From Pseudovirgaria hyperparasitica (Eukaryota): a stretch of DNA of 64,000 nt. The DNA lies in the NCBI GenBank assembly GCA_010093815.1, contig ML996569.1; one strand, given 5' to 3'. The notes below the pieces were generated by a model. The model searched no databases, had not been told where the DNA came from, and saw nothing but the letters and a program-made list of their open reading frames with translations. The position numbers and the translations under genes were made by a program. This document shows positions 1-64,000 of this stretch, piece after piece (within the stretch, counting starts at the first letter, position 1; every line of letters begins with the position of its first letter).

Positions 1-1
1 T

Positions 2-1093
<1,092 letters not shown>

Positions 1094-3667
1094 ATGATAC
1101 CGCATTCTTTTCAAGTTTGAGCATTTGAGATGCGCGGAAAAGAAAAACGACGTGATGAATGGGCATTTGGAGATACTAGACGGAACGTGTCACGGACACC
1201 TGGGAAACAGATGATGTGTACAGCGAATTTAGATAGATTCCTGTTTGAGCGTTTGTACGCCCTTTGGGAAGCTTGCTCACAGATACAGCGTAGAGCTAAT
1301 TACAGCCTCTTTAGATGTGCTAGAACGAACCATCTGTCAAGTAAAATAATCAAAAGCTGTGAACGGAAACGGGAATGGATGGATGACATTCAAACATAGC
1401 TCTTCCGACAGTCCTCGTAGCCATCTACTGTGAATGCAACTCAATCTATTGCCCGTCTTACTAACGATACCACATCGTCTCTTTTCGGCCAATTCCTGGC
1501 ATATATCTGCTAGTGCTAATGGATTGCCCGGGCGCCACCTGCAGGGTGCGACTACCCTACCACCGCTGGCGGCTGGCCCTGACAGTGTGGCCCTGGCTTG
1601 CCGGCATACCCTGGCGCATGTAATGTAATATATTTTGGATATTATTCCATCTCACCATGCTAAAAACCTGCATCGGATCCACATTATATTTCTTCTCTTT
1701 TCATTATCTATTCTCCACCCCTGTGCCGCTATCGTCGCCAGCCAGTCTAGATTCCGGCTGGCTTTCCTGGCTTTTACAGTATACACTTTTTACTGTACCC
1801 ATTTACTTACTTATTACTGTCCGCAGTACCATGGAAGGTAGTGTTGATTGGCGTTGATATGGATGGATGCCCGATATGTTACAAGGTGGCGCGCTTCCAC
1901 TTTCCTGTCTTACTCTTGTTCCTCGTCTCAGCCCTAGGTTCAGCCGTAAAACGTACCTAAGTATATCTCCCCTTTTCGATGCGTAAGCGGGGAATGGGCT
2001 TTGTCGGTGTTCCGTTCTCTGCTTGCTACGGACTGCTACTTATATAGCTTGCTCCTGTGGCTTAGTGAAAGATACATTCTTAATTGCTTGTTTTCTGTTA
2101 GAGTCGCGACTCGAGACCGATTCTGTTCAAGCATCTTCTCTCATCTCATCCGAACGACTAGGCGCTTGAATTCATTTTCGAGGACAAGTTAGGCGTGAAG
2201 CCTTGCTCACGATAGCTTTCGAAACATGTGTTGACACCGGTACCGTGGGTTACTTTAAATGGCTCACCTGAACTTTGCACATTTGGAATTTCGGTGGCTA
2301 GACATCCATGTTGAGCTCTCGGGATCACGATATACATGTGTTGGATTGTAGTATAGACGACACCAAAGTCGTCGAACCGTTTTGGAATTCTATGACTCCT
2401 ACTACAGAGCAGGTAAGAGCAACATGGTAACAAATACACGCGCTCTACTCCAGCGGCCTGCAAGCTCAACTTTCGTATAGTATCGACACAAGCATGAAAT
2501 GCAAGTGTAGTCTGTGATAGGCTAATAGTGTTATTGGAGGCAATTTCTAGTGTAATTCAAGTTTCTCCGTTTATTAGGCTTCTTATTACACGCGATTGTC
2601 ATTGAACCATCCCACGACACCGAAAATTTGTATGCCCCAAACAGCCAACACCCAATTGTTGAACGGAATCAGTTCCGGTTAGAAGCGTGATAGGCCATTG
2701 GCTGACGTGGATATCGGATATCCTACCTGTATAAAATGTGGAAGAGACCATGAATAGGACGATATCAGAATATATTCAAGTAATGTTAAACAGTCTTATT
2801 GAACTACTCTGATCATCTTTCATATATCAGAACAATGTCTATATGCAGGACCAACACCTCTGCTCCTTCGCTCCAAGGAATGACTGATATCATCCATATC
2901 GTGACTATGCTGACTAGGATAAATTCCGAGACTAGCGTCAGACGTGAACGGTTGATAGCTTGGTAGGGCGGGCCTTTGAGGCTGGAACTGAAAGCTTAGC
3001 GTTCGACCCAATGAGCTGGTGAAGACTTCCAGGGTATTCCTGTATCTAAAGAGAAGTAATAATCCTATCACGTTGCTGTTATATTGCATGTTCTATTGCC
3101 GCATGCCCATGAATGATGGCCGTGAGGAAACTGCATCAGGACAGTATCACAAACAACGCCATTGCTATCGGAGAAATACGCGAACCGAACAACAAGAATC
3201 GGCTCTTTGAGGTGAAGAACAAGAACAGGACGTTGGGAGGTGCTAACGACGGCATCCTAGCCCTGCTGGTACCAAATGAATGGAACATAATGAACAAAGT
3301 TCTGTCAGCATATGGCATATATGCAGTGGCGTCCGGGAGGCAGGGAGATCATTGTTGATCCGGCGCGTCACCCGTTGTTGGTTTCGGAAAGGCGCGTGTG
3401 TGGGCAACAGTTGAAGACGCGTTTTGGCATGAAAGTGCTGGGAAGGGTGGGCCAACAACGCTACTCAGCCGTCCGAGGGTCTGTGTGTGGCCCGCCTCTT
3501 TCTGGGCCACCTCTCATCTCTCCCCTTCGTGTATACATACGTCGTTGTTCGAATTGATTGGGCTTTCCTATCTATGCTGCTCCTGTTCACTCTGCCCCGT
3601 TCTGCCCGCTGCTTGGTGTGCTCGTCGCTGTTCACCTGGTGAAACAGCAAGCAAGGGAGAGCTACAA

Positions 3668-6600
3668 ATGCCCGCAACTGCGAATTCGTCGCCGGAACCC
3701 AGATTACCTTTAGCTGCAGCTGCAGCGTCACCGCCTACGTCGTTGGATGCCAGCAGCCAAGCGCAGCCCCAACACCGTGGCCGCCTCGACGAGCACCTTC
3801 ATCTCGATACACTTCCACTCAACACCCTCAAGCCTCTACCGACTCCTTCTCCGGTCGCTTCGCCCCTTTCCGATCGCCCTGGTTCGCGAGATTCAACCTC
3901 TGAGCGCAGTCGTACCCTGCGAAGGCCATCGCCGGGCTTGTTGGCGCGCATGAAATTGCTCGACAGCGCGAACAAAGCCCGTGTAGTGTCAAGTCCTGTA
4001 AACGGCCAGGACAAAATCGGCCGCATCCCGGCAAGCCAGATTCGTGAACTTGACAGTTTCCATCGCGAGCGAGCTATCCTCGTGGAGCGAAGAGGAAGAG
4101 AGTGGACCGGTCCCGGCACGCCTCCTGCGCTGTTGCCTGAGGAGTCTGAAACAAGCGTCCGATCCAGGGACAGCACGAGTGCGCTGGATACTATGGAACC
4201 TGCGGAGCCTGCGTCCATCGACAGCGAACAGTCTTCTATCATCAGCACTAGCGACCATGCTGTGCCGTCTGACTCAGAGAGCGAACGCGTTGTAGACAAT
4301 CAGAAATACCGACTGCCTGAATTGGAGAAGGTACAGAGTCCTGGGACATCAGACGGTTACTTTGGTACGGCGACAATATATGGCTCGGGTACACGCTCGC
4401 GACCAGGTACAGCTGGAGCTCAAGATGGATATGGCACTGCTACAATAATCTCAAATGAGCCTTCTCGTGGCCCAACCCCTCCGCCGAAGGACTCACCTCT
4501 TGTGCCGGAGTCACCTGCAATTCCATGGCGCGCACTTGCGGATGGAGGCAGCGATCTTCAAAATTATTGCAACAGACCGACGCGTGCCAACTCCATATAT
4601 TCTTTGTCACGCGTTTCCTTCACCAACCAGATTCTACAGCTCACCTCCATCAACCTCCCGAATTCGGACTCGCTCGCAGCCAGCATAAGAGGACTTTCCA
4701 CTTCGACTGCAGCGGGACGTGCTCTAGGAGAAGCTGCTAATCAGATACAGCAATGGATCAAGAAAGGTGCTGAAGTTTTGAACGGACTCGACGCTGAGGA
4801 CGATGTCGAATGGGCCGCTGCAGCTGGTCGAGAGGGCCTCGAAGAGGTCGATGCAGCGATCACTCGATTCGAAGGCCTAGTAGAAGTCTATATTGGCGCT
4901 ATTGAAGAGCTACAAGCACGTGAAGATATAATGGCTATTCCCGCGAATGATCTGAAGTTCCTCGTCGGTCAGATGGAGGACATTATATCGAAATGGACGA
5001 AGATCAAGAAAACACTCAAAGGGATCAAGGAGCAAGTGGAGATTGCATTGGAGTGGGAAGAACTTTGGAATGTTGTACTTGGGGAGATTGGTATGGAAAT
5101 TGATGCTCTTAACAGACTTGTATTCGAGATGGAAGAAAGGAGATATCGTCTCGCTGGAGCGCAAGGCGATGCAAGTGAATTGCTGGAGCTCCAAGAATTG
5201 GAAACCATTGTGGAAGAAGCTCCTCGGAACAACAAGAAAGCCGTTGCCAGTAATCGCTTCAGCTTTACCCCCGCCTTTGGTTCAAACTCGCCACTACTAT
5301 CACCAACGCTGGAGACCAAACATGAGGACTCAAATTTACTTGCTCTGTTTGCCCGCATGCAGCCACTCCGAGCTTCGTTAGACTTTTTGCCGATGAGACT
5401 CCAGCACTTCAGTCTACGCGCCAGTCCAAATTTTCCCACAGCTTGCGGTGAGCTGGACGACAGGAAAACCACCCTCGAAGGGCAATGGAAGAAACTCGAG
5501 GCTGATGCTGAAGCATTACGGAGAGAGCTTGGTGAGGATCGATGGATACACTTGTTCCGTAATGCTGGAAACAAGGCCCTTACTATGTGGCAATCTCTGT
5601 CAAGAAGTATACGCAAACTGCGAAAAGCATTTGAGGACAATGCAGATCCAGAGTACATCGCCTTGAAACTACGCTCATATGAGGAAAAGAAGCCACACTA
5701 CCCGCCAGCCATCGAGAGAGTCTTGACCGTCATTGAAAGAGGTATCAAAGACAGGCTCACAATAAACGGCGAGATCTTAAGACTTCAGACCGATGTGCGA
5801 CAGAAATTGACGGAGCTCTCCGAAGAGGTCAAAGACATGGATGCATTTTTAGAAGATTCTCAACTTCACAAGAGCCAGCAATTACGCGACTCCATTTCTA
5901 CCATTCTTTCAACTGAACAGTCATTCGCTAGCAGTGCTCTGGATACTCCTGGAACTTCGTCTGCCTCGTCTGTCATCCTGAGCCGGAAAAACAGCGACCA
6001 TTCTCCATATGGTCGTAAATCGCGACAAACAAGTTTTGCAAGTAGCAGTTCACGAGCCGACTCCAACCCAGCAGCAGTCAAACGACGAAGCGGATTGCCA
6101 ACACCAAGTCCCAGCCAAGTGCCACGCAAAACGCCCGTATCAAGATCAAGTGCTGTGGAATCGCGCTCGGTCTCCTCGCCAACACCTGGTACTCGTATGA
6201 GCTCATCAACACCTACACAAGGCCGGCGAACCTCCATACAGCCATCGTCACAATCACCTTCAAACAAACCTCGCTGGAGCTCGTCGTCTAATCTAAACGG
6301 CACAAAGATAGGCCACAACTTCAAGCCATTGGCTGTTGACACACCTGCCCGCAGTAGTACACCTACCATTCGTACCCCAAATAGCTTGCGATCAGTTGCG
6401 TCTCATTCATCTCTGCCAATGCGAAGCCCGTTATCGCGCTCATTAGCATCTCCACCTCCATCAGCAGGCGCAAGGTCAGCTTCCACAACTCCGGGCCAAC
6501 AACCGTCTAGCTCTCGCCGAACGAGCGCAATCGCTGCGAGTCCCATGACTCCCATGCGCCGGCCCGGCTCTGCGCTTCGAGGCACACTATCAGCTTCGTC

Positions 6601-6853
6601 TTCCAAGAACTCGACAAACCTCAGTGGTCGTAAGAGCAGCCTGCTTACACCCGATGACAGCGTCCGCGAGGAATATGACGAGGAGGATGAAGTCAGTCCG
6701 ACATTACGCACGGCGAAAACCAATGGTCGAATGAGCTCCCTGAACAAACGCCAGAGTCTCCTCCCGCAATCTGTGACTCAGCGGTCGGTGAGTGGACCGG
6801 TTAGCGGACGGACGTCGAAGCTGGAAGACAGACCTAGGTGGAGGGGTGCATGA
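3668..6853 (+). CDS. KAR9-domain cortical/karyogamy protein
   Basis: Single long ORF with first ATG at 3668. Central helical domain (LEWEELW, LLALFARMQPLRASLDFLPMRL, LRRELGEDRW) and basic Ser/Pro-rich tail match filamentous-fungal KAR9-family proteins. Confidence 0.8.
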   Translation: MPATANSSPEPRLPLAAAAASPPTSLDASSQAQPQHRGRLDEHLHLDTLPLNTLKPLPTPSPVASPLSDRPGSRDSTSERSRTLRRPSPGLLARMKLLDSANKARVVSSPVNGQDKIGRIPASQIRELDSFHRERAILVERRGREWTGPGTPPALLPEESETSVRSRDSTSALDTMEPAEPASIDSEQSSIISTSDHAVPSDSESERVVDNQKYRLPELEKVQSPGTSDGYFGTATIYGSGTRSRPGTAGAQDGYGTATIISNEPSRGPTPPPKDSPLVPESPAIPWRALADGGSDLQNYCNRPTRANSIYSLSRVSFTNQILQLTSINLPNSDSLAASIRGLSTSTAAGRALGEAANQIQQWIKKGAEVLNGLDAEDDVEWAAAAGREGLEEVDAAITRFEGLVEVYIGAIEELQAREDIMAIPANDLKFLVGQMEDIISKWTKIKKTLKGIKEQVEIALEWEELWNVVLGEIGMEIDALNRLVFEMEERRYRLAGAQGDASELLELQELETIVEEAPRNNKKAVASNRFSFTPAFGSNSPLLSPTLETKHEDSNLLALFARMQPLRASLDFLPMRLQHFSLRASPNFPTACGELDDRKTTLEGQWKKLEADAEALRRELGEDRWIHLFRNAGNKALTMWQSLSRSIRKLRKAFEDNADPEYIALKLRSYEEKKPHYPPAIERVLTVIERGIKDRLTINGEILRLQTDVRQKLTELSEEVKDMDAFLEDSQLHKSQQLRDSISTILSTEQSFASSALDTPGTSSASSVILSRKNSDHSPYGRKSRQTSFASSSSRADSNPAAVKRRSGLPTPSPSQVPRKTPVSRSSAVESRSVSSPTPGTRMSSSTPTQGRRTSIQPSSQSPSNKPRWSSSSNLNGTKIGHNFKPLAVDTPARSSTPTIRTPNSLRSVASHSSLPMRSPLSRSLASPPPSAGARSASTTPGQQPSSSRRTSAIAASPMTPMRRPGSALRGTLSASSSKNSTNLSGRKSSLLTPDDSVREEYDEEDEVSPTLRTAKTNGRMSSLNKRQSLLPQSVTQRSVSGPVSGRTSKLEDRPRWRGA

Positions 6854-7485
6854 CAATGAAGTGGCGGGTACAGTGTCGTGCCATGACGATGGGCATTTGG
6901 ACCAAAACAACCTTATTTCAACGCCAAACCTGCCTCATTCTTAGCGCTATAGACAGCGCATCTCCTTATATTTTCACATCTTGCCAACCTAGGCCGTTCA
7001 CGTTATGTTTTGAGCGTTCACATGTCTGCTGCATTATATCCCTACAAGAAAGATACCTGGTACCACACCGGCGCTATGAATGGCGCACTTACTCTATTAG
7101 AAACATATTGAGAGGCAAGATCTGTATGGCGATGCAGAGAGAATTACGAGCAAAGATGTTGGCTTGGAATATGCTATGAAAAGCACATGAGATTTGCGCT
7201 GTGTATATTATATTACTGTTGAGACTGTCGGGCGTTGGATACGCCGATTTCGAAATCTTGACTATAAGGGTATCAATAGTGATATCATTTTAGATATCTT
7301 CATACCAATCGACTTCTTCGGGCAGTCATCAATACTGAACATTACTGCCTTGTTGCCTGATATATGCTGATCTACCAGTCCGTTCTCATTGGCCCGCTCG
7401 TAAGGCTAGCAATGGGGAAAGCTACACTTCAACCTCACAGCATCATCGTCGCTGTTGACATCGCTGTCCCAACTCACACATCGCG

Positions 7486-8655
7486 ATGGCCTCGTTATTC
7501 ACGCCAATGCTCACACGAGGTGCTCCTCGAGCCATTACCAGGGTCCAGAGAGCTCAATGGCGAACTATCAGCGCCAGCACGAGGATGCAAAGCGACACAC
7601 TCCAAGTGGTATGTATTCTCGCACGACTCTCTCTGGACTCGTGCACCGTAGACCTGGGGACGAGACTATATAGCACTCCAAACGGCTATGGGAATGCCAC
7701 GGGCTTCTTAATGCGCCCCTGCTATCTCCCTCTCAGGTGCAATCTAAACTAACATATCCCAGCATCGCCATACGCCTCAAAATAACCCAAGCATCCCCTT
7801 CAAGTTTTCACCGACGAACGAAAAGCTCATCGAGGAGATCCTCGCTCGCTATCCCTCGCAATACAAGAAGGCTGCCGTGATGCCCTTGCTTGATCTCGGG
7901 CAGCGCCAACATGGTTTCACAAGTATCAGTGTGATGCACGAGGTTGCGCGATTGCTAGAAATGCCGCCCATGCGCGTGTACGAGGTTGCAACGTTCTATA
8001 CGATGTATAACAGAGATCCTGTGGGACGGTTCCATGTGCAGTGCTGCACGACGGTATGTCTCCCAAGCTTGCCATTGACTACTTCAATACAGTGGAAAAT
8101 TCATAAAGATTAATTTCACACCTAATCCCAAAGATACTTGGGCTAACAAGAATCACATATTAGACCCCGTGTATGCTCCGCGACTCCGACGCCGTCATGA
8201 AAGCCATATCCGATGAACTTGGCATTCACCACGGCCACACTACGGAGGATGGCCTCTTCACATTCACAGAGGTCGAATGCTTGGGCGCCTGCGCAAACGC
8301 CCCTATGATCCAGATCAACGACGATTTCTACGAAGATCTGACCTACGAGACAACGCGTGATCTGCTAAAAGCTCTACGGGCCGCCGCACAACAAACAGGT
8401 GCAGACGGCGGTGCCGTAGGACTCGTGGGCGAGAAAGGCACAGGGGCCATCACGGGCATCGATCCCAGGGTTCAAGCCGGAAATGAAATCGACACGCAGG
8501 GCAGGAAGTATGCGGCCGGTGGCGTGACAGTGCCGACGCCGGGGCCCTTGAGCGGACGGATGACGTGTGAGAATTCGCAAGGAATCACGAGCCTGACGGA
8601 TGTGCCAGAATGGAAGGAGGGTGATCCTCGTTTCCGCACGGATGGTGCTCTGTAA
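7486..8655 (+). CDS. nuo-24: NADH:ubiquinone oxidoreductase 24 kDa subunit (NDUFV2/NuoE family), 3 exons
   Basis: Exons 7486-7608, 7763-8053 and 8164-8655 with GTATGT..AG introns. Mitochondrial-type presequence; [2Fe-2S] motifs CTTTPC and [17 protein letters not shown]. Confidence 0.95.
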
Positions 8656-9399
8656 GAGATGACAAGCGGGCAGAATTGGGGATATTGGTGTACATATAGT
8701 GCTTCTTATGTCGCGTCTAGGTCCTTTTTGCGGGGTCCACGTAGGACGTCAATGCATGTTCAAATTCTAAAAAAAAAAGGACTTTATTTCGTCGTCTTCA
8801 ATCGCACTATTCGACTGAGCTTGATAGAGTGAAAAGGTCGACGGTGCGAGCCTCTTGATGGCAAGATACCACCAGTGTCATTCTCAATGGACAAGTACGC
8901 ACTCATGCATGAGAAACTTGAAAAGGCATCCAACAATCAAAGGGATACGCATTGATTGTCCCGAGGATGATGAGAATGGGTGAGTGGTGGTCAATGGACT
9001 GTTGAGCATCGCAGTACTGTGACAGCGTCCAGCGGCTCTGCTTTCCCTACTACTTATTCTTCTTCTTGGGGCATACATAACTATACATGGGTGTGTGTGT
9101 ATTTGCTCCTTCTGTTGGTGTCTTGAATTTTTTTCTCTTCAACCCCATGCATGCACACAGTAGGAGACTGAAAAATACATACCGTATATAAGCACGAAAA
9201 CCTGTACTGATCGAATCCTCCTCCGCTTTTTGCTTACTTATGATGTATACGTATATATGAATAACAATGGATCATATATAGGATCTTCAGCGACACTGAT
9301 TCTTTTCCAGCGCTCTTCTATTGGATAATTACAATTCTTTTGTACAGCTTGTATCGATAGACGCAGAAGAACTTTTTCGTTCTGCTTATCAGCATTGGA

Positions 9400-10449
9400 G
9401 CACTCTCCTGTGGTTATATTTCCAGCAGCATTCCCAATCCTGACGCTAGATGACACGGTCTAAGCGCCGTAGTTGAGAGAGTCGGGTGTACGGCTATCAA
9501 ATGAGGTGATTATTGTGACTGTGATGGTCTAATGTATGGAGTACACTATGCCAAGGACGAGCAGGGTGATGAGGTGGAGGCATACTGCGCAAGTGAAGGC
9601 AAGAAACCAGAATATGAACCTGTGTTGACTATTGAATATGTTCACTGTTTGATAAGGAGTTCCGGCCTCCGACCTAGCTGTCTAAATAGGTCTCCGTCGA
9701 TAGGATGTCTACCAGAGAGTCCGATCTGGGAACGGATATGAGAATAATCTGGTTCAGGGGCACCAAGTACTCACAACTGAGCCTACTATGGGAGCGAATT
9801 CGCACACTGAGAGATACTCTGCTCGCTCCTCAGACCTGGTGATGTCACTAATCACGCCGGCGCCTTGGATTTCAACGAATTTTCACGAATGTGGCATCTC
9901 AGCTTTATCCAGTGCAGTAATACTTGCGCCGCCAAAAGACTGGATCGATCGTAGGAAAGACATCGACCAGAATGCCGATGTCGGTATGAGAGAAAGTCCG
10001 ATACTGTCGATCACGAGAATGGTGAGACAAACGATGAAGATGGGCCTACTTCAATATCGATCAGACAGCGGACCCTATACCATAGGAACTTCACAAGGTC
10101 CGCGTCAGACTCAAATGACACCTTGCTTCACTTGCAACTTACCCACGCCCTGCAAGACCAGACATACGGCGACACTCAGGATGAGTTGATCAATGGATCC
10201 GTCGAAATCCTTTACCAACTCAGGAATCGCCGAGTAGTAGATGTTGCCTGGGAATGGGCTTACGCAGATGGTCAGTTATATTTTTGATTTCAAAAAGGAT
10301 ATGCCATGTCTGAACAGCGCCGCGGCGGCCATGACCATGGCGATGGCGCATTTTTATTTCCTCGAATGCTTGTTAGTTGTCTCTTCGACGGGCTCAGGAA
10401 GCGTCTGTTGTGAAATCTGTAGGTCTATCGTAGGGCCGTTTGAAGACAT
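9400..10449 (-). pseudogene. Degenerate MFS drug:H+ antiporter (DHA1/QDR-like) pseudogene; 3' end approximate
   Basis: Manual minus-strand translation gives SPFPGNIYYSAIPEL, V*GPLSDRY*SRPIFI (MFS motif A with two stops), LRSIQSFGGASITAL and GAGVISDITRSEERAEY. It has in-frame stops and damaged splice donors. Confidence 0.8.
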
Positions 10450-11055
10450 AGCTCTAAGAAATGATTATTGGATTCATAGATCTGTATTGTCGATATATAG
10501 TAGACATAAGGCTTCGAATTGCAAGCTAAGCTCTAATCTCTTGCTGTCGAATAACAATCTTAGACTCACACTTGTGCGCTGTACATTGATGGTCCTTGTG
10601 GATGTTCGCGATGGCTGGACCCACTGGGCACGATCCATACACACAAGACCAGATACAGAACAACGCTTTAGCCAATGTCTGTTGTGTCTGTGTGACTCAC
10701 ACGTCTCTGATATCGGTGTGCGCGGAAGGTATCTATGGCGGTAACAACAGTCTACCGGATTTGGTCGGCGTCCGAGAATGTACAGCATATGGCTTATCAG
10801 GAGGCTTACCCCGGATCTGACCCTTGCCTCGGCCGCAGATACGCATACGACTACTTAGCTGGGCTGCTAGATGCAAGGCGATAAGTATGCACGTTGTGTA
10901 GCACCCTGGACCCGACCAATGCGCTGATATGAAATTTGATGGAATGATTGTAAGCGTTGCTGACTTCGTGCTTATAAGAAGACTAAGGTGACTTTTCGCG
11001 TGCTCTGAAATTCTTTCACTTTGCCCCACTTTGGTCTCAGCCCAACGCAGTCACC

Positions 11056-12690
11056 ATGGATCTTACGGATGACATTGAGAAGACTCAAATACACTCTGCT
11101 TCGGCCACTGAGCTCGCGTCTGGTGAAAAGAGCTCGGTCAGGAGCCCTTTTTGGCTGAAAGTCAAACATGACTTATTCGAAGTCCGTGGGATCCAGCCAG
11201 TTCCTGAGGACGAGCGCAACGATACACGTTATATAAATGTCTTTACCTTATGGCTGAGCATGTCGCTAAGTGTGCTTCCGTGAGTTATGTTGATATTAAT
11301 GATGCGGCTCGGAAAAACTGACTTATGCGCCAGACTTCCATTTGGAATCCTCGGCACAGCGACATATGGCTTGAGTCTCCGGGACGCGTCGCTGGTTATC
11401 ATCTTCTTCAGTCTGTTGACTGCTATTCCCGTCTCGTACTTCTCAACCTTGGGTCCGAAGCTGGGTCTTCGCCAGATGATTATATCGAGATACTCATGGG
11501 GGTATGTGCGTCACGAGAGAGCATACAGGGCTGTGCTGACCTATGCAGACGATATCTTGTCTCGGTACCTGTTGTGCTTAATCTTGCCACTTTGATTGGT
11601 TTCTGTATCATCACCGACGTCCTTGGGGGTGGCATCTTGTCCGCAGCTTCCGATGACAGCTCTATGAGCTGGAACGTAGGAATCGTCATTGTCGGCTTAT
11701 TGTCCCTTGTCATCTCCGTCTTTGGCTACAGAGTCCTACACTACTACGAGCGTTTTGCGTGGATTGCTGCTTTGATCTGTCTCATCATTACTGCTGGTAT
11801 TGGAGGGAAACACATGAGCATACAGACTGATGTCCCTCCTGCATCGGCGCAGGCCGTGCTGTCATTTGGAGGACTAATTGCTGGGTATTTCGTCCCCTGG
11901 GCTGCCTTGGGATCAGACTTCACCGTATACATGAGGCCGAATGCGCCGCCGTAAGTGACCTTCCAGAGATAACATTACCCTTGTTGATCATATTGCCAGG
12001 GTTCGCATTTTCATGTACACGTACGCAGGTCTGTTACTGCCGAGCATACCCATCTTCATCCTCGGAGCCGCAATTGGCGGCGCCGCGCCTAACAATAGCA
12101 CTTGGGCTGCAGCACAAGAAACCGGATCTATTGGACTCATACTAGCTGCAATACTCGACCCCGTGGGACGGTTTGGAAAGTTCCTATTAGTAGTCCTGGC
12201 TTTCAGTATCATCGCAAATCTCGCTGGGACCATGTACGCGATCGCACTAAACTTCCAGGCTTCCGTGCCGTGGCTCGCTCGGATTCCTCGATTCTATTTC
12301 AATATTGTGACCACGATATTGATGATCCCACTATCGGTAGAGGCTGCAAAGAAGTTCTTCGTTAATGTTGAAAACTTTGTTGGCGTCATTGGATTTTGGT
12401 CGTCGTCGTGGACTGCGACTGTGCTATGCGAGCACCTGTTGTTTCGCCAATCGAGACCAGAGAACTATCCACAAGCAAGTTGGAATGTTGCGAGTAAGCT
12501 ACCGTTGGGTCTTGCTGCTTTGCTCTCAAGCGCATTGTCCTTCGCTTTGATCATACCAGGCATGTCACAAGTATGGTTCGAAGGTCCCATCGGTAAAAAG
12601 ACTGGTGACATCGGCTTCGAACTCGCTTTCGTCGTAAGCTTTGTACTCTATGCCCCTTTCAGATATATGGAGCGGCGTTTCGGGCGATGA
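11056..12690 (+). CDS. NCS1-family purine-cytosine/pyridoxine permease (FCY2/TPN1-like), 4 exons
   Basis: EVRGIQPVPEDER, GPKLGLRQM, WAALGSDFTVY and GDIGFE motifs; multiple TM segments; introns 11280-11333, 11502-11548 and 11951-11999. Confidence 0.9.
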
Positions 12691-14923
12691 GCACCGATCA
12701 ACGAATGGCGTCGGTAGAGTTGCGCATCTACCGTTTGGTACGACCTGGTAATTTCATATCTCATTATCGTGGAAATGCATATCGCAGATCGTCATTAAAC
12801 AACTTTGGCTTTTGTATCTCAAAAGACGTAGAGAATCCGAACTACTACCTGCATGACGTTTTGTCATGGAACAATGTTGCACAGTTGGAGAAGCATTGTG
12901 TCAGTCCGGTAAGTCAAATGGAAGCCGTCAGTCCGATGCCCGCGGAGGTTGAACGATGACCATCGGGATCGTCTTGGTGTATCAGATTGTGCCGTTTCAG
13001 GGACACTCACTGAGGATAGATCTGTAACGGCTTTGCTTATAAGCAACAGACATCTGGTAGCCGAGCTCCTTTAAACGCAGTTGCCTCTGTGATGTATTGA
13101 TCTAAGGGTTAGCAGATGATGCAATGAAACAAAGGGCAGACCAGTGGAGCGGCAATGCATCTATGAGATAGATTCATCCAGTATCTTGAGACGATGGACC
13201 TGTCAACGCAAGATAATCGCGGGGAATTTGTCGAAGAGAAAGAAAGGACGTTGATGAGATGGGCCCACTCACGTGATGCCCGTCTCTATTTGGCTTAGCG
13301 CGTTTTGCGCGTTTCTGTTTACAGTGGAGACTCGGATGAAGCCTTTCACTCCATATCATCAATTTCAGCCTTCTTCGTCCTGGTCAGAACACTATGTATA
13401 TGCTAAGCCCAAACCTCCATGCTGTCGATTCTGGCTTATGACTATACAAATGAGGCTACATATCTGGTTGCTAGATGGACGCGCACCACGCGACGCGTCT
13501 CTAACCTTGAAGATAACAATAACGCGTCGTATCGATGAACAGATTCTGCCGAAGCCATGAGATGGCAAGTCCCGATCAATTGCTTCTAGATGAACAAGGG
13601 ACCCTCCTTTGGATCTCGACCGGAAATCAGCTGGTGTATCTGTGCGGAACGACCGGCCTCAGTTCGTCATTCGAATAGAATGAGATATAAGCGGAGTTTT
13701 TTTGCCCCCAAATTTGATAATATACTGTTTCAAAAAGATGTGTGCGGTAGTCTGCATCATCAAAGCTATATTTGCCCGTCAGCTCACTGACACGGCCTCG
13801 AATCTTAGGACAACATATCCATAGCCCCTTTAGCAACTCTTTTGGGCTCAAGACTCTCCGTTGTAGCGTCTCTCCACGGCGAATACCACTCTATACATGC
13901 GCTAATCATTTGCTTGGGGGCTGACTGAATATGACCTAGACCTTTACGCGGCATACGACAGGGCTCATCCCATCGACCATATGGCTTTTGATCTCTGTCG
14001 CGACATTGCGATGAGTGTAAAATGGCCAGAGCTCAGAGAGCCATCTTGCTCAGGTATTGCGAAAGCCTCTATGGCAGTTCTAACGCCGAAAAATTGAGTA
14101 TCAGCCATGGATTTTAGAGGTGCGCACGGCGCCGCTCTACAATTCCATCTACGTTGGACTGCAGCTTCCATTACTTACCATTGGCTTGTCGATATCTTTG
14201 ACAGTGATCAATGAGCCACTGGTGGCCTCATCCGGTAAACGCACCTGCCAACAATTTGCCCAATTCGTACTGAAGGCCGATGCCAACAACAAAGGACATA
14301 TCCATATTGCTGAGAGTATACAAGTCCAACTGAAGTAGTACCAACAGCAACACAATGATGGTATACTTGCTCTGAGAACAGCTTAAGTCATTCTTGTGCC
14401 GCTGTGGTATTATTCTGCCCTAGGTATGATGCATGAGCTGCAACCGCAAAGTTGCAATGCTTGGTTCGTAGACAGTAGCTTCTGAATTTAGCTTCTGAAT
14501 CTACCTTCTGAATTTATATTCTCACCAAGAACGTGGAATTTTTGGTAAGGATTCTCTTGAGTAGTTGTTGCAACGAAGGCTTCCTATGCAGTCGCTAACA
14601 TGAATAGTAGTGGTGACATAATCGCAATCGAACGGCTCATAACAAAGCTACGTGATTTTCTGATGTTTACGAACGTCTGACACTGAGGTTCCTGCATTAT
14701 TGTTGCCCTGTTGAGAAACGAGAGTCGTCCACTCGAGCCGTAACAGGCGCGATTGCTGTCTAAATGCCGGATAACTCTTCCGATTTGTTTGTTCCACCTG
14801 TCCCACGCTGAAGCCCCACCATCCATCAATGTCAGCAGAGGTGGAAAGGAACATCATCCACACCGGGTTTCCTTAACTCAGCCTAACATACAAGCCTGGT
14901 GTTCATGAGTTCATGGCTCAAAG

Positions 14924-16565
14924 ATGACCATGCACTTCATTGCAGAGGCCGCGATTCTCTGTGCATTGCTGGTCTTAGCTACTGCGGCCACTAGATTTCG
15001 GAAAACATCGCAATACCGGCTGCCTCCAAGTCCTCCTGGAGAGCCCCTGCTTGGTCATTTCCGTCTCATTCCAGCAGACCATCCTGAGCATCAGTATATC
15101 GCGTGGGGACGAAAGTACAGTCAGTACTAGCCACGCACGGAAGACAAGTCAGATGTGCTAACAAAACAGACAGATAGCGATGTCCTCCACTTCATCGTCC
15201 TTGGACGTTCTATCGTTGTGCTCAACAGCACAGAGGCAGCGCATGAGCTTTTGGATAAACGAGGCTCCAATTATTCAGATCGACCGCGGTTCGTTCTATT
15301 CGAGCTAATGGGCTGGGGAATCACTCTCACATTTCTGCGCTGGGGCCCCCGCTTCAGGCTTCACCGAAAGCTTCTGCAGAGTTCATTTACGCCAACTGCT
15401 TGCAAGCAGTATCGCCCCATTCAAGAAGATGAAGCCCGCAAAGCTGTGTCCTCCATCTTGCGTGACCCTAGCGATTGGGAACTTGGTCTTCGCAAGTATT
15501 CCACAGCTGTCATAATGCGCATTGGGTTTGGTGTCACCATCAAGGATGAATGCGACCCTTATGTGCAGATGGTCATTGATGTCGAAGATGCCACCGCAAA
15601 TGGAGGCGTTCCTGCAAGCACTCTGGTCGACTTCTTTCCTACTTTACGACATCTACCCCGTTGGCTTCTGAGATCTGGTCCAGTCAGGCATGCTGTAGCG
15701 TCCAAATCATCAATTCAGAACTTGCACAACGTGCCGTGGGCAGCTACCGAGCCTGAAATCGCGAGGGGAACAGCTCAATTTCCTTCATTCATGCGAACAC
15801 ACTACGAAAAATACCGACAGAACTTGTCAGATGGTTCACACAATGAAGCTTCCATCGCGGATATGAAAGGCGCTGCTGGTGCCATAAGTATCGCCGGAAG
15901 TAACACCACTTGGTCAACAATCATCATCTGCATCCTCAACCTGGTCAGAAATCCGGATGTCCAGCGCAGGGCACAAGCAGAGATTGATAGCATTGTCGAT
16001 ACTGACAGGTTACCGTCGTTCGAAGATCGTCAGAAACTACCATATCTTGAGAACGTCATACAAGAGACTCTCCGCTGGGCCCCTCTGTCTCCTCTTGGTG
16101 TCCCACACGCTTCTATCGCAGATGACGTCTATAAAGGCATGTTTATACCCGGAGGATCAGTTGTATATGCGAATGCTTGGGCTATGTGTCATGATGAGGC
16201 TGTCTACACAGACCCAGATGAATTCAATCCCAGTCGCTATCTACCTATCGAGCTAGGAGGACGTGGTGAGCCGTTACCAGAAGGACCATTCGGTTTCGGA
16301 CGTCGTGTTTGCATTGGACAGCATCTTGCAACTGCTGGGGTGTATATCATGATCGTCACGTTATTGTCAGTGGTAGAATTTTTACCACCTATTGACGAAC
16401 AAGGCAATGAGATTATGCCGTCCATCAAGCTCTCGAATGGGCTGTCAAGGTGAGCTTCAGATGTCGAAACCGGCCAGTGTGCTGACTTTATGCAGTCATC
16501 CAGAACACTTTGAGTGCCGCATGCAAGTCCGATCGGGAGAGCGAGCCGCTCTACTACATACTTAG
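14924..16565 (+). CDS. Cytochrome P450 (OrdA/CYP64-clan-like), 3 exons
   Basis: N-terminal TM plus PPSPPG hinge, AGSNTT I-helix, ETLR, and FGFGRRVCIG heme motif; introns 15120-15173 and 16450-16495. Confidence 0.93.
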
Positions 16566-16943
16566 CCATCGTACGTTCTTGAGGGCATTATCATGGAGTA
16601 TAGCTTGTAAGCAATAACAATTGCAACGGCGTGTACAAGGGTGAAGCGATGTCGTGTGATTATCGTATAAAATGATTGTTTTAGCGTAGTCATCATTTCG
16701 CGCTTCAGGTATAGAGCATAGAATCTGCACCATATGATCGAGTATAGGCAGATAAGGAATTCTGCATGACAGATGCCGACCAGCCGGTAAATGAGGGGCT
16801 ACATATCCGGATACCACGAGTCAGCTGCAATCCTTCCAACTGGTACCCTAGACAATCCAACTACAGGCCAACGCTCTACGAGGGTCCTTAATATAAAGCA
16901 GACTGATCAATCAAATACGTGGAGTTTCCCCCTATCGTTCACA

Positions 16944-17974
16944 ATGGAAATTTATCAGCCCATTCATTCTTCTATTCGCGACAAGCTCGACCCCCAATAC
17001 ATCGCCTTCCACGATAAGTACATGCAATACATCGTACCTGACGAATGGAAGCCTTGGGATGCTTCCGTGCGGACTGAAACATCACTTCCAAATACCTCCT
17101 CGACGCCCGCAGAAGTCGGCGCAATCCAAGACTTCAGTCTAGGTAGCTTTTCAGTCCGCACTTTTGTCCCAAATGAAGAGGCGCCGCCTGGTGGATGGCC
17201 CGTATTCATATGGTTCCACGGAGGAGGTTGGACAGTTGGCGGCATCGACAGTGGTGCCTATTTCTGTTCGAGGGCCTGCAAGGGTGGGTACAGCCCATCA
17301 GATGTTCACCATCCAACATGAAATAAAAGTGATACACAGAAGCAAGTCATATCGTAGTCAACGTCGCATACCGCCTTGCCCCCGAACATCCTTACCCAGC
17401 AGCCATCCATGACGCTCATACAACCCTGGACTGAATCCTCTCTTCTGCACCCACCTTCCTGCCCCTGAACCCAGCCCTGATCTCGGTAGGCGGCACATCT
17501 GCCGGAGCCGTGCTCTCCCTCGCACTGTGTACGCACGCCCTTACGCTCCCATCCTGTCCTGCAATCCGCCTCCAGGTTCTCGTCGTGCCCGTCCTGGATA
17601 ACACCGCTTCTGTTGCGGGCATATGGCGCGAGAACCAGCACGCGCCATGGCTGACTCCAGAGCGTATGCTGTGGTATCGGCGCATGTGGATGCCGGATGA
17701 ATGTGATTGGGGCAGTGGGGATGCCAGTCCAGGGCTATTAGGGGATGATGCTTTGAGGACGTTGCCGAAAACGTGGCTGGGTATTGCGGAATACGATTTG
17801 CTTGCCCCTGAGGCGAGGTTGTTTGCAGAGAGATTCAGGGGTGTAGGGGTAGGGGTCGGGATGAAGGTGTATACTGGAAGCACGCACAGTTTGTTTGCGC
17901 TGGAAGGGGTGTTGGATAGGGGTATGGAATGCATAGATGATTGTGTGGAGGTGATCAAGAACGGTGCATGGTGA
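16944..17974 (+). pseudogene. HSL/GDXG-family esterase interrupted by one in-frame TGA
   Basis: HGGGW, YRLAPEHPYPAA, GTSAG nucleophile elbow, AEYDLL and the C-terminal His are all present. Intron 17284-17339. TGA at 17432-17434 sits where a conserved Trp is expected. Confidence 0.8.
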
Positions 17975-18608
17975 GCTTTGATCGTGAAATACTCATGTAA
18001 AGTGAACATCATTTGCCCATTCCTTCAAATGACAACCATCTGATAGAACCTTGTAATAGGAATCAGGATATAATGTCTTCAAATCAATACAAACTTGAAT
18101 AAACTCTCCTAGGTACAAAATTCAAAGTAATATGATGCCCTAGGATCTGCTTAATACGCGTCTATATACATTTATTTAATATCTTATAAGTAGTACTAGT
18201 GTAGAAGACCGCTTTTAGATATATGATACTAAATATGCTATTATGGTAGAATTTACTACATGTCAATCTAGTAGGCTATATATCGTGGCTTCTTATTGAT
18301 TGATTCTTGAAAAAGCCCAACTGGGTATACAATATAGACCCTGTACCTTCCGAGAAACTTTAATATCCTCTCCTACATACTAATAATCCCGTGCTCTGAT
18401 TTTCTGAAATCCATAGCAAATGAATGTTTGAACCATTCTACCACTTTTACCTCCTAAGAATATATCAAACCTTTTTACACGTCATGACTTAAAAAATCTT
18501 ATAGTCTCGTTGGTTATCATCATATATTTATACTAATACATCTAATTTGACCTATTACCAGCCATATCAACCTGGTATCCCCTCGCTATCTATACAAATC
18601 AACCCTCA

Positions 18609-19853
18609 TCAGCTCTTCCAATACGCGCCATCAAGCCCCTGGCTATCTAGGCCAAGGACTACCTCCTCCCCAGAATCCTCTTTGTCTCCCACCACCCGCC
18701 GCCTTTTGCGAAGGCTATACTGGGTCGGACCCGCAGCATCCCTCCCCCTCTTGCCCAGCACAAAGGCAGCTGGTGCCGCCGACATCGATACCGCCTCCTG
18801 GCTGCCACATTTCCTGATCTCCTCGCGGGTCTCGACCGACAGATGCTCACCTGCTAGCTCACTGTCTGGCCCGACAGGGGCAGTCAGCCTGGTATCTGGC
18901 TGCTGTGAGTGTGTCAGAGCACATGCCGGCTGGTGCGGCACCGCAACACCCGCGGAGCCCTCTCCGTCCACACGCCACTCCAAAAAACCGTCTCCGTCCA
19001 GATGCAAGGTTCGCCGCTCAACGACGACAGGCTGCCCTGCGGCAGCGCGCACAGTCGTCACGGTCTCTCGACCCTCCGTCGCGGTCGTCTCTCGGACGAG
19101 CGTGCTGGTGCTGAGCACCGTCTCATCATCGTCGCCGGCGAGCTCCTCTGTCACGGCTCTCTCGCTTGAGGGCGAGAAGCCTAGCACGTGCGGACGGTGC
19201 ATGAATCCTCTTTCGCACCGGCCTCTGTTGCCGATGCGGCGGCTACATGTGAAGTAGTCGTCTTGGTCGAAGAGGTCGAAGTCTGAGAGGGCCGTGGTCT
19301 TGTTGGCGTGACCGCGTGGGCATCTCCACCAGAGGGAGTACTCTATGAGCCGGCCGGCTGGCGCACCCGGGAGCTGTGCTGTGTTTTTGATGGAGCGCGT
19401 GGGTTCGACTGTGGATGTTGAGTTCTTAGGTGTTGGCTTGAGCGAGCTTGAGCGGGAAAGGGGTTCTCTTGCTGTTACAGAGCGACCATCTGCTTCGGCC
19501 GTAGACTTTGCTACGGTTTTGTCGGTTGGCTCTGTGTCATTTCTGATGCTAGCCTTTGCTTCGACGGCAAACTTTGGACTGCTTGATCTGCGCTGAGCGG
19601 GAGCCTTGGTGGAAGTTATTTTCGTTGCTGCACTTGCTTGACTTGGGGTAGTCGGCTTCGGCGTGTTGCTGATGTGTGCCTCTGTGTTGATGGTGCACTT
19701 GACTATTTCTTTGGAACTTTCAGGGCTAGGTGTGGTGCTTGCTTTTGCTAAGCGTGCATGTTTTGTTTCGCTTGCAGATCTTGTCATCTTTTGTGACACT
19801 TTGTGGTTCGGTGACCGGGCAATCGGCACGCTTTCTTGGCTGCGGAGCTTCAT
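18609..19853 (-). CDS. Hypothetical protein: S/T/K/P-rich N-terminus, Cys/His cluster, basic NLS-like C-terminus
   Basis: Long uninterrupted ORF with ATG at 19853; WRCPRGH...YFTCSRR...RCERG; C-terminal LRKRRR. No family recognised. Confidence 0.6.
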   Translation of the reverse strand: MKLRSQESVPIARSPNHKVSQKMTRSASETKHARLAKASTTPSPESSKEIVKCTINTEAHISNTPKPTTPSQASAATKITSTKAPAQRRSSSPKFAVEAKASIRNDTEPTDKTVAKSTAEADGRSVTAREPLSRSSSLKPTPKNSTSTVEPTRSIKNTAQLPGAPAGRLIEYSLWWRCPRGHANKTTALSDFDLFDQDDYFTCSRRIGNRGRCERGFMHRPHVLGFSPSSERAVTEELAGDDDETVLSTSTLVRETTATEGRETVTTVRAAAGQPVVVERRTLHLDGDGFLEWRVDGEGSAGVAVPHQPACALTHSQQPDTRLTAPVGPDSELAGEHLSVETREEIRKCGSQEAVSMSAAPAAFVLGKRGRDAAGPTQYSLRKRRRVVGDKEDSGEEVVLGLDSQGLDGAYWKS

Positions 19854-22800
19854 GATATGGTGCGAGAATAGAAGACGCAATGCGAATGAAGTAAAGTAAA
19901 AAATTGTGAGAGTAAGCGATGTAGTACGAATCAAGGAAAATCCAAAGATGCAAGATGTGATCGAAGCTATCGCCTAGAAAGAAATTGCGTCGTCTAATTA
20001 CCAAGGAGGCTGGGGCAAGGTGAACAGCGGTTATTGTTCAGTAAGATTGCAGATCACTTGAAACGTACGACAGAACACAATTAGTTGTTCGTGCATGCGT
20101 CAATCGCTGCGTTCCATGTAGCTTTACAGAGAACAACTGGAGGAAATAGTCGTTCACACAATGGCCATCCATGCGCACTTCTCCGATATAAGCAAGCCTC
20201 CACTCTTCAAGTTCTAGTGAGATCGGAACGTGTCTGTTCACTCTAATCGGGTACGTGCCGCATCATGAGTAGGGCTGTAAATATAATCGGGATGCAGGAG
20301 CCACGTTGGTCGGGTGATGCTCGGAGGTGGTCACATGTAGGGATAGTACAAATGACTTGACGTCTAAGATTAGATACGTTATGAGAAGCATATTTTTCTC
20401 TGCCATTGATTGTGATAAGGTAATCTACTCAATCATTCGGTCCTACTCTGAGATCATCACTCTCTTCACAGGAGATAATATCACTTGTACAACAACGATA
20501 TAGGCTCATATACTCACATAGAAAGGAATATGAGTTTGCCATTCGTATCATGGGCCGTCTCCGTCTCTTTAATTGAGCTCCCTTGGACGATGTGCACTTT
20601 CTTCTCTGGTAGTCTAATGCCTCAGACAATGGAGTTATCATAAACAGTGCCATCGTAGACTCAGGTGGACATCTATCTGCCCTGTAAAACTGTAAGACCC
20701 ATCTCAACTACTAAATTACGATATACAGTGGGACAGACATATACTTGAAGTTACCTGTGGACCTGTTATTCCGCTCGAAACAAAGGGTACTGATAATCGT
20801 CTATCACAACAGATCAGCCGAGTATACATCACTGTGCTAATGTAACATAGGATAGACTACATAACAGGCTGTCATTAATTCTTTAGCCCTCTTTTGATTT
20901 ATATCCTGCGCTGTGAATTATTATGTGCTCAGGGGATTGTTTTATAACGGCGCAATACTCAACAATTCATCTTCCGTTAGGTACCCCTCAGTACATTTCC
21001 GGGGAGATAAGTGTCGATGGCGTGTTCTCATGATGTAATTTCTGCCGCTCAAAGAACGGATTATCACTATTAGGATCTCCAAGCCACCTGGAAAGCGTTC
21101 TGCCGTCGTCGACTGACGATTTCTTCTCATGGTAGCTGCGACTCGAAGTCGGAGAACAATCAAAACGTATCGTAGACAGAACAGGGATATCAGATGGTAT
21201 AATGGAAGTAAGTATGGCTTTTTATGCCTTTGTAGACTAGAAAAGTTAACATGAATTAGCGTGTTATCATTATAAGTACCGGTCGGGTATGTACAGTGTT
21301 AAATATTCACTGCCGCTACTAAATTTCGAGTGACTACAAATGGAGGCAAACTGGCGCACCAGTGAAACCATGGGCAAAAGTTGCAAGGAGGTCCTGGTCC
21401 TGGAGTTTTGTATATAGGAACATCGAGTCTAGTTTGAAAGTGTTTTAGATATTCTTAACTGCTTCAGTACAGATTTCAGCATACCTTGTTCATATACACC
21501 AGCCAAGGCTTCAAGAGCTCGCGATGTTCCCTAGAGTGCTCGCGATCTCCGCAGAAGAGCAAATATGAAGCAAATACCTGTCACATCTCGTTGCTGTGGT
21601 TTCCTGGTAGAGGTGGGGAAGACAGCATAGTACTGCTTTGGAGACGTGATGGGAATAGGCCTACATTGGCATCATTTATCACGAATTCTGATGAAGTCAT
21701 TGAACGCTTCAATCGTATGATACATACCAGGTAGTATATCTACTTCCAAGAACAAGGCAGGTTACTGATAGATATCTCATGCATTGTTTACATAACTTAT
21801 TCAACCGAAAGCGATGCATGTACCAAGCTCAACCTACCTTACTCTTACTCTTCTATGAAAATTAGACACTATAAGATGCACCAGAGGCTATCTAGAGTTG
21901 TTGTAGACCGAGAAATCGTGTCTGGTGCAACACTCTTCCGCATCGTTTCTTTCTACACTCGAGTCCGAGATAATCTTCTTTTTCGCATGCAAGTTTTCCC
22001 TCTTTCCGTTTGATAGATATCTCATTATGCCTACAGGGCATAGTTATGAGTGTGTCTTCGCTACTATGTGTCTATGTCTGGTTAAGTAGCTCTTTGATGC
22101 TGAATAGCTCTCTATATGTCAAATACACATAGTCTTGACCCTCTCTTCCATCTTTCAAAGGTATGGGTGGTATGGATATGATATTCCGCATATTTTTCCG
22201 GATCCTAAGCTCGCTCTATGGTCCTCGCTGGTATGTTCGCGGAAGAAAGGGAGGTAACCGGTGGATTTGACTGTCGTGATTTGTTATCCGCACTCGAAAT
22301 AAGACGGGTCGAACGAATATTTGACGTGAGGACACGTTGGGCGTGATAAAACGGGATAAGGGCTACAGCACTGCCAATAGTCAGTATTTAAATGCGAACC
22401 TCCTCTTCGTTGTCTGATTCTACTTTGTCCTGCACATGTCCTATTCCTTCGTTAGTAGTGTTTCGAAAAGGCCATAAGTTGGGATGTTGAGCTGTTCGGT
22501 CGACTTCAGCATCAACGCTGTCGAGAATAGAAAAGGAAAGAATCGCAGTACATCCCCAGATATATCACACCTACGTAGAGCTGTGTCCGTTCGAGCGGTG
22601 CGTGTATAGTCGAGGCTCGCCTGAGGAGAAGGACGCGCCTAGGTCGGAGTAAAGCAAAACGCATGGATCAACATTGTTGATGAAACACCCATCATCTACT
22701 GTATTTAGTGTGAAATGAACAAAGACTGAGCTCTGCGCGTCTCGGGACCAGTACATGCAGATATTGAATTTATATAATGATCAGAAACATAGGGGTACTA

Positions 22801-23699
22801 CCAACAGCAGCAAAGAAGCAATAAAAAGTAAATCATCCAATTCTGTTAACAGAGAAATAAAAGACATGCTCAGATAATTGAATCCATGAAGTTCTGTCTC
22901 CCTGGGCTAATAATTTCTGATTGGGGTGGTAACTCATGATTCGGACACTCTGCCACATACTCAATTACAATTTCTAAAAGATGAGTTGTTATATAGCCGA
23001 TGCTGTAATATGGCATGAATCTCTCGCTGTCTGTGTGCTCGGTGTTTGTATGGGTGGGACGAACTGTGAATGAATACGAGCATTTTGTGACAAGCACATG
23101 GTTGTCTGGCTGCGACGTGAAAGTAGAGCAGATACAGGACATCTCAAGCTACAACGATCATGACAGCTTGTCTCCAAAATACAATGTCCCTACACAATAC
23201 CTAAGTATGTTGTTTGACTAATGACGTGTTGGTCACTCATGAAAATCCTTCTAAGGAGAAGTTGTGTCTTCGTTCTCTCGCAGCATCCGGCGAAATATCT
23301 AGCAAGAACCATGAAAGTTAAGAGACACTACCATCCAAGCAAGTAAGCAGTACTTCTGTCATTCAGATCTCATATACATAGCATACTTTCACTATTCGAG
23401 TTGCTAGTCTCTTACTGGCCCTCGACCAGGCAGACCATGCCTATTGCAGGCAATTGTCTGCTATTGGCCCATTCATCCCACAGCTTTATCCTGATGGAGT
23501 GTGCGAGGTAATATACATGGAGATAGGAGATTTGCCGGATTTAACACTCCTATATAGCTTATGTTATGTGAGCTCTTTCCATTATGCCACATCTATATAA
23601 GCTATCTACAAAATCCGCTATTCATGGTATCACTCACAGCTTCTTATAAATATCAAAAACCCCGAAATATTCAATATCAAACCTTTCCAGACTCTAAAG

Positions 23700-24784
23700 A
23701 TGTCATCCTCGAGAGCACACGCCCTTGCCCAGCCACGCAACCTCCCTCTCAATGTCAACGAAACGACCTGCAAAGACCGCACGTATATCGTCACTGGCGC
23801 CAATGTCGGCCTTGGTCTTGAAACAACACGCCATCTCGTTGCGGCTGGAGCATCTAAAGTAATCATGGCCGTGCGTAGTCCTACCGCCGGTGCCTCTGCG
23901 CTCGCGGACATTGAAGCTAGTACTTCGACCAGTGGAGTTGCAGAGGTCTGGCATCTCGATTTATCCAGCTTCGCCTCGGTGCGTGAGTTTGCTGCACGGG
24001 TAATCGAAGAGCTTGGACAGATTGACGCTGTGATTGAAAACGCGGCTGTGGCGATTGAAGGCACACGCGCGGAGGGATATCCGACCACTCTGACCGTGAA
24101 CGTGCTGAGTACAATGTTACTGGCGGTGTTACTGCTTCCCAAATTGAGGTCCGATGCAGTGAAGTATGGATATGTGCCGCGGGTTAGCATTGTCACGAGT
24201 GGAACGGCTTTCGATATCCGAGAGGCGTGGGAGAGGGTCAGAGGGGATGCGATTGGGGAGAATAGTAAAGACGAGGGGATGGCAATGTGAGGTCAATTAC
24301 ACGTTGAGCTATCGAGTTTGTGCTGATTATTAGCCAGGTACCCCATGTCAAAGCTCCTTGAGATCCTCTCAGTGCGCGAGATCGCGCGACTGCTTCCTGT
24401 CGCACGAGGAAAAGTGGTCATCAATTTGATTAATCCGGGCCTTTGCGTAACAAGCCTGTGTCGGAATGGGAGCCCTGAGTTGAAGGAGGGTATAAGGCAG
24501 TTGTGGGAGAAGTGTGGTCGTTCTGCAGAATGTGGTAGTCGGACGCTTCTCGCAGGGGCAGTGGCTGGTGAGGATAGTCATGGTGTCTATATGAATGACT
24601 GCGGCCTAGCAGAGTAAGTCGACTCCCTGAGATAAAAAAAAGGACATACTACTAATCGGCAATCCGCAGTGAATTGGTGCCAGAGTGGATAGACGACACT
24701 GCAAGTAAGCAATGCTGGGATAGTGTGGCCAAGGAGCTTGAGAAGATTGTTCCAGGCTGTGTGGCGAAGGCCTTAAGGTATTGA
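23700..24784 (+). CDS. Short-chain dehydrogenase/reductase (retinol-dehydrogenase-like), 3 exons
   Basis: IVTGANVGLG, LDLSSFASV, ENAA and catalytic YPMSK; introns 24287-24337 and 24614-24669. Confidence 0.92.
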
Positions 24785-24840
24785 TGTATGCGTGCTTTGG
24801 GCTAGAGTAGTTTCCCATGTCCCTTCGGAGAGGTCCGAAT

Positions 24841-26451
24841 TCATCGAACCATTTCATACATATTGATTCTTCTAAACCAAGAGCAAGCTTGCATTTCATA
24901 GAAGTGTTGGATCCAAGGAAATTGGCTTAGAATCGTTCTCGTATCATCCCAGGTGCTTATCTCTAACTCATGAATCAAGCTTGAAGCTCTCGGGAGCAGC
25001 AACGCATCATCGACAGCATCTTGCAAGCCAGTGATCTTGCTCATGAACAGAACCCATAAGGTGAGCTCCTTGGGTACACTGACTTCTAGACTTTCCACAC
25101 AAATGTCTCGAACAAGCTGTGATAGATGTGTATTATGCACCTCACGGCCAAATCCGTTCAACAGGGCGCTAATGATCATTACAGAACCCAGATGTACTAG
25201 GCTCTGAGAGGCGGGCTTGTATCCGGAAGGTATTAGTGGTGCATACTGCAATAGCCGATGACCAAGCCAGACGTGGCTTGTCATGAATTGTGCCGATGAA
25301 AGCTTTGTGTGATTGCCAGAACTGGCTTTGTTGACGAGACCCGACAGGATGTACATTCGTTCCCAAAGATAGAGGAGTTCAGGATCCAGGACCCTCAGTG
25401 TTCCACCCACGTTAGCGGGCAGTAGTTCGGAGTATGCCTCGGTATGTTGAAGATTCAGTCCATTCGTGTTTTCTTGAATCTCTAGCCAATCAATATCTAT
25501 GCTCGGGATAGAAGCAGACCGTAAAGCATAGGCTAAGCTAGACCTGCGACTCTATTAGTCTTATTACACTTAGGTAGCCCTGAAGTAAAAACCTAAGTAT
25601 CTTCAACATCAATTGGGGATCTTCAGAGCCAACTCGGAAGACACCACCGCGGATCTCTATCATTCGCAAAACGCCCTGAACGTGTACGGCGCCATGATCA
25701 TAGCGTCCTTGCACAGCGTCATATGTTGACAATCCTAGAGTTGCAGCGATGGTAGTATTGGTGACACCCGTACTACGAGAAATGCGCTCGTTGATCAGGT
25801 GGAGTGACTGCGTAATATGGTGAATACCGTTAAGAGTACGAGTCAGTGACCTGGATTCAACGAAGATCGCTATGATGCAATGGTAGCCTTGAGTTACGTA
25901 TATTGTATCAGTCGGTGTCTTGGCAGTGATCCATAGCGGTATAACATACATGCTTGATCCATAAGCATCAGTCGGAGAAAGTCTGTAGAGTAATTTGCGT
26001 CGTTGACAGAAAGAGCATGGGACAAGGCAGGCTGGAGTTTCGGCACTTTCATGAAAGCTAGGGCTAAGATGAAGTTAGTAGAATGTGATTATGTGTCTTA
26101 ATGGATGTCTACCGGACCTTCATACGTGAGTGCTCTATCTCCAGGGGCTATCTTGATAGGAAGATTCAATATGGAGAGGCTGTCGCCGATGATGCGTTCG
26201 ACCTGTGTGGGCGTGCTTTGGGACTCTCCATCGGCATCCATATTGTGCTGTGCACTCTGTACAGGAGAACAAGAGCCAGAACTGACGATAGGAAGGAGCT
26301 TTGATCTAGGCTGGTGTTGTAGGCTCCTGAGATAGGATGGCCGGTTGACCTTTCGACCGATATTGTGCCCCTTTGCTGCACGCCGACGTATAGTAGATCT
26401 GGCTTTGGCATCAACCTCGCCATTACTGCTATTGATATAGATCCATTCCAT
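24841..26451 (-). CDS. Fungal-specific transcription-factor-domain protein without a recognisable Zn2Cys6 cluster; multi-exon
   Basis: Collinear ORFs 26098-26451, 25538-25951 and 24841-25410. Basic N-terminus (ARSTIRRRAAKGHN), SLHLINERIS, VHVQGVLRMIEIRGG, LTLWVLF and LSQFPW. Exon boundaries were not fully resolved. Confidence 0.7.
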
Positions 26452-27281
26452 ATTGGTGCGATGCTGTCGATATAATCACAACCCATCTGTGTTAAGATGT
26501 TGCGGTTCTCATATCAAAGTCCGTTAGCTTGCCTATCTCCGGGCCTGGCTGTCTTAGCAAGAAGAACCAATGGGAGACTGGCAACTCAAAGTGGTTAAGT
26601 GCTGACTGGACGAGGGCAAAACCGAACAAGCTCTTCCGGAAGATATGGCAAGCTTGCATGTGAGCGTGTTTCTTCTTTTGTCATTCGCGCTGTTGGTGTT
26701 GATGTTCATGTCGATGTTGATGTCGATGTCGGGGTCCAATTTTCATTTTTCAGTATGCACTGTCCTCGTGTTACAATTACAATAGTAGGTGGACTGATCG
26801 TGACGCTCGGAGTCTCGCTCAACAGCTATGTCCTTTTCAGCTTTGTATCCATCCCCATCCATACAAGGGGTATTCGGCAGATGCTAACCAGATGCAGCTG
26901 CGTCGCACTAAAAAAAAAGCGGGTGACCTGTGACCGTAGCTACGCCATATAGACTTAGAATTACGCACATTCTCCTAAAACACCTACACGACACAAGGAA
27001 GAAACCGACGCGCTACGACAACCCATCACCGAACACGTCAACTTTGCATCCGTTGCTTCTATAAATCCACCACATATTGTATTCTGCACACAGCAGTTAG
27101 CCGTCCTGCAATAAAGCAGGAGATCAACAGCGGCACAACCATAGAAAGAAACAACCCCGTCAGGATGTTTAATTGATCACCCTACATCAGCAAATCCCTT
27201 GTACGCGATGTCACTCTAGTGGCTCACGTTGTATCATCTCGCCCACTGTTCCCTGGAGCCCTGCTATCTCATATACTCGCA

Positions 27282-29397
27282 ATGGTCACTTCTGGAGGGC
27301 TGAAACTGTTGCGTTCCACATGGCAAGCCTGGAAGAAGCTTATCGGCCAGCCTGATAATCTGCATGAAGCATTTGTCCGGACGGAGAACCAAAGAGGCGT
27401 ATATATCGAGTTAGACCAGAGCGACCGAGATGATGTTGAATTGTATGACATGGCGAATCATGGGCAACCAGCGGCTGAGTACGTATCTGTGTTTCATCAT
27501 TGTCTTTGTTGTCAAAAAGCTTAGGCAGCGGGGTTCGGTCACATGTCACAAATATATATATTGCTGTATCACACTGATATAGAAAGGCACTTACTGGGAA
27601 CAGATCGCATGGCACCAGAACTATATCGCGACGAGAGTATAACCGAGCTGTGTATGGTGATTCTATAGCAGAGGGATCCTTCGACAGCAAGCCGTCATTG
27701 CCCGATAACTCCACAGTCGACGAACCGACAGAAGATGAAAAACATACACTTCGTAAAGTGCCAGACAAACTGCCGCACAGCGCCTTCATGGTTGCTATCG
27801 TTGAGCTATGTGAACGGTCAGCCTTCTATGGCCTTTCTGGCCCATTCCAAAACTACATTGCAAACAAATACCACGACCCCAACGGTCTCCCTGGCGCAAT
27901 CGGGTTGAATCAAGCCGGTGCAACAGGTCTGACTAACTTCTTTCAGGTACGTAGTGCAATTCTATCAACATCTCTTGCATCTAACAGAACCAGTTCTGGT
28001 GCTATATCACTCCTATCATTGGTGCTGTTGTTGCAGACCAGTATCTCGGCAAGTACCTCACTATCGTTTACTTTTCCGTCATTTACATCGCCGGCCTGAT
28101 AATTCTCTTCGTCACATCTCTTCCCTTCGTCATCGAGCGTGGAGCCGCTCTTGGTGGTCTCATCGCAGCGATGGCTGTCATCGGCCTGGGTACAGGCGGC
28201 ATCAAAGCTAATGTGTCCCCACTCATTGCCGAGCAATATACAAACACTCGCGCTACCATCCGCGTGCTCAAGTCCGGCGAACGTGTGATCGTAGATCCGG
28301 CCATCACCATCCAGAGGATATATATGATATTCTACCTGTGCATCAACCTCGGCTCGCTTTCGCCCATCATCACAACCAACCTAGAAAAACACGTCGGTTT
28401 TTGGAGTGCATACCTCGTCCCCCTGAAACTCTTCGTTCTCGGCTTTTTCGTCCTCATCTCCGGCAAGAAACACTACGTCGTACGCCCTCCACGCGGCTCC
28501 ATTATCATCGACTGTTTCCACGCCCTCCTCATCGCCCTACGCAATCACGGTGATATCGACGCTGCGCGTCCCTCGACACTTCCCGGGCGTTCCGTAAACT
28601 GGGACGAACAATTCATCTCGGAGCTCAAAATTGCGATCGCTGGGTGCAAGGTATTTCTCTTCTACCCGTTCTACTGGGTTGTCTGTATCCAAATGAGCAA
28701 CAACTTCGTGTCGCAAGCCGGTCAAATGGAGCTACACGGCATCCCCAATGATGTCATGCAGAACATCGACCCAATCACCATCATCATCTTTATTCCTATC
28801 CTCGACCGCGTCGTATACCCGGCACTGCGCAGGCTTGGTATCCAATTCAAGCCCATGACACGCATCTTCTTCGGCTTTCTTCTCGGAAGTGCCGCAATGG
28901 CGTATGCCGCCGTCGTGCAGCATATGATATACAGCCGTGCACCATGCTATGACACGCCCCTCGTGTGCACTGCGGGCCTCAATGTGGACGGCTCGTACGC
29001 GCCAAATAAGATCCACGTTGCGGCGCAGACCCCTGCGTACTTTTTTATCGCGCTGTCCGAGATCTTCGCTGCTGTCACAGGGCTTGAATATGCATTCACC
29101 AAAGCGCCTACTAGTCTCAAATCGTTCGTCATGAGTCTGTTCCTGCTGACAAATGCATTTGGGGCGGCATTGGCGGCGGCGATCAGTCCACTGAGTGTAG
29201 ATCCGAAACTGGTATGGATGTATGCGGGGTTGAGTGTTGCCTGTTTTGTAGCGGGGATGGTCTTCTGGAGGCTGTACAGTAGGTATAATAGTACGGAGGA
29301 GGAGTGCAGCGAATTAGAAAAGATACCAAAGAGCCCGGAACCATTCCGAGTGACGAGACGGAGCTTTGAGGATTCGAGAGAAGACAGGGAGGAGTGA
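27282..29397 (+). CDS. PTR2: POT/PTR-family di/tripeptide transporter (start uncertain: 27282 or 27450)
   Basis: IVELCERSAFYG, GTGGIKANVSPLIAEQY, FYLCINLGSL and GLEYAFTKAP; introns 27479-27582 and 27947-27993. Confidence 0.92.
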
Positions 29398-29699
29398 GTT
29401 TGTGGAGACAGTAAAATCCTTCCGACTTCTAGGAGAATTATTGGCTACAATACTCTCTCAATCGCCTGAAGCTTAAACGTCTGGTGACACATGTAGCATT
29501 GCTGCTAGAATTATCATTCATAAGACATACATTTGTCCTCTTATATGTATCAATCATCCGGACTGGTATATGAATAGTATAGTCCTCTTGCGTTATACAT
29601 TGATCTGCACAACGATCATAAATTGCTCCGGCTAAGCGGCCCCGCATCCCTGCAGTATCCTTAGCATGACTAATCACTCACCATCAGGAGCTGTAGTCC

Positions 29700-30551
29700 C
29701 TACTGTATATCCGATAAAAACTTTATTATGTCGTTGGCCACTTTATCAGGCTTCTCAACGACGATCCAGTGCCCGCACTGCTCGTACACTTCCAGCCTCT
29801 TCTTTCCTTCTGGAGTTCCTAGCTCTTTATGTATTCGTTCACTCATGGCTTTTGGCGCTGCGTAATCTGAGTCACCAGCGATGATCAACACCGGCTGTTT
29901 AATGTCGCCGAATCGTGGCGGCTGAGCGCTTGCAATGACCCTACAATTCGAGATGTAACCTTCTGCCGTGTTGCCGAGAATAAGTTCGCGGATGAACGCT
30001 CGTACGAGAGGATGTGTGGAGGGATGCGTTGCTGCTTCAGGGACAGTGTTGGCCATGGCTTCTATACCAGAATCTTGCACGGTCGCGATGCGCTTCTCAA
30101 AGATTGGGGCGAGATCTGGACTAGGATAGACACTGCCGATGAGGACGGCTGAGGAGAAGCGTGTAGGATGAGAAGCGGCGAGGTGAGCGGCGATGAATCT
30201 GGAGAGAAGATTAAGCATATGAGAACTATTCCGTGTGAATAGAACATACCCGCTCATGCTATGCCCGACAACAACAGCTCTCTCAATTTTGAGTGCGTCC
30301 ATGAGCCCGACAACGTTTGCTGAAAGACTGTCTCTACTCTGTTCGACCTGTGTGTATGAACTACGACCGGCCCCGGTGTGGTCTGGGGCGATGCATCGAT
30401 ATCCATTCTTCGCGAGCTCTGGTATGATAGCATGGTAATAGTTCTGAGAAGAGCCGAGGCCATGAAGCAGAACAAGTGTCTCGCGAGTGGATTCGCTCAA
30501 TGCTGTATCGGAGTAGTGGACTCGTGTGGAGTTCACCAGAAGGAAAGGCAT
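29700..30551 (-). CDS. Alpha/beta hydrolase (3-oxoadipate enol-lactonase-like)
   Basis: LHGLGSSQN, GHSM nucleophile motif, AGDSD and CGHW. A 51-nt in-frame intron (GTATGT..CAG, ~30199-30249) is read through by the ORF track. Confidence 0.88.
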   Translation of the reverse strand: MPFLLVNSTRVHYSDTALSESTRETLVLLHGLGSSQNYYHAIIPELAKNGYRCIAPDHTGAGRSSYTQVEQSRDSLSANVVGLMDALKIERAVVVGHSMSGYVLFTRNSSHMLNLLSRFIAAHLAASHPTRFSSAVLIGSVYPSPDLAPIFEKRIATVQDSGIEAMANTVPEAATHPSTHPLVRAFIRELILGNTAEGYISNCRVIASAQPPRFGDIKQPVLIIAGDSDYAAPKAMSERIHKELGTPEGKKRLEVYEQCGHWIVVEKPDKVANDIIKFLSDIQ

Positions 30552-30832
30552 TTCAGATAGGCTGATGGACCAAGAAGGGTGAAGCAATTGAATATACTAT
30601 GGCGAAGGTGCATTGTTGACATGACGTCTGGAAGGACTGACACCGGGAGCTAGTCACTTTTGGGCCGAGGGGTATTGCAGACCAAGGCTAACCAGATTCA
30701 TCGAAACACCACGCATCGCCCTGACTAGGCCGTATGCGGTGTATGTTGAGAACTTTGCTGGCTTCAATCTAAGAAGCGTCTTACCCATAGTACCGACTAT
30801 AGCAATCGAGTTGCTCGATACGATCACTCAGT

Positions 30833-31900
30833 ATGGCTAAGCGGGTGGACGCTCCTTTGTCATGGCAAGCCGACCAATTCCAGGACCTTAGTGGCACATC
30901 TTCGTCCACTCAAAAATTCGACAACCCGTATGATGTACTGATACACGGCTCCAACAACGATGCTGTAAGGGGCCTTCGACCACTGTGGAATCTTGACTGA
31001 AACTCAGTTTCATCGTAGGCGCTCATACAAGAACGGTACAGCAACCATCGGACGGGTCGAAACCAGCAGCAACGAGCGAAGTTACTGAGCAACGATTTTG
31101 CAGGTGTCAGCGTTGATCCAGTTCTATACAACCTAGTCAATGATTCATCATACAAAGACCCGCGGTATTGCCTTGTCTTTTGGGCCAGGCCAACCCAGCA
31201 TGTCAAGAATCTTATCAAGCAGATTCAAGACATGATTGCTGCAGACTTTCCAAGTGAGCATACTACAGTGGCCCTGACCGTGTACTAAGATAGAGTAGAG
31301 TTATGGTTTATGCCCCAAACTTGTCTGCACATGACGACTTTGGAGATTACTCACTCCCGCACAGAAGCAGATGTCGCCCAACTCGTGGATGGCATTCTAC
31401 CTGGAGTCACAGAGCTAACAGACTACACTTTCGATCATCGTGCACGCCTGATAAAACCCCTCATGAGCTTTGATGCCTCAGCATTTGCCCTCAGTTTTAT
31501 TCCAGCCGCCGGTGAAAATCTTTCAGATGGCCGGACGGCATCAGATGACAAGTACACTTACCATCATCTGCGCCGCGACGTGTATAATCTCTCGAAGAAG
31601 CTTGTGGATGTAGATTCGCGATATACTGTACCATCAAGTCACCTGACTGTTGGTCGCTTCATCGATAAGGATGCTTTCAGCACGGCTGAAGGCACACCCG
31701 ATGCTGAGAAGATGAAGAAGCTCGTCCAAAAGTTTGACGAGATCAATGATTGGCTACAGAGAGAATACTGGCCGACTTCAGATGGTCGTATCAAAGAGGG
31801 CGGAGAATGGATCGTCGGACAGACGCAAGGTCTTGATTTCCGCCGCGGCACACTGTGGTATGGAGGGGGAGCGAGTGTCCGTCTAGGAAAGGGATTCTAG
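30833..31900 (+). CDS. Conserved fungal 2H-phosphoesterase-like protein (RNA ligase/cyclic phosphodiesterase fold), 3 exons
   Basis: Exons 30833-30964, 31019-31253 and 31299-31900; DPRYCLVFWARP and two HxT motifs (LHMT, SHLT). Confidence 0.8.
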
Positions 31901-32332
31901 AGATCATCCTTGATGGTCTCGAAGTCTCGAAGTCCTAAGAAGAGGTGCTACAGAAGAATTCTAGAGACCCCCTCTAGTTCATCGTGCATCCTGCTCATCG
32001 CCATCTCGCTACTAAATGGGGTGGTATACGCAGGAGATCTTCACGTCTTCGCTGTAGGCAAATCGTACAGGTATCGCAACCGTCATGCAAGGAGCAATCC
32101 CAGGTGATCGAAGCACGCCACTTACTAAATCCAAACTATGAGAAAGGACATAATTTCTTGGTGAGACGGTCAAGTGAACGCGGAGGTAGCTCCTGCCAAT
32201 ATGTATTCACTAGAAACACTTTCACCACACTGTTAGCCACTGTTCAACAATATTAGAAACTAGTTCAACCTGGTCCGTGGGACTTTGCTCACATGTTACC
32301 TCCCAAGCGAGTGATCGAACATCATCTTCACA

Positions 32333-33001
32333 ATGTATGCTACACCATTCTCTGAATGGAAGAACAATCCCTCACCGCACAGACTGTCCGCATATAGGTT
32401 CCTCAGTCCTCCCGCCACTGATGTATCTCAACCTCATCACCAAGACTCATTCCCAATCGATCACAAGAAACTGAACTTCACCACAAAGCCCAACATGCCT
32501 CTACCTCTCGACGACCCCGACTGGGAACAATACTCAATCAAACCTGGCGTCCCATTCACGATAGCCAAGTCCACCGATACTATTCACCCCACCGTCCTTG
32601 ATAATCACACCGACATAATTACCAATGCCCCGCCCTCCACAGTCATAAAGTACATCCTCGATTGGCTTTGCCATTTCAAACACATGAACCATCTCTCCAA
32701 GCCCGAAGACTTCTTCAAAGCTTTCGATAAGCCCGTACGATGCGCCCATAAATGGGAGGATGACCCTGACAGACGGTGTCCTTCATTTTGGGGTAAGGGG
32801 CTCAGTATAGGGCGAGAGAGAGTCTTTACGGCGATTCTGAGCCGGTACGGAGCGGGACTGAGCAAGACACTGGTTGAAAGGAAGGTAACTTGGAATGGTG
32901 GTGCAGAGTCGGTAGTAACCATGTACCGTGATCATCGGCCAGCAGAAATTACAATAAGGAGGTTGAGTCTTGGGCGACATGGAGATTGGATTTGGAATTG
33001 A
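32333..33001 (+). CDS. Hypothetical protein next to the repeat block (start may be ~32494)
   Basis: 222-codon ORF of ordinary composition; no family recognised. Confidence 0.45.
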   Translation: MYATPFSEWKNNPSPHRLSAYRFLSPPATDVSQPHHQDSFPIDHKKLNFTTKPNMPLPLDDPDWEQYSIKPGVPFTIAKSTDTIHPTVLDNHTDIITNAPPSTVIKYILDWLCHFKHMNHLSKPEDFFKAFDKPVRCAHKWEDDPDRRCPSFWGKGLSIGRERVFTAILSRYGAGLSKTLVERKVTWNGGAESVVTMYRDHRPAEITIRRLSLGRHGDWIWN

Positions 33002-34014
33002 CATGTGAACAAGTGCGTATGAAGGAACTGGAGAAAGCTATGAGGGAGTAATCAGAGTTGCTAGGCTAAACATGGCCACCTACGTCGCTTAATGCGAGAC
33101 TCGTCGTCTTGCTCAGCTACGACGTGACGAGAAAGCAAACTCAGCGTTTCCGCGATAGCTGAGTAATCTGTTGGGAGCGGGAAGTCGTGAGAGAGACAGT
33201 GTGATTCCACCATCTACGCCCTCTAGGGTTGGTAGTAGTAGCAGACGAGTCCAAAAGCTTGCATACTTGAGCTCCATTTGGCTATAACATCACTATTATA
33301 AGTAGAAAGTAGACGTGATTGAGGTCATTGAATGTATTCTATAATTATGTGTAGAGAACTAAGTTCTAGGAGACAGAGTCGAAGCTATTTAACCGTTTAG
33401 ACACTAGTCCCGTTTAGGAAGTAGTATCTCTTACTTAAAGTACCTTCTAATAACACTCCCCTATACTAAGTATATATATATATACTTAGTAATATTAGAA
33501 TAAAGGAAAGCTTAAAGTAAGTAATAGTAAGAGATAGTACTAAAAGAATAAAGGAAAGAGAGATATAAGAGAAATAACTAAGAGAGAAACGGCTGTAAGT
33601 AAGATAACTCTACTATAAACTAATTATCGTCTTTATTTAATTTAGTAGTAGTAAGGGTAGTTCTTTTATTCCTATATTAGTAATATTATTATAACTTATA
33701 ATATACTATATAGATATAACTCTATTAGTAAATAATTCTTAAACTATATAATAGTATATTATAATATATTTAGACTATACTATAATTTACTAGTTTTAGA
33801 TAAGAGCTATTATAGCTTAATTATCTATAAGAAGATAGAGAACTAGAATATTATAATTTATAAAGATCTCTTTTATATCTAGTAGAGCCTACTATAAGTA
33901 ACTTATAGCCTTTAAGTAGGCTATATACTCTACTTTATATATCGACTTAGTAATATATGATTATCTCTTACTATTCTAGGCTACTAAGCTTCTATTTAAT
34001 TAAAGGATATATAC

Positions 34015-34786
34015 TATTAGACACGTGGCCTACCAAGTAATTACACATGTATATAGTAGTTATATATAAGTAGTTGTAAGGAGGTAGGCTCCACGCACTA
34101 ACTAACTATACTAAAAGGACCGAATCTTAAAGCTACTACTTCAAGGGTAGAGCATACTACTTATATATAACTACTATATATATATAGAATCAACTAGTAG
34201 GCCACGTGCTCCTTATGTACCTAATATTATCTCCCTTCTTAAAGGCGCGTGTCCTTACGCGTTATGGGCATGCTACCTTATAAAAGATAAACTAAACTAG
34301 CCGTAACGGGCCTAGTATACGCGCTAGCCATACTAGGCCTAGTATAAACTATATATATATAATCGATATTCGTAATACCGCCTCTAGTACTAGATACGCT
34401 AACTTACTATAGTAACGTTACTACTATATTATCTATTATATATATAAAGTATATATAATATAGTAAGCTAAATAGAATCGTATAAAATTTAATAATAGTT
34501 AACTAGACCGAGAGTTAAACCCGTAACCCTATAGTAGCTTTAAGATTATATAAGGAGGCGGGCTCTATATACTAACTAACTATACTAAAAGGACCGAATC
34601 TTAAAGCTACTACTTTAAGGGTAGAGTATACTACTTATATACGACTACTATATACATGTAGAATCAACTAGTAGGCCACGTGCTCCTTACGTGCCTAATA
34701 GTAGTATACTCTACCCTTAAAGTAGTAGCTTTAAGATTCGGTTCTTTTAGTATAGTTAGTTAGTATATAGAGTCTATCTTCTTATA
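34015..34786 (+). mobile_element. Solo LTR of the TRIM family, split by a TRIM insertion
   Basis: 34015-34074 plus 34706-34786 rebuild the LTR seen at 35114-35253; flanked by TSD TATAC (34010-34014 and 34787-34791). Confidence 0.85.
34075..34700 (-). mobile_element. TRIM (miniature non-autonomous LTR element), copy 1, 626 bp
   Basis: 152-bp direct repeats 34075-34226 and 34549-34700; 322-bp non-coding interior; minus-strand PPT beside 34226; TSD GTAGT (34070-34074 and 34701-34705). Confidence 0.9.
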
Positions 34787-35479
34787 TATACGGAGGTAGA
34801 CTTAGTAGTATTAGAATCTAAACCCTAAGAAGTATCCGAGAATATATTAATTTCTATTATATCTTTAGACTTCTTTAGTATAAGATATTAGTTAATAGTA
34901 TACTTAATATATTATAATATACTAAAGGCTATTTAAGTATATTACTCTAATAGATTTATATTAAAAGTAGTATATATTCTAACTATAAAGGTAAGATCTA
35001 GACGTGTACTAGTAATAAGATAATTAAGTAACCTAATTAGTTATATATATATAAGCTAGTATTCTTAATTAATAATTTCTTCTAATCTTATTAGAAAGGT
35101 ATTTATATTAACTTATTAGGCACGTGCCTACTAGTTAATTATACATGTATATAGTAGTTATATATAAGTAGTATACTCTACCCTTAAAGTAGTAGCTTTA
35201 AGATTTAGTTCTTTTAGTATAGTTAGTTAGTATATAGAGCCCGCCTTCTTATATAATCTTAAAGCTACTATAGGGTCACGGGTTTAACTCTTAGTCTAGT
35301 TAACTATTATTAAATTTTATATGATTCCGTTTAGCTTACCACGTTATATATACTTTATATATATAATAGATAATATAGTAGTAATATTATTACGGTAAGT
35401 TAGCGTGTCTAGTACTAGAGGCGGTATTACGAATATTAATTATATATATATAGTTTATACTAGGCCTAGTGTAGCTAGC

Positions 35480-38400
35480 TATAAAGAGTAAAGACGTAGG
35501 ATAGTAGTCTAACAGTTTATAGAGAGACATAGGAATGTATTTATAGAGTAATCTTACTCTTATATAAGGTTGATTCCTAACAAGTAGGAATCGGTTTATA
35601 TAGTCTACTTATATAGTAACCTCGCTTAACTTAGCTAACTTAACCTAGCTCTAGCCACTACGTGGCTATATAGATTAGAATAGTCTATATAGGTCCGTTA
35701 TAGTTCCCGTCCTAATAATATCCTTCTTCTTTTTATACTTCGCCCTAAAGTACTTAAGTATATATAATTCTAAGTCTCTATAATCTATTATATACCTATA
35801 TATCTATAACTAAGTTCCTATAACGTTATAACTATCCTTAATATAGGTGAACTCGAGATTCTAGTTTACTTTTATTAGTTTATACACGCGCTTATCCCTT
35901 ACTTCGTGGCTACTACCTAGGACACGTAATCGCTACTTTAGTCGAGTATATATTTAGCTTCGCTCGCCTTTAATTTTATTCTCTAGTATATCTATCTTAC
36001 TCTTAAGGTAAGTCGTTAATTCATATACTATCTTCCCTAGTTTAGGTTTAGAAGGGTCTATAGTAGTCTATTCTTATTAGAACTAGTCCTATATAACCTA
36101 TTCGCGTTATTATAGTTACTGATTTAGCTTCGTTAATCGCTATTAAGGGTAGATGAATATTCCTTCCTTAGATCTCTAGCTAATATATATATATAGATAT
36201 CTAATACTAGTCCTATCTCTAAGCCTACCTCCTCCTCTTATAAGACTCGCTCTAAAGGCATCGCCTCCTCCCTAGCTACGCCGGCTAAGAAGCCTACCTA
36301 TCGCGGTAGTATAAAGGCGCGCTCTAAGTCGGAGAAGAGAGTAGCTAGGGCTACTACTACTACTACCTCTACCACTAATATAGCTACTAGTCGCTCTAAT
36401 CTAGGTAATCCTAGTACTAAACTTATGGATAAAGTGGTTATAGGTTCTCCTCTTACTCTAAAGCGCACGCCGTCTACTCTACCTCCTCTAGAGGATAAAG
36501 AAGATCTTATTATAGACGATAATCGCGAGCCCTTACGCTTACCTACGCCGCCGTCTTACCGCTCTTCCTTCCGGTCTAATATAGACTAATTTAGTCGCTC
36601 TAGGTCCTTTTAGGACCTTAATATTTACTCTAAACCCTAGTCTACTAATAATAAGGTCTAGGTCGCCGAGGATACTAAACGTGGTTATAGTTTACGCTAT
36701 AGAAAAACGGCGAACTACGGTTTAATATACTATAAGTATATTAAGAGCTATATAGCCGGCTCTAAATATCTCTTTCGCTCTAACTCTAGTATTAGCTACT
36801 ACTCTACTAACCGCGATGGGCCTATACGCCCTATCTTTACTCTATCTACCCGCTACCGCCGCTATACCGTAACTAGTAAGACTTATCTATAGATAAGTAT
36901 AATAGGCTATCTTAATCTAGTATAATCTAAAGTAGTCCGCGCTAATATATTCTTAGGTTCCTATATATATATAAGATATATATAACGACCTTCGCGTCCG
37001 CGAGACCCTCGGGGGTCCTTATAGCCGCCTATCTACTATATAGAGGGAGTTTAGGGAGCGCTATAAGCTCTTTCTAGAGGTTATTAAAGTATAAGTTACG
37101 AGCACGTTAATTATTTTTAACACCCGTTGATTTTTCTAGCCGCCGCGAGATCCCTAGCGCCTAGGCTATCTATTCTAGGGAGTCTATTCTAGCTATAGAG
37201 GCCGTAAAGAGGATTTACTCTATCCCCCTCTATCCGTCTCACGCTACTAACGGATCTTATAAGAGGTCTACTATTTCTCCCTCTAAGTCGCCTTATAAGA
37301 GGGTATATATTCCCTTCTAGATTATTCTAGATTATATTAGCTAACTTTAGACCTAGTCGCTGCGCTCCGGCGCTTAAGGCTCTTCCCTCTAGGCTCTAAT
37401 AGATCGGGTTATTACTCTAGAGGCTAAGGTTATCGTTCTCCGCCGCTATATCGTGCGGTTAGAGAGGACTATACTAGAGGTTAGGACGGATAATAAGATA
37501 GAGGAGTAGCTCTATAGTTCTAGCTCTATATATTAGCTCTATACCTAGCTCTATATATTCTAGATCTACTATAGATGGTGCGCGCCGGCTCTATTTACCT
37601 AGCATTTATCCGTTTTAGTCCTTTTTAGACCGTTTAGATACCTATTAGCTAGTTTCTAGTAATTTAATTCTTAACTTAATAATATTATATGTACGCTCGC
37701 TTAGCTTATAACTATCGGTTTCTATATTCTAATTTTCCTTAAGTCATCTAAGTATGGGCACCGTATATAAATTAGTTTATCTCTATAAATTCTATTAGAG
37801 TACCCGAACTAGTAGCCTAGTAGTTATTAGTTCGGGTACTCTAATCTTTTATATTTTATATTAAGAGTTTAATTCTATGGTAGGGTACCTTTTTTTAGGT
37901 TCTTAGTCCTATGTTTTTCTCGTATATAATAGTCTATATTAGTCTATTCTAGACTCTTCTATATTATTCTATTATAGTATATCGCGTCGCGTTCCTAAAA
38001 TAGTTATTTATGCTTTCTTCGCGTCTAGTAACCGTATAACGCTTAAATTATAGGGCTGCTATATAGAGTTTTCCTAGTGCGCGTCTAGATTTCCTAGTTT
38101 AGTACTTCGTTCTCTATGGTATCCTTCTTCTTTTTATAACGACCGTGACGTTACTATACTTATATTAATAATACGCTATTCTATATCTTTTACTTATATA
38201 TAGCCATTATAGAACTTAAGATATATACCGCTAGTTCCCAGGTATTCTCGTCCTTAGTATAGTCCTTCTAACGGATTCTATATTTCTAAACACCGTCTTT
38301 ATTAATCCTATGTTTGATAATATGGTCCACTTCGAACACGTCTAGTCTATCTTAGGGTATAATAGAGTGTAACTACACGTTCGTGCGGCTATACACGTTA

Positions 38401-41400
38401 GATTGAAATCTTTCGAGTAGTAAGACGTGGAACACGTTATGGATTCTTATATCGCTTCCTAAGTCGAGCTTATAGACTCTTATACTAATACGACGTTTGA
38501 TTCGGAAGGGACCAGCCATTTTATAATTAAGCTTCTTATTTACTTACGATGTTCGTATATTACGGACGTTAAGAAGGACCTTATCGCCCTCCTCGTACGT
38601 CTAATCCTTAGCTAATCTATTATAGTAATTTATATACGAGTCGTTTACTTATTAGATTATAGCGCGATAGTTATGTATGGTTTCGAAGATTTTAATCGCT
38701 AATTTCTAAGCGTGGACGTTCACGTCTATTATTCGATTAAATTAGACCGTCTAAGGCTTAAAACCTATCCTTAGACTACGTCCGAGGTTCGCCTAGAAAG
38801 GTATAATATCTATTATACTATAACGACTATTATTATATACGAACTCTACTATACTTAGTAGGGAGGCCTAGTCGTCCTACTCGAAATTATAGAATATACA
38901 TAGGTAGGCCTCGAGCGTCTAGTTCTATCACTCTATCTAGCTATCCGTCTAAGGATAAAATACTATAGATATATTTCTATTTATACTTACTATTTCGTAG
39001 AATAACATCTAGAATTTAGACGTGAAGGTACTTCCTCGGTCCGTAACGATTCTTTTTAGTATACTATAGACCTTAATAATCTCGTTCTAGAACACCTACG
39101 CTAGTTCTTTAGATGTAATCGTCTTCTATACCGGGATATACCTAGATATCTTTATAAGTCTATCCACGATAATAAGAATAGAATTATAACTTATCCTAAG
39201 TATCTCGCTTAGAGGTAAGTTAACTATAAAGTCTATAGTAACGTCTTCCTATATAAAGAGAGGGGCTAAAAGAGGCTATAAATTCCTATATGGCTTATGT
39301 CTAGGGGCCTTCATTCTTTAATAAATCGGATAAGTAGCTATCTATTCTTTAATGTACTTAGGTATATCTTCCTAAAAATAGTACTAACGAATTAAGCTTA
39401 GGGTACGTATATACCTAAAGTATTCTACTAGGTTAGCGTTATAGTATCGGCTAACTACATTAAATCGCGCGTTACCCGTCGGTATATAGTACTTTCTATT
39501 ATAGTAAAGTAAGCCGTCCACGAAGGTCTACTTATAGTCTACTTTAGTCCGTAATAACCTATCTTACTATATTTTATGTAACTTTAAAACTATCGGGTCT
39601 ATCTTCTATAGATCTATAATTAACTAGGCGAGGTTAATTAGATATTCACGCTAGGCATTATCGCCCTTCCTAATAGCGCTAATAAATAGCCTACTAGAGA
39701 CTTCGGTACCGCGTCTTTAGTTACCGGCTTTGGTCTTAGAGATTCGATTACCAGTATTAACGTTAGCATCTTGCTAATCGCCTAATAACTTAAAATCTAA
39801 CCTCGTCCTTAAGAGTTAGGCCTATAGCTACTCTAGGACCCTATGGCTACTATAATTCTAGGCGCCTTCTTTATAGTTAGGTCTTCTTAACATCCTATTA
39901 GCTAGGTTTATACTTCTAGGTTAATAGTAGATTATAAAGTGAAAGTTCGTAAGCCACTTAGCCTATTAGACCTATTAACGGTTTAAAACCGTCATGCTTA
40001 TAAACCTCTTTAAGTTATAGTAATTAGTTAGTAACTCGACGTTATATATAGTACCTTTAAGATAATATCGCTACTATTTAAACGACTCTACTATTACTAG
40101 TAGCTCTTAGTTATAGATAGTATATCTAGTCTTAATATCGACCATTTTACGTGAGAAGAACATAACTAGATACTATTAGACCTTTTTAGACTTAGTTAGT
40201 CTAGGCTAGGAGAGAATATCTAAGATTATAAATCCTAACGCGTCGGTTTCGATATAGATAGGTTTAGTTAGGTCGAAGTACACTAGTAATAGGGTAGTTA
40301 TAAATGCCTCTTTGATTTTCTTAAAGAAGGCCCTTTCGCCTTCTAATAATTCTATAGACTATGATTTAATATTATACTATTTCTATCTACCGCGGACCGT
40401 AATAGACGAATCTATAGTAGTAGTACGCGCGTTAAGCGGTACTACTAGCTAGGAGAAATACTTAACGAATTTTTAGTAGTAATTAGCGAATCTAATAAAG
40501 ACACGTATATCTTAAACCGATTTTAGTTTAGGCTAGTCCACGATAGTAGCGACTCTATCCCTTTCTATGGTTATACCTTGATTAGTAATAACGAAGCTAA
40601 GGAAGTTAACGTGGTCCTAGTGGAACTCGTATTTAGATAGCTTAATATATAGCTTATATTTTTCTAGTCTATCTAGGACTACGCGTATATACTAGATATA
40701 TTCTTCTTCGTTATTAGAGAAGATAAGGATATTATTAAGGTATACGATGCACGTCGTGTTAAGTAGGTCTACTAGCGCGTTATTAATATACGCTTAGAAG
40801 GTTCCTAGCGCGTTAGTTAGTCTAAAAGGGACTACTATATACTCGAAGTATCTATAACGGGTCCTAAACGCCGTTTTCTACTTATCGCCCTTCTTAATAT
40901 ATAGGCGGTAGTAGATATCGCGTAGATCGAGCTTAGTAAAGATCTTCACGCGCCCTAGTCTATTAATAGACTTAGAGATAAGAGGTAGTAGATAATAATT
41001 CTTTCGTGTAATATTATTTAGGCTACGGTAGTTAATATATAGACGGAGACTCCTATCCTTCTTCTTTATAAAGAGGATTAGAGCTCCGGCTAGAGATATA
41101 CTAGGCCTAATCTATTCTCGTGTAAGGTTCTTTTCGATATATTCTTAGAGGACCTATAGCTCGGGTTCTAATAGAGGGTAGATAGGTCCGTATAGGGGTT
41201 ATTAACCATCTTCAAGGTTAATAGTAAGGTCAGTAGATTAGTATTAAGGTAATTCGGACGAGTCGATCGCTAACGCGATATATTAGTATATTTTATACTA
41301 ATATAGTAGGTTTTCGTCTACTTTAATACTAAGCTCTCTATTTTAAGTAAGTAAGAGGACGTAGATAGCGGAGATTACCTTTTTATAGTCCTTCTAGAAT

Positions 41401-43522
41401 TATTCGTCGTTGACTAGCTATACTAGATTCTATTATAGTAGGTACATACGCCAGCCAGCTGTTTTCTAGATGAAGTCTAGTTTCGGGTTATGTTTTTCGA
41501 GCTACGGTATACCGAGAATCATGTTAAAGGGACTATCTACCACGATAAAGGTTAAGTAGTAGGGTTTCTACTTCCCCCCGCTATCCTAGATACTATATTT
41601 AATAGTATAGGTACCCTATAATTTAATAGAACCGTCGATACTATAGAAGGTAGTATCTATTAGTACTTAAATATCGACGTTAAGTTCTCGTACTCGTTAA
41701 GTTAATATAACGTTAGTAGCTAAACCGCTATTAAGTATTATAGTCTAATGTTATCCATGAGGGACCTCGATAGGCCTAGCCTATAGTTTAATATACTAGT
41801 TAGCTAGTTATCCCTCTATTTTAGTTACGCCTATAAGTCGCGAGGGTTCCTTATAGATAGTTAGTTTTTTATATTATATACCGGGTAGTTAGGCGCGATA
41901 TGTCCTAGCTACTAGTACTTATAGTATATAACTAACTTAGTATCTATATTAGTATTCGGTAGTTTCCCTAAGCGGCACTCGGGTACTATATAGCCTATCC
42001 TACTATAGGTATAGTAGGTAACTTTAGGTTATTTATACGAGTCGTTTCTCGCGTCTCGATATATCGACTAGTAGAAAGATCCGTAGTACGGGCCTCGTCT
42101 TCTCGAGTTCGTAGAGTAGTAGCGCCTACGAGGTATTCCGCACGATCTATTACTAAACCGGTCCTCTTTAGACGATTTTATATCGGATTAGATTAATAGG
42201 GATAGTCGTGCGCCTATACGACGTTAGTTATTTATTATATACTAATATCGTTCTACGAGATTCGTGAGTGCCTAAAGGTTAGTAGAGATAGATATTATAA
42301 GGTCGATACGTTCCTTTACGCTTGGGTTAAGGGACCTTTTAAAGTCGTCGTATTATCGAACTATACAATCTTCCTTAGCTTCTCTCTAAAGAGGTCGGAG
42401 GTATTCAAGAAGTTATAACGGGGATTATCTCTCTCGCTATTAAGTCTTAAAGATATGGCTCTAAGCCTATTTACGTCGCTCGGCTCTATTACTAAAGTAT
42501 TAAAGAAGGAATTTAGTAAACGTGTTCTAGTTATACACATCCTTAGGGTGTTTAATTCGATGTACTATCTAACGTTTAGATGGCGTTAGGTCTAGGTAGT
42601 TCTATACGAACCTAATCTTATTACTATCGTTCATGAATAGATAGAAGAATCAGCTATACTAGTAAGCCTATTTATAAAAGCTCCTCCTGGTTTTACCGTC
42701 GAAGTAAGGTAGTTTCTTAGGCTAAGGTAACTAGGATAGTAATAGACTTAGTTAGACTGTTTCGGCTTAAGTTAATCTATATTAGTATAGATTAGTTACT
42801 ACTAGTACTAAAGCGCGTAGTACGGCTTCAAGTCTAGCGGTTTATCCTCACGCTTCGTCAAGTTCACAAAGTTACTACTCAAGCTAAGCCTAACGCTACC
42901 TCTCCGTGTATAGCTTAGTATATATATTATCGTAAGGCGTGGTTAACGTTAGTCGGTTCTAACGAATTAATTCGTTAACGTTAATAGGGTCTAGTCTTAT
43001 AGTAAGGATAGGTCTAGTATAGTATAAACTAGACCGCGATAGAGTATAATAGACTCCTTCCTTATTATCTAGGTAATCTTTCACGGTTATATAGAATACC
43101 GTACTAGTTATTAGTGCGATAGCCTATAGGGTATACTTATTAGTGGAGGTGGTTATAGAGAGACTATTCTCTTCGTTTAGATTTAGAGAGAGTCTCTTAT
43201 ATAAGGTAGTACCACGGGTATTATAGCGCGTAGTAGGAGCTATCTCTATAAGCTACTATTATACTATATAGAGAGGAATTAAAATATAAAGAGTAAAGAC
43301 GTAGGATAGTAGTCTAATAGTTCATAGAGAGACATAGGAATATATTTATAGAGTAATCTTACTCTTATATAAGGTTGATTTCTAACGAGTAGGAATTGGT
43401 TTATACGGTCTACTTATATAGTAACCTCGCTTAACTTAGCTAACTCAACCCAGCTCTGGCCACTACGTGGCTACATGGATTAGAATAGTCCATATAGGTC
43501 CGTTGTGGTTCCCGTCCTAACA
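35480..43522 (-). mobile_element. Ty3/Gypsy chromovirus copy 1 (subfamily A), full length, RIP-inactivated
   Basis: 238-bp LTRs 35480-35717 and 43285-43522; TSD CTAGC; minus-strand gag-PR-RT-RH-IN-chromodomain relics collinear with copy 3. Confidence 0.93.
36197..37509 (+). pseudogene. RIP-mutated antisense accessory gene of Gypsy copy 1
   Basis: Homologous to 59767-61071; ATG mutated to ATA; intron positions conserved. Confidence 0.75.
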
Positions 43523-44494
43523 CTAGCGCGTATACTAGGCCTATTATAGCTAGTTTAGTTTATCTTTCGTAAGGTAGATACCTATAACGCGTAAGGGTAC
43601 GCGCCTTTAAAAAGGGGAGATATTATTAGATACGTGCCTACTAGTTAATTATACATATATATAGTAGTTATATATAAGTAGTATACTCTACCCTTGAAGT
43701 AGTAGCTTTAAGATTCGGTCCTTTTAGTATAGTTGGTTGGTGCGTGGAGCCCGCCTCCTTATATAAATATAAGGATTATAGATGTAGAATAGTAGTCTAA
43801 TAGGTTATAGGAGGATTCGGGAATATATTTAAAAGGGTAGTCTACTCTCTTAATAAGGTTAATTCCTAAAGAGTAGGAATTAAGTATATACGGCCTACTT
43901 ATATAGTAGTCTCGCTTATTCTAGCTGGCTTACCCTAGGTCCACCTATTACGGACTATACTAGACTATAGTATTCTAGTTAAGTCTATTCTAGTATTAGC
44001 CCTAATAATATTCTTCTTCTTTTTATGCTTCGCCCTAAAGTACTTAGCTATATATAAATCTATAATTCTATAAGCGTTATATTTATACGCGTATCTAATT
44101 AAATCTATATAACGTTATTAATAGTCTTTATATTAGTAAACTTAAGCTCTAGTTTACTTTTATTTATATACGCGCTTATCTCTCACTTTATAGCTACTAC
44201 CTTAGAGGTAGCTCCGCGGGTTATATAACTACTATATTAACTAAGCTTATATTTAGTTCTCTTATTCTAAATTTTCTTCTCTAGTATATCTATCTTACTC
44301 TTAAGGTAAGTCGTTAATTTATATACTATCTCCTTTAGTTTAGATCCGTTCGGGTCTAGAGTAGTCTATTTTAGTTAGAGCTGGTTCTATATAATCTATT
44401 TGCGTTATTATAGTTACTAATTTAGCTTCTTTAATTACTTTTAAGGCTAAATAAGTATTCTACTCTTAGATCTCTAGCTAATATATATATATAG

Positions 44495-45799
44495 ATATCT
44501 AATACTAGTCCTATTTCTAAGCCTACCTCCTCCTCTCGTAAGACTTACTCTAAAGAGATTATCTCTACCCCGGCTATACCGACTAAAAAATCTACTTATT
44601 ATAGTAGTATAAAGGCGCGCTCTAAGTTAGAGAAGAAGGTAGCTAAGGCTACTACTACTATTACTACTAATATAGCCACTAGTTGCTCTAATCTAGGTAA
44701 TTCTAGTACTAGTATTACGGAAGAGGTAGCTATAAAGCCTATCTATACCTACTTGCGCCGCCTATCTACTCTATTTTCTTTAGAGGATAAAGAAGATCTT
44801 ATTATAGATAATAATTAAGAGTTTACGTCTTCGCCGCCTCGCTCTAAACACCGTTCCTCTTTTTAGTCTAATATAGACCGACTTAGTTACTCTAGGTCCT
44901 TTTAGGACCTTAATATTTACTCTAAACCTAGCCCTAGTAATAATAAGGTCTAGGTCGCCGAAGATACTAAACGTAGTTATAGTTTACGCTATAGGAAAAC
45001 GGCGAACTACGGTTTAATATACTTTAAGTATATTAAGGCTCACGCTACCGGCTCTAAATATCTCTTCCACTCTAACTCTAGTATTAGCTACTACTCTACT
45101 AACTACGACGGGCCTATATACCTAATCTTTAAGCTCCCTATCTACTACCGCCGCTATACTATCCTTAGTAAAGTTTATCTTTAGGTAAGTCTATTAGGCT
45201 ATTTTAGTCTAGGGTAATCTAAAGTCGTCCATGCTAATACGTTTTTAGATTTCTATTTATATATAAGATATATATAACGATCTTCGCGTCCGCGAGACTC
45301 TTAGTAGTTCTAGCAGTTACCTAGCTTCTATACGTAGGGAGTTTAGAGAGTACTATAAGCTCTTCCTAGAGGTTATTAAAGTATAAGTTTAGAAACCGTT
45401 AATTATTATTAACCTTAGCTTATAATTTTTAGTCGCCGCGAGATTCCTAGCGCTTAGACTACCTATTCTAGGGAGTTGGTTTTAGCTACTAAGGCCGTAG
45501 AAGAGATTTATACTATTTCTTTCCGCCCGCCTTATACTACTAACGGGTCTTATAAGAGATCTACTAGTTCTCCTTCTAAGTTACCTTATAAGAGGGTATA
45601 TATTCTATTCTAGATTATTCTAGACCGTGTTAGCTAACTTTAGGTCTAATCGCTCCGCTCTAGCGCTTAGTTATTATCTTACTAGGCTCTAACTAAGCGC
45701 GTGGTTACTCTAGAGGATAAGGTCTCTAACCTCCGTTACTCTATTACTTAGTTAGTTCGTTCGCTATACTCTAAGAGTAATAATAAGATAGAGGAGTAG
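44495..45799 (+). pseudogene. RIP-mutated antisense accessory gene of Gypsy copy 2
   Basis: Near-identical to the reverse complement of 59767-61071 apart from transitions; intron donor GTAAGT retained at ~45185. Confidence 0.78.
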
Positions 45800-48700
45800 C
45801 TCTATAGCTCTATTTACTAGGGTTTCTATATAGTATGTATTAGCTCTATCTACCTGGTTTCTATCCGTTTTAGTCCTTTTTAGACCGTTTAGATACCTAT
45901 CTACTAGTTTTCTAGTAATTTAATTCTTAACTTAATAATATTATGTACGTTCTTATTTATTCTATAACTATTAAATTTTAGGTTCTAATTTCCTTTAAGT
46001 TACTTAAGTATAGGTATCGTATATAAATTAGTTTATCTCTCTAAATTATATTAGAGTACCCGAACTAGTAGCCTAGTGGTTATTAGTTCGGGTACTCTAA
46101 CCTTTTATATTATATATTACGAGTTTAATTCCGTAGTAGGGTACCTTTTTAGTTTCTTAGTCCTATATTCTTCTCGTATATAATAGTCTATATTAGTCCA
46201 TTCTAGACTTCTCTATATTATTCTATTATAATATATCGCGTCGTGTACCTATAACGGTTATTTACGTTTTCTTCGCGTTTAGTAACCATGCATCGCTTAA
46301 ATTATGGGGCTGCCTTATAGAGTTTTTCTAGTGTACGTTTAGAATTCGTAATTCGATACTTTATTCTCTATAGTATTCTTCTTCTTTTTATAACGGCCCC
46401 GACGGCGCTAGGTTTACGGTAGTAACGTGTTATCCTATAACCTCTATTTATATATAGCTATCGCGGTACTTAAGATATATACTATAGGTTTCTAGGTGTC
46501 CTTATCCTCGGTGTAGTTCTTCCAACGAATTTAATACTTTTAGATACCGTTCTCGTCGAGCCCATGTTCGATAATATAGTCTACTTTATATACGTCTAGT
46601 CTATCTTAGGGTATAATAGAGTATAATTATACGTTCGTGCGTTTATACACGTTAGGTTAAAACCTTTTAAGTAATAAGACGTGGAATATATTATAGACTT
46701 TTATATTATTTCCTAGGTCGAGCTCGTAGGCTCTTATACTAATATAACGTTTAATTCGGAAGGGACTAGCCATTTTATAATCGAGCTTTTTATTTACTCG
46801 CGATATTTATATATTATAGACGTTAAGAAGGACTTTGTCTCCCTCCTTATACGCTTAATCTTTAACTAACCTATTATAGTACTTTATATATGACTTATTC
46901 GCTTACTAGATTATTACGTAATAGTTACGTGCGGTTTTAAAGATTTTAATTGCTAGTTCCTACGTATAGACGTTAACATCTATCGTTCGGTTAAACTAGA
47001 CTATATAAGGTTCGAAATCTATCCTTAGACTATATTCTAGGTTTGCCTAGAAGGGCGTAATACCTATTATACTATAACGACTATTATTATACGCGAATTC
47101 TACTATACTTAGTAGAGAGGCCTAGTTATCTTATTTAAAATTATAGAATGCACGAAGGTAGGCCTCGAGCGTTTGGTTCTATCGCTCTATCTAACTATCT
47201 ATTTATAGATGGAATACTATTAATATGTTTCTATTTATACTAGCTATTTCGTAGAATAACGTCTAGAATTTAGACGTGAATATACTCCCTCGGTCCGTAA
47301 CGATCCTTTTTAGTATACCATAGACCTTAATAATCTTATTCTAGAATACTTATACTAGTTCTTTTAATATAATTATCTTCTATATAGGGATATACCTAGA
47401 CATCTTTATAAGTCTATCTATGATAATAAGAATTAAATTATAACTTATTCTAAGCATCTTGCTTAGAGGTAAGTTAACTATAAAATCTATAGTAATATCT
47501 TCCTATATAAAGAGGGGGACTAGTAGAGGCTATAAGTTCCTATATGGCTTATGCCTAGGTACCTTTATTCTTTAATAAATTAGATAAGTAGCTATCTATT
47601 CTTCGACGTACTTAGGTATATCTTTCTAAAAATAGTACTAATAAATCGAGCTTAGGGTGCGTATATACCCAAAATATCCTATTAGGTTAGTGTTATAGTA
47701 TCGGCTAACTATAGTAAATCGTGCGTTACCCGTCGGTATATAGTACTTTCTATTATAGTAGAGTAAGCTATCTATAAAGGTCTACTTATAGTCTACTTCG
47801 GTCTATAATAACCTATCTTACTATATTTTACGTAACTTTAAAACTATCGGGTCTATCTTTTATAGATCCACGATTAACTAGGCGAGGTCTACTTAATATA
47901 CACGCTAGGTACTATCGCCCTCCCTAATAGCGCCGATAAATGGCTCGCTAGGGACTTTGGTACTACGTCTTTAGTTACCGGCTTCGGTCTTATAAATTCG
48001 ATTACCGGTATTAGCGTTAGTATCTTACTAATTATTAGATAACTTATTATCTAATCTCGTCCTTAAGAGTTAGGCCTATAGCTACTCTAGGACCCTATAG
48101 CTACTATAATTCTAGGCGTCTTCTTTATAGTTAGGTCTTCTTAATATTCTATTAGCTAGGTTTATACTTCTAGGTTAATAGTAGATTATAAAGTAGAAAT
48201 TTATAAGCTACTTAGCCTATTAAATCTATTAACGATTTAAAACTATCGTGCTTATAAACCCCTTTAAGTTATAGTAATTAGTTAGTAACTTAACGTTATA
48301 TATAGTACCTTTAAGATAATATCGCCACTACTTAAACAACTCTACTATTACTAGTAGCTCTTAGTTATAAATAGTATATCTAGTCTTAACATCAGCTATC
48401 TTACACAAGAAGAACGTAACTAGATACTATTAGACCTTTTTAGACTCTATTAGTCTAGGCTAGAAGAGTATACCCGAGATTATAAATCCTAATATATTAG
48501 TTTCGACGCGAATAGGTTTAGTTAGATTAAAGTATACTAGTAATAGGGCGGTTATAAATACTTCTTTAATCTTCTTGAAGAATATTCTTTCGACCTTAGT
48601 TAATTTAATAGATTATGATTTAATATTACGCTATTTCTATCTACTACGGACCGTAATAGACGAGTTAGTAGTAGTAGTATACGTATTAAGTAGTGCGGCT

Positions 48701-49187
48701 AAACGGGAGAAGTATTTAATAAATTTTTAGTAGTAGTTAGCGAAGCTAATAAAGACACGTATATCTTAAACGGATTTTAGTTGAGGCTAGTCTATAATAG
48801 TAGTAACTCTATCTTTCTCTATGGTTATATCTTAATTAGTAATAACGAAGCTAAGAAAGTTAATATAGTCCTAATAGAACTCGCATTTGGATAGCTTAAT
48901 ATATAGCTTATACTTTTCTAGTCTATCTAGAACTATATATATATGCTAGATATACTCCTCCTTATTATCTAAGAAGATAAGGATATTATCTAGGTACATG
49001 ATATATATCGTATCGAGTAGGCCTACTAGCATGTTATTAATATACGCTTAGAAGGTGCCTAGCGCGTTAGTTAGTCTAAAAGGGACCATAGTATACTTAA
49101 AGTATCTATAACGGGTCCTAAAAGCCGTTTTTTATTCGTCGCCTTCCTTAATACGAAGGCGATAGTAGATATTATATAGATTAAGCT

Positions 49188-51434
49188 CCCGAACGACAAA
49201 GCGCCCGGGCTAGACGGAATTCCGAATCGATGCCTTAAGAGGACCATATAGGCGACCTTACCGATTATAGGCCATATATTCCGAGCGTGCGCCCGTATAG
49301 GATACTACCTATAGAGCTTCTAAACCGTATATATAGTTATACTCCTAAAACTAGGGAAGAGCCTAAACACGCCGAAGGGATGGAGGCCGATCGCCCTCCT
49401 CTCCTACCTTAGTAAGGTACTAGAAGCTACGATTACTAAGAAGATAAGTATAGTAGTATAGGTACACGGCCTTCTCCTAGTAAACCAGAAGGCGAAGGTA
49501 GGAAGCTCCCTAATCATAGCCATTTAATATATCCTTAAGGTCATCTAGACTATATAGAAATAAGAACGAGTCGTTACGCTACTCTCCCTAGACATAGTAG
49601 AGGCGTTTAATAAGGTAAACCATATAAGACTTATCTATAACCTCCGGATAAGGCGAATACCTAAGTGGATTATACGATTTATATAGTCCTTCCTCGCGTA
49701 AAGGACTACTTAAATATATATCCCCGGATACCGAAGCGAATATAAGAAGACGGTATACGGTATCCCGTAAGGGAGTACTATCTCCCCGATTCTCTTCCTC
49801 TTCTTTATAGTAGACCTCCTTTAGAGAATAGAATATATAGAGGTAGTTAGATACGCGGACGATATATACCTCCTCGCGGTCGATAGTAGTACTAGTAGAA
49901 TATATACACGACTCGAACAAGACCACGAGAAATGCGTCTAGTAGATAAAGCGCTATGGAGTAAAATTCGCACCTGAAAAATACTAGCTTATATACTTTAT
50001 TAACTACTATAGAGGATAGACTACTAGGGAGAGGGCACGTCGCCCCTAAATCGACGCCTTTATAGAACTACTAGTATAGAGTATATAAGCACTCGGCGTT
50101 ATAATCGATAATAAGCTAAAATAGGGACCATAGGTGGTATACGCCGTCTCTAGAGCCCTCTAGATAGAAACCGCTATATACCGGATTACGGTATCCACGT
50201 GGGGAATAGCCCGGGATAAGGCGAGATAGCTATACGTCTCCCTAGCACGCCTAGCCTTTATATACGGACACGAGTACTAGTATACGGCCCTTACATAAGC
50301 TCGGCGGGTAAAGCTTAAGTCCATATAAAACCGTATACTCCGCCTTATCTCCGGCGTATATAAAGCTACTAACACGACGCTCCTCTAACGCGAGATAAAC
50401 GTAACGAGTATATAGAACTTCTACTAGATATAGAGACTTATATACTTTACTAAATAATAAGTATAAGAACGTGGAGAAGATAGGGTATATACCTTCGCCG
50501 TACTACGTACACGTATCCGCGCGTATTACTAGGCCCTCCCTACTATAGAATAAACTCGAGTATAATATAAATACTATATAGAGGCGGACTCGAGCTAGAC
50601 CGTATAGGAGGTTCGAAATAACCCAGATACCGTCCCGAGCTAATAGAGCCCTAAGGAGCTTAGCCGCGTTATATAGTTATAGATGTAGGATAAATAGAGG
50701 GAGGTACTTAAAGCCTAGTGGGCCTCCTAATAGGATAGGTATCTAGAATAGATCTGAGGGCCTTAGAAGGAACTAAGTAAATAGATGTATAAAGGGCTAA
50801 CGAAGGCCTAAGCATCTATACTCCTCTAAGCCTAAATAGGTACTATAGGTCTCCTATATTACCTCTACTAGAGAGGCGTCCTAGATATATCTTCCTAGTA
50901 TAAGGACTACGGCCGGAGAGGTATAATACGCCACTACCTCGCGACGTACTCTAGCCTCTATACTCTAAGATAAGCCCTTATCCGTATAATAAGGACCTCT
51001 AATATTACGCGATAGCTTAATAAGTACTCTAAGGATATCGCCCGATAGATGCTCGTATACCTTCCTCTCCCCTAGTTCTAGTAGACCCGCGTATATATAC
51101 TAGAAGAAGCCTAATATATGCCGGAAGAACCCCGGTATACGTCGGAAGAACCCCGGGAGAACCGCGATTATTAGTTAAGGGCAGCCCTTAACTAATAATC
51201 TCCGTACCTACACGTGCTACCTAAGGGTAAACCATTATAATATAGGCTATAGGCCTATAGGTAGCCCCTAGGGCTATATATATATAAAGAACGAGAGGAT
51301 AGATAGAGCGTAGTTATGGATATAAGGGAGTTTTTCCTATTCGTAGGTTTCTTCTTATATAGTAGCTTAGACTAGAGGAGGCATGCGCCTATAGAGTGGT
51401 ACTCTACCTAGTTTACTAATATTATTATTATTAT
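49188..51434 (+). mobile_element. 5'-truncated non-LTR retrotransposon (LINE, probably Tad1 clade), RIP-mutated
   Basis: Starts at PNDKAPGLDGIPN, followed by WRPIALLSYLSKVLE, GIP*GSTISPILF and YADD. Has a C-terminal CCHC-like relic, a (TAT)n tail and a 13-bp TSD TATAGATTAAGCT (49175-49187 and 51435-51447). Confidence 0.92.
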
Positions 51435-52201
51435 TATAGATTAAGCTTAGTAAAGATCTTTACGCGTTCTAGTCTATCGATAGACTTAGAGATAAGAGGT
51501 AGTAGATAATAATTCTTTCGTGTAATATTATTTAGGCTATAGTAGTTAATATATAGACGGAGACTCCTATCCTTCTTCTTTATAAAGAGGATTAGAGCTC
51601 CGGCTAGAGATATACTAGACCTAATCTATCCTCGCGTAAGGTTCTTTTTAATATATTCTCGAAGGGCTTATAACTCAGGTTCTAAAAGAGGGTAGATGGG
51701 TCTATATAGAGGTTACTAGCTATCTTTAAGATTAATAGTAAGGTCGGTAGGTTAGTATTAAGGTAGTTTAGAGGAATTAATTACTAACGTGATATATTAG
51801 TATATTTTATACTAATGTAGTAGGTTTTCGTCTACTTTAATACTAAGCTTACTATTTTACGTAAGTAAGAGTACGTAGATAGTAGAGATCGCCTTCTTAT
51901 AATCTTTCTAGAATTATTCGTTGTCGATAAGCTATACTAGTTCCTATTAAGATAGATTTATACGCTAGCTAGCTATCTTCTTAAGGAAGTCTAGTTTTAG
52001 GTTATATTTCTTAAGCTACGGTATACCTAGAATTATATTAAAGGGACTATCTACCACGATAAAGGTTAAGTAGTAGAGTTTCTATTTCCCTCCGCTATCC
52101 TACATTAGGAAAGATACAGCGCTCCCAAGTACTCCTAAGTACTCCCTAAGTATTCTTTCATCCTATTATATCCATCGGGCGGACCTACTTACTATCTATC
52201 C

Positions 52202-52960
52202 NNNNNNNNNNNNNNNNNNNNNNNNNNNNNNNNNNNNNNNNNNNNNNNNNNNNNNNNNNNNNNNNNNNNNNNNNNNNNNNNNNNNNNNNNNNNNNNNNNN
52301 NNNNNNNNNNNNNNNNNNNNNNNNNNNNNNNNNNNNNNNNNNNNNNNNNNNNNNNNNNNNNNNNNNNNNNNNNNNNNNNNNNNNNNNNNNNNNNNNNNNN
52401 NNNNNNNNNNNNNNNNNNNNNNNNNNNNNNNNNNNNNNNNNNNNNNNNNNNNNNNNNNNNNNNNNNNNNNNNNNNNNNNNNNNNNNNNNNNNNNNNNNNN
52501 NNNNNNNNNNNNNNNNNNNNNNNNNNNNNNNNNNNNNNNNNNNNNNNNNNNNNNNNNNNNNNNNNNNNNNNNNNNNNNNNNNNNNNNNNNNNNNNNNNNN
52601 NNNNNNNNNNNNNNNNNNNNNNNNNNNNNNNNNNNNNNNNNNNNNNNNNNNNNNNNNNNNNNNNNNNNNNNNNNNNNNNNNNNNNNNNNNNNNNNNNNNN
52701 NNNNNNNNNNNNNNNNNNNNNNNNNNNNNNNNNNNNNNNNNNNNNNNNNNNNNNNNNNNNNNNNNNNNNNNNNNNNNNNNNNNNNNNNNNNNNNNNNNNN
52801 NNNNNNNNNNNNNNNNNNNNNNNNNNNNNNNNNNNNNNNNNNNNNNNNNNNNNNNNNNNNNNNNNNNNNNNNNNNNNNNNNNNNNNNNNNNNNNNNNNNN
52901 NNNNNNNNNNNNNNNNNNNNNNNNNNNNNNNNNNNNNNNNNNNNNNNNNNNNNNNNNNNN
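52202..52960. other. Assembly gap (N run)
   Basis: Run of n bases. Confidence 1.
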
Positions 52961-54068
52961 NACCATCTAACTTTATTTTAATTTAAGTATCGGTCGGGGT
53001 AGATAGACTACTAGTTAAGGTAGCTATAACTAGGGATAATAAGTTAGTAATAGACTTATTCATACTACACGTATATATACTATCATTTACCGTTCCCGTA
53101 GTTACTTAGAGCGGGTCTATACTTAATACCCGAGATAGTATAATCTTATCTGTAGCTACTACTAGTGGTATAGAACTCTTACCTATATCTAATAGCGCAT
53201 AAGATGATTCGAGGTACTTATCTAACTAGTTTAGAGTATCCGACTTATCCTTTTCGTAGTAGTTAGTACCTATATAGTCTCTATAACTTTAGTATATACT
53301 TATATTACCCGATAGCTTAGACTCCTCGCTCTCGTCTAAGTCATCTATATCTACTTTAGAGAAGTTATCTAGGTTATCTTTATATAGGTTTATATATATA
53401 GTATCTAGGTTAATTAGTATTAGTACTATAAATACCAATACTATTAGCGATTTTTAAATGTAGTCGATATGGTAGGGCGCCTAGTTTAACTATATTAGGC
53501 TTAGCGCTCGCTATTCCTCTATATAATTTAGCACGCGATTAGATAAAGGTATATATATATATACCTAGTATTAGTAGAGAGCGTGCGAATCTATAGCGAC
53601 CGAAGGACGAGTTCGGCGCCTACCCGCTACTATATTCGTTAAGGGCATGCCTTATTATAACATATATAATAGTAATCGTAGATGGTAGGATTAGTCGGAA
53701 CATACTACTATAGTACTCCTTTAATCCAAGGAATCTTAGGGACTATAGTAGAACCAACTTTAGAGCCTTAATTACTACTAGCCCTACTGTCAGGGCTGAC
53801 ACCAGGATGGACTCAACTGGACCACTATGGTCTAGTACGGTCCGTGACAGGTGGACCTAGGTTAAGCCAGCTAGAATAAGCGAGACCACTATATAAGTAG
53901 GCCGCACATACTTGATTCCTACTCTTTAGGAATCAACCTCGTTAGGAGAGTAGACTACCCTTTTAAATATATTCCCGAATCCTCCTATGACCTATTAGAC
54001 TACTATCCTACGTCTATAATCCTTACATTTTAATTCCTCTTTATATAGCACGACGGTAGTTTATAGGA

Positions 54069-55451
54069 ATGGCTCTAACCACTCGTCATAACACTCGTGG
54101 CACCGCCTCTTATGGTAGACCTTCTCCCAACCTAAATGAGGAGAATAGTCTACCTATAACTACCCCCACCGATGACCACACCTTATAGGCCATCGCACCG
54201 ATAACTCGCACGATATTCCGTGTAACTATAGAAGATATTATAGAACACGAGGATGGAGTCCATCATACTCCATCTCGGTCTAGTTCGAACCATACTAGAC
54301 CTAACCTTAACACGAGGCTAGACCTTGTTAACGTTAATGAGTTAATCCGTTAGAATCGCCTAACGTTAACCACACCTCATAACGACATGTATACTAGACT
54401 ACACGAAGAGAGGCAACGATAGGTTTAACTCGAGTAATAACTACGCGAACTCGACGAAGCTCGAGGACATACTACGAGACTTAAAGCTGTATTACGCGCT
54501 TTAGTTCTAGTAACGACTAATCTATATTCACATGGACCCATACCAACTAAAACGATCTATCCTAGTCCACTACTATCCCAATTGCCCCGACCTAAGAAAC
54601 CACCTCACTTCGATAGTAAAAGTAGAAAGAGTTTCCACGCATAGGCTTACTAATGTAGCCGATTCTTCCATCTATTCACGAACGACAGCGATAAAATTAG
54701 ATTCGCCTAGAACTACCTCGACCCGACGCCTTTAGAACGTTAGATGGCACACCGAATTAAACATCCTAAGGATGCCCATAACTGGGACACGTTCACCGAA
54801 TTTCTCCTCTAATGTTTTGGCGACAGGGCTGAACGACGCGACTAGGCCTAGGGCCATATCTTCGAGACTCGACAACGAGATAATTAGTCACCGTTATAAC
54901 TCCTTAAATACCTTCGGCCCCTCTAGAGAGAAGCCGAAGAAGATTATATGATTCGATAGTGCGACGACTTTAAACGGTCCCTCGCCCTAAATGTAAAGGA
55001 CCGTCTCGACCTTACAATGATAATCCCTATAGACCTCTAAGCTCTTATAAACCTCGCGGAGCGATACTAGCGCATAATGAATAATTAACGCCGCGCTGGT
55101 GTACGACTATCCCTAACGATCTAATCTAACGCAAAATCGTCTAACTAAAACCGATTTAGTAATAGATCTCGCGGGACGTCACGAGGCCACTACTACGCCT
55201 CGAATTCAAAACCACGCGGATCGTATCGTGGATCTCCCTACTAATCGACACATCGAGATGCGAGGACCGACTCGCATAAACGATCTAAAGTCACTTACTA
55301 TACCTATGGTAGAATAGGCTATATAGCACCTAAGTGCCGTTCGGGGAAGCCACCGAGTGCTAATATAACTAACTAACTAGTCATATACTATAAGTGCCAG
55401 TAGCTAGGACACATCGCGCCTAACTACCTAGCATAGAATATAAAAAACTAA
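54069..55451 (+). pseudogene. gag: gag with two CCHC zinc knuckles (RIP stops)
   Basis: ATG at 54069. Knuckle relics (C)YT(C)GRIG(H)IAPKC and (C)YKCQ*LGHIAPN(C) at ~55296-55427. Ends at AAAAAAC TAA. Confidence 0.85.
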
Positions 55452-58400
55452 TAGCCTACGAGAAACCCTCGCGACTTATAGGCGCGACCATAATAGAGGG
55501 GTAATCCTCTAAATAGTACATTAAACTATAGGCTAGACCTATCGAGGTCCCTCGTGGATAATATTAGACTATAATACTCGATAGTAGGTCGGCCACTAAC
55601 GTTATGTCGACCCAACGAGCACGAGAACTTAACGCCGACATCTAAGCTCTAATAAGTGCCATGTTCCATGGCATCGACGGTCCCATTAAGTTATACGGCA
55701 CCTATACCATCAAATACGGCATCTAGGACAGCGGAGGGAAATGGAAACTCTACTGCTCAACCTTCATCGTGGCAGACAGTCCCTTCGATATAATCCTAGG
55801 TATGCCATAGCTTAAGAAATATAACCCAAAACTAGACTTCCTTAAGAAGATAGCTGGCTGGCGTATGAACCCACCTTAATGGGAACTAGTGTAGCTTGTC
55901 GACGACGAACAATTCCAGAAAGATTGCGAAAAGGCGATCTCTACTATCTACGTGCTCTCACTCACGTAAAATGGTAAGCTTAATATTAAAGTGGACGAAA
56001 ACCTACTATATTAGTATAAAATGTACTAATATGTCGCGTCAGCGATCGATTCCTCCGAACTACCTTAATACTAACCTACCGACCTTACTATTGATCTCGA
56101 AGACGGCTAGTAACCTCTACATGGACCCATCTACCCTCTTTTAGAACCTGAGTTATAAGCCCTTTAAGAATACATCGAAAAGAACCTTACGCGAGGGTGG
56201 ATTAGGCCTAGTATATCCCTAGCCGGAGCTCTAATCCTCTTTGTAAAGAAGAAGAATAGGAGCCTCCGTCTATGTGTTGACTACCGTAGCCTAAATAACA
56301 TCACGCGAAAGAATTATTACCTACTACCTCTTATCTCTAAGTCTATCGATAGACTAGGGCGCGTAAAGATCTTTACTAAGCTCGATCTACGTGACGCCTA
56401 CTATCGCCTTCGTATTAAGGAAGGCGACGAATGGAAAACGGCTTTTAGGACCTATTATGGACACTTTAAGTACACCGTGGTCCCTTTTAGACTAACTAAC
56501 GCGCCAGGCACCTTCCAAGCGTACATTAATAACGCGCTAGTAGGCCTACTCGACACGACATGTATCGTGTACCTAGATGATATCCTTATCTTCTTAGATA
56601 ACGAGGAGGAGCATATCTAGCACGTACGTGCAGTCCTAGATAGGCTAGAAAAGCACAAGCTATACATCAAGCTATCCAAATGCGAGTTCCATTAGGACCA
56701 TATTAACTTTCTTAGCTTCGTTATTACTAATCAAGGTATAACCATGGAGAGAGATAGAGTTACTACTATTATGGACTGGCCTAAACTAAAATCCGTTCGA
56801 GATATACGTGTCTTCATTGGCTTCGCCAACTACTACCGAAAATTTATTAAACACTTCTCCCGTTTAGCCGCACCACTTAATACGCGTACTACTACCACCG
56901 ACTCGTCCATTACGGTCTGTGGTAGACAGAAACAGTATAATATCGAATCATAACCTATTAAATTAACTAAGGTCGAAAGAATATCCTTCGAGAAGATTAA
57001 AGAAGCATTCCTAACCGCCCTATTACTAGTGCACTTCGACCCGACTAAACCTATTCACGTCGAAACTAATGTATTAGGATTTACAATCTTAGGTATACTC
57101 TCCTAGCCTAGACCAATAGAGTCTAAAAAGGTCTAATGGCATCTAGTTGCGTTCTTCTCGCGCAAGATGGCCGACGTCGAGACTAGATACACTATTCATG
57201 ACCAAGAGCTACTAGTAATAGTAGAGTCGTTTAAGTAGTGGCGATATTATCTTAAAGGTGCCATGCATGACGTTGAGTTACTAACTAATTACTATAACTT
57301 AAAGGGGTTTATAAGCACGACGGTTTTAAATCGTCGATAGGTTCGATAGGCTAAGTGGCTTATAAATTTCTACTTTATAATCTACCATCGACCTAGAAGT
57401 ATAAACCCAGCTAATAGGATGTTAAGAAGACCTAACTATGAAGAAGGCGCCTAGGATCATAGTAGCTATAGGGTCCTAGAGTAGCTGTAGGCCCAACTCT
57501 CAAGGACGAGGTTAGATAATAAGTTATCCGACGATTAGCGAGATGCTAACACCGATACCGGTAATCGAATTTATAAGACCGAAGCCGGTGACTAAAGACG
57601 CGGTACCGAAGTCCCCAGCGAGCCATTTATCGGCGCTGTTAGGGAGGGCGATAGTACCCGGCGTGTATGTTAAGTAGACCTCGCCTAGTTGATCGTGGAT
57701 CTGTAAAAGACAGACCCGATAGTTTTGAAGTTGCGTAAAATGTAGCAAGATAGGTTATTACGGACCGAAGTGGACTATAAGTGGACCTTCGTGGACGGCT
57801 TGCTCCACTATGATGGAAAGTACTATGTGCCGATAGGTAACGCACGATTTACCGTAGTTAGCCGATACCATAACGCTAACCTAGCAGGACATTTCAGGTA
57901 TGTACGCACCCTAAGCTCGATTCGTTAGTACTATTTTTAGGAAGATATGCCTAAGTACGTCGAAGAATAGATAGCCACTTATCCGATTTATTAAAGAACA
58001 AAGGCACCTAGGTATAAGCCATATAGGAACTTGCAGCCTCTACTAGTCCCCCTCTTTATATAGGAAGATGTTACTATGGATTTTATAGTTAACTTGCCTC
58101 CAAGCGAGATGCTTAGGATAAGTTATAATTCAATTCTTATTATCGTGGATAGACTTATAAAGATATCTAGGTACGTCCCTATGTGGAAGACGATCACATT
58201 AAAAGAACTAGTACAAGTATTCTAGAATGAGATTATTAAGGTCCATGGTGTACTAAAAAGGATCGTTACGGACCGAGGGAGTACATTCACGTCCAAATTC
58301 TAGACGTCATTCTACGAAATGGCCGGCATGAACAGAAACATGTTAATAGCATTCCATCTATAAATAGATGGTTAGACAGAGCGATAGAACCAAACGCTCG

Positions 58401-59230
58401 AGGCCTACCTTCGTGCATTCTACAATTTCGAACAAGACGACTAGGCCTCTCTACTAAGTACAGCAGAATTCGCGTATAATAATAGTCGTTATAGTATAAT
58501 AGGTGTCACGCCCTTCCAGGCGAACCTAGGACGTAGTCCAAGGACAGGTTTCGAACCTTACACGGTCTAGTTCGACCGAACGATAGATGTTAACGTCCAC
58601 GCGTAGGAACTGGCGATTAAAATCTTTGAAACCGCACGTAACTATCGCGTAATGATCCAGCAAGCGAATGAGTCATATATAAAGTACTATAATAGGTTAG
58701 TTAAAGATCAAGCGTACGAGGAGGGAGACGAAGTCCTCCTTAACGTCCGTAATATACGAACGTCGCGAGTGAATAAAAAGCTCGATTATAAAATGGCTAG
58801 TCCCTTCCGAATCAAACGTCGCATCGGTATAAGAGCCTACGAGCTCGACCTAGGAAACGACATAAAAGTCTATAACGTATTCCACGTCTTATTGCTTAAA
58901 AGGTTTCGACCTAACGTGTATAAATGCACGAACGTGCAATTACACTCCATTATACCCTAAGATGGACCAGACGTGTACGAAGTGGACTATATTGTCGAAC
59001 ATGGGCTCGACGAGAACGGTGTCCAAAAGTATCGAATCCGTTGGAAGAACTGCACCGAGGATGAGGACACCTAGGAACCTGCGGTGCATATCTTAAGTGC
59101 CGCGATGGCTATATATAAACAGAGGTTATAGGATAACACGTTACTACCGTAAACCTAGCGCCGTCGGGGCCGTTGTAAAAAGAAGAAGGATGCCGTGGAA
59201 AACGAAGTGTCGAATCACGAATCCTAAACG
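55448..59230 (+). pseudogene. pol: pol: protease, RT, RNase H, integrase and chromodomain (RIP stops; end approximate)
   Basis: ILDS protease motif, [42 protein letters not shown] and chromodomain VYEVDYIVEH...YRIRWKNCTEDEDT*EP. Confidence 0.93.
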
Positions 59231-59465
59231 CACACTAGGAAAACTCTATAAGGTAGCCCTATAATTCAAGCGATGCACGGTTACCAAACGCGAAGAAAAC
59301 GTAAACAACCGTTATAGGCACGCGACGCGACACATCACAATAGAATAATATAGAGAAGTCTAGAATGGACTAACATGGACCATTACACACGAGAAGAACA
59401 TGGGACCAAGAAACTAAAAAGGTACCCCACTACGGAATTGAACTCGTGATATATAATACAAAAGG

Positions 59466-59515
59466 TTAGAGTACCCGAACTAATAACCACTGGGCCACTG
59501 GTTCGGGTGCTCTAA
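59466..59515. repeat. Conserved long inverted repeat (hairpin) between pol and the antisense gene
   Basis: TTAGAGTACCCGAACTAAT...ACTGGTTCGGGTGCTCTAA; arm mismatches are transitions only. Also present at 37795-37844 and 46051-46100. Confidence 0.85.
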
Positions 59516-59766
59516 TATAATTTAGAGAGATAAACTAATTTATATATAATGCCTACACTTAAGTGACTTAAAGGAAATCAGAACCTAAAATTCAATAGTC
59601 ACAGAATAAACAAGAACGCATATAATATCATTAAGTTAAGAATTAAATTACTAGAAAACTAGTAGACGGGTATCTAAACGGTCTAAAAAGGACCAAAACG
59701 GATAGAAACCAGGCAGACAGAGCCAACACACACCACATAGAAACCCTAGTAAACAGAGCCATAGAG

Positions 59767-61071
59767 CTACTCCTCCATCTTATTATTACTCTTAGAGCGC
59801 AGCGAACGAACTAACCGAGTAATAGAGCGACGGAGGTTAGAGACCTTATCCTCTAGAGTAACCACGCGCTCGGTTAGAGCCTAGTAAGACGACGACTAAG
59901 CGCCAGAGCGGAGCGACTAGACCCAAAGTTAGCCAACGCGGTCTAGAATAATCTAGAATAGAATATATACCCTCTTATGAGGTGACTTAGAAGGAGAACT
60001 AGTAGATCTCTTGCGAGACCCGTTAGTAGCACGAGGCGGGTAGGAAGGAATAGCACGAATCTCTTCTGCGGCCTTAGTAGCCAAAACCGACTCCCTAGAA
60101 TGGGTAGCCTAAGCGCTAGGAATCTCGCGGCGACTGAAAATTATAAGCTAAGGTCAATGATAATTGACGGTTTCTAAACTCACACTTTAATGACCTCTAG
60201 GAAGAGCTTATAGCGCTCCCTAAACTCCCTACGCATAGAAGCCAGGTAACCGCTAGAACCGCCGAGAGTCTCGCGGACGCGAAGATCGTTATATGCATCT
60301 TATACACGAACAGGAACCTAAAAACGTATTAGCATGGATGACTTTGGATCACCCTAGACCAAAATAGCCTAATAGACTTACCTGAAGACAAACTTTACCG
60401 AGGACGGTATAGCGGCGGCAGCGGGTAGGGAGCTTAAAGATTAGGCGTATAGGCCCGTCGCGGTTAGTAGAGTAGTAGCTGATACTAGAGTTAGAGCGGA
60501 AGAGATATTTAGAGCCGGTGGCGTGAGCCTTAATACACTTAAAGCACATCGAACCGTAGTTCGCCGTTTTCCTATAGCGTAAACCGCGACCACGTTTAGT
60601 ATCTTCGGCGACCCAGGCCTTATTATTACTAGGGCTAGGTTTAGAGCGAATATTAAGGTCCTAAAAGGACCTAGAGCGACTAAGTTAGTCTATGTTAGAC
60701 CGAAAAGAGGAACGGCGTTTAGAGCGAGGCGGCGAAGGCGTGAACTCTCGATTATCGTCTACGACGAGATCTTCTTCATCCTCTAAAGGAGGTAGAGTAG
60801 ACAGGCGGCGCGAGTAGGTGTAGGTAGGCTTTACAGCCACCTCTTCCGCAACACCAGTACTAGGATCACCTAGATTAGAGCGACTAGTGGCCACGTTAGT
60901 GGCAACAGTAGTAGTAGCCTTAGCTACCTTCTTCTCTAACTTAGAGCGCGCCTTCACACCACTACGATGAGTGGATTTTTTAGCCGGTATGGCCGGGGTA
61001 GAGGTAATCCCTTTAGAGCGGGTCTTGCGAGAGGAGGAGGCAGGCTTGGGAATAGGACTAGTATTAGACAT
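59767..61071 (-). pseudogene. Antisense, intron-containing accessory gene of the chromovirus (~396 aa; Cys cluster plus leucine zipper), RIP-damaged
   Basis: Exons 61071-60382, 60317-60184 and 60133-59767. Introns are GTAAGT..GCTAAT..TTTTAG (64 nt) and GTGAGT..CATTGAC..TTTTCAG (50 nt). The frame is continuous after splicing, and all internal stops are TAA/TAG, revertible to CAA/CAG/CGA. Confidence 0.8.
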
Positions 61072-61803
61072 CTATACACACACGTTAGCTGGAGATCTGA
61101 GAGTGGAATACTCGTTCAGCCTTAAAGGCGATTGAAGAAGCTGAATTAGTGACCGTAATAACGCGAATGGATTACATAGGACCAGCTCTAACGAAAATGG
61201 ACCACTCTAGACCCGAACGGATCTGAACTGAAGGAGATAGTATATGAATTAACGACTTACCTTAAGAGTAAGGTGGATGTACTAGAGAAGAAAATTTAGA
61301 ATAAGAAAACTAAATATAAGCTTAGTTAATGTAGCGGTCACATGACCCGCGGAGCTACCTCCAAGGCAGCAGCTATAAAGTAAGGGATGAGCGCGTGTAT
61401 AAATAAAAGTGAACTGGAGCTTAAGTTTACTAATGTAAAGACTATCGATAACGTCATATAGATTCAATTAGATGCGCGCATAAACATAACGCTTTTGGAA
61501 TTACGGATTTGCGTGTAGCTAAGTGCTTTAGGGCGAAGCATAAAAAGAAGAAGGATATTATTAGGGCTGACACTAGGATGGACTTAACTGGACCACTATG
61601 GTCTAGTACGGTCCGTGATAGGTGGACCTAGGTTAAGCCAGCTAGAATAAGCGAGACCACTATATAAGTAGGCCGCATATACTTGATTCCTGCTCTTCAG
61701 GAATCAACCTCGTTAGGAGAGTAGACTACCCTTTTAAATATATTCCCGAATCCTCCTATGACCTGTTAGACTACTATCCTACGTCTACAATCCTTACACC
61801 TAC

Positions 61804-64000
61804 GAACATTTTCCGAGTTACGCTAGTATTATACTAATAATTAGTAACACGTCTAATACGACGTAAGTAACATACCTTTACTCCTATATACGCGTTATTA
61901 TATATTAGGTTACTTATACTAGCTTTTCTCTTCTCGGCTATCTCCTAGTCCTAGTATTTAGATACTATCTATCTAACTCTAGAGAGGAGTTAGTAACGGA
62001 AGTCCATTATATCTTCCTTTACTAGCGTAATAATATAGGCGGGAGGTATGTTTTATAAATTATAATTAAGATAGTAGCTACTAAGATTAATATCTCCGGC
62101 GGCTGTCTAGGCCGATTATACTAGTATCCTAAAACTATCTAGGCTACTATCTAGCCATATATTAAGGCGATCGAATACCGGTAGTAACCGGCCTAAAAAT
62201 ATTATAGCGATTAAAATCTCTATTATTATAAGGTACCGGTCTCGTTCGTAAGACTAGAGACTATCTCTATAGGACTACCTCTTTTCATAGATAGTTAGTT
62301 CCCTCTCTACTACCATTTCTCCACCTTCTTCTATTAAGCTAGATAGCTAATACGGTGGAGGAGAGGATATAAGGCCGTTATATCCCCGGTTACTATTACG
62401 GTAGAATATTACCGTAACGTCTAAGCTATATAGGGCGTTACTACCACATTCGCTACCGGTATACCTAGACTACTAGGTTATTAGTAGATAAACGAACGCG
62501 TCGAGATAAGCTAGATATATATATACACGTTTTTTATATTAATAGCTATCGTGTAAGTCCCTATTATTAATACTAATACGTGTCTACGTTATATCGTATC
62601 TTCGTTTACCTATCCCGTTTGGTTTACTATGGTTACTAGATTATCTTCTATTAGTATTACCGCCACGGTAGCTAGATAGTCCCTTAACCGTCTTCCGTGT
62701 TAGAGGTTCTATAGAGAAGATATATAAGAGATTAGTAGATATTTTCATTAGTAATGGGTCGGTAACCTACTAGGTAATAACATTAGATAGTGGGATAATA
62801 ACTAGCTAGTAGACACGATAAAGGTTTAGGCGTAGACTAATATAGTATTTTTATAGACGCGTAATGCTTACGCGTTATTATTAATAATTTTAAGCGAGCG
62901 TGTATAGGAATTAAGGGGCTAAGAGCTAGGTAGAAGTCGGGGGTTAGTAGGTATATATCGGGCTTTCGACGGGCTTACACCTAACTTCTTCCGGTATACG
63001 CCTAGAATATCCACCGTATACCGTATTATTACTATCTACTAATAATTATACTATAGTATTTTTCCTTTATAGTAACTATACCTTAAGATGCCATAGGCCG
63101 TAGTCTCCTACTAATACTATAGTAGAAAGATTAGTAGTATACACTATATAATCCGTAGACACTATAACTTAGAACCATATAGACGAGCACGGCTTACCGC
63201 ATCGCTATTATTATTATAACTATTAGGCCCGTGGCTACTACTATCGACCGGGTTACGGCGCGGCTTTAGTACTCGTAGTTATATTAGTCGATAGAACTCT
63301 TTAGTTCGCTCTATTAGTATTTAGCCGTCGAGCGTTAATTAGGAGTCCGAGTCTATAGAATTAGGTACTTCTACTACTAATATTACCCTATATAAAGATA
63401 CTACTATTTTCCCTAATCCTATTTCGGACCTAAAATCTATAGATAGCGTTACTAGTAGCCATGGTATCGATTTAGTATATTAGTCTAATATATATAGTAG
63501 AAATACTATATCCATGGCGACGAGAGTATCTAGTACTATATATTTAATAAAAACGTTCGAAGAGGAGAGCGGTATATATATTATAGTAGACTAGAGTAGA
63601 CGTGATAATCCGTCCGACGTAAGTATATATAGTCTAGGTTTATAGTAGTAACTAATTTAGTAGGCCCGATTCGGTTAATTCAATAGTAAGTTTATAGAGC
63701 GCCTTATAATATAGACGAATCGGTTCGGTATTTCGAATATAGTATACGATAAATTAACTACTATCCTTAAATAGACTTCCGCTATACCCCCCGACCTTTT
63801 TATACTAAAATCTAATATCGTATATAAGTAGTTATTATACTACCCTAAAGGGATACCGCACGAAAGTTAATAGCGTAGCTATAACATATTCGGCACTACC
63901 ATAGTTAAATACTAGTATAGGGATCCGCTTACGTTAGTGGAATTCCTCCTTAGATACCGACCGTTCGCTAGTAATGTAAGAATAGGGTTATTGGATAGTA
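61804..64000. mobile_element. Unclassified RIP-mutated repeat, host of Gypsy copy 3 (continues in 52961-53787)
   Basis: RIP-like composition; joined across the CCTAC TSD; no domain recognised. Confidence 0.5.

Follow-up and report, generated by a model that had tools for sequence, protein, structure and literature searches.

The window, a stretch of 64 kb of DNA, holds a family of small non-coding elements that are real TRIMs, and by the sequence evidence they probably prime their reverse transcription with their own RNA in the manner of Tf1. We put the probability of this reading, a real TRIM with Tf1-type self-priming, at about 65%. The element is a TRIM by all structural criteria except the type of its primer site. 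The 16 nt that follow its 5' LTR are the exact reverse complement of a segment inside that LTR.

The base composition of the window is about 50% GC up to about 32 kb and then AT-rich (23-44% GC) to the end, and a run of N lies at 52202-52961. Fungi mutate repeats by a process known as repeat-induced point mutation (RIP). The AT-rich part of the window is marked by RIP, as its TpA/ApT ratio is 1.5-1.8 (1.80 at the top) against 0.72 in the gene-rich half, and its (CpA+TpG)/(ApC+GpT) ratio is 0.17-0.58 against 1.26. By self-comparison and alignments, the interval of the small element resolves into nested elements, among them two full TRIM copies and one solo LTR of the same family, the parts of which are as follows.

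34010-34014 and 34787-34791, target-site duplication of the solo LTR, TATAC, 5 bp, perfect
34015..34074, plus strand, first part of the solo LTR, interrupted by copy 1
34706..34786, plus strand, second part of the solo LTR
34070-34074 and 34701-34705, target-site duplication of copy 1, GTAGT, 5 bp, perfect
34075..34700, minus strand, TRIM copy 1, complete, 626 nt, delimited by self-comparison and alignment
34549..34700, minus strand, 5' LTR of copy 1, 152 nt, containing TATATAA at 34635-34641
34597-34612, minus strand, putative self-primer segment in the 5' LTR of copy 1
34548, minus strand, spacer of copy 1, a single T between the LTR end and the site
34532..34547, minus strand, putative primer-binding site of copy 1, 16 nt, exact complement of the LTR segment
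34227..34240, minus strand, polypurine tract of copy 1, AAGAAGGGAGATAA, abutting the upstream side of the 3' LTR
34075..34226, minus strand, 3' LTR of copy 1, 152 nt, with the same 12-nt insertion variant as its 5' LTR
35115..35479, plus strand, 5' part of TRIM copy 2: 5' LTR, spacer, site and internal domain up to chromovirus A
35115-35253, plus strand, 5' LTR of copy 2
35190..35205, plus strand, putative self-primer segment in the 5' LTR of copy 2
35254, plus strand, spacer T of copy 2
35255-35270, plus strand, putative primer-binding site of copy 2, 16 nt
43528..43763, plus strand, 3' part of TRIM copy 2: the remaining internal domain, the polypurine tract AAAAAGGGGAGATAT and the 3' LTR
43624-43763, plus strand, 3' LTR of copy 2

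The original prediction was of a TRIM of about 0.6 kb, and the dimensions of copy 1 bear this out, its length being well short of the roughly 1.5 kb that bounds a TRIM. The LTRs of copy 2, which is split by the 8-kb chromovirus A, are 139-140 nt long. The internal domain spans 322 nt with the polypurine tract at its end. The LTRs read T[G/A]TTAGG...CCTCCTTACA in the window, and the family form is TGT[C/T]AGG...CCTCCTTACA. The target-site duplication of copy 2 itself is obscured by chromovirus B, which starts 4 nt past the end of this copy. The longest stop-free stretch of the TRIM in six frames is 49 codons, and a search of 33900-35600 against Rfam gave nothing over threshold, the three matches to miRNA models scoring 21-26 bits against gathering scores of 100-110.

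These elements form a real transposing family. Since the region is a nest of repeats, it could be supposed that the copies are irregular deletion remnants or an artefact of assembly, but this is scarcely credible. The two copies are colinear end to end with the same internal domain and are 88-94% identical segment by segment, and the duplications at copy 1 and at the solo LTR are perfect. The 12-nt insertion is present in both LTRs of copy 1 and in neither LTR of copy 2; such matching of LTR variants within each copy is expected if both LTRs are made from one template at insertion. Hundreds of pieces of public contigs carry the element with different flanks. On these grounds the prediction of a transposing family, rather than of non-uniform deletion derivatives, was upheld. 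The differences between the copies amounted to 76 transitions and 3 transversions over six segment comparisons, an excess of transitions that fits RIP.

The abundance of the family was examined in contigs of public DNA runs matched to 34000-35500 at 80% likeness. Matching pieces numbered 1602 in run X1 and 788 in run X2. These two runs represent one sample, which contains the element and may be the source of the window, and hence is not independent of it. Runs X3 and X4 represent a second sample under the same species label, which has little of the element and is independent of the window sample. The summed word depth was 1.1-1.5e5 in the LTR bins, 1.1-3.7e4 in the internal bins and about 300 at the unique left flank; summed word depth is no copy number, and these values are read only as "very many". 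The loose ends of contigs at the LTR ends were heterogeneous (agreement 0.56-0.62), as expected from many insertion sites. The TRIM family is therefore abundant and sits among many different flanks. The second sample yielded a contig of 940 nt with a solo LTR, which lies between flanks of normal GC content and, according to the loose ends at positions 34551 and 34676, has a 5-bp duplication, AAAAG, on its two sides. Compared with copy 1, its LTR shows 22 differences, most of which run opposite to RIP, and this less-mutated LTR begins TGTCAGG. Degenerate patterns made from the site and from the LTR core were also run against public metagenome contigs, and each found 0 loci.

The putative primer-binding site of copy 2, AATCTTAAAGCTACTA, begins one T past the end of the 5' LTR. 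Its reverse complement, TAGTAGCTTTAAGATT, lies within the same LTR and begins 30 nt after the first T of TATATAA, which is at 35161. Copy 1 has the same layout on the minus strand. The original prediction had described this exact complementarity, its position some 25-30 nt downstream of TATATAA and its recurrence in copy 1, and all three descriptions were accurate. The 16-mer is found seven times in the window, in every case exactly, in five LTR copies and the two post-LTR sites. When the LTRs were dinucleotide-shuffled and compared with the 25 nt that follow the LTR, none of the 2000 shuffles for either LTR gave a complement of 16 nt, and the longest were 14 and 15 nt. Exact inverted repeats of at least 16 nt within 200 nt occur at eight loci in the window, which are the two TRIM pairs, three head-to-head LTRs that result from nesting, two places in the 8-kb elements and one at 51166. 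RNAduplex gave -31.4 kcal/mol for the pairing of site and LTR segment in both copies, with 0 of 500 shuffles as good, and extended the duplex by 5 bp (ACCCT/AGGGT) beyond an internal loop.

We considered whether the exact 16-nt match may have been inflated by RIP, such that the native complement is shorter or interrupted and has no role in priming. In general RIP increases TA content and self-complementarity, C-to-T sites of the RIP type make up two of the 16 LTR positions, and complements of 13-15 nt with one mismatch occurred in 6 of 746 natural RIP-mutated control windows. A complement of 15 nt with one mismatch, however, was seen in 0 of 2000 shuffles and in only 3 of the 746 controls, and one of 16 nt with one mismatch in none; in both TRIM copies, moreover, a single nucleotide separates the match from the LTR end. 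In addition, each CpA of the primer lies opposite a TpG of the site; RIP acting on both partners would therefore be expected to keep the pairing and not to create it, while RIP acting on one partner breaks G-C pairs. We consequently regard inflation by RIP as very improbable.

The state of the pairing before RIP can be approached through the public contigs. The differences between the window and the contigs are mainly T>C and A>G, which indicates that it is the window copies that have mutated. Within the 16-nt LTR segment there are two such differences, at 34603 and 34612. A G is found at 34603 in 7.5% of the summed depth of run X1 (7 contigs) and at 34612 in 15.5% (14 contigs), and the solo LTR of the second sample (X3/X4) has G at both places. 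Read in LTR orientation, 34603 is position 10 of the 16-nt segment and 34612 is position 1, both being changes from CpA to TpA, and C is the probable letter of the unmutated LTR at each of the two. At the facing places in the sites (35261, 35270, 34532 and 34541), no difference is among those listed for the public contigs, and a less-mutated contig of the second sample (X3) spans 35253-35452. The predicted complementarity thus gives a mixed picture once RIP is reversed, in that it is 16/16 in the window copies whereas less-mutated LTRs have C at two of the 16 positions. Unless the site covaries, the native duplex may be one of 14/16, with 8 bp, a C/A mismatch and then 6 bp to the 3' end of the primer. 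If the site carries the facing TpG-to-TpA changes, the native pairing would be perfect and RIP would have altered both partners in step. A native duplex of 14/16 would still be rare as judged by the controls for 15 nt with one mismatch. In Tf1, the site of the progeny is copied from the primer, so that lineages still active ought to remain fully complementary. In about half of Tf1 cDNA, the site persists as a single-stranded copy at the 3' end, and this passage of PMC11042837 on the cDNA 3' end fits such copying.

The TRIM had been said to lack a tRNA site of the TGG type, and TGG is indeed absent from the first 30 nt after the 5' LTR in both copies. A cellular RNA, be it a tRNA, a tRNA half or another small RNA, may nevertheless be the primer, in which case the 16-nt pairing would be a helix between R and the leader that serves packaging, dimerisation or presentation of the site. 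Retroviral leaders form helices between U5 and the leader, a weak one is predicted in the TRIM, and the window contains no tRNA gene (0 found in 64 kb) with which the site could be compared. The evidence nonetheless makes this alternative improbable. An original TGG erased by RIP is unlikely in view of the less-mutated X3 contig, which is the same in this place among the differences listed. The pairing begins 1 nt from the LTR end, exactly at the position of a primer, and no small-RNA family in Rfam matches the TRIM. The bases after the 16-mer were also read, informally and by eye, against the general layout of tRNA 3' ends, and the fit was poor.

To what extent the TRIM resembles Tf1 in RNA structure was examined with folds of the R-U5-site RNA. 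The MFE z-scores were ordinary (-0.7 to -1.5), and the site duplex was part of the MFE structure in three of four folds. A candidate flanking helix, in which U5 (GAGCCCG..CCTTA) pairs with the bases just 3' of the site, was predicted in both copies but is not significant, as 32 and 62 of 500 shuffles equalled it. A second candidate flanking helix was at the level of chance, with 204 and 246 of 500 shuffles equal to it. Self-priming of Tf1 requires a three-helix "pretzel" according to passages of PMC10085805 and PMC7175516. Given the ordinary fold z-scores and the flanking helices that fall short of significance, we class the element as one that probably works in the manner of Tf1, and do not count it among the proven self-primed elements.

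The TRIM copies lie among 8-kb elements, which are identified as chromoviruses by the order of their Pfam domains with a chromodomain after the integrase, A and B being on the minus strand.

35480..43522, minus strand, chromovirus A, 8 kb, inserted within copy 2, with LTR tips the same as those of the TRIM
35475-35479 and 43523-43527, target-site duplication of chromovirus A, CTAGC
43768..52105, minus strand, chromovirus B, with a foreign insertion of 2.26 kb and reaching the N gap
53788..61798, plus strand, chromovirus C, the least mutated, with the duplication CCTAC and 240-nt LTRs, TGTCAGG...AATCCTTACA

In chromovirus C the domains are, in order on the plus strand, RVT_1 (E = 4.5e-21), RT_RNaseH_2, Integrase_H2C2, SH3_Tf2-1 (1.3e-15) and Chromo (2.2e-06). 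In the orientation of the coding strand, the chromovirus LTRs read TGT[C/T]AGG...AATCCTTACA and the polypurine tract reads AAAAAGAAGAAGGATAT. The TRIM and the three chromoviruses have in common a 7-nt 5' tip and an 8-nt 3' tip (TGT[C/T]AGG...TCCTTACA), the motif TATATAAGTAG and duplications of 5 bp, and their polypurine ends are similar, with GGAGATAT or GGATAT before the LTR. The likeness ends there. Four alignments gave no LTR-wide homology between the TRIM and the chromoviruses (z 1.1-3.0), and ten comparisons of the TRIM internal domain with chromovirus leaders and 3' regions gave no reproducible similarity (z -1.5 to 3.95), the lone high value of 3.95 failing to recur in a second chromovirus copy. 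Of the predicted match between the LTR ends of the TRIM and those of the chromoviruses, then, the agreement of the tips held after orientation to the coding strand and did not extend to the rest of the LTR or to the internal domain.

A self-primer of the chromoviruses themselves was also sought. Between the bases TTAATTCCT, located 2 nt past the LTR, and AGGAATCAA within the LTR, no more than 8 of 9 positions match. The mismatch is of the RIP type, and a match of this quality is not above chance, since 402 and 299 of 500 shuffles equalled it.

The absence of LTR-wide and internal homology to the chromoviruses of the window raises the possibility that the true partner is an unseen autonomous element with the same LTR and primer site, of which the TRIM would be an internal-deletion derivative, the chromoviruses being mere neighbours with similar tips. 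The several-fold excess of LTR depth over internal depth points in the same direction, as it could be explained by solo LTRs or by other elements with the same LTR. The 64-kb window contains no such element, however. Among the contig ends listed, the only consistent context upstream of the LTR starts is the polypurine region of the TRIM, which is conserved in 7 and 6 contigs with an agreement of 0.98-0.99. The identical tips of 7 and 8 nt also fit the use of the integrase of the local family. We therefore consider an unseen partner of this kind rather unlikely, and a chromovirus partner for the TRIM plausible.

Tf1-type priming of the TRIM, as we envisage it, would proceed as follows. The RNA would begin at the LTR segment or a little upstream of it, and would bend round to pair its own 5' end with the post-LTR site. 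Where the duplex ends, RNase H of a reverse transcriptase would then cut the RNA, releasing a 3' end from which minus-strand DNA could be synthesised. A chromovirus with the same LTR tips would provide Gag, protease, reverse transcriptase/RNase H and a chromodomain integrase in trans; this partner would be either the chromovirus family of this nest or one closely related to it. We infer the start site, the cleavage, the priming from the RNA 5' end, the mobilisation in trans and the identity of the partner from the arrangement of the sequence and by analogy with Tf1. The original prediction, a self-priming parasite mobilised in trans, is accordingly sustained as to the transposing family, the complementarity and the lack of a visible tRNA-type site, while the priming and the mobilisation are kept here as proposals. 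We lean slightly towards a further proposition, namely that the TRIM lineage kept or evolved a private 16-nt self-primer and site unlike those of its helper. Such a lineage would depend on no tRNA and only on chromovirus proteins, its pairing would be proof against RIP, and it would have reached hundreds of LTR equivalents.

The closest known parallel is Tf1 of Schizosaccharomyces pombe together with the rest of the Tf1/sushi group, which includes Tf2, Tj1, Maggy, Skippy, Cft-1, Boty, Grasshopper, Afut1 and sushi-ichi. The TRIM differs from Tf1 in that it is non-coding and only 626 nt long, and in that its complement measures 16 nt compared with 11 in Tf1. The statement in the original prediction that elements of this group self-prime agrees with passages of PMC10085805 and PMC7175516. 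As the relevant part of PMC10085805 has it, self-priming is shared by the Tf1/sushi chromoviruses, the group to which fungal chromoviruses belong. In Tf1, the RNA's initial 11 bases anneal to the site and the cut by RNase H falls between bases 11 and 12 (from a passage of PMC7175516). Like elements of this group, the TRIM is without a tRNA-type site and has a post-LTR site that pairs with an LTR segment downstream of a TATA box. It further shares with them a polypurine tract, and its neighbouring candidate partners have chromodomain integrases, as far as the group is described in passages of PMC10085805, PMC7175516, PMC6934838 and PMC4600332. As fungal chromoviruses self-prime, a self-primed derivative of such elements would be no great surprise.

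Classical TRIMs carry a site complementary to a tRNA, which in plant TRIMs is tRNA-Met. The site of the fungal TRIM, unlike theirs, pairs with its own LTR. In size, short LTRs, a short non-coding internal domain, the possession of a primer site and a polypurine tract, as well as in its 5-bp duplications, high copy number and nesting with other elements, it is like the plant and animal TRIMs described in passages of PMC6934838. The same source, in the parts concerned, describes bivalve TRIMs as having no clear site and proposes no mechanism for them. From fungi, TRIMs have been known as markers and from repeat libraries (PMC6934838 among other papers). Cassandra, Helenus and Ajax are non-autonomous LTR elements with parts of the LTR derived from small RNAs, and the TRIM differs from them in that it contains no 5S, tRNA or other Rfam family. 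The chromoviruses of the plant Tcn1 clade and the TAR copia elements are similar to the TRIM in that their self-priming was predicted from sequence alone (in passages of PMC6317226), and are dissimilar to it in that they are autonomous. A full-text literature search gave no self-primed TRIM or other self-primed non-autonomous LTR element among the matches listed; an earlier description in repeat databases is possible.

A tRNA-type primer site is the usual mark by which TRIMs are recognised and classified, so that a family of this kind would be missed or misfiled by software that requires one. If the proposed priming is correct, a minimal RNA of some 500 nt would suffice for Tf1-type priming in cis. 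The smallest natural substrate would in that case consist of promoter, primer, U5, site, polypurine tract and LTR tips, and the TRIM would offer a compact system for what the reverse transcriptase and integrase of chromoviruses recognise. The family also marks the build-up of repeat-rich, RIP-mutated compartments of a fungal genome through nested insertions.

One minor observation concerns the LTRs of both kinds of element. Both the TRIM and the chromoviruses have a small hairpin in the LTR, of which the first arm resembles the site and the second arm is the putative primer.

The TRIM, the 626-nt non-coding LTR element, and the chromoviruses are alike in the placement of the putative primer segment. 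In both, this segment constitutes the second arm of a short hairpin in the LTR, and the first arm is similar to the post-LTR site, the putative primer-binding site that follows the 5' LTR. The U3 of every TRIM LTR in the window opens with one or two CACGTG palindromes, which are possibly transcription-factor sites. The 12-nt insertion variant of TRIM copy 1 duplicates the CACGT core.

LTR features of the TRIM and chromovirus C
53912-53936, short LTR hairpin of chromovirus C
34113-34138, short LTR hairpin of the TRIM LTRs (one example)
34022-34027, 34204-34209, 34678-34683 and 35121-35126, CACGTG palindromes in U3 of TRIM LTRs

A less-mutated TRIM copy was found in two public DNA runs (X3/X4) of a second sample with the same species label. 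When aligned to the window, contigs from these runs matched 35253-35452 and 34157-34319, and the copy spans the post-LTR site, the internal domain, which is about 26 nt short, and the start of the 3' LTR. Upstream of the site is CTGCAGGTG beside library adapter letters, and the LTR end is absent there; the copy may be truncated, or this end may have been produced by a restriction-site library.

Features outside the TRIM
34792-35109, 318-nt spacer separating TRIM copy 2 from the solo LTR
49175-51446, 2.26-kb insertion in the interior of chromovirus B
59072-61541, 3' region (~2.4 kb) of chromovirus C, from the chromodomain to the polypurine tract
37794-37845 (chromovirus A) and 46051-46100 (chromovirus B), hairpin with perfect 17-18-nt arms

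The summed depth of public-run contigs over the spacer was 2.7-4.5 × 10³ versus ~300 at the unique flank, and the spacer is therefore a portion of a further repeat. The insertion in chromovirus B looks like a 5'-truncated non-LTR retrotransposon: it has the 13-nt direct repeat TATAGATTAAGCT on both sides, an (ATT)n run as a terminus and a weak Pfam match to RVT_1 (E 0.049; 49324-49458, plus strand).

The 8-kb length of the chromoviruses is due in part to the 3' region, in which stretches without a stop codon (minimum length 35-50 codons, both strands) gave no Pfam match. Its counterparts are present in copies A and B, where the hairpin with 17-18-nt arms is conserved within it.

Follow-up and report, generated by a model that had tools for sequence, protein, structure and literature searches.

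The stretch of ~2.3 kb that separates pol from the 3' LTR in a chromovirus family of Pseudovirgaria hyperparasitica is probably an accessory gene cassette of that family: an antisense protein gene with three introns and its own untranslated flanks, selected in the past and then killed by RIP, the fungal defence by repeat-induced C-to-T mutation. The window, by which we mean the whole stretch of DNA analysed (64,000 nucleotides of contig ML996569.1, assembly GCA_010093815.1), holds three Ty3/Gypsy chromovirus copies, A, B and C, from two subfamilies. According to Pfam, RT, RNase H, integrase and a C-terminal chromodomain follow one another in one frame, and copy C is bounded by TG..CA LTRs of 240 bp within a CCTAC target duplication, its PPT adjoining the 3' LTR. 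The earlier note had seen extra DNA between the chromodomain and the PPT in all three copies, and this holds: the insert measures ~2.3-2.4 kb up to the PPT at 61541-61556 and is collinear in 3/3 copies. The host elements are laid out as follows.

53788-61798, pol on the + strand: copy C, complete, RIP-degraded, 8011 bp
53783-53787 and 61799-61803: 5-bp target duplication of copy C, CCTAC
53788-54027, + strand: 5' LTR of copy C, 240 bp, TG..CA
55901-59232, + strand: pol frame of copy C, 44 RIP-type stops in 1100 codons, its end (~59232) set by eye
~56243-56722, + strand: RT in pol (Pfam RVT_1, 1.9e-29)
within pol, + strand: RNase H (Pfam RT_RNaseH_2, 2.9e-19)
~57845-58006, + strand: integrase zinc domain in pol (Pfam Integrase_H2C2, 1.1e-07)
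~58724-58906, + strand: SH3_Tf2-1 in pol (Pfam, 4.3e-14)
~58976-59110, + strand: chromodomain in pol, residues 1026-1070 (Pfam Chromo, 6.3e-07)
59176-59191, + strand: internal PPT copy at the pol end, 16 nt, TAAAAAGAAGAAGGAT; left boundary of the cassette
61541-61556, + strand: PPT adjoining the 3' LTR, the identical 16 nt; right boundary of the cassette
61559-61798, + strand: 3' LTR of copy C, 240 bp, starting with TATTA, the RIP form of TGTCA
35476-43456, pol on the - strand: copy A, divergent subfamily
43765-52105+, pol on the - strand: copy B

Read on the strand opposite to pol, the cassette of copy C contains a CDS of 1137 nt (378 codons) that is interrupted by three canonical GT..AG introns, and counterparts were located in the other two copies.

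60382-61071, - strand: exon 1, 230 codons, with the ATG, a basic Ser/Thr/Pro-rich N-terminus and then the Cys segment; 2 in-frame stops
60318-60381, - strand: intron 1, 64 nt, GTAAGT..GCTAAT..TAG
60184-60317, - strand: exon 2, 134 nt, encoding identical protein in the three copies over its 3' part
60134-60183, - strand: intron 2, 50 nt, GTGAGT..CAG, with a 1-nt indel, whereas every other indel of the gene is a multiple of 3
59971-60133, - strand: exon 3, 163 nt, ending in a basic stretch rich in Ser/Pro/Lys/Arg
59917-59970, - strand: intron 3, 54 nt, GTATAT..GCTAAC..TAG; three in-frame stops if retained
59767-59916, - strand: exon 4, with a Leu/Val/Ile coiled-coil pattern of four heptads; stop codon at 59769-59767
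44495-45799, + strand: the antisense gene in copy B, ATA for ATG, 10 internal stops
36197-37509, + strand: the antisense gene in copy A, ATA for ATG, 10 internal stops, CDS of 1146 nt

The ATG at 61071 and the introns at 60318-60381 and 60134-60183 lie where the earlier note had placed them. It had missed the third one (59970-59917), so that its product of ~396 aa comes down to 378 codons once intron 3 is removed. All three introns carry branch-site-like motifs, and taking them out joins the frames, with 6 stops in 378 codons for the spliced version versus 17 in 434 for the unspliced one. A strict intron pattern was matched four times in 2 x 32 kb, two of these matches being intron 1 of copies C and B. 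Among the joints listed for four contig runs, none matches the removal of an intron. The cassette is present in 3/3 window copies and in both subfamilies, and there is no second copy of the gene outside the elements within the window. DNA contigs of the same organism (two runs) cover 30 of 30 cassette bins with thousands of variant pieces, a figure that is not a copy count.

Coding capacity was assessed by stop counts, substitutions and indels. Of the six frames, the spliced one shows the lowest stop count (6, compared with 13, 54, 11, 20 and 60), and its stop density of 1.6% is below that of pol (44/1100) and of the flanks (~5-11% across frames). All differences between copies B and C are transitions, which leaves the synonymous test with one informative pair, C versus A. 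In this pair, 27 of the 74 transversions were synonymous against 20.9% expected (omega ~0.46, p=0.0015), so the dN/dS comparison between subfamilies proposed in the earlier note, made on transversions, came out in favour of the gene. The other five frames gave omega values of 0.64-2.17 in the same test, none of them significant. For pol we obtained 37/55 synonymous transversions and an omega of 0.10, and the constraint on the antisense gene is thus much weaker. By codon position, transversions numbered 20, 19 and 35 (p=0.04). Exon indels were of 6 and 3 nt and the intron 2 indel of 1 nt, while those in the flanks measured 1, 1, 4, 15 and 1 nt and 33, 2, 1 and 2 nt. Within the zipper, 7 of 7 a/d positions were identical and 8 of 15 other positions had changed (p=0.022). 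The synonymous excess, the indel phases and the heptad core support the claim of an intron-bearing antisense gene that belongs to the element and bears signs of past selection as protein; in our reading, purifying selection was moderate during the separation of the two subfamilies.

Other comparisons went against the earlier expectations. Intron 2 has diverged further than the exons on either side of it (9/49 versus 10/297 transversions, p=0.0003), as had been noticed, but exon 4 is as diverged as intron 2 (24/150) and the exons overall are not better conserved than the introns (74/1137 versus 14/167, p=0.41), so the general advantage of exons over introns on which the earlier note had counted did not appear. 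Besides, the main frame extended into the 5' flank also scores in the synonymous test (p=0.005); the explanation is a misplaced 5' end in the model or a test that can yield such values in non-coding DNA. The main reading frame does run on upstream with few stops, and the 5' end of the gene is therefore tentative.

The predicted protein of ~378 residues is very basic, with 77 Lys+Arg versus 32 Asp+Glu. It would consist of a Ser/Thr/Pro-rich N-terminus, a short Cys segment, a middle that is conserved and looks helical, and, at the C-terminus, a coiled-coil pattern of four heptads; the Cys, basic and heptad motifs quoted in the earlier note are all there. Copy C has 4 Cys left, all of which are Tyr in A and B, and it is possible that further Cys were lost to RIP in copy C through Cys-to-Tyr changes. 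The zinc binding, dimerisation and nuclear or regulatory role proposed in the earlier note are putative, the last being read from amino acid composition. Pfam assigned no family to exon 1, to exon 2, to the read-through of exons 3-4 or to the copy B versions; a match of exon 4 to KELK stayed below threshold (E=0.055, 14.4 bits versus a cut-off of 27). Word-indexed protein searches with exon 1, with the 92-aa Cys segment and, against longer proteins, with exons 3-4 returned no relative, and neither did exon 1 in metagenome and viral contigs. Against 1.84 billion protein representatives, exon 1 hit only a 1658-aa tandem-repeat protein (P0001) through 19 short stretches, which we judged spurious. 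Local tblastn of the spliced protein against 15 metagenome loci retrieved by the integrase-chromodomain portion of pol gave only matches with E of at least 2. One of the candidates considered, an intact chromovirus (L001) with a 2.2-kb spacer between pol and LTR, showed no similarity, and its open frames have no Pfam family. AlphaFold2 gave no confident fold for the 92-aa Cys segment (mean pLDDT 38.7). In the ESM Atlas this segment scored at best 0.86 to Ascomycota clusters and 0.79 to a cluster that is partly DUF3716, values that are leads only and that hmmscan did not confirm.

The earlier note had taken the frame as open, and it is not: after splicing, copy C has 6 internal stops and copies B and A have 10 each, 5 of them common to all three, and the ATG kept in C is ATA in A and B. 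A de-RIPed consensus, the check that had been proposed, still has 5 internal stops when built from the three copies. All 6 stops of copy C are TAA or TAG, with 1 Gln and 1 Trp codon left, and this loss of Gln and Trp matches the pattern in pol (44 stops versus 29 Gln+Trp; Fisher p=0.70). At position 60384, copy C retains the C of CAG and almost all other genomic copies have the RIP form, in a check across genomic copies that listed 40 of 169 variant places. The TA/AT and (CA+TG)/(AC+GT) indices, for which the usual RIP thresholds are 0.89 and 1.03, were 1.52 and 0.57 in copy C, 2.16 and 0.48 in the gene region, and 0.73 and 1.26 in the GC-rich half of the window; copies A and B gave a TA/AT of 1.79 with 0.19 and 0.15 for the second index. 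As in RIP-mutated repeats, the first index is thus high and the second low in comparison with unique DNA. RIP has killed the antisense gene in all three copies, together with gag-pol, and the gene, being dead in this genome, has no present function there. Judged from the window, the five stops common to all copies possibly arose by RIP as well.

The borders of the cassette point to how it came to lie there. Its internal 16-nt PPT is exact in A and C and has 1 mismatch in B; by chance, 0 matches are expected. Since identical tracts stand at both borders, the duplication suggests that the cassette was acquired, probably at the PPT and with duplication of the tract. Two further features lie in the flanks.

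61072-61540, - strand: upstream region in which the antisense gene presumably has its promoter and 5' UTR, with a conserved GTAAGT at 61260
59466-59515, no strand assigned: long conserved hairpin with arms of ~22 bp, ~250 nt beyond the stop codon of the antisense gene

Folded on the sense strand, the hairpin has a z of -4.96. The conserved stretch at 59430-59520 had also been considered as a tRNA; ARAGORN found 0 genes and we read it as the hairpin. Rfam returned nothing at 59430-59520, its sole match in 32 kb being a chance one to DUF805b (E=0.82).

In the reading that we favour, the cassette would be a self-contained gene between the pol end and the 3' LTR, flanked on both sides by untranslated DNA of its own. 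Introns antisense to the genomic RNA persist through reverse transcription, since they are not spliced from that RNA and are therefore copied. Gained at the PPT with duplication of the tract, the gene would have encoded a basic protein of ~378 residues under moderate purifying selection during the divergence of the subfamilies, until RIP disabled all three copies along with gag-pol. What the protein did can be suggested only tentatively: it might have been an oligomerising, nucleic-acid-binding nuclear factor, expressed from an internal antisense promoter and acting in trans on the transcription or retrotransposition of the family. Such a role would be modelled on the proposals made for plant antisense accessory ORFs and on the nuclear protein of Grande gene23. 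We consider it rather doubtful that the gene is unrelated both to host genes and to brtn (the antisense gene of Boty-like elements, see below) and was independently acquired as an element-specific, spliced, basic coiled-coil and possibly zinc-binding nuclear factor that controlled the expression or copy number of the element, convergent in function with HBZ, the antisense protein of deltaretroviruses, with the duplicated PPT as a scar of antisense capture.

An unlikely alternative is that an intron-bearing cellular gene was captured beside the PPT with its flanks and has since travelled as passive cargo, the selection signal dating from its days in the host or reflecting weak residual constraint. 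A complete unit with flanks and introns, a duplicated 16-nt PPT that resembles an insertion or capture scar and an omega as weak as 0.46 would all fit. The unit is nevertheless collinear in 3/3 copies and both subfamilies, and the synonymous excess, in-frame indels and heptad conservation arose during subfamily divergence, that is, after capture. No copy outside the elements exists in the window, no host protein relative appeared among the 1.84 billion representatives, and transduced genes are described as usually sense-oriented and present in few copies (PMC7264820). Decidedly improbable in our view is that the functional unit is an RNA or cis-acting DNA and the frame incidental, either as an antisense non-coding unit (one supplying double-stranded RNA that regulates the element, for instance) or as cis elements in the genomic RNA. 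Flanks and hairpin are better conserved than the exons (34/846 versus 74/1137 transversions, p=0.016), on the sense strand the predicted fold of the hairpin is strong, no protein homologue was found and other retroelements are reported to have antisense non-coding transcripts (PMC7264820). A source of double-stranded RNA, however, needs no three canonical introns, and the synonymous excess in one of six frames, the codon-phase exon indels, the lowest stop density and the conserved heptad core speak for a protein.

Very improbable is that no gene ever existed, the frame and the intron-like motifs being chance products of an AT-rich, RIP-mutated spacer. Stops in every copy, the failure to find a homologue and a search of sequencing runs in which no RNA run was listed for this sequence agree with this, and RIP-skewed sequence does give odd periodicities, but the six-frame stop counts, the frame-specific synonymous excess, the rarity of the strict intron pattern and the indel phases all argue against it. 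We keep to the reading of a probable accessory gene that was selected and then lost to RIP.

Accessory genes mark the divide between complex retroviruses and simple retrotransposons, and reviews, in their passages on antisense ones, credit none with a known function (PMC7264820). RIP-degraded repeats are usually thrown out in gene annotation, and the cassette indicates that antisense accessory genes can remain recognisable in them. Should fungi that lack RIP harbour intact relatives, an effect of the protein on retrotransposition would be directly testable, and if independent acquisition is true, the duplicated PPT would be the scar of the capture of an antisense gene by an LTR retrotransposon.

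Among known systems, the Zn2Cys6 fold (PF00172), a candidate named in the earlier note, shares with the predicted protein a fungal origin, Cys residues and, often, a coiled coil after them. It was rejected, with only 4 Cys, 0 Pfam families for the Cys segment and neither CX2CX6C nor the full CX2CX6CX5-12CX2CX6-8C spacing; at position +6 after the CxxC stands a Gly encoded by GGC, which no RIP-type change can produce from a codon for Cys.

HBZ of HTLV-1 is a spliced bZIP factor, and in outline the gene is like it: antisense to gag-pol near the 3' end, with a predicted spliced message and a basic stretch followed by leucine heptads. It is nonetheless no member, as exons 3-4 match 0 Pfam families at E up to 10, bZIP included, and there is no sequence relatedness. 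By eye, the basic-region signature is absent (no N-x7-R at a fixed distance from the first Leu), and a Pro falls in the would-be basic helix. The HTLV antisense promoter sits in the 3' LTR (PMC7264820); the gene described here starts outside the LTR, with 470 nt of upstream DNA of its own lying within the element.

Closer in layout are the plant aORF-3R, which include maize Grande gene23, rice RIRE2, Silene Retand (TRP28 domain) and Phaseolus PvRetro13 (SMC-like) (PMC7264820, PMC11963269). They share position and orientation with our gene, occur in most copies of a family and are described as mostly lacking clear homologues. By the definition of the class (PMC7264820), the location agrees (the minus strand carries the gene at 61071-59767; on the plus strand, pol ends at ~59232 and the 3' LTR begins at 61559), and so does the presence in all or most family copies (3/3 in the window, two subfamilies). 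As to conservation relative to the other proteins of the element, the gene (omega 0.46) is constrained, but much less than pol (0.10). Grande gene23 is described as having its own upstream promoter and a nuclear protein product, and a regulatory role of plant antisense ORFs has been proposed and is unproven (PMC7264820). No three-intron structure like the present one is described for plant ORFs where these sources treat them (PMC7264820, PMC11963269). The plant elements belong largely to the non-chromovirus Tat/Retand lineages and ours is a chromovirus, and there is no sequence or Pfam relation to them, PF04195 and SMC being unmatched.

The nearest precedent is fungal. The source of brtn in Boty-like elements is said to be Zhao et al. 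(2011, Virology 417:248). This antisense gene, which lies between pol and the 3' LTR in Boty-like chromodomain elements of Botrytis cinerea and Sclerotinia sclerotiorum, precedes our case (PMC8365987, PMC7264820, PMC4227169), and the earlier note was mistaken in recognising no described fungal system. To judge by titles and abstract openings, no further fungal retrotransposon with an antisense ORF is apparent among the papers that literature searches returned. BRTN proteins are reportedly in NCBI (PMC5987419); the protein searches with exon 1 returned none, and no true relative of exon 1 or of exons 3-4 turned up in the protein collections. The two genes are compared by description only, and the copies studied here are RIP-dead. 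By that description, both reside in a fungal host and in a Ty3/Gypsy element with a chromodomain (PMC4227169), as an extra gene between pol and the 3' LTR that runs antisense to gag-pol (PMC7264820). The cassette would thus be a second fungal case beside Botrytis brtn, consisting of a delimited, intron-bearing antisense gene with measurable past selection and a probable acquisition scar.

The right half of the window holds one LTR retrotransposon family in three copies:

Copy A, 35476-43456, pol on the minus strand, 78% identity to copy C across 8034 nt
Copy B, from 43765, pol on the minus strand, 88% identity to copy C, with a 2.27-kb insertion and running into an N block
Copy C, 53788-61798, pol on the plus strand, structurally complete

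Copy C ends in 240-bp LTRs (TG..CA) with a CCTAC target duplication, and its single pol frame contains the Pfam domains RVT_1, RNase H, integrase zinc domain, SH3_Tf2-1 and Chromo, a set that identifies the family as a Ty3/Gypsy chromovirus. Only transitions separate copy B from copy C. Both therefore had one and the same sequence before the action of RIP, a fungal defence that introduces C-to-T changes throughout repeated DNA. Copy A shows 4–8% transversions relative to B and C and represents a second subfamily. The insertion in copy B (49169-51437, relative to A and C) lies inside RT, has 42% GC and is single-copy in the window; an N run at ~52200-52960, either an assembly gap or a masked stretch, removes the 5' part of this copy. 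A sharp compartment boundary at ~32000-33000 separates gene-bearing DNA of ~50% GC without RIP signature, on the left, from RIP-mutated repeat DNA of 23-44% GC. The AT-rich, RIP-mutated right half gave TA/AT values of 1.5-2.2 and (CA+TG)/(AC+GT) values of 0.15-0.57, versus 0.73 and 1.26, respectively, on the GC-rich left side.

The region between the pol end (~59232) and the polypurine tract (PPT, 61541-61556) is ~2.3 kb long and collinear across all three copies. The 16-nt PPT, TAAAAAGAAGAAGGAT, occurs twice per element, exactly in A and C and with one mismatch at the inner site in B, and the two tracts lie precisely at the borders of this cassette; in copy C, 2365 nt separate them. We read the duplication as a probable trace left when the cassette was acquired at the PPT; alternatively, the inner tract would be a second PPT that works. 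A third PPT-like copy with one mismatch, in the RT coding region of A (41055-41070) and B (51569-51584), could be a central PPT or merely a Lys-rich coding stretch. Over 59150-61600, two DNA contig runs from the same organism yielded thousands of short pieces on the cassette (4133 in one of them), with variant places dominated by C>T (75) and G>A (55) versus A>G (10) and T>C (12). Hence, the family is present in many copies, and copy C ranks with the least RIP-mutated of them. Two further runs, which bear this species label but come from a different sample, contained next to no cassette sequence.

We consider it reasonably probable, judging from sequence, that the cassette contains a real, formerly coding antisense accessory gene with three introns, now RIP-dead. 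In copy C, it would run on the minus strand from an ATG at 61071 to a stop at 59769-59767, with these introns:

60381-60318, minus strand, intron 1, 64 nt (GTAAGT..GCTAAT..TAG)
60183-60134, minus strand, intron 2, 50 nt (GTGAGT..CAG)
59970-59917, minus strand, intron 3, 54 nt (GTATAT..GCTAAC..TAG), three stops if read through

The ATG and the two introns claimed in the earlier note are all present with canonical splice signals. Its model of ~396 aa missed the third intron; the corrected CDS has 1137 nt and 378 codons. Nor does splicing keep one frame open, since 6, 10 and 10 internal stops interrupt copies C, A and B, respectively. Five are common to all three, five remain in a de-RIPed consensus of these copies, and the ATG is kept in copy C only. 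Upstream of it, the main frame is fairly open on the minus strand (61072-61467, 4 stops in 132 codons), and the GTAAGT at 61260 belongs to a block of 33 nt that does not vary among the copies; this may mark a 5'-UTR intron or a further exon upstream. All three copies conserve a long hairpin with ~22-bp arms (59466-59515; B 46051-46100, A 37795-37844), which lies ~250 nt beyond the stop codon of the antisense gene. On the plus strand, which is the sense RNA of the element, it folds at -32.8 kcal/mol (z=-4.96); on the minus strand, z=-2.76. Parts look tRNA-like by eye; ARAGORN and Rfam gave no match.

Are the stops compatible with a gene killed by RIP? Splicing leaves 6 stops among the 378 codons of the frame, compared with 13, 54, 11, 20 and 60 in the other five frames, 17/434 without splicing and 44/1100 in the genuine pol frame. 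RIP converts CAA, CAG and TGG into stops, and all six in copy C are TAA or TAG, with one Gln and one Trp codon surviving; pol shows the same ratio of stops to surviving Gln+Trp (44 : 29, Fisher p=0.70). At 60384, nearly all other genomic copies carry the RIP form of a CAG codon whose C survives in copy C. We measured selection between subfamilies from transversions only, as RIP makes none. In the one informative sequence pair, 27 of 74 exon transversions were synonymous versus 20.9% expected (omega ~0.46, p=0.0015), while the other five frames gave no significant value (omega 0.64-2.17) and pol gave 37/55 (omega 0.10, p=8e-17). Codon positions 1, 2 and 3 received 20, 19 and 35 transversions. 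Retention of the cassette in both subfamilies would fit this signal, because the PPT direct repeat would offer a simple route for its loss. As a counterpoint, this test is also significant for the main frame continued upstream of the ATG (11/27 synonymous, p=0.005), so that either the 5' end of the model may be misplaced or the test can reach such values in non-coding DNA. The two exon indels are of 6 and 3 nt, and the gene's sole indel of a length not divisible by 3 (1 nt) falls in intron 2; the flanks have indels of 1, 1, 4, 15, 1 and 33, 2, 1, 2 nt. Across the 32-kb repeat region, with both strands counted, a strict intron pattern matched four times, and intron 1 of copies C and B accounts for two of these matches.

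Against a coding gene, raw nucleotide comparison shows no better conservation of exons than of introns (74/1137 vs 14/167 transversions, p=0.41), and the non-coding flanks have diverged less than the exons (34/846, p=0.016). The earlier claim that intron 2 diverged between kept exons holds for its immediate surroundings (9/49 vs 10/297, p=0.0003), but exon 4, the most diverged exon (24/150), changed just as much. The zipper in exon 4 nevertheless speaks for coding: all seven heptad core positions are identical versus 8 of 15 other positions changed (p=0.022).

The protein is very basic (77 Lys+Arg vs 32 Asp+Glu), and Ser is its commonest residue. A low-complexity N-terminal half is followed by a Cys segment (CxxC and C-x2-Y-x6-C, separated by 38 residues), a middle part identical in the three copies, a Ser/Pro/Lys/Arg stretch and four perfect Leu/Val/Ile heptads. 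Each of the four Cys in copy C reads Tyr in A and B, so RIP does convert Cys to Tyr here, and some Tyr common to all copies may be lost Cys. Pfam gave no family above threshold, and we found no relative in a word-indexed protein collection or in metagenome and viral contigs. A HMMER scan of 1.84 billion representatives returned a single match, a spurious tandem-repeat protein. The fold model of the Cys segment reached a pLDDT of 38.7, and the ESM Atlas gave leads only. Readings as bZIP or Zn2Cys6 failed profile and spacing tests. Our best guess, a tentative one, is a nuclear protein that would oligomerise, bind nucleic acid and regulate the element. An apparently intact chromovirus on a metagenome contig (L001:2094-9766; LTR segments 99% identical, pol open over 810 codons) has ~2.2 kb with dispersed short repeats between its pol stop and 3' LTR. 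This spacer contains an antisense open frame of 318 codons without an early Met, with no similarity to our gene and no Pfam family.

Regarding known systems, HBZ of HTLV-1 is antisense and spliced, with a basic region plus zipper. Our gene resembles it in outline (antisense, spliced, basic and zipper-bearing), although its protein is not a bZIP. Plant elements with antisense accessory ORFs between pol and 3' LTR include Grande (gene23), RIRE2, Retand and PvRetro13, and the review that covers them names one non-plant case, brtn, from Boty elements of Botrytis cinerea and Sclerotinia sclerotiorum (PMC7264820). Boty-like elements have a chromodomain (PMC4227169), and BRTN proteins are reported to be deposited in public databases (PMC5987419). 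In our searches of open-access articles, supplements aside, no further fungal antisense case turned up. The suggestion that this was not a described fungal system is contradicted by brtn, which is of the same kind (PMC7264820). Set beside brtn by description only, our gene shares its antisense orientation, its place between pol and the 3' LTR and a chromodomain element; that exon 1 lacks any match would argue weakly against close relatedness. The multi-intron structure, orphan protein and PPT-bounded cassette merit study in fungi with intact copies, and the antisense gene belongs, with brtn, to an already described kind rather than to a new kind of system.
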